DNA of 64,000 nucleotides from Phoronis australis (lineage: Eukaryota; Animalia; Phoronida). Shown in pieces: positions 1 to 64,000 of the stretch. The position numbers and the translations under genes were made by a program. The stretch's first letter is position 1, and each line of letters starts with the position of its first letter. The notes under the pieces were generated by a model. That model saw only the letters and a list, made by a program, of their open reading frames with translations. It searched no databases and was not told the origin of the DNA. The stretch covers positions 77,195 to 141,194 of the forward strand of contig NMRA01000494.1 in the NCBI GenBank assembly GCA_002633005.1. The letters run 5' to 3'.

Positions 1-3000
1 AAATTGAGTCTCGACATATTCAAACTCATCGCTTTACTCACAAGTATGGCACTAAACGCTTACGTTAGGGGACAGGTATTTACAGCAGTTAGTGAATTAA
101 AATGCACAAATAGACAATAGATAACGGGTAACTTTGCTTGCACATCACAGTTATTTATTATTAATATTTCTATCAATAGATTTTCCGTGTCGCCTAGGAA
201 TATTGTTATAACAAACGACTGGGGTGCGATCATCATTAATAGATGCGAGCGGAAAAAAATTCAAAACATGCCCTGGTAATCCACATGTAAAATCTGACCA
301 TGTTTTTGTGATATATGGGTCTCCGCATTCCATCCACTAAACAAACGTACCAAATCAAATTGATGGGGTCAGAACTATTTTACAGCAAAGAACGCAGATA
401 ATGTACACGGTACGGTTAAAAGTGCTCGTGTTGTCCCCTGTGGTGATGGTAAAAACGAGAAAAGTATAAGGAGACATTTTCTTAAGTGAGCATAACGTAC
501 ACAGTGTTGGGTAGTGTTTGGGTTGCCAACATCAATTCTATCTCCAAGTTTTATGCAACTAGTTTGAGAAAAGTAAATGGCTATATTCAAAAGAAAGCTT
601 TAACACTGTTTGAACGAGAAGAGAATATTTGAATCAATGTCAAACACACTATAGGCCAAATACAAAGGTATACAAACAGTGAATGATATTCCCTCTTGGA
701 CATTTTTCGGACATTCGAGACTTTGTTTTAATCTTCTTAGCTGTCAGATTAACTTCATAAATGTGGAAGTGCGCGGGTCATTTTCTGACGCACATGCAAA
801 CTTTTGTCGATGATTAATACCGGCTTGGTTCTGCCCGTGTTTGTCTTTGCATAAGCCATGCAATGAATGCATTAAAAATGAATGAGAAGTCAGGCAGTAT
901 ACATGTTTCATGTTAAAAAAGGAAATGTTACACAGTATAAGCTTCTAAGATGCGTGCCATACTGGGGAATATTGCACATGCGTTATTGATCATCATCGAT
1001 TACATTCAATTTTTTTATTTTTGGTGGTGCACCACCACATAAAATGTTACAGTTGACTTATTCATTACGGTTACCCACTCAACTGCTGCCAAATGGAATG
1101 AGGTTTCCGCGGAAACTCCGATCATTTTTTTAAAAAACTAAAAGAAGTTTAAAAAGATAAGGCAAACACAATGAGGGCTGAAAGTAACGAATTGTTTGTC
1201 TTGGTGATATACTTCGACTAACTGCACTCATCATGTGTTCCAAATTGGTGAGTGTAAGGAAAATAGTATTTTTTAGTTTTCAATTTGTTGGTCAAAAATC
1301 AATATTCTCCAGAGTATATCTATTGGTTTCCCTAAATAAGCTTGCAAATGGTTGTTGGCAAATATTTCTATGTTGTCCGATAATTACACAGTAGTAAGGA
1401 GTGTCACCCCGATCAGCTCAGCTTTCATGGCTAGTGACCTATTCTTGGCTTTTGTTTGAGACACGAAATTTGGTTGCGTAACAGGTCTTCTGAGCGAGTC
1501 CTTTAATGACAACATTATTTGACAGGGAAATTGATTTGTCAGGTATATTGAACACTGGTTAGTTAAAGATATCTCAAACGTTATTCCCAAAAATGGCCAT
1601 TTTTACAATATTTCACATATGTCCAGGTAAATATATTATTTTCATTCTCGGGGAACTTCCGCTACGAAATATATATCGTGTAGGTGATTTAGCTGAACCA
1701 CCTTGGACCTGTACAACTGCGTGGAAATTTGTTTACTGCTTATCTGAGGTCAAAGGTTACAGAGCTAGCTGTCACTCAAATCGAATCTCCCGCCAGCCAC
1801 AGAGTAGCCTCATGCATAACCTCAGTCCTGTCATTAACCGAGTCGCCATAACATTGAGTCAACAAGGTGTACATTGATAGAACGATGACGAAGAAAACAA
1901 AGGCAAACCGTAGTTTTGATCCTTAGAGAGTTGTGTGTCTGCATGAATATGACTGTTGAGAACAAATGCTACGAGTCGCCTCACGCTTCTGTGACTGTGT
2001 TCACTAACACAGCAAGTTGTGAAAAGAGATAAACCCTCATCCAAATTCCTTAATTTGATAGGTAATTTGACACTGTTTCTATCTCATGCTCACTATGTGC
2101 CTTAATCACCGACTCGATTGCTGTTATCCATTTTTATCAGTCTCCCGGCGCGCGGTATGTTTAACAATGAACTGTTGACCTATTTAAATGTAGATCAACA
2201 GTTGATCCGGCCACTTGGCTCAAGACGGTGAAAAGTTTAAACGGTAATAAAATTCATTACGCGCTGCAATTTCAGTTGACTTTGCCCGTGAATGTTGAAA
2301 TAATGAACGCGGCTAAGGAATGTATAGGTTATATTGACAAAAACAAGTTTTCACCGAAAAAATAAAGAAGTCCTTGAGATAATACAATCTCGCCACATAA
2401 TCTAGTTTTTCTCATCTTCGGCCAATCGACTTAATTTGAAGTTAAATGCACGAGTTCTCGAAAACGGCTCGGTCGATTTCGCTTAAACTTTTCAAGCTTG
2501 ATATTTATTTATCAATATCAACACTGTTAGAATTTTTGGAATAAAGGCCTAGTTTTTTGCATAATATAACAAAGACGAATACGACTTTTATTTTTTTTAC
2601 AAAAGCGCCTTACATTTTTCGAGTTGATTTGTCATAGAAATCGAAATTTCTAAACAGTGTTTTTGAGGTAACTGGTGTGTTTTTCACTTAAAAAGGTTTC
2701 AAAACTTGACTTGAAAAGGTGTTAACGTAATAATAATAATGGCAGATAAATATGAAACGTATTATTTTGTGTATTCCCTGATATTTTTTCTTTCAGAAAA
2801 TATATATTTTTACTAGTTGACAAAACCTAGTTTTTTTGATAAACGAGTTAGAGTGGAGGCCACGTAATAAGGTTTGAGACAACATTAACACATCTAAATG
2901 TTCAGTCAGGGGCATTACGCGTTTAGCTGCCTCCTGGTGTCAAGACGAAGACTATTTGCCATAAATAATTCAATCTACTTGAACGCTCTCTACATTTGAT

Positions 3001-3363
3001 TATTGATGAGAACTCTGTAACATTGTTGAAGCACTTCATTTCCTACAAATTAGGACTGATACACTTATTTTGTAAAGCATGATTAATTTCAAGTGTGCGC
3101 AAATCACGATATAGTAGGGTGTGACACCGCTAAAGTAGATAACTTACGAAGTAAAATAACAAATTGAGCAACCCATTAATCATACCGCTTGTCGATGTTT
3201 TGCATAAATTATTGAAATAAGATCTACTCAAAACTGGTGAAAGGCATAGTATAAATACTCCATCGTATAAGAGACAAAGAGACCATAGATTTATTAACAG
3301 ATTTACACAAAAGAAAGTTCAATAAAATAGAGCATTAAGGTTTTGTAGGATCCTAGAACAGTG

Positions 3364-3840
3364 GATCAAATTTGAGTCTAATACTGTAATAAAAACTTAC
3401 AAAAATTAGCGACGTTGCGTCCGCGTCTCACGGACTTCAGCTTGGCTTGTGACGTTATCGTTATTCTGGCCAATCGGTGGCGTTTTGACCAGACGTCGCG
3501 GCATTGAGGTCAGAACACCATCCCATACGTGTGACAAATCGAATCTTAAACCGCCTCTTTTATTTAAAGAGGGACTCTCAATCCACTCACGGAGAGCTTC
3601 TTTTACACCCCTTCTGAACCAGTCTACCTCAAAGTCTAGGATAGTGACATCATCAGTATCGAAATCATGTCCAGTGGCTCACAGGTGGTTAAAAATAGCC
3701 GAATCATAAGTGTCCCTGTAACTAGAACGTTAAGTCCGCGAGATGCGGACGCAACGTCGCTAATTTTTGTAAGTTTTTTATTCCAGTATTAGACTCAAAT
3801 TTAATCTGTTTTCTCAACTGGATGTCTCAAAATTGTCATG
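3364..3840 (-). mobile_element. Penelope-like retroelement (Poseidon-type) 3' fragment with inverted pseudo-LTR
   Basis: Minus strand 3720->3410 translates to YRDTYDSAIFNHL*ATGHDFDTDDVTILDFEVDWFRRGVKEALREWIESPSLNKRGGLRFDLSHVWDGVL, which matches the C-terminal part of the PLE GIY-YIG endonuclease (one in-frame stop). A ~70 bp inverted repeat lies at 3368-3437 and 3732-3802. The + copy continues into CAACTGGATGTCTCAAAAT, resembling the Poseidon 3' terminus. Confidence 0.8.
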
Positions 3841-5271
3841 CTTTTATCCTAGAAAAATGTCCAAATTCAGCTAACTTCGCATCATGATGTCTAAGAAATC
3901 ATTGTATGGATTCATACTTGCTTCACCTCTGTTTAGAATTTACCTTTTGAACCACAATATAGCGGTACACATAACTATAATTGTTTTGTCATCACATTCT
4001 TACAACTAAGAATTCCTTGTACATTGTGGAAATACGTCATATATGCTGCTTAAAGGAACAACCGGCTAGACTAGAATATAGAATTCGTGCTATTCACCAG
4101 TCTCTTCCAAAACTGTTTAAGGAAGTAAGACAATCGTTAAATTTTGTTTTACATTAATGTGGATCTTGCGAAAGTTTTCAACTTCGTACAACATAAACTG
4201 GCATTTACGTGGTTTATACAATATGAGTTTCTAGTCCATATTTTGCAACTTATGGTCCCTAAATTTGAGCTACAAACTCAAGTACAAACATAGGATTTCG
4301 AGTAAACCTCGAAATTTAGAGTTCGCAGTCGAACTTTTAGCCTCAGTGATGTGGTCTTCAAGAGCAAAACTACAATTAGAAAGTCATTTCCTTATTAAGC
4401 CACTATGTACTTGAGCATAGAATAACACACACTCATCTTTAGTTCAAACATAAGATGAATAGAAAATGCTAAAAATAACTTCGAGTTAGATTTCGGTCTA
4501 TTGGTTAGACCCCGGTCCTGATTTAGATTGGCGTGAAAAGTGCAAGCACAAAAGGCATATCATAGCTATTAATACATATAAACCTTCATTTATACAGTGT
4601 ACATCAAATGTTTTCAACCAGGTATGATGAGAAATGTCCAAAGAATGTTACACTAAACATGGTTGTGTTCCGTAGACCCAACACTTGCTGTAAGAAGTCT
4701 TCGTTTATTGAACAGAATCAGAGATATCCCACAATTCAACATTTGAATCTTACTGAGGAATCACTTTAACCCCGCTCCAGCTTGCAGTCGGCTTCGTGCC
4801 TGTATTGACTGTATTTGGAAAGTCACGTGAGACACTGTCTTGCTGTAGCATCAACAATACGAATTAACGCAGCGTAATATACGCGGACATGTAATTAAAG
4901 CAAAGAACAGTTCTTTTGACGAAGGGACCATTCTGTGCCTTGTCGGGTGGGCCAGCCTCCCTTGCCAAATTACTCAACGTTATTCAGTATGAGCATTCAA
5001 TAGCCAGAATACATCAGAGCCATTTAGGTCGCGGGTAGGTACTAATCTAGAATCGTTTCAATGGCTGCCATGTTGCTATATTTACGCTAGTAATGTATCA
5101 AGCATACTCTCGCGAAACATTCTTCTTTCACTCGCGGGATTCTGCGTGGTCTTGAGGGATAACCTTTTCCTCGCAAGATGCTAGGTCTATGGAACCTTGT
5201 CAATATGATTAACATATTTCCAAGTTACAACTTAACATAGAAATAAATTCGATGTCGTGATTTGTTTTTAG

Positions 5272-8200
5272 CCTTCACCATTGAACAGTCATACGAAGCA
5301 TTTGATAAATATCTCAAACATCCAATCAACGTGAACCTTAAGTACAAGTCCGCGCCTTACTTGGAGTTTCCGTCCATCACGGTGTGCAACCTCAATCCAA
5401 TCAGGTAGGTGCATATACTTGTAACAATGGTATTTGCAAGTATTTCATTAGTTTAGTTTAAAAAATCCGAAAAGTTTTTTGTGATACATCGCTTGGTTGT
5501 TCGTTCATACTCTGGATTTGGACACGTGTCATGGGCGGCGCAGCACTGACAAAACGGGGGGTTAAAGCCCCCTCAGTCCCCCTGGGGTGCACCGCCTATA
5601 GACTATGTCCGGTGTAGCACTGAAAAAAGTAGGGGCTTTAGCCTCCCCGGCCCCGGCCCTATGCTGCGCCACCCATGCATGTGTATGTGTACCTAGCAAG
5701 GTTATAGGAAGTTCTCTGTAAAATGAACATTTCCGGATGTTTCCGAAATGTGACTTGAGTCTCTATTCGTGCGTTCCCAAAGTTCATGCACGTACGCTCA
5801 TACACGGGCACTTTTGAACACTCTTGTTTTGTGTATGGCCAAAAAGTAATCGGTCATCCCGAACATTAACACGGCAGGCACGTTGTCTGGCGAGGAGAAC
5901 CAGATAGCATGTGACTGAGGCATACAAGTGGACGTGATGACTTAAAGGCAAGATGATTTTTTGTGATAGTTCTAACCGTCTCTGTTTTTTATTATTTTTC
6001 TTTGATACCCAGCTGAAAATATCTCCGCCCCCTGTGGAAATTATTGCCGTACCCCCGTACGGAAAACACCACATGGGAGCCTGGGAGCTAATGACTCGCA
6101 GCGCAAGAGTCAACTACCACAAATGTTTATCATTCCGAGTGATTTTCTGTGGCCTTAAAGTGTCAATTAGTGTATTAACTAACATGATCTAAGGGATCAA
6201 TGAACATATCGCCGGAGTATTATTTTGGATCAGGGGTGCAGCCGAGGGGATGCAACGGAAGCCGTCGTCCCGTCCCTTTTTACTTGGCCTCTCAGTAGGA
6301 TTTCATTTTCCTTCAAAAATGGTCAATTTTTTAAAGGAAATTTGTCCTTATACATGAATTCTGGAAAAAATAACTGCTATTTACGCCTTTGGTTCAGGTT
6401 CTGCATCCTCGACTATTTTCAGGGATGAGTTTATGGATTGTTGTAAAGAAGCGTCTCAAACCCATGGGCTTGAGGCTGCTTTGCCCGGTTAGATGAAACG
6501 GTCCCAAATGGGGACTTAACTAAGTTCTCTAAATCTTTTGCGTATTTGTTTCGTTCTATGCTCAGAGGCGTGGTATTTTTTCTATAATTTTATCTTTATT
6601 ATGAGCTCTTCTTTGACTAATGACATTTTCTAATAATGTAACTGAAAACTGAGTCCTTAAGTCAATTAAAATGATCAGGGACTTACAGTATTCCTTACAT
6701 AAAAATATCCGTACTTGTTTTCAATAATATTTAGAATTAAACGGAGAGTTTACATTCGGTTTTGTATCAAAGTCAAAGTTGACTTAGTGATGAGACTCAA
6801 ACAGCATAAGAAAGGACAATTAGTGTTTTCACAAGCCCACAAATACGCTGTAGATTTAGGGAACTTAGCTGAGTCCCTATTTGTGACTCACATGCAACCG
6901 ACCACTTGAGCACTAAACGCAATATGAAGACACTGTATAGTAGCTCATTCCAAAACTTCCCACGAGGAGTCGTAAGACTCAGGCCCAAACAATACATAAC
7001 AAATTGCGATATTATAACACAACGCACTGTAGTAGTTGTTTTGTTATAAAAATATCAACAAAACTAAGTAACAATTACTTGTCGCAGGTTGTCTGCCATT
7101 GCCGATTACGCCGCGCATCACCCTGAACTTGCAGCATCACTGGGTATTGGAATCAACAGCAGCAGCGACACCAACAAAACACATGTGAGTATGTGCCGGA
7201 ACGTGGCCGTCCTCACCTCATCGTCTTCTTTCACAGTGCTACTAAAGGTAACACTGTGAAATTGTTTAACATGGCTTCTCACTGGTTAAAGTAATGAAGC
7301 CGACGTCATAACATTCAATCATTCTCATAGGTTGAAATCTTGGAAACCCCTTTCAGTTTACTGTTACGTAGTATGGCGACCCCCTTTGACTTGAATAGTT
7401 GCGATTTATTAAAACGGGTAGTGATCAAAATAAACAAAATAAAGTACACCCCGATCCAGTGGCTTGCCCAAACAAGTACTGTGTATAGAAGACGTGTGCA
7501 AGATGTTGCGATGTGATGGGTAAACATCTGACCTAGCACGCACATTGATGCCCACACACGGAATTCGGTGTGTCGTTCATCATTCCACAGGGTCAGTTTT
7601 CACTACAGGTGGCGCTGTATCAGAGGGTGCTGTAAAGCAAGCTTAAGAACTTTGTTGTCCTTAGTTTTGCTTGAACATCATTACGTCATAGAATTGACCT
7701 AGTGGACATGTTTTCATGCCACATGATATCTTGACGAACGTTGACAGATGATGTTGGCGAGATATTTTCAAACGGGATCGCTCTCGAGGATATGAGATAC
7801 ATGTACGACTACTTCGGAAACATAATTATTCAAAGAGTGCCCTCTGAAGAGCATTCAATGGAAATTAACAGTAATTTTGTTTATTCTGTCTTAAAGACCC
7901 ACGTAGCACTAATTAGGCCAAGCCATAGTTATAAACTTCAAATTCAGTCAGCGGAGGTTAAACTTCCTTACAGCAATTATTGAATTTCATTTCGTTCTGT
8001 GGTGAAATCGTGAGTAATCACCAACGTATTAAAAAACAAAAAAAAAACAAAGTGTTCCTCACCAAAACATGGACCTGATCAATAATTCTGAAAGTTGGGT
8101 CTACATGGGGCTGTAATGACTCTCGTGAGACGAGAGAAATCCGTTGCAATTACAGAATCCTATTTAAGGTTATGGAGGATCCTAGAAACATTTTAAAATT

Positions 8201-11200
8201 TGGCTAAGTTCAGAACATTATATCTCATAAATTACAGATTAGAGTCAATTGACACTTTCATGCACTATGTTTTGTGCACCGTTTTTCAAAAAGGCTCAGG
8301 AATTGTCTTTGGAATTTTCAAGAAAATCTGTTTAAATCGAAATCAAAATGCTTCTTTAGACGTCGTTTTTTAGATTAGTCCTGAACATTCCTATGAGTCG
8401 AAATTTGTTCATGTTATTTGTGCTGTTCTTTTGCTATCAGTTTATATTTCTTTTGGTTGAATATTACCAAGAAAACATGGCCACGTGACCCAGGTTGGTA
8501 AGTAGTCTAAAATCAAGTCCACAGGCTTTCTACTTCATCATACTGAATTAAAATTTATTGTTTGTAGTTTGCTCAGGCTTGTCGATAAGGTCCTACAAGC
8601 CTATAAAATCTTTCATTAATTTGGTATTGAGCAAAGCTCAGTTTCTACCCTAGAACATGTATAATGTTATGTTGGTGCACTGAACATGTTATTCCTTTGT
8701 TTTAGAGAGGCGCCGATGCTCATGCCACAAGGATCGCCTTTCTCCGTCTAATGGCGGACATCAATGACACACATAAATTCATTCTAGGCCATCAGCGAGA
8801 GAAGTTGATTATACATTGCACATACGAAGGAGAGGAGTGCCTAGCTAGGTGAATAGTATCATATTCATTATTGCGCGTCGCCAACGATGAAATTGTTTTT
8901 TGCATTAACGATATCATTCAGATGCTTTGGATATTGATGGGGTTATAGACTATACTTCGAAATTGCAACCAAATTTTGCTTTGTAAAAGTAATTTAAAAC
9001 CTTCGTCACGCATGGCATATTAATTGAATAAATCATCGATTAATATAGTTCAACTATTCGCTTTTTTAAGCTTGTCTTTGTTAGTTAATTAAATAGTTCA
9101 TTGTTACTCGTTTCAGTGACTTTCATTCATTTTGGAGCTCTCACCATGGCAACTGTTACACGTTTAACCATGGTTACGAGAACAGAAGTGATGTTCATCT
9201 GAACTCAAAATCTGGATCCAGTTATGGTAAGATTGGTAACGCCCAGGACGCCCAGACGCCGTAGAGTTACGACCTCAGTGGACTGCCTCTAGTGAATGTT
9301 AGCTGAGCTGACATCTCGCGTCAAGACGTGAAAATACGAACATAATTCACAACTTGCACACTGTGGTGGCGCTGCAAAAATGATTGTAGTACAATGTTGT
9401 TTAGAACACCAAGCCTCGTTGTAGTACCAATTTTAACCAAGCACACGAAAGTGCACGTGTTCCAAACAAGCAAAACCATTTCTAGTTTGGATGCAACACC
9501 TTTTTTTCAAGCATATAAATGGCGAATTCATAAAAACGTGAATTGAATGAAGTACCTAGTTTATTCAACTGTTCACGAGTTATCGTCAGAAATGAAGTTT
9601 TAAGGCCAGCCCAGACGGAAAGCTTCGAGGTCACCTAACTGTGTGAAGTAAAGGATAAACAGGCTGACATCTCACGTGAATGCATGAAAGTACGACTACA
9701 ACTGAATTAACTAGTCGGAACTTCAGTGAAATTATTAAGGTGTGGATAATAGATTACAAATTTGAATCATTAAAACGGCAATATTGAATGATTGAGCGGA
9801 AAACAATAAGACAGCACAAGTATTCATTATCCTGTTGCGTCTTTGGAGTCCCATTTTGCCCGGGCATTTCGTTTGAGATAGATAACTGTTTATTTCATCT
9901 TAAGAAATTGAACAAAAAATGTCACCGCAGCCAATTGATAACATTACATGTATATGCAGGCAGATTGACAATTACACCAACAATAAATATATGTATAAAA
10001 GGATGATTACTAACAGCTCCTAAAATTACAAGACACAATTCTTTTGGTATAACAACGTAATACTATCTTGTTACAAAAACACAGACAAACACACAAAAAC
10101 AAAAAACAAAAAAACACGGAAAGGGTATCAAATAATTAAAATAAAAGTAGATACTATATCTATTACAAAAATATTCAGATCTAACTTAAATTGATGCGAA
10201 CCATGAAGTAAAAATGAAGCACGTTTATTATTAGGTAAGGTGTCATAGTGGTAAATGCACGTGACATCATTATTTTAATCAGTCTATTTGATTGACAGGA
10301 CATTAAACATGAATTACAACATTAATCAAGAAGCCACGTTTATAAAAATTTGACATGCGTCTTGAAAATTTCGTTCACGTGAGAAAACAATGTTTACGAC
10401 AGTGCAGATGAATAATTAAGAACTAAGAAGGTTGCTTCCATCTGTGCTCAGTTCAAGGCTGGAAAATAGATTACATTTGAATGAACTAGCTTCTCGTTCT
10501 CTCAACAGGTCTTAAACTCGAGCTAAATTTGGAGCAGCATGAATACATCGACAAGTTATCAGAGGCGGCAGGGGCACGAATTGTGATTCACAAGGCCAAC
10601 ACAATGCCCTTCCCTGACGACATGGGTACCTTCGCATCACCAGGATACCTGACCTCCATAGCTGCCAGATTGGTGAGTCGTGACTGGGTGCTGGTTTACG
10701 ACATCGCCTAGTTTTCAATCTAGAACAAGACTTCAGACAAAGTTTTGGAGTTTATATATAAGATTACAATAACTTTACGCTTAAATTAAAATAATGAAAG
10801 AAAGCCTGTCAGCCAAATCCGCCATTGGGGTTTGTCTTGAATTCCATAGGTACGACAAAGATGAAAGTAAAGCACGAGGCCCGTCATTACATGTCTGCCA
10901 TCACTTCATTTCCTTTGCCAGGAGCTGTTGAGAAAGCTAGTGTATACTAAATCGTGCGAGTTATTATTTCAGATGAGGATCGACCGTCTACCCTATCCAT
11001 TTGAGGACATGTGTAAGAACTACACGCGTGAGGAGGCTCACAGTCACTCGATATACTCTTTCATGTACGACGTTAACTACACCAAAGACGTGAGTTTCGG
11101 CAAGAGCCAATCTTGATGATATAAACTGTTTGGTAAAAAGAAATCCAAATTTAAATGCACTGTCACGCTAAGAGAGTTCAGATTTCTATTTGGTGCCACC

Positions 11201-14200
11201 GAAATTATCAAAGATTGTAAATAATTAAAATCTCTCTGAATTAGGAAGGTTACGCAACACACCGTTCATAGCCGTGCTTCCTGAAGTCCTGAAAACTAAT
11301 AAATTTACAAAATGAAGTGCCCTTTTTGAGCTGGTTGGTATATTTTGAAACGTTGAAACAGGAAAGAGCGAATTTCGCACATCTTTTATCATTTTTGGCA
11401 TTAAAATGTTTTTTGAAATTTCGCGTCTAGCTGACGCTCGATATTTGAAAATAATCATCATACTTAATAATAATAATAACAATAACAATAATAAAAATAA
11501 AAATAATAATAATGAAAATGAAAACAAAATTAATAATAATAGTAATAATAGTAATGATAGTAATAATACTACTACTACTAATAATAATAATAATAGTAAT
11601 GATAGTAATAATACTAATAATGATAATAATAATAATAATGATAATGACAGTGACAGTGACAGTGACAGTGACAGTGACAGTGATAGTGATAATAATGATG
11701 CTGGTGTGAGTTTTGTTTCATTTAATTTTTGTCGTACTGCTGGCTAACTTTTTTCAGCTCTCCCGTACAAAACACGGTATAGGTTTCAAATGTTCTTGCT
11801 ATTGAAAGCACGATGGTGTTATGGTATGATATTTTTGTTGTGGATATGAGATTATTATTATGAGGTTTTTATACTTTTTAATACCTTTAGGCCTGCCTCA
11901 AAACATGTCTCCAAGCTAAAATCATCGAGAAGTGCGACTGCGCCAGCTCTGAACTTCCTTTCAACGCCACATACTTCTCACAGATTCACGTAGATAAGGC
12001 TCACCATGGGGGAGATGTCCTGGCGTGCACGAGCGAATCGAAAGGTACTGTAGGTCTGAACTTCATCGCGACTATGGCAAGATAGTTCTATTACAACTGA
12101 CCGATATTGACTAGTTACTGGTTGTATTATTTATTTATTGTAGCTACCTAGCTGTTAGAAGATCACAAACTTCTCCCTGAGATATCGCCATTGATCATGT
12201 CATGTCACCAGCGTTCATTAGTGAATGAAAGGTTTCATTGTACACATTTCAGCTGAATGTCTGTGACAAACGCCACTGTTTTGAAAGCCTTTATAAAAAA
12301 TAACGCAATGATACCATACATTTGAGAAGAGTTCGTTGGGGGATTACAGAAACAAATTCGTGTAATTGCATATATACCAAATTCCGAAAATTCATTCGAA
12401 GCATGGCGTTAAGGTCACTGCTGCACAAGTGGTAGCTAATCAAGGTACTGCGTGTGATGGTCATTATGTTGAATTTTTGAAGAGAAATCTTGTGGGTGTG
12501 TATCTCAGAGCAGTGTAATGTGGTGTATCCTTTCTTCAAGCCACCTGTGGACAGGAAATGTGTATGTTTCATCTAATGCTAACGATCAATTTCGAACAAT
12601 CCATCGCGCATGCTTCTGAGCCTTTTAGTCCGTGAAAACACATCGAAAGTTTGAAAATTCGGACCGTTGTTTTAGAAAGTATGGAGTGTCGTATTGTTGT
12701 CATTCCTGTCACCACCACCACCACCACCACCACCACCACCACCACCGCTACTTCATCTTTAAGCTAGTGCTGCTGTCGTTCTTAATACATTGTGAGGCTG
12801 TTGTTTGCCCTTAAACATCCCGATGAAGACGCAAGAATTCATTAGACAGCTAAAATAATACACGGATTGATTCTATGAAGTTTGAAGCTCGCCTTCAATT
12901 TTTACTTTTGTATGATGGCGTATAGTCCATCTGCACTCCTGCTTTCAATTGTGGTGAGCTGAAATGTCGAGTTTTGATTTCTATGAAAATTACTAGTTTT
13001 CCGGTGATGCCACGGGATGTTTACGGGCGACAATCGTCCAACAAGGCATTTAGAAACGACATCAACGCCGCTAATTGAGTAAGCTTAACCGTAGATGAAA
13101 TCCTCCAAATCACAGCAACAAGTAACCTTGTATTGAACAGAAAATTATTTTACCAAAGCGTTTTGGATGTGAGAAATAAGAGCAGAGTTAGTACTCTTCG
13201 GGATACGTGTCTTCTTCGAACTACTGAACATTTAACACTTGTCGTTGTTTCAGTTGCCTGCATGGAGGACATCGAGTACAAGTTTAAACATGGAGAGTTG
13301 AACTGTGACTACTGCCCTGTGAGCTGTTTGTGAGTAAACTACTTGTAGTGTATAGCCCCTTATGCATTAACAGTCCGGTAGACTTGTCTTCTAGTGGGAA
13401 AAATCAGCAATCTGGAAGTGTCCTTGTGGAGTTTAATGTTTCGAAATTTCCATACAAAAACAGTTCATTAAGACGTATGGGATAGAGAAAACAGCAGCGG
13501 AGCAAGACTAATGCGAGTTGGCCTAGCATGTTCATTGCCCCCCATCCTCCCCCAGTTCAGTGCAAAATGCCCACGGGTTGACAATCAACTTGGTGTTTGA
13601 ACACTCAATCCTCCCCCGTTGAATCCATGTGGTTAAGTGTTTTTCAAATTTCCAAAAACACAACGCGTTTGCAGGGTGTTCGGATTCAGAAAAGCCGCAA
13701 ATTTCTAACACAAAATTCCTTACAGACCTATCGCGAACTGATTGAAAGGCGGGCCTGGTTCATCTGGTTCGTCACTATTAAGCCTATGGTTATGTTCCTA
13801 TGTATCATATTTACAAGTTCTGCTTCTATATGTGTTTCGAACGTTTCAAACTGTTTTACAATAGAAATTTCCAAATCAAACAGGCAAATCGTGCGTTTGT
13901 AGCACTTGGTAGTTTGACGAGTATGACAAACATTTCCAGAACATGTACTCAAAGTGATGACATTCTCAAATGTATCCATTTTTATTACAGCGACATCTAT
14001 TATCCAGAAAAGGTTAGCATTGCCCAGTGGCCGTCCACAAATCACAAGGTGAGGATAATGACATTGGCTAAAGGGCCAACCTGGTTTATATTTTATATTT
14101 GCGCGCGTTGTGTACAGCATCTACGTAAGTACATGCATTTACCTCTCAGTATTTCTGGCCGTCAAATATGTTTCGAATCTTGGTCATCATTGAAGAAAAA

Positions 14201-16775
14201 TATATTTTACTCGGACTAAGACTTCAATTTTATATATATCTCAATGATGGTAAGAAAGTTGAGCTGGCTTGTTAGTCAACTCTGAGACCGGCCTACTGAT
14301 TGCACTGACTTGTAAAAACGGTACTTAGCGGGTGTTTTGCGGACACATGAGGTGAACCTCCCCATTTTAGTTATTCCTTGAAAGTCAAAGGCCACTTAAG
14401 ATGATATCAAAGACAAGGCGAGATTGCAAGACTATTCCGTACATAAAACCAAAGCTTAGGATTTCCCTAGCATTCACTCGCATAACGGAACGGACCTGTT
14501 CTCTTTTGGCTCTGCTTATGCTCTTTGGGAAATGTGGATTGGCTTTGCAACGTAGCGTTCATTTTAATAAATCTTGTCCATCAGTGGCGATATAACCACT
14601 GTGCAGAAGAAATATGCATCAAGACACACAAATTATGCATACACTCGCAAACTATAGTATATGTACTGCCAACTATGTATATTGTCAATGCATAAGATCT
14701 GCGATCTTGCGCACAAGACGCGATCAAGCCTATTGGGCGCGAAGTCACTATTCTCTCACGGCACCGGGCGTGAGTCATGGTTTCATTTTCGGCAAGTAAG
14801 TCGTTTGATCACTAACTGGAAAGTGGCGCCTCTTCTGGGAATTACATAAGAAAATATTGGTGTTGTGAATTTGTTGTCTATGATCTATGATGCAATACAA
14901 GTTTTAATTGAAATTATGAGACTAATGAAGGAACGCGGGAAAAGTGAGCTATGAAGCGAGAGAGCTTACTCAAGGATCTAGGGGTGTGGTCCAATGGCAT
15001 TCGAACCGGAGACCTTTAGATTGGGATGCTGGATCCATTTGCCACACTGTATTTACATGTACGTAATAGCTGCGTCACGTTGGACACAGTAGCAACAGCA
15101 TAGTATGGAATGCAACATCTTCAATCTTATTTAGATCTGCGTGCAGCAAATTCGTCTCCTTCCGTACCCAGTGATTGTCAAAAATCGAAAGTAAGATCAA
15201 GTGGCCATTTTGTCGTAGTTAAATTTTCGTTCGTAATCTCAGAAGGATTATTTTCTCAAACCGTCACCACAAGCGAAGCGTTTCGAATAGCAAACTGTGT
15301 CCGGTTTGATTGCTTGACTTCTGTACAGTTGTTTGTGTGTCGGAAGTCTAAGGACCCTTTGGCATCGTGTTCTTGCGAAGTCATTGCTAGATAATTTGGA
15401 CCGCTGTTTTAGTATCGCCGTTTCAAATTTCCTTTAAGAATTTGTTTCTTTAAGTTGCAATTACTTCAAGGACCTTCGCTCTCGGTCTCTCTCATGTCGC
15501 AAGCCTCTACTATACCGCTGCCCTGCCAGCACGACAACGAACTCGAAATTCATTTAAGCCTTTTTATTTCATGCGGTTAAATGCAAATTTGAATCAAGAC
15601 ATCACAATTCTCACCATCACACTGTTGTACAAAATCTGTTTTCAAAGACTAAACTGTTCACCGGCTTTCAATGCACGTCATTTGCGCGGATTTTAGCGCA
15701 TGCCCTCTGAACGTGCTGACACGCATCTTGCTAAAATAACCAAATGACGTTGTAGGTTGTTTTTGCATAAAAACGGCAGTTGTTTGACCAAAAAACATGA
15801 TATTTTCCCAAAATGTAATCGATTGTTCGTTTTCAATTCAGAGCGTCTCCGGGAAAATTTCTCCACAACGTGTTGGGTAAAGAGTGGTAGCAGACTGACC
15901 TGACGAGTAATCGCCATAGGATCGAAAACCCCACAATATCTTCCTTCCATGAATTACTATGGTTGTTTTTAGACCACAAAAATGTGATAATGATTTCGGT
16001 TCTACCTCGGTCATTATCACATTTTTGAAGTCGCAAAACTAACATAATGAGCTCGGTGAAAGTCAATAATTTTACAATAAACGTTAATTTTTGTTTTTGC
16101 AGAAATCACTTTATGAAAGTTTGGCGGCCGAAGGAGCTCATTTGGATAAGCTAATCAACGGAGATAACACAACGGCTGCAAGCCCCAGGTACGTCACGCC
16201 TGGATGTAGATATGCAGACTTCGTCCAATAACATTGTTTAGGTCTAGTTTCAATCCCCGAATGCTGCATTTAAGAGTTTCTAAATAAATTATAAAACTAT
16301 AGAACATTCTTCTTAAAAGCTGTAGAACTAGACGTAGAGTTATAAACTTGACGTGCTTTCTTATGTCTGATTTCAGTGACAACTTACTGAAGGTTGAGAT
16401 CTTCTTCGACCAGCTCAACTACGAACATATTTACCAAGTGGAGGCATTCTCCGTAAGTGGGCCTTCCGTATCTCTCATGCTACTAAAATAACTTCTTGAA
16501 TAAACGCACCGCTCTGATATCATATAAATAATGTCTCGCTCTACTGAATAAACATGTCTCTAGTCAAAAGTTTTGAGCATCGTTGTAATTTAGTAACTTT
16601 CTTACCCTTTCAGTGGACGGATCTGTTAGCAGCACTAGGTGGAGTTGTTGGCCTCTTCCTTGGTATATCGGCAGTGGCCATCTTTGAATACTTTGAACTT
16701 GGAGTTATCTTGATTGCTCATTGCTGCACGTCGCGAACAAAACAGAAAAGCTCTGTGTCTCCTGTACCTCGGTGA
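5272..16775 (+). CDS. DEG/ENaC (ASIC/FaNaC/degenerin superfamily) amiloride-sensitive-type sodium channel subunit, 5'-partial, 12 exons
   Basis: GT-AG exons with consistent phases: 5272-5404 (EFPSITVCNLNPIR), 7088-7184, 8706-8848 (LGHQREKLIIHCTYEGEEC), 9117-9226 (HGNCYTFN), 10509-10672 (GLKLELNLEQHEY..AGARIVIH..PFP..ASPG), 10973-11089 (RLPYPFEDMC), 11891-12044 (CLKTCLQAKIIEKCDC), 13254-13329 (CDYCPVSC), 13991-14048 (SIAQWPS), 16103-16188, 16377-16452 (NLLKVEIFFDQLNYEHI), 16614-16775 (TM2 LLAALGGVVGLFLGISAVAIFEYFE, stop). About 458 codons with no internal stop. Confidence 0.95.
5530..5677. mobile_element. MITE, CATGGGCGGCGCAGCA TIR family (in channel intron)
   Basis: 16 bp TIRs CATGGGCGGCGCAGCA / TGCTGCGCCACCCATG (1 mismatch); flanks CACGTGT / CATGTGT resemble a 7 bp TSD. 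Related copies at 33221-33328 and 59297-59361. Confidence 0.7.
11466..11700. repeat. Compound microsatellite (AAT)n / (GACAGT)n, intronic
   Basis: Directly visible; it produces the spurious poly-N, poly-I and poly-L ORFs at 11225-11747. Confidence 0.95.
12710..12746. repeat. (CAC)n microsatellite, intronic
   Basis: About 12 CAC units, visible directly. Confidence 0.95.
14925..15049 (-). mobile_element. tRNA-derived SINE head remnant
   Basis: Minus strand: A-box-like TGGCAAATGG (15044-15035), B-box GGTTCGAATGCC (15007-14996), then TCCTTGAGTAAG, similar to the conserved CCTTGAGCAAG segment of metazoan SINE cores. No full cloverleaf. Confidence 0.5.
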
Positions 16776-17071
16776 CCTAATCTCATGTTTTAATTGATCA
16801 TTTTCTGCGAGTCATGTCACTACAGTGTACGTGCTGATCTATTCAAGCAAAGTGGCTTCGTCAATGAGTCACTTCGGCATTAAATTTCTGCTTTCTTCAA
16901 CGGAAATGAGAATGATCGAACTGCATCACATCATAGGGAATATTCAGGACTTATTTGCACGAAACAGTTTCGCGGAACAAATGTAAGTTCTCTGCAGACT
17001 TCCACTCAATGTCATTTGAATCACAATGTCAGTGCTTATGGCAAACCTGCAATGCAGAATTGTATAAGTTG

Positions 17072-17077
17072 AATAAA
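17072..17077 (+). promoter_or_regulatory. Candidate polyadenylation signal of the DEG/ENaC gene
   Basis: First AATAAA I noticed, about 300 nt after the stop codon at 16775. Confidence 0.35.
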
Positions 17078-17489
17078 ATTGTGGAGGTAAATTAACTTGA
17101 AACCGTGTTAGAGGGGGAGGGGGAAAGGGAGGGAGGAAGAGAGATTTAAAACGTTGATTAACTTATATACCAATTAATGAAAATAATGTGTCTGTGTACG
17201 TGCGTGTGTGCACGCGTGTATGAGTTGAGTACAACATAAAACAAATAAAGAATGTAAAATATGAGACCCTAATTATTATTTATTACTGATATATTTAACG
17301 TACCATTCAAAAACTGACATGAGACATCAATGGTATGAGTAATTCAATAAATAAATAAATAAATAAACGTGACATATTAGTAAAATTAAGTATATGTAAA
17401 GAGGTGCTACATGTACATATCTACACTCCACAGAATACAACATGATAAGCAATTTGTTAATGTGTAAGTGATAACTGCATTTGCATATA

Positions 17490-19270
17490 CAGGGTTGTAG
17501 TGTGAGGTAGGCACACGTAGGCGCAGCCAACCACCTTTTTGTTTTTTAATGTAGTGCCTACCCACCGTAAGTTACGGTACAGTGGGGCGTGCGCGCACGT
17601 GGGCGCAGCCAACCACCTTTCTAAATATTGAGGTAGCGTCTAAAGGCGCCGTACGTGACGGTTAAGTGGGGCGTAGTATTGAAACGATTACCTTACGGCA
17701 TCAATGCGCTGCTAAGCTGACGACAGCATTGTTGCCGAACATTTCGGCGCGCGCGACCACCAGGCATGCTTCGATGAGGTATTGGCAAACATTAAATAGC
17801 ACCAGTCTTACTTTGCTCTTTGAAGTGCACGCGGTTCCTGCAGCTGGTCATTCCAATGGACTCGTCCAAACGAGACGAAACATTGCTGACGAGTTATAAG
17901 TTAATTGATTTCTTTTAAATTTTGTGCCGCTCTGAAACGACAATCAGCTGGTTGCCAATTGGTACTAAAATATTTTAAGAAGATGCCGAGATCAGAAAGC
18001 ACGGCACCAAATCCTGCTGAAAGTGACTCATTGGCTGAAACTAGTATTCCTGAAACGGATCCCTCCACGTCTGAAACGAAATTATCTGCTGGTGATCCAG
18101 ATAATGACTCGTCACAGTGGCCAAGCAAGTGGAATTGCGATCAGTGGATGGAATTCAAGAAAAAGTATCCTTGGTTGGAACACAAGGATGGAAAGCTGGG
18201 TTGCGTTTCTTGCTATACTGTACTAGACCTAGGTTTGATGAAAGAAAGTGGCATATCAATATCTTCGGAGTGGACACAGTTTCTGATAAAAGCAGCTGGA
18301 ACTTCCCGACTGGCTAAAATTAAGTCGTTCAGGAGTAAAATCAGTCGTCATATGAGCTTTAAAGCCCACAACATTGCTCGAGGTATTGACGAAACGAAAA
18401 GTAAAAGAGCAATTGAAAATACAATGGTTAAAGTTACTGCTCATTAGCAGACCACAACGGAAAACGTCTTGAGAGCTTGAGAGCAGCATATTCACATACA
18501 TGTATTCAAACAAATCGTCCGTTCACGATCACGAGCATCTCATAAATCTTCTAAAACTGAATGGTTTGAATTTGGGTGTTACGCTCCATTCTCGTTTCAG
18601 TGCAACGTCCAGTTATGGCAGAAAATAGCAAGATAGCTGTGTTAGTCGATGAAGCGACAACGGTAAGCAAATTAAGCGAAGTGATCATTTACATACAATG
18701 TAAGAGCACCAATTGATGGTAGCGTTCCACTTTTTATAATGCTTGACCTTGTCCAGCTTGAACAACAAACTGCCGAATCGATTGAAGCGTCCCTCCTTAA
18801 CAGTCTACAACACTGTGGTTTTACGATAGAATATTTACACGAGCATCTCGTTGCATTTGCAAGTGACGGGGCCAGTGTCTTGACAGGAAAACGTTCTGAA
18901 TTTGCAACAAGATTACGCATACGCTTCCCTAGACTTTTGACAGGGCACTGCTTTAGAGTTAGCCGGTGAAGACAGAAACCTACACTAAAGTGATCGAAGT
19001 ATTTTTGGGATTACTGCGATACTTGGAAAGTCCCACCTTCATTCAGAATCTTGCGCTGATGCATGATGTGCTAGAAGAGCTGTCAAGCCGTTCTGGGGAT
19101 CTACAATGCAGAACCACAACAATACCGCAAGCAGACAAGCTTCTTCGTCGGACGGTTCGCGTCCTCAAGTCTATGGTTGATAATCCCGGGCAGGCATAAG
19201 CCACTAAACTGACATCCATTAAAGAGAAGAGGTTTGGGTGACTGGAAATGAAGGAAAACCTAAAAGGAAC
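17490..19270 (+). mobile_element. hAT DNA transposon remnant (KIAA1586/ZNF862-like transposase), degenerate
   Basis: Left end CAGGGTTGTAGTG with subterminal direct repeats (CACGTRGGCGCAGCCAACCACC twice). The ORF has a TTF-type zinc finger (KYPWLEHKDGKLGCVSC...RHMSFKAH), first catalytic D in AVLVDEATTVSK (~18640), LVAFASDGASVLTGK and FIQNLALMHDVLEELSSRSGDLQ. Multiple frameshifts and deletions. Confidence 0.85.
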
Positions 19271-19271
19271 T

Positions 19272-22200
19272 ACCGTGACCTTGCACCCTGGTCAGTGTTT
19301 CTGTGAAAAATATTTCGGCACCCCAAAAACCCTGGACTATAGGGCTAGGTTTTTTTGGTCGAAAACCTTTTTGTCTTCTTTGTGCATCTAATAGCCCCTT
19401 GACGTCTTTCAAATTTGATCTAGCCGTGTGACCTTATTAATGATCCAATCGAACTCAAACTTGGTGGGCCTTAGTTTCTCGGCATTCTTCGTCCATCTGG
19501 GAAAGAATTTTTGTAATTGGAGACAAAAATTTTTTCGGCCCCCAAAAACCCCTGGCCTATACATGTAGGCCTAGGTTTTTTTTTGGTCGAAAACCTTTTT
19601 TCTTCGATTTTAAAAATTCTTTGTGCATCTAATAGCCCCTTGTCTCCCCCCTCTACAAATGTAGGTATCATACTTTTCTTGGCCTTAGTAAGGGCCCAGG
19701 AGTGCCCCAAACTCACATACCCCCTTCACAATATCAGAAAAGTTGTGCCAAGATGAACTNATGCTTGACCTTGTCCAGCTTGAACAACAAACTGCCGAAT
19801 CGATTGAAGCGTCCCTCCTTAACAGTCTACAACACTGTGGTTTTACGATAGAATATTTACACGAGCATCTCGTTGCATTTGCAAGTGACGGGGCCAGTGC
19901 CTTGACAGGAAAATGTTCTGAATTTGCAACAAGATTACGCGAACTCTTCCCTAGACTTTTGACAGGACCCTGCTTTAGAGTTAGCCAGTGAAGACAGAAA
20001 CCGTCAATAAAGTGATCGGAGTATTTTTGGGATTATTGCGATACTTGGAAACTCCCACCTTCATTCATAATCTTGCGCTGATGCATGATGTGCTAGAAGA
20101 GCTGTCAAGCCTTTCTGTGGATCTACAATGCAGAACCACAACAATACCGCAAGCGGACAAGCTTATTCGTCGGAAGGTTCACGTCCTCAAGTCTATGGTT
20201 GATATTCCCGGGCAGGCAGTAGCCACTGCACTGACATGCATTAAAGAGAACAAGTTTGGGTGACTGGAAATGAAGGGAACATAAAAGAAACTACCGTGAC
20301 CTTGCACCCTGGTCAGTGTTGCTGTGAAAAAGTTTTCGGCACCCCAAAACCCCATTACTATAGGCCTAGGTTTTTTGGTCGCAAAACTTTTTGTTTCGAT
20401 TTTAAAAATTGTTTGTGCATCTAATAGCCCCTTGACGTCTTTCAAATTTGATCTTGCCGTGTGACCTAATTAATGATCCAATCGAACTCAAACTTGGTGG
20501 GCCTTAGTTTCTCGGCATTCTTCCTCCATCTGGGAAAGATTTTTAGGAATTGGAGACAAAAGTTTTTTCGGCCCCAAAAAAACCCTGGACTATACATGTA
20601 GGCCTAGGTTTTTTTGGTGGAAAACATTTTGACACCGATTTTAAAAATTCTTTGTGAATCTAATAGCCCCTTGTCTCCCCCCTCTAGTAATGTAAGTATC
20701 ATACTTTTCTTCACCTTAGTATGGGCCCAAGAGTGCCCAAAACTGCCTACCTCCTTCAAGATATCAGAAAGTTGTGCCGAGATGAACTACGGTTTTTGGA
20801 AGTCATATCTTCATGACCAATAACCTGAAGACTACCAAACCGAGACGTTTTCAAAGCAAGGTTAAGGGCAAGTTTTAAAATGTGTCTTATTTGTAGGTCC
20901 CTGTCTCCTGCGGGGTCAAGGTTTAAGGTCAACGTCACAGACTACCCCCCAATTTTCCAACTTTAATCCTCTGCCGTGACCTTATTAGGCCTCACCAGAA
21001 GTGGCGACTTACGTTTTTGGAGTCAGTAAGTAACAGGCTATCCAACGATGAAAGAAGTTTTGAAATCGAGGTCAAAAAATTTTTAGGCTGGAGAAAGGTC
21101 TCAAAATGACGTCTTTCAAATTTGATCATGCCGTGTGACCTCATTAATGATTCAATCGAACTCAAAATTGGTAGGCCTTAGTTTCTCGGCATTCTTCGTC
21201 CATCAGATAAAGAATTTTTCTAATTGGAGACAAAAATTTTTCCGGCCACCAAAAACCCCTGGACTATAGGCCTAGATTTTTATTTGGTCGATAACCTTTT
21301 TGTCTTCGATTTTAAAAATTCTTTGTGCATCTAATAGCCCCTTGTCTCCCCCTCCACAAATGTAGATATCATACTTTCCTTGGCATTAGTAAGGGCCCAG
21401 AATTGCCCCAAACTAACATACCCCCTTCACAATATGAGAAAAGTTTTGCCAAGATGAACTACGGTTTTTCGAAGTCATATCTTCATGACGAATAACCTGA
21501 CGACTACCAAACCGAGACATTTTCAAAGCAAGGTTAAGGGCAAGTTTTCAAATGCGTCTTATTTGTAGGTCCCCATCTCCTGCGGGGTCAGGGTTTAAGG
21601 TCAACGTCACAGACTCCCTACCAATTTTTCAGATTTAATCCTCAGCCGTGACCTTATTACGGCTCACCAGTGGTGACGACTTACGTTTTTGGAGTCAGTA
21701 AGTAAAAGGCTGTCCAACGATGAAAGAAGTTTTGAAATCGGGGTCAAAAAACTTTTAGGCGGGAAAAAGGTCTCAAAATGACGTCTTTAAAATTTGATCT
21801 TGCCGTGTGACCTCATTAATGATCCAATCGAACTCAAACTTGGAAGGCCTTAGTTTTTCGGCATTCTTCGTCCATCTGGGAAAGAATTTTTGTAATTGGA
21901 GACAAAAAAATTTTCAGTACCAAAATTTCCTGGACTATAGGCCTAGGATTTTTTTGGTCGAAAACCTTTTTTTCTTCGATTTTAAAAATTCTTGGTGCAT
22001 CTAATAGCCCCTTGTCTCCCCCTTCTACAAATGTAGGTATCATAGTCTTCTTGGCTTTAGTAAGGGCCCAGGAGTGCCCCAAACTCACAAACCCCCTTCA
22101 CAATATCAGAAAAGTTGTGCCAAGATAAACTACGGTTTTTCGAAATCATATCTTCATGACCAATAACCTGAAGACTACCAAACCGAGACATTTTTAAAGC

Positions 22201-22894
22201 AAGGTTAGTGGCAAGTTTTCAAATGCGTCTTATTTGTAGGTCCCTGTCTCCTGCGGGGTCAAAGTTTTAGGTCAACGTCACAGACTCCCCCAAATTTTCC
22301 AAATTTAATCCTCTGCCGTGACCATATTAGGGCTCACCAGAAGTTGCGACTTACGTTTTTGGAGACAGCAAGTAAAAGGCTATCCAACGTAGAAAGAAAT
22401 TTTGAAATCGGAGTCAAAAATTTTTTAGGCGAGAAAAGGTCTCAAAATGACGTCTTTCAACTTTGATTTTGCCGTGTGACCTCATTAATGATCCAATCGA
22501 ACTCAAACTTGGTAGGCCTTAGTTTCTCGGCATCTTTCGTCCATCTGGAAAAAGATTTTTTGTAATTGGAGACAAAATTTTTTTGGCCCCCAAAAACCCC
22601 TGGTTTTTTTTGGTCGAAAACCTTTTTGTCTTCGATTTTAAAAATTCTTTGTGCATCTAATTGCCCATTGTCTCCCCCCTCTACAAATGTAGGTATCATA
22701 CTTTTCTTGGCCTTAGTAAGAGTCCAGGAGTGCCCCCAACTCACATACCCCCTTCACAATATCAGAAACATTGTGCCAAGATGAACTACGTTTTTTCGAA
22801 GTCATATCTTCATGACCAATAACCTGAAGACTACCAAACCGAGACATTTTCAAAGCAAGGTTAAATGCAAGTTTTCAAATGTGTCTTATTTGTA
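19272..22894. repeat. Tandem array (satellite) with ~670 bp unit, about 3.7 units plus a partial copy
   Basis: An anchor beginning GACGTCTTT(C/A)AA recurs at 19401, 20434, 21108, 21780 and 22449 (spacings 674, 672, 669). The array is interrupted at 19760-20300 by the N and the hAT duplicate. Confidence 0.95.
19761..20300 (+). pseudogene. Second, diverged copy of the hAT transposase fragment
   Basis: Near-identical to 18739-19270 (MLDLVQLEQQTAESIE...ASDGAS; FIHNLALMHDVLEELSSLSVDLQ); starts exactly after the N at 19760. Confidence 0.85.
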
Positions 22895-23128
22895 CAGTAC
22901 TGATCTAAAGTATTTTCCTATCGAACGTGGCTAGGCCGCGTCCGGACACGGGTTCCAAACCGTGGTTGGACCGAGGCTAGCCCCAGTCCGGACTTCGTCT
23001 GATCGCGGTTAATCGAAGTTAAATCGCGTCCGTGCTATGCCTTGGCTTTGTTTTTATTTCGCTCCGAAAGCTGGAAATACTGAGGGGTTACTGTAAGTAA
23101 GCGTATGATGAGGCGATTACGTGTTCTA

Positions 23129-26100
23129 CGGTAAAGTCGCGTGATTTTCGGACACTTAAAATTAATTCCAATAGAAAAAATTCATTCTTGGACGAATCTC
23201 GCGAAACATCATTTCTGTGGAGTCCGAATTTGGCGGACCTCCAAATTTGGGTTTCCGCTAGTGTCTGAATTTCGTGGGTGTACATTATTTCGATGAGCGG
23301 TCGTAGTATCAACATTGCTGGCTCGGTCATTTGACAGCAGTACAATTGCAGGTAAATGAGACTCGATCAAATGGTCTGAGTGATTAATTTTTGAAAATCT
23401 GGCTTTCCGAATAAGAAATATGCGCCGTCGACGCACAAAGACCGTTCCCAACAAGTGTTGGTTCTTCTTTTCAGAGATACGCTTTCTCAATATGAAATAT
23501 TCGGCTTGCATTGCCGATGCTCAAAAACCGTTCTGGGCAAGTGACGGAATCTTTTCAAAACGGCGCTATCTCACGTGAAATATCGAGCTGCGTTGTGACT
23601 AGTCTTCCTGGTGACAAATATGGGCTTTTCAATGAGTGGGTTTGGTTTGCATTGTTGACGCACATAAAACGTTACAGAAAACCGATTCTCTTTTGTAAAA
23701 ATGCGTTTTCTCAATGAAAAAATGTCGAGTTTGCGCTGTCAACGCATGGTTTCCCAATAAAAAGCTGGATTTGCGTATTCGGCGCACAAAGAGGCTTCCC
23801 GACCATCAAAACGTGCGCTTTCTGAATTTTAACGAATTTTGCATTAAACGTAACAGTAATGGATGTGGTAACGAGTTCAATGAAAAAGTGACGACCAATG
23901 ACAAGAACATAGCATATATTTATGTTTATTAAACGTATCCATGCATTGTCTGCTGGTTACAAACCGAAACGCAAGTTAACTCTGACACGTTTATTTCCAC
24001 ATTAACTGAAAGCTCAGTTTCCACATGAAAATTTCAATTGAACAATTACCCAAAATGGATTACAAAAACAATCATGATAATAAAACGAGTAGTTTCTCAT
24101 CGACACGTGATCCCCATTTGTCGTCCTGGTAGTCGTCTGAATTGTTGAAGAAGCGCTGTCGTTCTACATGTTTAGGCCTATTGCAAACGATGGGAATGCG
24201 TACAGTGCTGCGCGGCTGAAGACACGATTAACTAACATATTGTATATATATAAGGGCGTTGTCTAGAAAGCAAACGCAATTTCAAATGCTACCAACATCA
24301 AATTCACCCAACCGTTTTTTTTTTTTAAATTAAAACCTTTCTCATCCACAGCCTTTGAAACGACCGATGTTAACTCAGTGATACACTGGCGCGTCTTCAT
24401 GCATCTGAGGTGAACTAACACACCTGGGTTCGCTTACGTTTTTAACCACAGTGAAAACTCTGACTTGTGAAATCTGTTTGTGGATGAAATGAAACTGATA
24501 ATCGTTAACATTTTCTGATAATCTGCGTGGAAGAAAACAGGGCCGTTTCTTCTGGTCGTCACCAGTTTAGCGCCGTCCACGGTCGTCACCAATTTCGAGC
24601 AGCTCAGTCTCCCTCAGTCACTACTAATTTACGCCGCCTACCCCCTCCCCTCGGCCTCCTGCTGCACACCAATGTCGATTTTGTGCCACTAATTCTAAGG
24701 AAGCCTGCTAGGTGCAACCCCCTGCCAAGACCGTTGTTGCGCACGTTGATACAATACTCAATAGGCTACTGGGCAGTTCACGACTGTTAGAAGAATCGAT
24801 TAGTGACGACCTGAAAAGAAAAACGAAAGCACTCAATTTGGGACAGGTGAACTCATGAAGGACGTAAACCAGGCAATTCAAGAAACGGTCTACTATTTAT
24901 ATACTTCATTTTATTTCTTAATATATATTTAACCAATTACAATTCATCTATGTCGACCGTTTTCATTTCATTGCGTCATATATTTGCTACAGTTAAGGAA
25001 AATAGCTCTTGTCTGCTGATGGACACTACACACTTCTGCTAACATTTAAAGTATGAACAGTCGCGAGTTTACTGAAGTCTCCTGTTAAGTACAGAAATGT
25101 TGTTGAAGAATAACAGTGACTATCTGAAGACAGGAATACATAACAAAATAAATATGGAAACACAAAACAAAAATCAAAACAACACTTACCTGTTGCAATA
25201 ACGCCTTAAATGCGAACGTACTGACCGACTTGCATGAACGGAATGTTAGTTGAACATGTTAGTAGAACAGAACTGTCTCAATGAAATGTTCATGATTTAC
25301 AGGTTTAAGAAGATCCACCGTATATTTCTGTATATAAATCCAGCAAAATATATGACAAATTTGCGTATCTTAAATTTTTCCCTAAAATATACCTGGGATG
25401 CATATCTGAGAATAAAAATGTATGCTTGAAAACTAAAAATAACGCTATTCCCACTAGGATATAATTAGGGTGAGCTACAGTATTTATACTGTGTTCATGT
25501 ATTCGGCATAGTTGAGTATAGGCCTTGGTGTATTTTTACATAAGACGTTTGGTTTCCCCAACTTATATACGGAAATCGCTGGTAATACTTCCCAAAATTA
25601 TTTACCCTTGCTACAAGTAAGGCATCACCTCGGGTAAAAATAGAACAATAATAAGCAATGTAACAGTCAACACAATTAAACACACTTACAGCTGAAATGC
25701 CTCTAAAACTATATTAAGTAATACAAAAAGCATGGTCTGTAGATTAAGATCACGTTTCTTTTTTGTCTCAAAACTATCAACTGAAGGCGGTAACATGGAC
25801 AAGAAGACAAGGTCCTGTGGAAAGTAGTTATGGAACTCCGGGTCGGAAACACCTATCAGGTTCCAAGCCCGTTGCATCGGAGTCCAGGTCCTGTATTCTT
25901 GTTAGCCTACCCCTAGGACCACAAAAAGCAACGACTACCAAATCGGATTCAACTGACTTGCCATTTTTCGAAATGATTGGTGGAGTGTTTTCTTAGTCGA
26001 CGCAAACAGAGAGTGCCACAGGGTCCCGGTGTCCTTGTCGGGATTCATCTTGATCTCAGGACACTATGGAGTTCAGGGTGTTGTACCTCTTACGGTACAG

Positions 26101-27416
26101 GGTATGAATTAACAAGACCACAAGTACACAGACCAGTGAATGAGCAAGCACAATTGGGTCGGCACAAGTTAAATCTTTTTTAGGTTTACATCTGGGATAA
26201 AGCTCGTAACGCGCTAAAAAGCAAGAATTCTTGAAATTACGTGATGTATTGTGTTTTTTTAATTGAAAGCTTGATTTTGGCTAGATTTTTGTATTTCCCA
26301 AGACAACTACTGAACTCTACCCTAGTCTGCGACCAGGGGCGAAAGGGTGAGAATCTCACGAACACGCTAGACTGAAGGCGTCGAGACCTATGGTGAGGCA
26401 TTGCAAACGAAGCACACGATCACACTATCTTCTTTAGCGAGCTTCTTGCATCTGCGATGCTTATCAAAGTGCAACAGACAATTTGTAAGGGTAGTGAAAG
26501 GTGGTTACGTGAATGTACATTAGCTTTTGATATGTGTTATAGCACACCGGCACTTACACAACTTAGGACAGGGATGCAATGTCTCTGCCCGTTTCTTAGT
26601 GCTGGGCCTTGCACCATGTTTCATTTTTAACCAGCTTCACTTTGGCTCCGTCTCATTCGGCTGCTGCTGTTCACTATCTACACTACTTTGAACGCGCAAT
26701 ATCCTACGGACAGACTTAGCTGTGGCCTATTGTGTATGGGGGCCTAAACAAAAAATATTTCTCATCACGTCAAGAATAAAATCCAGACACGTCGTCGGGA
26801 GATTTTAGCCACTAACAAGGGTATTTGCAAAGGCCAGGACGTTTTAAAAATAAAAACGTTTCGTAAACACGCAAGTTGATGTCAGGCGTGCAAGTTCAAT
26901 GTCACAGTCGGAAGTCGAACAACACGGTCTAATTTAACCAGAGCACATCTTACGCTACAACGGAAAAACTGCAGCCTTCGGTGTATTTCCATTTGTATCT
27001 TCATCAGAAATTTTCGTCATGCGGGACTCGGTGACTCTTTTCATAGCTAAAGCGCCAAACACAAGCTAAACGCAAGACAATCGAGTAACGGTCATGACAT
27101 CGTCAAGACAAGGTCAAAATTACAAAGCCCGTTACACCAATTCTCAGATTCAAGCCTTATAGAGTAGTAATCTTCCGTTGAACGCTTTAGTGACACGGGA
27201 GTTGCGTTGATCCCAAATTAGCGTTTCTAAAATTTCCCTTGTCCGAAAGCCGCGGACAAAAATCCGACGTTTATGACATTGTCCGAAATTCCAAGATCAT
27301 TGAAAAACAGTTTTTGGACCTTGTACGAATTTCGTGGACTATGAAAAACTCATTTCGAAAATACTTATTCTTGGTCGAAAATGGCGGGCCGTCCGAAAAT
27401 CACGCGACTTTGCCGT
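23129..27416. mobile_element. 4.3 kb non-autonomous TIR element with TA target duplication (Tc1/mariner-pogo-like)
   Basis: TA|CGGTAAAGTCGCGTGATTTTCGGAC at 23127-23153 and GTCCGAAAATCACGCGACTTTGCCG|TA at 27391-27418 (25 bp TIR, 1 mismatch). No intact transposase inside. Confidence 0.8.
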
Positions 27417-27418
27417 AG

Positions 27419-28060
27419 CGCATCTCATTTTGCCCAAAAACTCAGGCTGGACATTTTCCATGAAGTGTGTTGTGTGCACATATGGAGTTGATCAGAAAAA
27501 AAGCAACCTGCAGCGTGTGTATGACAGAACGACAAAAGGGTAGCAAGGAATCTGATCAGTAAAGTTCGAGCAACTTGAGAATGGTAAGTGCGAGCGTCAG
27601 AAACAGATGGTCCAACATGAGATCCACCCACATTCGAAATTTCAGTAAAACCCTTCCAGAAACAATGGAGCTGTAGCACCACAAAGGAAAATCGATAAAT
27701 GACCACCACAGCGCCATCTGGTGTTCAATTTACAAAAAACGATATGCCTCAAGCTAGTAATGAAACAAATATTGTGAATTTCATGTACAATGGATACAAA
27801 AGCGTGGATTATAGTGTGCAAACGAAACAAAACAAGTTATGAAAGCGCTCAGGCAGAATGAAATTTGGCAAAGTCAACTGAAGCTCAGTCAGGAGTATGA
27901 GTCAGCAAAATGAATGATGATGCAGAACTTGATGTCTTAAGACCACGGCATCGCTGTTACCACTGTTAAGTACATGGACAATGCCGCCAGCAACACCAGC
28001 AGCATCGCACAGATGATGATGCCACCTCCAATAGTGATGACAGCTCTGATTATCGATGAA
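27419..28060 (+). pseudogene. Decayed C-terminal part of a putative DUF6589-like (Academ-type) transposase, continuing from 23060-23128
   Basis: Joining across the TA element with several frameshifts gives KAGNTEG..VSKRMMRRLRVL|AHLILPKKLRLDIFHE...KGVARNL..EQL.RMV...RNRWSNMRSTHIRNFSKTLPETMEL, then RHRCYHC and an acidic tail. Motif resemblance only. Confidence 0.3.
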
Positions 28061-28899
28061 GATCTTAAAGGAGAATGCCAATAATTTCATTTGCAATCAC
28101 CATTTGTCTTACTGAAGTTCACTTGGGGGTACATACACTACATTTTCTTAGCCTTGTTGGCCCTTTTTCAACACAGCAGAACTCGCTCAATATCCAAACT
28201 TTTGGTTTGTTAGGTATTGAATAATTTGCTGTGTTGCCTAGGTTAACATACTCTGCAGGTCTTTTTATTACAGAGTGTGAACTTTAGTTTTTAATATTCT
28301 TTACAATAGATGAGCTTTAGAAACACAAATTTCGTAACGTGATTCTGAAAGTGATTGAGTTATTCCTAGTCATGTCAAAACAGTTGCTTACTTAATAAAA
28401 TAAATTTCTTTTCTACTGTTGAGAGTTGAAAATTGGATTTTTTAAAATGGCCACTCATAACGCTAAAAATGCATGAAATTCATAAACAGAAACATGCACA
28501 AGTTTTTCAAACACTGTCCAATTTTGACGACTCTTGATTGTGATTTACCTGTCTGCTTTATAAATAGCAGCCATCCTTTAGCATGTGTTGTGACTGGACT
28601 CTGAAAGGGATTATGTACCCACAGTTAGTCAACAGCTGCGCTGGTTCACCCTGAAATGTGTTTTGACACAGGATCATGTATATTGCTGCATTGTAACCAT
28701 TGCGGTTTCTGTAGAACAAGCCAAATGCATTCAAACAAAATGATATGGAATTTCCATTGTTGTACTCTGTTATCACAGTCTGTGTCTAAATAGTTAGGTC
28801 AGTAAAAGAATTCTGTATCTGGGATGATCTGAAATAATACAGGTTTGGGTTGTTTTGGCTCTCTTTTGTGCTGCAGTTAACTGTGGATAACTTCCAATG

Positions 28900-30072
28900 G
28901 GAAAAGGTTCCTTTTATGTCATAACGCTAAACCCTCGTAAGAGACCGCCCCGAGTTGGCTGCTGGAGCAACTCGGGGCGGTCTGGGATCAAGCGGAAAAA
29001 CCACAGGGTAGATCTGTGGTCGACGAATCTATTCGGTCGATTACATTTTATTGCCCGTGAAGCCGCTAAGGGCTGCCTGAAGAAATATGACTCGCGTGTT
29101 TGTATTTTCTCCTTTTTCAATGACATGTAAAAGATTCATCAACAAATTCCTCGTAAAATTCTGAAAACAAGCGTTTTTCTCCCACGAAAATCGATGAAGT
29201 TTTGGCCGAGATATTTCACTTTCAGTCCAGGCTAGCAGAAGAAATACCTGAACAAATTGACATATAAAGTCATTGTCTTCTGGAAGGTGGCTTTGAAACA
29301 CCTTCATCTGTTCGTAGACGATGGAATGCCGTCATCAATCTGTCAAAGTCCTGTGATGACGAAGTGCCAGACAATGAGTTTCTCAAGATATTTGAAAATT
29401 TGTTACATATGAAACTGCAGTCAACTCCTGACTCTTTAAAAACTTCCGCTAACGCCACAACCTTTTTCCAGTGACTAGATGCTGCAGAATTTCTGAATGG
29501 GCAAAAAATGATTCGGGTTAGTGTGCTGGGTAAAGTGTCGATTGCGAATGAAAGAATGTGATTTCTTGGTTGATCGCCCGAATGCTCCGGCGTTGTATTT
29601 TCCTTTTCAAGGTGTACCATGTTCTTGTGAGCTGAAAAAGTGCAGTCGGAAGTTAGAAACTAAAGACGAATCTTCAGAAAATATGAGTAGCCAACTTAAC
29701 AATTTGAATGCCAGGCTAGAGGCAATTTTATTACTTTCGTAATCAATATCAACACATTACATGTACTTAACAAACAAAATCCATTGTTGAATGGTTACTC
29801 ACCTTTCAAGTCTGGTCTTTCATGTTTTTTCACGACGTGTCCGCGAAAACCACTAACAGAACAGTAAGTTTTTGGACACAGGGACACTGAAAGCTGGGGC
29901 TCGAAGTTTTCTCAACAGCAGTCTTAGGTGGTGGCTCGCTGTCGTCTACTCCGCATTCTCCCTCTGATGCTGAACTTGAACATGTATCGAAATTATCATC
30001 CTCGGTGTAGTCACCTAATAACTGATCTAAATCTATATCACCCCATTTGATGAACTCTTCACTTCTCTGCAT
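28900..30072 (-). pseudogene. Degenerate C2H2 zinc-finger gene, probably a transposon accessory ORF
   Basis: Exon ~30072-29804 has an acidic N-terminus, then (1-nt frameshift) FQCPxCPKTYCSVSGFRGHVVKKH and a GTGAGT donor. Downstream broken frames at 29620-28914 end in an RGGL motif. Confidence 0.5.
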
Positions 30073-30825
30073 TTTGACATGAAAGTAAGCGTAATTCTTG
30101 AAAGATACAATTTTTGAAACACGCTGAACAAGTCATACAAGAAGCGCCAACCTATTAGAAAACACGACCCTGGAATCACGAGCACCGTATTTATATCAGA
30201 GGTTGTGTTTCTGTGCTCACACATGTTAACCACTTAAAAACAAAATTATAACTACATGTCGTCTCACGACAAAATAGTCAAACGAGCACCCTTGTGGCGA
30301 AACATCATGGTATATTTGACTCAACAAAGAGTGCTACTAGTTATATNTCAAAGAAACCAGTAATGGAATATTATTGTATGAAGCTAAGAGTGGGGAAACA
30401 GCCTACAGAATACGTACCGTGAATTCTACAGCTGAACTGAGGACTTTTGTTGAACAAAACTTGACTGCTTATTCTTGGTCTGATGTGGAACGCATTTTCA
30501 GTAACCAACTAAAATTTATTAAATCACGGCTTTGACTCATTTAGTCAGTTGTAGGATTTCTATAGACTATGTATTCACAAATATGACAAAATTGTTGTAT
30601 TACAATTTGGTAGTGCCAGGGCCTTTTATGTGTTTATGGTGATTGTAATCAACTTTTTGACAAGAAGTTAGAATAAATAAATAAAATTTGAGCAGTTCCT
30701 TTTTACAAAATTTTATCGCATGTGTGCACACACACATATTTTTATTTATACTCAAAGCCTGTGGCTAGTTGATGTGAAGCAAGAGTTGAGTTTAGATTTT
30801 TACAGTAATTTTAGGGACTGAATGA

Positions 30826-30828
<3 letters not shown>

Positions 30829-30857
<29 letters not shown>
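30829..30857. repeat. (TA)n microsatellite
   Basis: Directly visible. Confidence 0.95.
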
Positions 30858-30862
<5 letters not shown>

Positions 30863-32061
30863 TATCCTGCTATACATAGTGAATGGTAAATGTAACTATA
30901 CAAGTGGAGAATGTATTGAGAGCTGGGATATTTACATGAAGTTTACAAAGACTAACTTACAGTAGAGTGTCTGGGTTTAGTTCTCTAATATTACTCTTAG
31001 GAAGATTTATGAAGCTATCTAATCTTTCCAGTGGTATCATTTAGAAGTCCCATAACTTAGGCGAGTTACTTAAAATTATTAAGTCGGTATGTGGTAGTAT
31101 TTACTGATGGTGCATTAAGGTGATCGGTTTAAAGCTAATTTGTTACGTATGGCACATTATACAACAGTTCACTATCAGATTTCGGTCGGGGTTGTAGACG
31201 TACGTGTGGGATATATAATGTAAAGTTACTAATTTGTTACGTTTAATCTGACGTATAGCCAGTATCATCGACGTTGTAGCTTTCCTCATTCTCCGGGCCT
31301 GATCGCGATTTCATAATTGAACTTTCAGTTAACAGACTGTGTCAGTAGTTATAATGGCGTGTGGCTGAGTTGTGTTTGAGAGGCATACAATATGTAGTGG
31401 TTAATAAAATACTTATTATATCTCACTTCTTTGGCACATGGCACCTATTGTACTTTGGACAAAGTGCAGTAGTTTGTTTTCCAGATAGATGATTTTGAAA
31501 GTGTTTTTCGTAAACGGCATCCCCGTCACAGTTTACTTATTAGTTTCATCTCCTGTAATGTTTCTGCCTTGTAAAAGTTTAACACAGATCAATGGCGAGA
31601 AGAAAAAGAGACGTGGTGTAAATTAAAAAAAATCTACTCTTGTACCACGGACTATCTAGTGCAATAGGCGAATCGCACAATTTTTATTTTCAATTTTGAT
31701 ATTTTCTTTTTCTTTAAATCGCGACACTACAATAAATAGGGAGGCGTGAGTGTAGAGTTTGAGCGAACTGATGAAATAATTTTTTAAAGACGATCGGATC
31801 TTAAGTCGTTGTCCTTCACTTCGTGTACTAACAAATCTGGGTCACTAAAAGTGCTAAATAGGCAAGTCATCATGAATACCAACAATTGCAACAAAGAAAC
31901 TAGGCCATGGATCTTATCAACAGCAACAACAAAAGCAATATTGATCAACTGACCCTCAACTGACCTTGCGCCGAAAACGCGACCTCTTACAGATCCTCCG
32001 TACGAACAAGGTCACAACAGTCACTTAAAATACGTCAACTAGTTTGCTGCTACTTCTGTTC

Positions 32062-33639
32062 TCAGGCGTTTTTGCCCACAATAGCTGAACGATAATTTGT
32101 GAGCATGAACACAACGTACACTATAGCACTGCCCATGTACAGCGTGTTTGCAGGTAATTTCTTTCGAAGAATCTGATATGTCTTAGCATATCCTATAACC
32201 CGTTCAAAATGAATACGTTTTGATGCGATTCTTCGATCCTTTATGACAGTCTTAGCGTCAAGCTGATTCCTTCCCTTCATAGTGGTGGGCACATTTACTT
32301 TAACGTCAAGGGTAGCAAAGAGGTCTTGCACTAAAAGCCCTCTATCGGCTAATATAGAGTCTCCAGTGTTGAAGCGTCACCTGTCGGAAAGGAGAGTACT
32401 CCTTTCAATAATCTGGCTGTCGCTGACAGAGCCACCATAGCTTGAGCTGACATAAGTCACAATTCCACGTGGACCTACACCCACCATTGTCTTCAGCGTA
32501 TTGGAATTTTTGTATGATGACCACGTGCTTCGCTGTGAGTTACAATTGGACAACTTTTGAATTGGAATTTCAGTGGCATCTAGAATAATTCGTGTTGACG
32601 GAAACAAGTGTTTAAAATGTGTGGGAAAGTATTCATCCACGATTTCACGACTGGGCCACAGTTCTAATTCCTTCAATTCAAAGTACATAAATGCCACCCA
32701 TGTCTTAAATATCTGTGACACAGAGCCTTTGCCAATGCCAAAGTCAATCGCCAACTGAATGTCTTCTTTGGCACATCGCAGCTTGATAAGAGTAAAAAAA
32801 AGTTCATCTTGTGGACCCAGGGTCGAACTTTTATAAGCAAGACAGTCCACAGAAGGACCCAGTATCGTATTTAACATTAAAAAATGACCGTATGAATTGA
32901 AACCTGTCAGGTACTGAAATGCTTCGTCATCTCTTTCAAATCGCTTCACTCGGTAGCACGCATCTGTTGTTAGAAGCTCACACTGCACAGAGAGGTCACA
33001 TGAGTTGGAGTTTTTCACTGTACATTCTTCCTGCTCGTCACCAACTTCTACGCAGGCACCGAGAGCAACGTCACCCAAGTCTGGTGTTTCCTGGAAAAGC
33101 AAATAACAACATTGATTGACATTAAGTCAAATTTAAGATTATGAACATCTTGCAAAACTACAGCATTCTTTATGAACCTCATCATATAACATCACTTACA
33201 ATTTATCAGAGCATTTATCACATGCGGCGCACCATAGGGCATTTTTTCAGTGCTATGCTGCACATGGTCTAAAGGCGGTGCGCCATAGGGGGCCTGAGGG
33301 GGCTTTTTTCAGTGGTGTGCCACCCATGAATCAGTACTGTTTAAAGATGGAACACCTGTGAAACAGACAAATTTAGTGGGGGAAGGTAACACCTCGTCCT
33401 CAAAAAGGGGGCCCCTGAGCCCCTTTCATGAATTTATTAACCTGCCCCAGTCAGAAGGCATAAGCTTCTTAATTTTACAGTAAGTATACTTAACAAAATT
33501 AGAATCAAAACAAACAAGGTACATACCACTTTCTGGCGTTTCTGGAGGCGTTCTCGTCTAGCAGACGCTGCAGCTGACACCTGCTTGCCAAATGGGAACA
33601 GGGAGGGGACAACACCTGGCTTTAGACGTCGTCTCTTTC
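32062..33639 (-). pseudogene. ISL2EU-type (PIF/Harbinger-related) THAP-HTH-DDE transposase, 5'-truncated
   Basis: Exon 33639-33527 carries the THAP end motif LKPGVVPSLF. Exon 33090-32062 has the HTH (ELFFTLIKLR..LAIDFGIGKGSVSQIF), IILDATEIPIQK, SSYKNSNTLK, YGGSVSD, ILADRG and RRIASKRIHFERVIG, with one in-frame TGA at 32377-32379. Possible terminus AATAGGCGAAT near 31663. Confidence 0.88.
33221..33328. mobile_element. MITE, CATGG TIR family (in ISL2EU intron)
   Basis: CATGCGGCGCACCA ... GGTGTGCCACCCATG; the internal sequence is the reverse complement of the 5530-5677 copy. Confidence 0.6.
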
Positions 33640-33820
33640 CTAAACCCAAGAGAACCACATAAATGTTTTTGCTGGCAGCAGTTCAATAAATATTGTCTTG
33701 TATGAATCACTCAGTAGGTAAAAATAATACAGTGGCTGCATTAAAACATATGGTCAGGACCACAGCACGAGTCAGTAACTTATTGCCTGATTTGCAATAC
33801 GCCCAGCTTGACAGGCTCTG

Positions 33821-36800
33821 GGCCCGGTGCCTAATGTCAGACTCGAGCTCGAACTCGGACTCGAAATCTCATTTTCAACTCGACTGGAGTCTAAACTCGA
33901 AATAGGCGTGCCTAATGTCAGACTCGAAAATTTTTTGCTAAGCTAGCGTACTTGAAATCGCACTCGAAAATAAAAAATGGCAGACGTTAGACATTATTTA
34001 AGAAATAGAGGCAGAGAAAGGGCAGCTGCGATACGAAGACCACTTCCAGACCGACAAAACCCGTTGGAGAGCCTGAGTAGCGAGGAAGTATTCCGTAGGT
34101 ACCGCTTCGTACCCAACACTATAGTCTTCATATTAAATCTAATCAATATAAACCAATACCACAGCAACACATCGTTACCGCCTCTTTACAAACTCCTCCT
34201 GACCCTCCGCTTCCTCGCCTCAGGCTCTCATTACACCCTCATCGGGGAATCTCTAATGTATGGAAAATCGACAGTGGGACGAGCAATCCGTCAAGTTTGC
34301 TGTGCTCTGATAAAGACCGCCGGCCACTTTGTGGCATTTCCAACGGGAGATAGTGCAAGAATAACCAAGTGCCGGTTTTCTGAGTTGTCAGGTAAATATG
34401 GATCATTTCTTAATTGTTATTTACTGAGAGTGAGAGCGGGATTTTCGGCCACACGTTAAACACGAACGCTAACGCTTGAGGGCGTCGTTGTTTGTTTATA
34501 AGTTGACCTACATTTCCGCGCTCAGCCTTTGTAAATTTGCCGGACAACGTGGGCGGAGATGGCTTCGTCATCGTGAGTTTTGTTGTCAATTTATCGTGAA
34601 AGTTCGTTAAATGTGACCCCTTTAACAGTTTTAGAAAGTTAAGTCAACCATAAGACAAATGTCACTTAGTGCATTTGCCTTATTCGGATCAATGTTTGAA
34701 ACATGACCTCTGTTCTGATCCACAAGGCACTAGTGACTATCATGTGTCTCGTCGACTTGCAATGTTGCTGATAGATTCATTTCCCAGCCACAACAGGCGG
34801 TAATAATCATGGGTGGCACAGAAAAAGGCAGTGTTTAATGAAAAGAACAGAGAGAGATACTTTGATACGAAATACCCACAACAAACAGGAGCCACAGTTT
34901 CTTTTTGAGGCTCGTCAATGTCATTTTTGGTGTCAGAAAAGACAACTTAGGACTTCAATTTTTAGATAGCTTTTGCGGGGCAATGTCACTTCCATTGCTG
35001 CTCGGATCCCTCTGTTTCCGGCAAGTCTCTCAGCAGTCTTGTAGTGGTAAAATTAGAGGTAAGTAGGCGCCCAAAGCCCACCGTATGACCTCGAGCACTG
35101 AACGTAACTTACGGTGCGTAGGCGCTATGGTTGGGTGCACCTACGTGCGCCTACGCCCCACTACAACACTGTCTCTCAGTCTTCTAGCTGGCACCCAGTA
35201 GCTGACGGTCGCTGCTGACAAAATTCAACGCCCAGTATATTGCTACTTTGCTGAGACACTTTTAACATATCGGAATTCTGAGAAAGTGGCACTGAGAGGT
35301 AGCCAAAAAGTACAATAAGTGACACTATGTTTTTTTAAAACAATCAATCAATTTTGCATTTTGATCATTGAATTGCCCCAGGTGGGACCTATTATTCGTG
35401 TTGTACCTGTAGCAGAAGCTCTCTAGTAATGGTTATGATGTAGCATTTTTTAATCATAAAATACAGTTTATTTTAAAAAATGTTTGCTTGGTTTGTGTTC
35501 CATACAGTCCTATTAACCCGAGATCATTTCACCTTTACTGATTTTGATGTAACACTAGGGATACATACATTCATTGTTGATGTCATTTTTTAATTCGATT
35601 TTATCACAGGTTTCCCGAATGTGTTAGGTGCAATAGACTCTACCCACATCAGAATTCAGAAACCGGCAGAGGGAAATTCACATGTCTTTGTGAACCAAAA
35701 GATGTTCCATAGTGTTAATGTCCAGGTAAATCCAATGTGCTAAAATTTGTAGAACCACTTTTCCACTCTGTTTTGCTGCAGTCTCTATTTTCCCTTTATA
35801 TATATACACTTAATGTTTAAATTAAGTTCATCATGTCACGACAAGTTATTGTTTGAACACTTTTACATACAATTAATAGAACCAAGAGAATCGTTTACAT
35901 CTATGGTAGGCCTACTTGCATTTAGCTTAGATCTCTCTCAGATGCTATCATTAATTTATGAATATAACGAAATTCAAAGTAGTACATACTTTTGGCATAA
36001 GAAAATTATAACTTTACTAGCCAAGAAAACTGTCATAAAATATAAAATAGATCTTTAATTGGGGAAAGTCCACTGCTGTGTTATGAAATTGAATAAATGA
36101 ATAGATTATTCATATAAAGCAGAGCCAATCGGGCAGGTGTGGTGGCCACTGCAACAATATTTTTGGTATGACAAGTGTGTTTTGAGTCTTTTATAACGCA
36201 CCGAATGACGTGAGAATTCTAATTTCCTTCAAATGTATAACTTATGCCTGTGAATATTAACTAGAAATTGGTGTAAAAGCCTTTTGAGTTTAAGAATTGT
36301 TGAAATTTTAATCAAATATTCCAACTTCACATGATGTTGTGAATGACGGATGTACATACAGGCGGGTCAGCGGCGTCAAATCCCTCATCGAAAAGTGCGA
36401 GGAAATGAATTGGTTGAGTACCTTTTATTAGTGTGAGCGTTAGAAAAGCTAGGCTCAGGATTTTGAACCATTCTTGACGGAAGGTGTTAAAAATTCTTCA
36501 GAAACGTAACATGGGTCACTTTTGAGGTGGAACTTCAATGGAAGAAAATCTCAACAGCACCAGATAATATCACCGAAAGAGTAAGCGCCCTCTGCAAAAC
36601 CGTATGTTCACCAAACTAAACAACAAAATGTATTTAATGAACAAATTTTTTGCTTTGTAGATGTGCTGTGATGCAAAATTTCGAATAACAAATTGTGTTG
36701 CCAAGTGGCCTGGCAGTGTGCACGACAGCAGGATTTTTCGGAACTCGATGCTATGTCTACAATTTGAACAAGGTATGCCTTATCAGTGTTGTATTTACAG

Positions 36801-37904
36801 GTGCTATTACAGAGAGAGTGAGAAATAGCCAGGCATTAAAATCAGTAATAAAATCAGTGTTCGTATCACAAATTCATTGGGAAAAATGAGTGTTCTGCAA
36901 TGGACTAAAGTGAATTTGTATGTGAAAATGATGGAGAGTATTATTTTCCTACGTTTTGCATGTTACCAAAAAAACAAGAAAAAAAATCGGTTTTCGTATC
37001 ACAAATATACTAAAGTGAATTTGTATGTGAAAACATCACCATTTGTGTTCTTGAGCTGTTGAATTTTAGCTTAATTGATAAATATTGGATAGATATTGGA
37101 AAAACTTCATTACATGAGAAAACTGGCTTGCATTTAAGTTGGTTTTGCCAATTATTACTAAAATAAAGGGTTCTTTCTTTGATAAAAGTTATCAATAAAC
37201 ATTTACATTTATCTTCAATTGTCATTTCTGGTGGCTTTCTATTAAAGAACACCCTAAATCAGAATGGACATTGCAGATGTTGCAAATAGTGCCTTCTTTA
37301 ACATAAATGGGGCTTTAGATCAAATAAATTACGCCAACTTGTCATGTTCATTTGTCTGAAACATGTTCTTTATATAAACTATCACAGCATTATAAAAATG
37401 TTAATATTTTCAGTTTGGTTACCATGGATCAGTTAAAAACACAAATACAGTGCTCTTAACTTTATTTGGATTGACATGTGCGTTAACTTAAACAATTATA
37501 TTGAATTATGGTAAAAACTTTTCAATTTTGTTCGAGAATCATTGTGAAAACTGGCATTTTTGTTCATGCTCAGTCAGTGCTCCTGTTTAATGTTCACTTG
37601 CTAAATCATTGCAAATTAATTCCATGATAGCATGAAATTGTGCCAAATTGAAATAATTCAACTGACATCAAGGATTTCATTGTAATAATTGTTTTAATTT
37701 TTCTTTATTCAAGTGAACACAGAGGAATTTTGTTAGGAGATTCGGGCTACCCTTATTGAACGTTTCTAATGACGTCATTTATTAATCCTGGTGATGATTC
37801 AGAGGTCTCTTTCAATAACGCATTAAATTATGTAGAGCGAGAGTGTTAATTGAGCAAACGTTTGGTATTTTAAAGCGCCGTTTCTCTTGTCTTCATGGTG
37901 AGTT
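33821..37904 (+). mobile_element. Harbinger DNA transposon with 4-exon HARBI1-like transposase (exon 4 disabled; 3' end lost at N)
   Basis: Left end CTG|GGCCCGGTGCCTAATG with ACTCGA subterminal repeats. Exons 33977-34391 (FRRYRF..LLLTLRFLASG..KSTVGRAI), 35610-35725 ([23 protein letters not shown]), 36661-36772 (AKWPGSVHDSRIF) and ~37713-37904 (LLGDSGY, then a TGA and a frameshift, RARVLIEQTFGILKRRF; acceptor appears mutated). Confidence 0.92.
35034..35171. mobile_element. hAT MITE with perfect 8 bp TSD, in Harbinger intron 1
   Basis: TSD TCTCTCAG at 35026-35033 and 35172-35179; termini CAGTCTTGTAGTGG / CCACTACAACACTG. Its reverse complement aligns with the left end of the hAT at 17490. Confidence 0.88.
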
Positions 37905-37905
37905 N

Positions 37906-40900
37906 ATCACTGCCAGGAAACAGCTCCACAACACGTGCCATCTTCCAAGAATTCCGGGGAACGTTATCGTCAACAATTAGCCCAACGTCGTTGACCGATA
38001 AATTTCTGTGAGCACGTTTCCACTTTGAGCGTTCTTGTAGAGTGACTAAATATTCCTTTCGCCATCGATTCCAAAAGCAGTTGGCCAGATACTGCACACG
38101 CTTCCACATTTTGCGACAGGTAACATCACTTTCCTCGAATTTTCCTGGCGGCACCATCCACTGCGAGCGTAGTGTAAGAATGTGGTTCGGTGTCAACGCG
38201 TTGAAGTCATTTGGATCGTCGGTAACAGTCGTAAACGGCCGGCTGTTGATGATGGATTCGACCTCACAAATGAAAGTGTGGAAAGCATCGTCGTTGAGAT
38301 TTCTTCCATGTGACCTTAAAAGACCATTGAGTATCTTCCTGATAGTGCGAACTTGACGTTCCCACACGCCTCCATGGTGGCTTCCAGTCGGTGGATTAAA
38401 TTTCCATTTCACCTCACGGCTCAACAACTCATCATTGATCTGTTGCTCCAGCCTCAATTCACGGTCAGCTCCGCGAAAATTCGTTGCATTATCGCTGCGG
38501 ATTTCTTTCACTTCACCTCTCCGAGCCATAAAACGACGGAGAGAATTTATAAAGGAGCTCACATCGAGGTTTCTTGAGATTTCTACGTGAACAGCTCGCA
38601 TACTAAGACAAGTGAAGACAACTGCATATCGCTTGCATTCTCGTCGTCCTTCTTTCACCACAAACGGTCCCAAATAATCAACGCCCGACCGAGCAAAGGG
38701 GACGTCATAAGAGACTCTATCTGCAGGCAAGTCGGACATCTTCTGGCACGAAGTTGGAGCCTGTAGGCGTTTGCACGTAACACACTGTCGCAAAATTCGT
38801 CGCACATTTGAGTTGGCATGGATAACCCAGTAAGTTTCGCGTATTTTCGCTAGGGTATGGTTTCTTCCTGCATGTCCCAACTTCTCGTGTGCATCGCGTA
38901 TAATCAAATCACTTAGGTGACTATTCTTAGGTATAATTATTGGGTGACGTTCCGTAAATGGTATCTCAGCACACCTCAACCTCCCTCCAACAACCAGAAC
39001 GCCGTTAACATCAAGCACAGGATTGAGGGATACGATAGGGCTTGCTCTTGAAAGTTTCCCGCCGTTCTTTAGTGCTGAAATATCTGATGAAAATTCTTGT
39101 CGCTGAACACTTTTGATGATCACGATTTTCGCAACGTTAAGATGTTCAACAGTCAGTTGAGCGTTTTGGCAATCAAACTTCTTCTTGCGAGCCATTCGGC
39201 TGTCAACAAAACGTGCAATCTTTGGGGGATCATGTACATTCGTGGCAATTTCGGCCTCGACGACCTTTCTATCTGCAGCCCACCTACGCAATAAATCCTT
39301 GAAGTGCAATAACCACGCACATCCGCGTGTCAGCTTATACCAGCTTGAGTAATGTTGGATTAAAACAGTTATCGGATCTCCAGGGGAGTCAGTGCACATA
39401 CCGTATGAGTCGACTTTGACTTCAGGGTCAGTTTCGGGGAAACTTGTGACGATGGCCTGCGTTGGCCAGTTGGCTTCCGTCTTCCACAAGAATTCGGGTC
39501 CGTTCAACCAGCACGTGTTGATCAGCAGGTTCTCAGCACTTGTACCCCGTGATGCTACGTCTGCTGGGTTTTCGGTTGTTTTCACGTATCGCCAGTGACT
39601 GGGGAGCGACTTGTCACGAATCTGGCTGATTCTGTTGGCTACGAACACTTTGAATTGCCTGGCATCGTTGTTAATGTAGCGCAACACTGTCATGCTGTCG
39701 GTCCAAAATATGACATCGTCAACAGGAAACTCTAACTCATTTTCCATCATTCTGCCAATACGTGCGGCAACTGTTGCAGCGGTAAGCTCCAGCCTGGGAA
39801 CGGTGATGAGCTTAAGCGGTGCTAGTCTTGACTTCGCCATCAGGAAAGAACAATGTATACGTTCTGAGTCATCGACCTGTCGCAAGTAGATCACACAGCC
39901 GTATGCATAAGAGCTGGCATCTGCGAAACAGTGCAATTGTCGAAGTTTCACATCCCCGAAATCAACAGGCTTGAGGCAGCGGCCGACAACAAATGATTCA
40001 AGCATGGAAATCTGTCGTTGCCATTCGATGAATTTCGATCGGAAGTCGCTCGGAATTTCGTCATCCCATCCAACTGCGCTGCAGCAAAGCTGTTGAAGGT
40101 AACGTCTGGCCGGAAGCACTGCCGGTGCGGCGAAACCAAGGGGGTCGTAAAATGACGATACCATAGACAAAATACCTCGTCTGGTGAAGGAGTAGTCTTT
40201 CAGACGAGTCTTGAAAGTAAACACGTCTTTCTCAACGGACCATATCACACCCAAGGCACGACTGGCTGGCAAATCGTCAATGGCCAAATCTAGGGTTTTA
40301 ACTTCTTTGGCGCGGTCACTTTCAGGGACACCTTCAATAACGTTTCGGCGATTACTCAACACCTTCATCAGATTGAAACCACCTGCGGCACAGACGTCTC
40401 TTAGTTTGCGGACAAGGCGAACAGCTTCTTCAGTTGTCTTGACAGACCGTAGACAGTCGTCTACATAAAAATTACGCTTAATAGTGTTGTAAACCACTGG
40501 ATCGTCGTACGCAAAATCATCTGCTGTCTTGCGCAGCGCAAAATTAGCACAACTGGGCGAGGAGGATGCGCCAAAGAGATGGACAACCATCTGCAAATCT
40601 TCTGGCTCAGTGCTGTAATTATCATCTGGCCACCAAAGAAAGCGAAAATAGTCCCAATCGTGTGGCGGTACACGCACTTGATGAAACATGGCCTCTACGT
40701 TCATCATGACTACGACTCTCTCTTCCCGGAACCTGGTAAGCACACCAACAATAGAATTTGGCCCATATAGAAGGCAGTCGTTTGCGCTTTCCCCTGGCAT
40801 TTGGCGCTACAGTCAAATACAACCCGCACTTTGCCTGGTTTATTTGAGTTGTAAAAACCGTGGTGCGGGATGTACCGTACTTTGCCTTTCATAGGTTTCT

Positions 40901-43810
40901 GGTCGGGAGGTACCTTACGAGCGTAGCCTTTGCTCAGAATGTCGTTCATGAAGGTTTCGTAATCTTGTCGATAGGTAGAGTTGCTAAACAACTTTCTTTT
41001 AAGGCCTCTTGCTCTCGATTGGGCTATCTCTCGGTTGTTCGCAACAGTATCACTTCCCTCTCGAAAGGGCAATGGAAATATGTAATGACCATCTGCGTGC
41101 TGAACGCCTCGGTTCACAGCATGTACATGTAGGAATCGTCTGTCGTCTTGGGAGTAGACGGCGTCGTCCTTCTCGTTAGCAGCGTATTCGCCGGTAAAGT
41201 CGTATTCGAATAATTTCTGAAGGAGCTGGCTTTGACTGACTTCCTTCATTTGGTCGAATATTGACAGTTGTCTAAACATTTCTGTGGTTGGGTTTTCCGT
41301 CATAAACACATAGTTGCACGAAATAACACGCGTTGTCAAGTTCTGCAGTGCTATGGAAACGGGGCCGATGATCAACCACCCGAGTCGAGTCAACACGGCG
41401 TAGGGCCACCGTCTCTGCCTGGCACAACCTGTAGTGGTTCAGTCGCCTTGGCGCAGTTACTGCCGATAAGAAGGCCGATGTCAACATCAGAGTGGTCATC
41501 TGGAATGTCTATATGACGTAAGTAAGACCACTGAGTTGACCACATCTTGAGCGGTGGGAATTCCTTCTCTAGATACAGTAATCTTGAAGTGGGCGTATAC
41601 AACAGGGAGGTTTATAACGTTCTGGCCAATCAAATCCTCTGCCTCCGTTTCAACCTCTGATTGTCCGTACATGGTTGTGAGCTGAAGCCTGCTCGGCACA
41701 CCATTCACATTAAATTGACTTAACAGATCATTTGTCGCAAAACAGCCTGATGAACCATTGTCAAGGAAGGCATAGGTGACGATGCTATCTTCGGAATTCG
41801 CCTTCTTGATACGCACAGGTATGATCGGCATCATAAGTGTAGTGTTGTGTGATGTAGTGGCGAATGTACCCCTGCGATCACCACCACGATCACTTAATTC
41901 TGTGTTCGTGGTCGCATCTCGGCGTTCTTGTTGGGTATCATGATCTTGTCGCTTGTTCTGTTTGGCTGCTGCGGGTTGGCGCTTGGGAACTTCAAACCCG
42001 TCGATGTGCATAATGATTGGGTGTCGTTTGTTGCATTTTTTTGCATTGTCCTTTGGATCTACAATTTTTCGAAGAATNTAACTCTGTGTTCGTGGACGCA
42101 TCTCGGCGTTCTTGTTGGGTATCATCTTGTCGCTTGTTCTGTTTGGCTGCTGCGGATTGCCGCTTGGGAACTTCAAACCCGTCGATGTGCATAATGGTTG
42201 GGTGTCGTTTGTTGCATTTTTTGCATTGTCCTTTGGCTCTACAATTTTTCGAAGAATGTCCGGGTTTTAAACATCCGAAACATAATTTCCGTTCAATCAC
42301 AAATTGTCGTCTTTCCTCGTAAGGTTTCGCACACAAAGCGTTACAAACATCTACGCGATGGTTGCCGTTACAGTAGATGCAAGAGACAGTTTGATGCTGG
42401 GTAATGTTCACCTCTAATTTACCAGTTGGTCGCTTACCGAAAACTGGATCAGAAAAGATGAAGGACTCATCACAAACAAAGTTCACAAAATACTCGAATG
42501 TCACGTCACGAGTAAATCTGCCGCGAATCTTACTGGCCTCGCGCCGCCATCTATTTTGCATAGGCGCAGGCAGTTTTGACATGAGTTCTTGAAGATTTTT
42601 GGGATGGTCAAGTTGGATCAACTGATTAATGTCTTTCAAGGCATTATAAGCAGTCTTTAGAGCAATTGAAAAACGGGAAATCGGCACAGAATCTTCTAAA
42701 ACCAACTCTTGCTGTCGTTTNTGGGATCCGAGGAAAGTCCAAAAGTTTTTGAACGTATGCTGTTGCCACAACAAAACTATTGCCATATTGTTGCTCTGAG
42801 AGCCGTTTGGCTTCAGAATACCCATTGTACGTTGGCATGTGTAAACAGCTTCGCACAAGTTCATTCGCACCTCCTGAAGTATACTGCTCTAGATAATAAA
42901 GTTTATCAATCTCGGAATCCAGCTTGCTTTCTACGCGAACTTCAAACGCCCTGATGAACTGACGGTACTGGTCTGCATCCCCGTTGAATTTCTTTATCTT
43001 TGGTGTAGGCAAGGACCTTCTAGCAACGAAGTCCAAAATACCCGAAACGTTCTCGGCGCTTGGCATAAAATAACGAGAGTTCACAGAAGGTGGCGCTAAT
43101 GCGGGAGCGACGGATACAGCCGGAGGATAGTAACAAGTGCTAACAGCAGGTGTCGCCAATGCGGGCGAGGACGATGTAGCCGGTGGATAGTTCATAACAG
43201 GACGCGCTAGTGTGGGAGCAGCGGATGCAGCCTGCCACATAGTCGCTGGATCACAAGGTACACAGGGTGCAAACCTAGGCACTGCACACACAGCAGGTGT
43301 CGACATAGACACAGTCACTGGATCACAAAACGAAGATACGGGCACAAAGTCTGATGCAAAGCCAGGCACTGTGGACACAGCAGGTGTCGACATAGTCACA
43401 GTCACTGGATTACATAACGAAGATACGGGCACAAAATCTGATGCGGATACATTGAGTGACGAACTGTGAGGGTTGCGAGAGGGGGTATGCTGCTCACTAA
43501 CGTCATCGAACCCAGCTTCCAACTCAGCCAACTCAGCGTGGATCTCAAGTTCCTGACGCTTGAAACTTATTATACTGTCCTCCTTGCGTCGTTCCGCATC
43601 CAAACGTAGTTCTTCTAAAACCAACTCTTGCTGTCGTTTCAGAATGTCTTGCTTAATTCGCAGTTCAGCTTTCCTCGCTCGTTGGGTGGCTCTTAGGTCA
43701 CGCTCGGTTGGCTCCCTATTCACGGTATCGATGTTGATAGGGGCATTGTGTAACTCGTCCACTGTTCCTGGATTCATATCCAAACTCTTGGTAGTCTCTT
43801 GAGCAGTCAT
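37906..43810 (-). mobile_element. BEL/Pao LTR retrotransposon gag-pol (frameshifted, 3' end lost at N)
   Basis: Gag DUF1759-like IKKFNGDADQYRQF..KLYYLEQYTSG; three zinc knuckles (CIYCNGNH, CFGCLKPGHSSKNC, CKKCNKRH); protease YAFLDNGS; RT YIPHH..KPGKVRVVFDCSA and NFYVDDCL; RNase H HCFADAS, VPRLELTAA, FWTDS; integrase HHCC, GVDYLGP, RSDNATNF, GGVWER; C-terminal FWNRWRKEYL. Confidence 0.97.
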
Positions 43811-43821
43811 TTGAAACAAAA

Positions 43822-44116
43822 TGTAGGAGCCATGGGCATTGAACACACGGGATAGTCGGATATGATACGTTTATTTTCAACAAGGTTGACGTTATGCTTA
43901 CTGTCCGACAAGGCCGGTTTCACTGAAACAAATATAACGAATAATAAGTCTTTGGAAATACAGCGTTCACGTTACAATACAATAAAGATATTCCACGTAA
44001 TACAGCATGGGCTAATTAAACAGTCTTACACAATACGAGAAACAGCCAGTGAATTCTACGGTAATATGCGGAAAAATAGTATAAACTTACAATGATATAG
44101 GCTCTAGGCTCCATAA
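43822..44116 (-). repeat. Putative 5' LTR of the BEL/Pao element
   Basis: On the minus strand it ends GGCTCCTACA just upstream of the gag ATG (43810), with an imperfect inverted match at 44107-44116. It contains AATAAA (43875-43870) and a GTAAG..TTTCAG intron-like segment (44090-43923). No second LTR is available to confirm. Confidence 0.55.
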
Positions 44117-46315
44117 AAACATCGTTAGCGTTGTACGCGTTACCAGTATAGCGGTTCATGTCAAGAAGGCCAGATAGTACCGGAAAGTCTGTTATATAAG
44201 AAGCTTAACCAATTGACACACGTAGTATGACGTAACCTTACGCACTGCAAAATAAAATAGTGCATCAACAAAGATCATCAAGCATGTGAATGTTTTTATT
44301 CTAATGAGGCGTGCTTCGAATGTACAATTAGTAATCATAGTTTTGCAGTGGTTCATATGAGATGGATTCATTAAACCCAGTAAATATTTTTGCAACTGCC
44401 GATCTGCATATTAGACATGCATATTGCATCATATCTCATCAGAGTAAAACTTGTTATCAATCATAGTAGAAACATTTATTTTTATCATTGCCTCAAGACC
44501 TTAACAAACATAGTCAGTGTCTGTAACTGTTGTGTATACATTGCTGATAAATTAAAGTCGGTCTAATTCCATTTTTATATCACTGATTCATGCCAAAGGT
44601 TTGAAATTGTGCCCCCTTAAGAGTTTTGACTGGTGATCACTAGAATCCGATGCAATAAAGTTGTTGTTTTTTAACCAGGGTAATAGAGTCGACAATTGTT
44701 TGCGTTTTCCTTTGCGAGAGTGTTCTTTTTGAATCACCGGATTAATCATTTTAACGCTCTACATGAAAACACAGACTACTTTTTTAGGATAACATGTACC
44801 AGGTTAACCCGAAAATATTATTCTCAAAGTTTTACCCCTTGGATTATACGCGAAACGGCAGGTATTGTGTTAATACGCCAAAGGGCTCGGAAGGCTCTAG
44901 CCTTGGTGCGAAGCTGTTTACTAAATTAAATATACAAATTTGTGCCGTTGTGGTTAAAAAATAACCGAAAAAAATCTTCCAAGAGTATTCTAAATTATTT
45001 AACAGCGATGCAAAAATTGTTTTTTTTACAATTATTGTGCTGCTAAACTTATGGTGTGATCTTTTGCGTCGATTTCGGCGCAATGAAATATTGCGTCACC
45101 TATTAGCCAGTTTCTCTTTCCCAGATTCTTCAATCAAACGTTCTCCCTCGAGGTTGCGTAAACTTCACGACAAATGATCAGAATTGGTTTCACTTCATTT
45201 TATGCTTTTGGAATGTTGATATCAGTGAACAAATTTTGCTGAGATGTTGTCACCATCTAATGGGAGATGTCGAACACATTTTGAAAGTGGCGCGTGTCAC
45301 GAATGAACTCTTTTCAAAACGACGACATAAGTTTTTTCGTTACAAAAGGCAGAGAATTGCGCAAGAAGATGACATCGGGTGTTTTTCGGTTCAGCGGCCG
45401 TAACGGGCAACTTGAATGCCAATTGACTTCCAGAGTTTGCATACACACTCACCGGTCTGGAGCTCATGTTGATACAAGCTTTTGGCGTGGTGACAAGCGT
45501 AACTATACGGGCTGTGTGAACTTTCGAGGTCTGTTTGAGCTCAATACGCAGTGGCACCTTACTGTTTTTTGGAAACAGTCTTCACAGCTAGCTGGCTAGA
45601 TAGGAAGGCTCTAGCTTCGAAAATTTTTTTTCTGCGAAAGTGACAACAGTATCAGAATGATGGTTGATGACACTATCAACCGTTCACAGTCTTCCGTTTT
45701 CATGCGCCCTTGATTTGATATCGCCGCTATGTTCAAACCCTTGTTTATGTTGTTCCTAAAATAAACTTGGGTTCTATTGCTGTACCAACATATTAAGAAA
45801 TTATACAGAAATAAACAATTATTATCTGTCGTAAAGCGCAATATACAGCGTGATGAAGTGATGATCAAGAGCACTAACGGATGAGCGCAAATGCGTGCTG
45901 CTTGTTGAGCATTCCGCGGCATGAAAACATTTGAGGTCGTAAAATTATCAGTGTTGTATTCTGATTTTTATGCAATTTTGCTGTAAATTTCAAATTCCGT
46001 GCTTGTGTTTGTGCATAATGTACTGTATAAAAAGTCTCATGTTTAAAGTTAGAAATTATGCTTCCGCGATATCACTTAACGTTTAATTTTACCACGCCAA
46101 CATTAATTCACCATAAGGTTTCAGGATGGTGTAATGTCATGCACTTCGTATTTGTAGGTTGATTCGATTTTACCTCCATTCAATATTTGAAAAAAAATTG
46201 ATAAACCGATGTCAAGACCGGAGTTGCCACTGGTAAACGAACAGCGAACAGTTAAATGTTTATTTGTCCAAAGTTCACCCGCTAAGTCATAAAATGGTTA
46301 TTGCCGACCAAGGAC

Positions 46316-46496
46316 ACGCTTAATTCGAATTGGTCGTCTACGCTAGGCGACCACTTAACCGACCCAGGTGCTGACCACAGAGGCGACTCAGCAGGCGGCT
46401 CATAACCGACCGTTGTTGGTCGGCTGCTGGTCGGCTAGACGACCGGTCGACAGCCGGTCGTCGACCAATTTCCGACCTGTCGGACAAAAATTCGTG
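46316..46496. mobile_element. Fold-back MITE-like element rich in CGACC/GGTCG
   Basis: CACG..CGTG ends and many CGACC and GGTCG motifs in opposing orientation; TSD not resolved. Confidence 0.4.
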
Positions 46497-48586
46497 ATGT
46501 GTGCTGTACGTCACTGAAGTCCATACCACAATAGAAAATACATTTGCACCACGAACTGCTGTCACATTGAACGAACATTGACTGATGCTGATGCATCTCT
46601 GCCACGTTGTCTCTGCGTCATATTTCGCTAAACTCATCATTTTGAGAATATTTTGGGCAAACGTTTTGTTAAAAAAATGTTCTGTAAAGTTTTGTCAAAA
46701 TCTGTTAAGCGGTTTTAGCAGTAATCGAAAGTCAAGAAGAACCCTGTGTACGCATAAGAATGTTGGGAAAGTGTTTCTCACCAACGGGACCCCCTTGACG
46801 TATACGGGCGCCGGAGCTGTGCCTCCCCCCTCGACAATACTCCATCAAAAATATGCACCCTTAAAGAACTTGAAAATAAACTCTGTGAATTTCAGAAAAA
46901 GAAAATGTTTTTATAACACTAAAATGTTACATTTTTCTGCAGTATCATAAAATTATTTCTTATGCTTATGGTACCAGCTGCTTGCAAGAACCTTGCAAAT
47001 GTCAGTCGGGACTGCGATGACCATGTACTGAGTACAAATTTAACTTAATTTAATTTAGCTACCTCTCAAAAATAAACCAATGTACACGTTAATACAAATA
47101 AAGCTCAAACATTTTCTTGGAAGAACTCACAAAACCCAGGGGATGCCCAGTTTTATGTTCCCCCGGTTGCTCGTCACAAATCTGTATGACTTCGAGAATT
47201 GCTTATAGTATTCTGTTTAGATAAACAACACGTTTCTTGTTTCCAATTTATATATTTTCAGCAATATCAATTTTTTATGTTTCAAGGCAGGCCACTGGAC
47301 CACATTACAAAGCATTACATAAGCACTTCTGTGCGCATGCGCACACTTTTTACATTTTGACAATAGATTCGCGTCTTCGATAAAAAGTTCTTACTCTTTT
47401 ATACCTTTGATTACATTATGTTTACAAAAGTACCATTGGCCATATTTATGATAGGAAGTAAGTATTTTTGGCAAAGATCGTTATTTGTAATTAATTACTC
47501 AAATGAGTCTGTTAACCAGCAATGTCAATCTCCCTCATTTCACAAGCGCGTCTACCCGTTTGTGTAGGCAACTCTAACAAAAATTTACAGAGAACCATTT
47601 TTACATCCTTCTACGCATGAAAATGCCACGCCTCGCAGTAGTACATGGGAATATGTTAGCGCTGAACAGTTCCAACCAAAGTGTATCTGCAATAACAGAA
47701 AAGGTTTGCATGTCTTTTTAGCACAGACAATGATATGCAAGATTTTTCTGCCAGGTTTATGTATTTACCGAAATCGACTGATGGTAGTAAAAGACGGTGC
47801 CTCAATGAACTTAGCTGCAAGATGAAATTCAGAAAGTCTTCTTCGTCCGATCCCCATATAGTTTAATAGAATAACGATTTTTGCCTGTCTGAAATTACTC
47901 TCCATGACATTCTTCGACGAAATTTCGACAGTTCTACAGGTTGTCCTAAAACTACTCACCAATTCCAATGACAATGAATGCGTGTTTTATTGACTTAGGA
48001 ACAGGATTAGTGCTTTATAATTCACAAAGAGCAGAGGAAAGAGGATTCAACTCCTAACAGGCCAAGGAAGAATTGTCTTTGCACAACCTTGATGTGTTTT
48101 AGTTTCCAGTGGAATTGCGTAATGAATTTTCATTCTCCAAAATTGAGTCGTTTGTCATTTCTGTGCATACAGAGCTTGCAATGGCTCACGCACTCACTTA
48201 CAGTACAAGGTGTAACCGCACAGTAGGTCCGGGCGCAGAATTTGACCCACGGGAATTGGATTTGATCTCGTGGCATTGTAGTGAAGTGTGAGTATAAATT
48301 GGGCCAATATACTTTCGCTGCCATTTGTTGACACTGTTCAAAATGACTTTGGTAAACCACCTACAGAAGATGAAATCACGCACATGGCATTTACTGCCTC
48401 ATTGCTGATAGTATCCAAACTTCTATTGTGTAACCTGCTGAAGCAACGCAATGGAGCGACATGACTTGCGTGCAAAACCACATCTCAGAGTAATCTTAAT
48501 AACCCAAAGAATGTAGTGGAATTTGAGTGAAAACACAGAGGTAATACAGTTTTAGTATGCATACAGGCAAACTGTCAGCACAATAA

Positions 48587-51500
48587 CTAACTGGGTCTAA
48601 CACGACCAAAAATATCCCTGCATAATACTGGGTGGCTGGCATGGAGAAAATCATACACTGCCTCTATCCTGATGCCTTGCTCAACCATGCGAGCCTTGAT
48701 TTGATTTTGAGGCACTGAGTGATAGTCTGGCAGATCCGGGAATCCACGTGTTTGTATCACAGCCACGCTAGCCTCCTGTTCGTCATCGGGTACAAAACCA
48801 GGACTTCCTGAGCTGCCACGTCCAAATTTAAAACTTGTTCTGTAAAGTGTTCGCCGTGGGTCGTCGATTTTTGAGAATGCCTCAAACCCTGGAGGAAATA
48901 CTTTCTGAGCCCATTGCTTGAGGTCGCTAATCTGAAATGTGTAAACGAGTGATTTATCATTTGTTGCATGCAATCATTGAAAATTTAAAAATATGTCGCC
49001 TATATTCTTGCGTTCGTTGCAAACCGTGTAACCGAACTTTAGCCAACTGTCCGATTGATAACAGTACAACATATCCATTCAGCTGATCGACGTATTGAAT
49101 TCTGGGGCCCCTAAGAGACCTTTGCTCATTATGGACAATACTAAACCGGTAAAACCGCACAAAGAGCACAGGGTGCTAACCATGCGTCCCAATTTAAATA
49201 TAAAAGAGATACAGGATAGGGCATCATCTGGCGACAATCACAATAACTGTGACCGGATAAATAAAAAGGAACTATTTTGTCGACGTAGCAGGTTTCTGAT
49301 GTTGAAAACCAGCCATGCTTCAATCATTCACTGATGTTTGTCCATGTTTTTTGCGACAAATATTGTGTCATAACAGACAATGAGTCACTATCTGAAACTG
49401 TATGCAGCATCCAGGCTTGCGTTCAGTAGACGCTAGGACCTACGCTAGGACCTAGCTAAAACCTAGTCAAAGTCACGTGTTCTCATTTAAAATGCACGGC
49501 AACATTTCACGTATTCTTGCGAAGTCTTGCTTTTTAGCGAGGCCCTAGCGTTACTGAACGGGAGGCAGCTATGCACCACCACTGGCAATTTTGAAATAGT
49601 TCCGCACCTTCACACTTTCAGAGCTTATGATTGGCTAACGAGGCAAGACACAGAGCCAGCTCGATATTACTCAATATGGTTATAGCACTAGGAGGGCATA
49701 ACATTCTGCATTTAAGTAAACATTGTATGACTGAATAACGGGGTGTTCCGAATTTGAGGATATGTCTAGCCAACCAGACGTCCAGGGCCCCTGATCTGGT
49801 CAAATGTTGAAATGACTTGAGATGCAACTAGATGGCCATCTGTGTTGTATTGAAACATGTGTAATATTGTTCCTCTATTTTGCAAAGTTTAAGGTGAAGT
49901 AGGACCCTATGAAAATTTCCATTTTTAGGTAACTTCGGAACATCATCTCTCTGTCGGAAAGGGCTGAGCGTGAAACCCTCTGATATTATTCTTCAACGAT
50001 GTTTCCAAAACGAGCTTAGGTATATAATGGCATTTAATAATTTACCACTTGGTAGATGGGTGGCTTTCAAAATAGGCGGGTTTTTATGATTTCATGATGA
50101 ATTCTCAAGTTGCGAGCGACAAAACGAACTCGTGTTTTAGAAAACTGTAACAGGGTTTTTGAAACATAATATCAAATAAACACCCTCAACTCTATTGGTC
50201 TATTTGCACCAACCTCTAGCTACAACGCCAATGTAAACATGCCAGAGGCTGATGTAGACAGATGATATCACTACATCACCACATCAAACCGGTTTTAGGA
50301 AATCAAATGAAGTTTGATCGAGTTATTGATGATGGTGTTTTGCAATGAATGTTCCTATTTTTTTAAATTTTACTAAAAAGACTGGGACACATGACACGAT
50401 TACTGACGGATTGGTTATAAAGAAATTCTACAGACTCCTCCACCTTCAGAAAATATGCTGACATATAGTTTATATAGTTTTCTAGATAATTTGTTAAATA
50501 CTTGTTGATAGGTTCCCCATAACCTTGATATCTGTATTACAATAGCACGCGGCGGGCTTGAAGCAGACTGACCCGCTTACGTGACCATTTAAAGAGCAGA
50601 TGTATGATGCCCACAGTGAGTGAACGTTAGGCATGTAAATTACTTGTGCAAATTAATTATGAACGACGTAAATTGATTATTTGCAGCACTTAACGGCGTA
50701 AAAGTAATTATTTAAGTGCTTACTTAGCCTGCGTCGTAATGTGACCGGGGAAGACGGAAGGTTTAGTCAACAACAATCACCCTCTTGATTTAAGAATTTT
50801 CGGACTAAGTTACAATTTTTTCACTGATCAAGTCCTTAAAGGATTATTGTCCTGGTAAGTGAAAGAAACGGACACGTGCTTCACTATGAATGGCTTTGCT
50901 GTACAGCCAATCACCAGATGCTGCAGAAACACGTGACTACTTAGCGTGAAATGATGTCATCATCGTTTACCCTTTTCAGGAAATCTGCTGGATCCATAAG
51001 GACAACAGGACAATGGACTTGGACAACTTGATGGCCAGTTTCGTCTGAATGTCCAGCAAAATGTATATGTTGTTGTTGAGAAATAGCCTTGAATTTTGTC
51101 AATGCTGGCGGTAATGAGTGCTTGTTGATCTGTTCACAGTTGGTGAATGCTGCCGTAAGAGGCGAGTTGAAATCCAGTTCCAATACAGCCACATCTAGCT
51201 CTTCATTGTATGCTACCAGAGACCGGATAGGTATTGCTTTTGGTGTACACTGCTCTAATCGCTTGTCGAAGTAAAAGATTGCTGCGTTGTTATTCACTGT
51301 AAAACACAAGTGACTGAGATAAGCAGGTGAAGACTAATTGTCGTTTCATTACTAACGCAAATCCAAACCAATCAATGCCAGAGCCTAAACTTTAAGAACT
51401 AATTCCCAAAAATTTCTTTTATTTGAAAAAATCACGAAATTTTGTGTCGGAATTAACATTGCATAGTTCCTATTATAGTTTTTCAATGTGCAAAATTGAT

Positions 51501-52090
51501 TAAATACTGCGCACTTGCCGTCATTAACAGCCTTTATTCCGTTCACTTCGTATCCTCGGAACAAAGTTCTACACTCAACTGAACATTGGTGAAGCAACTG
51601 AACAACACATTGTTAAATGACACACGCTTTATTTTGAAACATACTTGTCTCATTCTCAAACGGAAATAAAATGACGCAATAATACTGCCACAGAGAGCAA
51701 GCTGCAGACAATCCTTGTCCTTACATGTTTGTACTTCCATGATAATTCGGAGACATGTTGACCTGTTCCATGTACTTCTGAACCAATGTAGACAAATTGT
51801 ACAATAGCAACTTACCACACAGGTAGATTTAACCTCGACAATCAATCAGCCATCGATATACTTACTGGGAACATCAAGATTCAGCAACTTATATACGTGA
51901 TAGTTCGTCATCACGTAAGTGAGCCCGACTCGGAAGCCCGACCCTACCCCAAGTCCATCTGACCGCTTAAGTTGGGCTACTGTTGATACTGCATTGGTCA
52001 GAGACTTTAGGAGGTGTGCTGAAATCACGTTGTTTCCCCTCTCTAAAAGACGAGACTGCATTTTTACGGGAACAGAGCGTGGGAAATATT
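48587..52090 (-). CDS. FAM111-like trypsin-fold serine protease domain (3 intact exons of a larger gene)
   Basis: Exons 52090-51866 (GSGFRVGLTYVMTNYHV; catalytic His), 51296-50971 (EELDVAVLEL; Asp; IHFAGH) and 48931-48587 (LYRTSFKFGRGSSGSPGF; Ser; VEQGIRIEAV; stop). GT-AG with matching phases 1/1/0. Confidence 0.85.
49415..49566. mobile_element. Small MITE (Harbinger-like) in protease intron
   Basis: Inverted ends CGTTCAGTAGACGCTAGGACCT / AGGCCCTAGCGTTACTGAACG, flanked by CAG. Confidence 0.55.
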
Positions 52091-52160
52091 CTGAAAGTTA
52101 AAAAGATGCATGGTAATGACACTTCGAAAATGTTGCAGTAAATGACTAAATACTGAATAC

Positions 52161-53933
52161 CCAGACCGTGCTCTTTTTCAAAAGCATGCCTTCTTTGCCA
52201 AGTTTTCTCCCTAGGCTGAAAGAGTAACAGCCGTCTGGCTGGATCATACATTGCAGTGTTGCGACTAATACAACCACACATATCGTAAACTTTTGGGTTG
52301 CCCAGTTCCCCCACAAAGCAATTTACAAGCAGAACGCATTGGGCCTACTTTCCACTTGATCAGTGAACAGTTCAATAAAGTGTGCCAACAAAGTTGTTCA
52401 TGTGATTAGTTGTTTGAAACAAACACCTGTATCTTGGAATTCTCACACTGAGGCAGATTTAGGTGCAGTAAAACCGGTTTTTATTAAAGTTTATTTTTTT
52501 ATACATATTCTAAGTTGGAATATTGAAAATATGCATAGTTTGTTGTACTTTTGTGGTGAGGATTGACACAATTTAAGCATGCCGAGAAGAAAGTTCATTT
52601 TACACCTCCACACCAGTTTCCATTAGGCAAGAAGTATTACATTTAATAAACAAGTTCCAAAAATAAACTTAAAACAATGACATAAAATTGGCCTGCATAG
52701 TAGGTCTACTTGGAAGGTAATGCTCTGTTTTAAAAAACACGTGGTTCGCCATGTCATATACGTTCATGTAAAGTCTGGTAGTAGACACTTACAAATATTT
52801 CTTGCAAAGTAGACCGGGATGTCATGTCAGTTTGACGCTTGTTGTCAAATGTTTTTTCCATAAAAAATTCAATAATCAAGATATCTTCATTCCAACTGGT
52901 GTATGTCTTTGTGCCCAAGTTTATGCAGTGACTTTCACTTTAATTCTCATAGTGAATACGTTTACAGGTACATGTTTGTGTTTCATCAATATTAAAGTTC
53001 TGTTTGATGACTTCCAACTAGGAGTCACTGCAATAGAAAGTTTGGCAAAATGTAATATTCTGAGAACATTAACATGTCAGGAAAGTTGAAACTTTCATTT
53101 CCCAATTTCCTCACATGTTGATTTATATGCAGAATCAAGTGGAACTGTATAGCCACGTAATGGAGCGTGTGCACCTAATTGCAGATCTTCGACTGTTCGA
53201 CAAATATTCGACCGGTTTTGAGAAAGTTTCATCTTTATCCGGGCGAGTAACGCATACTCTCTGACTATGGAGAAGACACCTGCCTTTTGTTTGGTCTTGC
53301 ACAGCTCGCGCTAATAATGGTTGGGGTACTACTGCAATTTTTATATGTCCGGATATTGCATTTGCCGGTACTCCACCGACTGTTCCATCTATGATTGCTG
53401 TAGGGGAAGAAGTGACATTTATTAAACGTTTGGAAGAGTTGGAATGATAAACTAAAACGCCCTTTTCCTACCCGAGAGTGTTTCAGCATATTAAGTCAGC
53501 TCAATTGTCTAGTAAGACTTCTGACACATATTGCATGAGTACTTCACTGTATATTTGCGATATCAATGACTATCTTCGAATGGGAAAAAATACAACCGAG
53601 GCCCGCACCCATTTTATGATACTGCGTCGGCGGATAATTAAAGTAAACAGAAGTATAACAATCGGTTTTAGAAAATTTAAAAGAGATGTTATAGGATATC
53701 TCGTTGAAATGAGGAAGTGCCTTTGTCGTCTCAAATGTATACAGTAAAGCAACTGGTATCCACAAGACTGTGAGAAAGTTCACGTTTCAGTGTAGGTGTT
53801 CGATTAAGATAATACACACCAATCTCCATTTCTTCCACAGGCGATCTTGAACGAGTTTCAGACTCTCTAGACAGAACAGGCCAGCGGAAATGGCCATCCT
53901 CGTACTCAGTACTTTGAGTAGTAGATTTGGAAG
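52161..53933 (-). CDS. Middle exons of the DED-protease gene (linker plus FAM111-type ubiquitin-like region; one exon with premature stops)
   Basis: Phase-compatible exons 53933-53820, 53397-53280, 53027-52793 (LEVIKQNFNI..CINLGTK..DILIIEF; TAG near its start and TAA at 52942-52940) and 52344-52161 (weak acceptor). Confidence 0.5.
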
Positions 53934-54519
53934 CTGAAACTGGTAAATTCCATCAGGTTAATAATTGCATTTGTCAGGTAAGTTTTGTAGTACCAAATAG
54001 AGTGTCATCTAATTGTCTGAGTTCACCAAGATCCCACCGTAGTATTTATCATGTGGCTGAGGTCTAATTCATAAAGAGAAAGCGTCTGGTTGAACAAGCG
54101 TTTGGGTTTACATATGAACATTTCATAGTCGCACAGATTCTTACGAAATATACATGTACGTACTCAGTTCGTATCACATTCTCGATTTACGTCAAATGAC
54201 GGTAGTTCACAGACATTTGTAGAGAGTGTACTGACTTCACAGCCTTGTAATGGAAGCCTTGCAACTGACTTTGGTTTCAAAATAGAACTTTGAAAAATTC
54301 TTCAGGAATTGATTTTTAGGTCTTATGATCAACCTCTTGATCCCAGATTACGTTAAAAGTGGCCTTTAAGCTACTTATGACACATTTCACTTCTAAAAAA
54401 TTTTAATAACTTCAACACATCTGTTTACACACTTTCGTGTCATTGTAAAAATATTACAAGTTTCGGCATATTTTTGGGGTATGAAAAAGACTTTCACCTT
54501 GCCATCAGTAACACTTTCA

Positions 54520-55795
54520 TATTTTCATTCTCGAGCAACAGATGTGTTTAGTGCAGAGTACTGTTGTTCCTGGGTTTTCTTCAATTTTATTCTTATTCTT
54601 ATTCTTATTCTTATTTTTCTTATTCTTCTTCCGACCAACTTTGAGGCTTAATAACTCCAAATTGGGTGCAGCTACATTCTTTGTATTCAGCATATCATTT
54701 TTGACCGTACATAAATTTTGATTCGTTTTGTAATCATATTCCATATTGCACCAGAAGAAGGCATTTGGTGCAAAGGTCATATAATTTTTAAAATTCTACT
54801 CCTTCTCTATTTTAAAAGCAATTCTTTTCAAATTCGGCACACAGGTATAAGTCAATAGGGAAATTTAAAAAATACTTATCTAACTAATCGGGTCATCGAA
54901 TCAGGTTAAACAGTTCAAAGGTCATTAGGTGCAAACTAAGATTTTGAGCTAGACACTTCAGATTCACAGGTCTGATTGTCACAGGTACTTCAATACGGAA
55001 TGCAAAGTTTCAGGTTATTTAGTGCAAACATGGGCTCATGAGGTGCATTTTTTTCTGAAAATTTGACCTATTCATTCACCTAGTATTCTGATGTGTCAAC
55101 TGTTAGACAACTGTGATTCTCAGCATTAAACACATTTTTCATGGGCTTTGCAATAATTCTCCTAAAGATGCTTATTATGCACCGGATAGGGTAAATTAGT
55201 GCAAAGGTCATCTAACGTTCAAAATGTTACATCAGACGTTTTTCAAGGAATTATTTTCAATTTCAGCACAATGGGGTAAGCCAACATGCCAATTGAACAC
55301 CCTACTTTACTACGCAATAGGTCTAACCAATCAGGAAAAATAGGTCAAATGTCGTTGAGTGCAAACTAAAATTTTGAGCTAGATACTTAAAAATAACATA
55401 TCTGTTTACTAAATGCAATTGAGTTGGAATTGTCTATTTTCAAGCCATTTGGTGCACCCATAGGGTCATTAGGTGCATTTTTCTTCTGAAAGTTAGACCA
55501 TTTCATTCATCTTGTTTTCTGAAGCGCTTAAAGTAGTAAAACGTCTGTGATTCTTAGCATTAACCTGACTTTAAGTCGAGTTTACACTTATTTCCTCATC
55601 GGGGTTCATAATGCACCGGAAGAGGTCAATTAGTGGAAAGGTCAACAAAATATTAACATGTAATTTCTCCTACAATTTTAAAGAATTCCTTTTCATATTG
55701 GTGAACGGGTTGCTGTCATTAACTTCACGAAACAATTCCAGTTAAACGCACTCGCAGAGTCCATTATTGTCGCGCCGTGACAATAATCTTTCTAG
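54520..55795 (+). mobile_element. Non-autonomous Helitron/Helentron-type element with internal ~430 bp tandem core
   Basis: 5' (TTATTC)n microsatellite at ~54586-54630; two diverged core copies (GCAAACTAAR..TTGAGCTAGA at 54931 and 55361); 3' hairpin ATTATTGTC..GACAATAAT (55763-55787) followed by CTAG|TT. Confidence 0.72.
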
Positions 55796-57079
55796 TTAAC
55801 GTTGATATTCAAACGAGTCCTAGTACAGTGATCGTTCTGTTTTTACACCCAATGTGTAACACAGCAACCGCTGTGGCTCTTGCGTTTTCTCTCTATATTC
55901 ATAAAACCTTTCAAGTCATTTCTCTGTTGCATGTCACCATTTCAATGGCTTTGTGTTCTTACATGGTCATTGTTTGCAACCTGAATCTCTAATGTCGACC
56001 AGTTCACTGTTTATTTTTTACTTAGTTATTCTCAGTGTTTAACAGAGATGTTTTAGGATTCATAATAATGGCAAACGTTTGGCCACAGGGACCTTTATTG
56101 TTGGTTACCTTTATCAGTTTGGATCATTTTTGATATTTATGTATTGTTGTTTGAAGACATATTTCATTTAGGACCAGCGGTGAAAATATGTTGGCATTTT
56201 GATTAAAAAGTGACAAAAATCCAGTGGGACAAAATTGGACTCTCCAATGGTATTTTACGTATCGTTCTTGCTGTACTTCGGAGCAAGTTTTCCGATATGC
56301 AAAGTTGACCAATCCCAAGACACTGGTCGTTATTAACTGTTATTTTTCCGTTCCGTTCGTATACTCTGTAACTTGCAGCACGACCTTCTTTGTTTTTCAT
56401 TCAAAACAGGACTAGATAGGACCTCCGACTTATTTTTTCATGTGCTAAATGATAAAGCTCGACATCTTTTGGGAATTGGAAAGTATCCAGTGTGATCGGC
56501 AGTCACCATCCAATCTCCTGCGATCTAGGTTGGTTTAAGCCAACAGCGGGAGTGAACAGCGTATTAGTGCAACGTCGCCTACTGACCGCGCTCAATTTTG
56601 CTTTTTGAGCCGTTTACACAGGTTTGATTTCGGTATTCCTTGAAATTTTAAGAAAAAAACGTTGGTATTACTGTAACCACAAGGAAATCTTCTACTAAAT
56701 TATTCATACAACTCAGCTTAAGTGAATATTTGAAACTTCTTGCATTCCAGACTTTCCAAACTAAAGGCAATATAAACCACTTGTATAATTCGTGTGTGAT
56801 CACCGGGATGTTCTAAAAACGGATGAATTTGACGAAATCCGTTGAAACGGGATGGAAAACCCAAATATCCTCTCCATTTTGGCAACACACATCGCTTCCT
56901 ATTCTAACAGTAATGTATGTTACGAGAGGTAAACATGCATAATTCAAATGGAAATAGTTCATTTCCTATAAGTTCTACGCGGAACTTAAAAATGGCTTTC
57001 ATTTCATTGTCATTTCCAGTTGATAATTAACTAAAACGAGTGTTTCTTAAAATTTGAACGTCATAGATACTAATTACAA

Positions 57080-57600
57080 TCATCTTTATTTTATGTGAAC
57101 TCCATTCCCCGCAGGATGATGGTAATTTTGAAGATAAGTTACGTGCTTCCACGCGCACAACATCAGAAAGCCACAAACTATTCTAAAGCTTGTGCTCAGC
57201 AGCTGCAGAGGGAATTTGGTTTCTGCCGAGATTACAACATGAAAGTGACCACTTCTGCCAGCTACAGCTCTCCCCATTGATTGTAAATCATCTGGGATGG
57301 ACGGCCGCGGGGAAATCACACACTTGTTTTATCAATGTGTTGATACATAAATCATAATTTGTTGCAACGCACAGATGTTTAATCCCGCGGTTGTATTTTA
57401 CAAGACTTTATAACCAAAAAGATGGTCACGATACTTTCAAAACGTCCTTGTTGTAAATAAAATTATTGCATTTACCTTGACTGATAGTCGCAATCGTTAG
57501 TCACTTAGATAATGCAGCAGGAAGGCGATTTGTTATTTGATATTCAAAATTGCTGTGTCATCAGCATAAGGAAAATGTTCAATAAAATGTGTTTGAAACG
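57080..57600 (-). mobile_element. Highly decayed LINE reverse transcriptase fragment
   Basis: Minus strand PYADDTAIL at ~57545-57572; surrounding frames are broken. Confidence 0.3.
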
Positions 57601-57841
57601 TGTAAAACCACTGCGTACCTTGTTTTTGACAAACAAAATTGTCAACATCATATAAACCTTCCTTTTATCGCACTGCAAGTCGCAATCGTGAAATTAGTGT
57701 CCAATGAACACTTGAGAAAAGAACTTCAATTGGAGGTCTAAGCTCCAGCGACTTGAGTCCAACATATCAATGTACGCACCACCATTATGTCATGTGCACT
57801 AACTGATGAGTGGCTTGCACAAACTCCGACACTCCATAGGT

Positions 57842-59014
57842 AATAGGCCTTTTGCGAGTTTATAACAATAACGCGAGATTATGTGAGACTTAACTGTGAC
57901 GTCACGGGAAGTGGGGCAAAAGCTTGTCGTTTGGTCATTTGCCCAATACGGTAGCAGAGTGTATTCTGTTATTGTCTTCGAATTTTTAGCCGTTTATTTC
58001 GAAAAATGTCCAAAAGCATTGCTGTTATGGCAAATGAACTTCAGATTCGCACTACAATACGTTCTATCGCGTTCTGTACTAATTTCGTCCCGTGTATTTT
58101 AAACGGCGGTAGGCGAAATTCGCTCACTGATAAAGTTTTCACCTCGTCAAAAATAAATTCTACACCTGAAATTAGCACCTAAAAGGCTCTTACTTTCTTC
58201 AGTGACTCTTTCTGCTTCTAAACATATCTTCGATGAAGCATATATATGGGAATTCAGGTGACTTTGGCGAAGAATTCCAACTCCACTTTTGGTTACTGTT
58301 AACTTTGTCCGCGCGCGCGATAACCACAATTAAGTATTTCAACTGAGTCAGGTGAGTATGAGGCAAAGGCTAGCGCGAGACTGAGCGAAGCGCGAGATCT
58401 GGCGCGTGACCTGGCGCGTGACACTTGCAAAATAGCATGAGAAAATATCAAGTGAAAATTGTAAGATTTGTGTCCCTTGCACTTTTTGTTCGTCAACAGG
58501 CGTGATTTCACGTAACCTCCTCAAAATGGCGGCTAGTGAGAGAAACTCGAGAGAACCGCGAGGTTTTCATGAATATGCTCAAGTTATTTGTAGACTAAAT
58601 TGTGTCCAGAGTCAGGGTATGTGTTAATTATGACTTCCTGTGCAGATATGCATGTTTCATTTTATTTTATTTCCTGTATTTTGAAGTGAATATCTTTTTA
58701 CGGGGATACACTATCGCCCCTGTATGCCTGCGCCATTCAGGCCTAGAGCGGGTTAAGTTCCAATTTCAGTCCGTTCACAGCTTCGCACAACATAACAAGT
58801 TCACATTTTCTTCGTCCATTCACAGTTATTCCACGACCCATCTACCATATCTTAAGTTATTTTAACGTTTTAAGCGTAAAATTCACCATAAGAACTCCAG
58901 TAAGTTTTAGCGTTTGTAGCAAAGACTCGGGGCAAAACAAGAGCAATATGGCGGGTTTTGCCCCCTTTCCGATGACGTCACAGTGACTAACGAGAAACTC
59001 GCAAGTGAGCTATT
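57842..59014. mobile_element. 1.17 kb non-autonomous TIR element
   Basis: Ends AATAGGCCTTTTGCGAGTTT / AAACTCGCAAGTGAGCTATT, with inner inverted blocks ACTGTGACGTCAC..GGGGCAAAA / TTTTGCCCC..TGACGTCACAGT. Confidence 0.7.
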
Positions 59015-59296
59015 GATGGGCTATAGACTGGTTAAATATAAAGTTGACATAAGCCCCACAAAAGCAAAGCATTGCCAATATTCCTTATCAATAGATTGAC
59101 AAAGACGGTTATGGCATACATGTACTTATATACATTAAAACGACTTTCCTATTCTTTGAAACAAAAAAGAATGCTGTGCAACCTGCACAGCTGTCAAGAT
59201 GTTTTGAAGAAAATTTAAAATTTCTCGTCAAAGTCTTGAAAACGGGCAAGCGTGACCTACGCCGAGGATCGGAATGTACGTTTTTATGAGATTTGG

Positions 59297-59361
59297 CATG
59301 GGCGGCGCATCACTAAAAATTGGGGCTATAAAACTTCAGTCTCGATGGTGCCCCGCCCATG
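59297..59361. mobile_element. Minimal MITE, CATGG TIR family
   Basis: CATGGGCGGCGCATCA ... TGGTGCCCCGCCCATG; only 65 bp long. Confidence 0.6.
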
Positions 59362-60410
59362 TATTTGCGTATGGATGTTTTGTCGTTTTATGCGTTTATC
59401 TTTCAAGATTAACGACAGCAATGCATAGGCAGGTGGATGAACGAAGATGGGTTGAAAATACCAAAAAGTTTAGTATCCCTTTACAAAAAATACGGAAATC
59501 GAGCAGCAGTATTCGGCATCAGTACACAAAAGGTTTACTTTACTTAAAGGTATTGATCAACTTTGCATCTCTCAGAATATTTTTTACAAAACGTCTATTG
59601 ATACCAGCCGTTCCCAGGGATCGAGATATAGATTTCTTGTCAGTGGGAGTAGGAAAAACCAAGGTAGCTTCAACTTAAGCTTCTCAATGTCGCACCTTCC
59701 CTCTCTCCAACAACATGACTTAAGTACGTCACATATGCATGACCGACAGCAAGTTTGATCAGTTTAAAAGTTAAATTAGCAAAAGGCAAACGCTCAACAA
59801 GTTGCCTTAAATCTTTCCAAGACAGACAATAAATACTTATTATAACGTTATCAACGTAAACATGAACGATTCAAAAGAGTGTTCATCAATCGCTGAGAAG
59901 TTGTAGCTCTATTTTAACAATTCAACAAATATACTCAAAATAAATCTTGTATGCATGCAGAGTAAGTAATCAAATTTACAAACAGAAATCTCTAAACAGT
60001 GGATTGCGCAAGGTCAGCATACAAGGCTGTCATAACTTTAAACTAAAATCTCAAGTGGCTTGGGATGAGCACACACGGCTGCAGCACTAACTTAGGGTTA
60101 AAACCAAGCAAAGTAATTGCTTCAAATTCTTACTAACTCTAAGCAAAGCAACTTCTTCGCAATTAGTGAGAAATTGATACCCGTGACAGCGAATACAGTG
60201 TTAACTCTGAAACTGAAAGATTCTCACGATGCAAGCTACACTAAGCAAGGGCTTTGCTTGCGACCCTGGCAAACTCTAGTTAAGTTATACGTGAGCTCGT
60301 CCTTTTGCCTCTACGAAATAAAAGCTTGCACAAGGACATGTAGACAGATGGTACTTGATTGAGAACAACAAAATTTTCACAGAAACTCCGCAAGAATATT
60401 ATCTACGTAC

Positions 60411-60586
60411 CCATAATTTTTCGTATATCAACATCCAGTCTCTCCACATTCTCCTTAAGTTTGATCAATTTGTTGTCCTCCAGTAGTTTAATTAACTTGG
60501 TGTAATTTCCCATTCCAATGATTCCTTGCTTGTCAAGATGTTGGAGGAGTTGGGTAGGTGATTTGAAGTTATCTTGCTCCGCTGCG
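60411..60586 (-). CDS. Exon encoding the C-terminal part of a death effector domain (DED)-like fold; likely 5' part of the FAM111-like protease gene
   Basis: TTTCTTTACAG acceptor and GTACGT donor around the open frame AAEQDNFKSPTQLLQHLDKQGIIGMGNYTKLIKLLEDNKLIKLKENVERLD, which fits the DED pattern S..(D/Q)L..L...G.I...N...L..LL. It ends in phase 1, compatible with the exons at 53933 and 52090. Confidence 0.7.
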
Positions 60587-62774
60587 CTGTAAAGAAACTA
60601 AAACCGCTAACTCTCCCCGTACCCAAGGTAAATGACGACTGATTTTTAATCATGACTTAAATATGATTAATATTTGACTAAAATTAGTCACAAATGGAAT
60701 ATAAAATTATTGCCATCCACATTATGTGAGTGTTTCTGACTATAGTGTGGCCCATAAAAATGTGAGTATGGCCGTTACTATAATGTGACTAATATAATTT
60801 ATCTTTATCTTTAGGAATTCGGCTAGATTGTGATCAATATACTTTGTGAGCTTGCCCGTGAATAACATGGGACTAATACCCGTAAATGTATATTTGAGTA
60901 TACGGATGTATCTAAATTATGACTTTCCGGCCAATACCAGAGGACAAGCTTAGGGACTCTATGTTCACGTATATGTGGTTTGATTGCCTTAGTTCTGTCC
61001 AAATTATGGGAAATACATTATTTTGGTCATTCTGTGCAGGATGGTCAGGAGATTGTCCTTGGCTTTTTTCTTTGGCTTAAGGATTTATATATATATCTGA
61101 TATTCTCATAATTTATGCAAAGAAATATTGTAATCTTATCCAATACCACTGTTTATGTTTTCAGCGCAAACCTTGTATTTTAGAACGATTACATCCGCCA
61201 ACCAGCAGTCGAGGAAGATTTTAAAGCGTGCGTGTAATATTGATTGATTTCTCTTAATATAAAAATATTCGTAATTTAGACAAATTTGTAACATATAATA
61301 AAGAATACAATGTTTTTCCATCAAGTGTCAAGACCTCTAACTGCTCCAATTCCATAATTGGCACTCACTCAAACTCTAGACTATGACGAAATATCCTTAA
61401 ATTCTGCCATATCCTATCCAGAATTCATGTCATCTGGGAATATCCCAACGAGAAGAAAAGTCCAGTTGGGACATTCCCAGATGAAATGAATTCAAGATAG
61501 GGTATCTCAGTAATATTCCTATGTATGTGGGTTAACCTATTTACCCCATATATTTAGACTTATTTGCATCAATGTGGCAATACTTTGTCGCCGGGTGACC
61601 CGCCTTGTTGTTATATGACGTCACGTGTGCAGAGTACGGTGCCAAACCTGGTTTAGCTACAAGACAACCTGTGAAGTGTTGAATAACCAGTAAAGTTTTA
61701 TTTCGTAATAAATCCATCGGAATTTTTAGATTGTGAAATGTACAAGCAAAAGCATTGAGCCACTCAATTATATCAAAACTTTGTCGGAAACTTAGAGAAA
61801 ATCCACCTGGGAAAAATAAAAATTGAAACATTCCCTGAACTGTGTTGTCTGCAACACTTTGCTATAAGCTTCCATGAATTTCTTAGTTTTGTTGGTCTAT
61901 TAGCCTCTGGGCTGTACATACATGTAGCAATAGAAGCATTTCCCTGTATTTATCACATCACTGGAAAATAACGTTGGAAGTTGTGCTAATTTGAAGAACT
62001 TGAGGTAAAGACTATCTCAAAGCAGCTGTTTTACACCACGGACAGTAACGGAGAGTTGAACGTGGCGACGCACTGTCTCAGTAAAAAACGCATACTCATT
62101 ATTAGGTCTTAATTTCATGTAACAGTTCAGCTCCCAGGGTAGATATGGGGCATACAACCATAGCCAAACGCTTTGTTGGGTTTTGAATGAGATTCTGGCA
62201 GAATTTAGTAGCCGGTGACCTTACTCAGTTTGACCTATTTACATGTACATGTATGATTACCCAGATTGAAACTTCAGAGAGGCCCAAAAATAGCCGCCTG
62301 ATCACCGTGCTTTGGAAGTTTCATCGGTAATTTTTTTCGCTTTTAGAGCAGTAAAGCTGCTTTTTCGGGAACGATGCCTTGAATTAATGGTTTACGTAAC
62401 CCAAATGATTGAGCCCAATAAAATTTGGCGTTGTACACCAAATTTACCCCACCACCAGACTGCACACCAACCGTTAAATACGGATTCTACAGTTGAATAC
62501 GGCTTTTAGCGTGATATTCGGATTGGCTCTACTTTCCCGTAAATCACAGTTCAATACGTCACATATAAATTGACCATATTTTCATATGCATGTGATAATA
62601 TGTGACATTCGACCAAGGGCATATTTTTGTAAAGTTACTACATGTTTTATTAGGCAATAGAAGTAACAGAGAACGTGACTGAACCTAATCAAAGGAATCA
62701 TGGGCATTTCCCAGTCAAATTTTTGTCATGAACCGTCTTGCGTCGCTAAAATGCAACAAAGATATGTGTGACCT

Positions 62775-63240
62775 CCCTTACAAAAATGAACTTAAATTTT
62801 CATCGAAAAACTAAAGTTTTTGGTCTGAAAAACTTAAGTTTTCATTCACGAAAACTTAAGTTTTTGGCGAAAACTTAAGTATTTTGGAACAAGTTTTTTG
62901 GGACGAACTTAAGTTTTCATAACTTAAGTTTTCAAAAACTTAAGTTCTGAAAACTTAAGTTTTCCAAAAACTTAAGTTCTGAAAACTCAAGTTTTTCAAA
63001 AACTTAAGTTCTGAAAACTTAGTTCGTTCCAAAAAACTTGTTCCAAAATACTTAAGTTTTTGGAAAACTTAAGTTTCTGAAACTTAAGTTTTTGAAAAAC
63101 TTAAGTTTTGGAACAAATTTTTAGTAACAAACATAAGTCATCAAAACTTAAGTTTTTGAAAACTAAGTTTTCCGAACATAAGTTTTCAAGGAACTAACTT
63201 TTGAAAACTGAAGTTTTCTAAAAGCAATAAGTTTCAATAA
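62775..63240. repeat. Array of palindromic AAAACTTAAGTTTT motifs (fold-back/subterminal-repeat type)
   Basis: About 20 degenerate copies of the self-complementary motif, starting at CCCTTACAAAAA. Confidence 0.85.
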
Positions 63241-64000
63241 GACAGGCATTCAAAAATTTCGACTTTCACTAAAACAAGAGTGGAGTACAGTAACAAATTT
63301 AATAATTCTCATCAAGATTTAACAAACTAGAGTTATATTAACATTTCATTAACAGTGATTATTTGCCGAAAATAAAATGCACTTCCTAAAATACACTAGT
63401 TCTTTAAAAAAAGTGAACATAAGTGAAATATCAAAATCTTAAAAACCATTTCAAAATCAGTTCATCAAGAGTCATGCATACAATGCAGTGAAAACTAAAT
63501 GAGGCTAATAATATAATTGCATCGTTTCAGTCTATGACAATTATGCGATAACTGAGGGAGCAAAATGGAATGTGCAAACAGAGAAATCACTACCAAATCA
63601 TGAAACACAACCAAAGAAAATGTGATTACAAAGCCAGGAAGGACTACAACAAAAGTCTACGTTTCAACAGCAGACTTTTTCAACTAAAATTACAGCAATG
63701 ACACCAAGAATAACAAATCACTTAATATGCAAAATCCAAGAATATCCGCAGAGACAAAAGCATAACATAAAACGTAACAGGTAACTAAAAGTTTATCGAC
63801 AATGGCCACAGGTCTGATTTTGGGAAGTACAATCCTTATACTAGAAATAGTGCTTAGAATCACCTGTAATTGTTTTCAACCTTAAAAATATCAATTTAAA
63901 AGTCAAAGTTTCGTTTTCGTGACAATCATAATAACAGTAAATCCAAAACACTCCATGGTGCGAACAAGTTTCACTAAAAGTAAGTACAACCTGGTTATAC

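Follow-up and report, generated by a model that had tools for sequence, protein, structure and literature searches.

The locus described here raises the question of whether, in an invertebrate, a death-effector domain (DED) is joined to a trypsin-fold serine protease, and what such a protein would do. The first-pass annotation of this stretch of Phoronis DNA (the window, 64 kb in all) had proposed a single minus-strand gene encoding a DED, a ubiquitin-like domain (UBL) and a protease of the FAM111 type, and had read its product as a possible immune or cell-death effector. Human FAM111A is an antiviral and replication protease with activity only as a dimer. The window is animal-like in character, with a G+C content of 39.6%; besides spliceosomal introns it carries a retrotransposon of the Pao/BEL type and a transposase gene (DDE_Tnp_4). 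The segments of the proposed gene are, in transcriptional order:

60411..60586, minus strand: exon 1, 58 aa that form the C-terminal half of a domain resembling a DED; entered in phase 2 and left in phase 1
53820..53933, minus strand: exon 2, candidate Ser/Thr/Glu-rich linker, judged from the sequence; open, phase 1-1, without a Pfam match
53280..53397, minus strand: exon 3, open, with a strong acceptor; phase 1-2, without a Pfam match
52793..53027, minus strand: exon 4, canonical splice sites, broken by two in-frame stops; UBL-like by eye only
52161..52344, minus strand: exon 5, doubtful, with a weak acceptor; its only role is phase repair after exons 3-4
51866..52090, minus strand: exon 6, start of the protease domain with the catalytic His at 51899; its phase-1 acceptor fits exon 1 or exon 2
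50971..51296, minus strand: exon 7, catalytic Asp at 51195; RNA junctions on both sides
48587..48931, minus strand: exon 8, its coding portion, with Ser 48811 of the triad within GSSGSP, followed by the stop
47000..48586, minus strand: probable long 3' UTR, reaching at least to 47000, covered by minus-strand RNA of three runs at 2-11 per bin and containing an AATAAA at 47991

Checked against the sequence, the splice sites of this model are regular: AG precedes all eight minus-strand segments (8/8), GT follows all internal ends (7/7), and the eight segments chain in compatible phases to 574 codons by summed lengths, with exon 8 terminating in TAG at 48589-48587 on the minus strand. The borders and phases of the eight GT-AG exons are therefore as first described, but the frame is not open. 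In the chained frame, exon 4 carries a TAG at 53020-53018 and a TAA at 52942-52940, and stops are present in 3/3 of its reading frames. Among 37 candidate exons that would use other splice sites around exon 4, no stop-free rescue is conspicuous by eye. Given the two stops, the damaged copy cannot make a DED-UBL-protease protein. Enumerating every chain in which exons 1 and 6-8 are retained gives 16, of which four are in frame and two are stop-free, namely 1-6-7-8 (357 codons) and 1-2-6-7-8 (395 codons), both of which skip exons 3-5. Exon 5 has an acceptor pyrimidine fraction of 0.29, compared with 0.53-0.82 in the other seven exons; open frames of its size are frequent nearby (10 in 6.4 kb of intron sequence), and its bin shows low minus-strand RNA depth in 2/4 runs.

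Alternatively, the gene may be intact, with both stops due to errors in the assembly or to a null allele that is private, and the whole DED-UBL-protease protein would then be encoded by the common allele. The canonical splice sites of exon 4 and the closing of phases across exons 3-5 would fit such a reading, as would the five Ns and frameshifted elements in the assembly and the hint from a 2153-nt contig (discussed below) that fits the full chain. However, it requires two separate base errors in one exon, the exon 5 acceptor is poor too, and read depth over exon 4 is too low for base calls; we regard an intact gene as very improbable.

The RNA data comprise one contig set and three raw-read runs picked by species label, with ~18-19% of each raw run read; a first mate on the plus strand was taken to report RNA of the minus strand, which is how most stranded libraries are built. 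Splicing is visible at the protease end of the model. The exon 7-8 junction is covered by 18 reads in three runs and one contig, and the exon 6-7 junction by seven reads. The junction reads contain one base unlike the window, and the contig differs from it at 32/324 bases of exon 7; because of these differences, reads and contig derive from an allele or a paralog.

The catalytic residues His 51899, Asp 51195 and Ser 48811 share one frame and lie in that order, at spacings of 45 residues (His to Asp) and 115 (Asp to Ser). The description of the last three exons as carrying an H/D/S triad with GSSGSP is confirmed by this shared frame, as well as by the splicing of exons 6-8 in RNA of an allele or paralog. 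Protein-language-model features from an atlas place exon 8 in the trypsin clan (0.95), and the best named cluster for exon 7 is Trypsin/Trypsin_2 (0.92), the two scores being one source of evidence. With each exon queried singly, Pfam trypsin models do not match exons 6-8, nor do the Pfam models NAL1_N and Nal1_C at E<=10. Exon 6 has a weak serine protease match in PDB (E=0.86), and the structure model of exon 8 is poor (pLDDT 45). By language-model features and triad order, exons 6-8 are likely trypsin-like. An in-frame Met is present in exon 6 ahead of the protease domain.

At the other end of the model, exon 1 matches the Pfam DED family (PF01335) with E=2.8e-4 and 21.5 bits, under the cut-off of 35.9, and covers only positions 33-78 of the 82 in the model. 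A single-sequence structure model of its 58 aa has three helices (pLDDT 71), and the sole Foldseek match to it at E<=10 is a caspase-8 DED, a weak match with E=6.1; sequence search of PDB gave no DED match. As a DED, 60411-60586 holds up to the extent that it resembles the C-terminal half of one, although only half a domain is present and its score is sub-threshold. The N-terminal half was not found in the 49 minus-strand frames of 60687-64000 searched with Pfam, and probably lies outside the 64-kb window. Besides exon 1, no Pfam match better than E=0.01 occurs in 65 upstream and intronic frames. The interval from exon 1 to exon 2, searched in 64 frames of the minus strand, likewise has no other Pfam domain at E<=0.01, and exon 1 is for that reason without an evident alternative partner. 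The 6.5 kb gap between these two exons is rich in repeats.

Exon 1 also has expressed relatives. At 80% likeness, 49/49 reads placed in the region 59520-61170 fit only partly, none reaches the borders of exon 1, and the bins holding both borders have zero depth. The reads fall into two groups, matching 60455-60549 or 60463-60529 and diverging on both sides, and the loose ends of both groups carry on, by eye, as similar coding sequence. They represent two distinct paralogous DED transcripts. Within the DED, 10/12 codons that differ between paralogs are changed non-synonymously, and the codon positions at which the paralogs differ do not mark out the frame of the DED from the others. The protease has a visible paralog as well, with 272 reads diverging at 51042. 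Since two paralogous DED transcripts and a protease paralog can be seen, the family is multicopy and expressed. No transcription of the window's own DED exon was seen, while exon 6 has a depth of about 6-10-fold.

Whether the two ends belong to one gene is the central issue for the locus. All exons lie on one strand and in order, and the phase-1 donor of exon 1 fits the acceptors of both exon 2 and exon 6. Against a single gene are the sub-cut-off score of the half DED, the lack of a linking read and the lack of homologs found. The RNA yielded no junction among exons 1-6 in the 15 of 23 joints listed, with ~18-19% of each raw run read, and the predicted joints 60411->53933 and 60411->52090, which the first-pass annotation had put forward as the place to look, are likewise not among the joints listed, the borders of exon 1 being uncovered. 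At this low depth and fraction of each raw run, no read or contig joins exon 1 to exons 2-8.

A possible link comes from the 2153-nt contig of run X1, which has a DED-paralog match at 1250-1344. If it had the exon lengths annotated at first pass, the contig would run into exon 6 and stop at 51977 of the window. A contig alignment at 52009 lies 32 bases from its end, which places that end at 51978 or 52040. The depth of the DED-paralog contig, 54, is similar to the 49 of the protease contigs. The agreement misses by one base, can be read in two ways and was noticed post hoc, and offers a weak hint of a DED-protease link.

The DED exon could be an orphan, or part of some other overlapping or decayed gene, with the protease forming a separate DED-free gene of the FAM111-like or Trypsin_2 kind, beginning around exon 6 or with other, unseen exons. 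The want of a read joining DED and protease exons, the repeat-filled 6.5-kb gap and the in-frame Met before the domain in exon 6 would all fit two genes. The same is true of runs X1 and X4, in which exons 6-8 are expressed and exons 2-5 have zero depth at 90% likeness, although expressed relatives may diverge too far outside the protease for their reads to be placed. Coral and lancelet FAM111 proteins, moreover, are described only as lacking UBLs (PMC9798293 section 10, in part). With phases that are compatible, all exons on the same strand and, past exon 1, no other exon that encodes a domain and could be its partner, we consider two separate genes unlikely, and a DED-protease architecture at the locus is likely.

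The UBL and FAM111 labels originated as motif resemblances. Exons 7-8 seem to us to resemble FAM111, and exons 3-4 its first UBL; a UBL upstream of the protease may be a feature that the Phoronis locus shares with FAM111A and FAM111B. No tool gave a UBL match: Pfam matches none of exons 2-5 when these are queried singly, nor does it match exon 4 at E<=10 when X stands in for the stops. Exon 3 may contain the opening strands of a UBL-like domain. Where vertebrate-type FAM111 has two N-terminal UBL domains, the locus has a single UBL-like segment, seen by eye and interrupted by two stops, and the UBL part of the annotation is not upheld by any tool. The FAM111 part fares similarly, as 0/3 protease exons match FAM111A in PDB at E<=10, in a low-power test with single exons. 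When the S1-lining residues of FAM111A are aligned by eye (PMC10920703, in part), equivalents of Phe560 and Glu573 are plausible, while His556 corresponds to Gln and Phe538 to Arg in the Phoronis exons. Taken as a whole, the proposed DED-UBL-FAM111 effector retains its DED-like exon and its triad; a joint transcript, a UBL and a FAM111 match did not emerge.

Several features are nonetheless held in common with FAM111A and FAM111B (PDB 8S9K and 8S9L; parts of PMC9798293 and PMC10920703), including a C-terminal His-Asp-Ser trypsin-fold domain, a long Asp-to-Ser spacing and, in the Phoronis exons seen, no apparent secretion signal. By eye, Phe560 and Glu573 of FAM111A, which line S1, also have plausible counterparts, in a Gly-Phe pair and in a Glu that follows the Ser (parts of PMC10920703). 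In contrast to the human proteins, the Phoronis locus has a DED-like exon upstream and at most one UBL-like segment, which is broken. The triad spacing differs as well (His-Asp 54 and Asp-Ser 102 in FAM111A, 45 and 115 in Phoronis), and single Phoronis exons give no sequence match to FAM111A.

Searches for relatives with short single-exon queries, mostly against microbial collections, gave no homologs for P0002 (0/77 candidates), P0003 (0/172) or P0004 (0/45), and similar short queries had no match among viral contigs. A HMMER search of representative proteins returned three matches, all of them tandem-repeat proteins and judged spurious, and the one metagenome locus that matched is a bacterial chance match. 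No further copy of exons 1-8 is present within the 64-kb window.

In the mostly open-access literature, no published DED-FAM111 fusion was found, and proteins of this kind may already be annotated somewhere. The coral and lancelet FAM111 proteins are without UBLs, and the available parts of PMC9798293 state that no ortholog carries a single UBL; in its main text, "CARD" is absent and all three uses of "death" concern cell death. DED shuffling in amphioxus is described in PMC2575513, in the available parts of which "trypsin" is not mentioned, and the main text of PMC11874512 mentions neither "trypsin" nor "FAM111".

Related fusions do exist. Supplement file 4 of PMC8195603 (seen in part) lists amphioxus Death+Trypsin and TRADD-N+Trypsin proteins: XP_002598013.1 consists of FN3+FN3+TRADD-N+coiled-coil+Death+Trypsin, and XP_019613648.1 of TRADD-N+Trypsin. 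The Death+Trypsin proteins are tabulated there and are not discussed in that paper's trypsin passages or section 11, as far as these parts go. Like the Phoronis locus, they are from an invertebrate and combine a death-superfamily or adaptor module with a C-terminal trypsin-like domain, but the module is a Death domain with TRADD-N, and not a DED. Bacterial death-like domains are fused to trypsin peptidases as well (PMC8195603, in part); in the bDLD1 and bDLD3 fusions, a death-like adaptor similarly recruits a trypsin-type effector, although these are encoded in prokaryotic operons with NTPase cores and belong to another adaptor family. As to whether death-fold/protease fusions are catalogued elsewhere, the amphioxus Death and trypsin proteins answer in the affirmative for the general class (parts of PMC8195603), and the DED-FAM111 form was found in none of the sources. 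The theme of a death-fold adaptor with a trypsin-type effector is known from amphioxus and bacteria; the DED-FAM111-like form would be a variation on it.

Caspase-8, caspase-10 and c-FLIP likewise carry their DEDs N-terminal to the protease, and induced-proximity activation is the analogy proposed here. Caspase-8/10 are cysteine proteases of another fold with tandem DEDs, whereas Phoronis shows half a DED. It is established that caspase-8 is clustered by DEDs on FADD platforms (PMC8195603, in part). FAM111A, for its part, is active only as a dimer, dimerization ordering the oxyanion hole, and its N-terminal region is apparently autoinhibitory (parts of PMC10920703). Because FAM111A is itself activated by dimerization, DED-driven activation is plausible at the Phoronis locus.

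On balance, the locus is probably a damaged copy from an animal multigene DED-protease family, in which DED clustering would likely activate the intact members, by analogy to dimer-activated FAM111A. In such intact members, a DED would lie N-terminal to an intracellular trypsin-fold protease that is FAM111-like by motif. The DED would bind itself or DED platforms of the FADD or NLR type, and clustering would bring about dimerization of the protease domains and an ordered oxyanion hole, as in human FAM111A. Once active, the protease would take the role of a caspase and cleave substrates in cell death or antiviral defence. The window copy itself is limited to a truncated product or, if exons 3-5 are skipped, to a DED-linker-protease form.

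A fusion could also be real without its DED acting as a death trigger. The protease would then dimerize via its own N-terminal helix and act to restrict viruses or to remove DNA-protein crosslinks, and the DED would serve to target it or to hold it in an autoinhibited state. FAM111A does dimerize via its own helix and has the apparently autoinhibitory N-terminal region (parts of PMC10920703), and nucleolar regulators are known among DED proteins, DEDD2 being an example (PMC8195603 section 11, in part). However, the non-synonymous share of the changed DED codons (10/12) and the multicopy family are more in keeping with an arms race in immunity than with repair as a housekeeping task, a pattern that is suggestive only, and a DED of this kind seems to us rather unlikely.

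Since the window copy of the probable DED-protease family is damaged, the value of the finding lies in the expressed paralogs. A natural DED fusion would give a FAM111-type protease an induced-proximity trigger, which is directly testable, and a DED-protease would give death-fold signalling in animals an effector other than the caspases. If an invertebrate member had a UBL, the claim that the UBL originated on the way to vertebrates would also need revision (PMC9798293, in part). More tentatively, and with rather less confidence, there may be an expanded, fast-evolving invertebrate DED-UBL-FAM111 family whose members, turned on by filaments of their DEDs, would be the equivalent of caspase-8 among serine proteases. 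If so, the UBL in FAM111 would predate vertebrates, contrary to the published view (parts of PMC9798293), and the dimer-dependent activation of FAM111 would go back to a switch for immunity or cell death.

In the RNA contig of run X1 (contig 1) that carries the DED paralog, about 1250 nt precede the DED match, a length that could hold another DED or further domains at the N-terminus.

The following repeats and transposon-like sequences lie in the window.

17905-20263, plus strand: duplicated fragments of hAT/ZNF862-type appearance on inspection by eye
Within 32062-34459, minus strand: DDE_Tnp_4 transposase with an internal stop
37870-43870, minus strand: frameshifted Pao/BEL retrotransposon with Peptidase_A17, RVT_1, integrase zinc finger and DUF1759
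54765-55644: tandem pair of diverged copies, approximately 440 bp each, 70% identity
62788-63233: short AT-rich palindromes arranged in an array, which together make up large imperfect inverted repeats

For the duplicated fragments, Pfam gave no match at E<=0.001. Beside the DDE_Tnp_4 transposase, a plus-strand frame resembles, by eye, a second transposase fragment. Transcription of the tandem copies is mainly from the plus strand.

A spliced plus-strand RNA (51228-53839) is antisense to the protease gene and overlaps both exon 7, which encodes the catalytic Asp, and exon 2. Its intron of 2610 nt has GT..AG borders and is spanned by five reads from the raw RNA-read runs X2 and X3; in the same runs, plus-strand RNA depth continues to approximately 57800.

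On the minus strand, an alternative junction connects an exon ending at 49332 to exon 8 (48931), which encodes the catalytic Ser (six reads, all from run X3). This junction lies beside a strongly transcribed repeat at approximately 49414-49566. The transcript resulting from this junction would lack the catalytic His and Asp.
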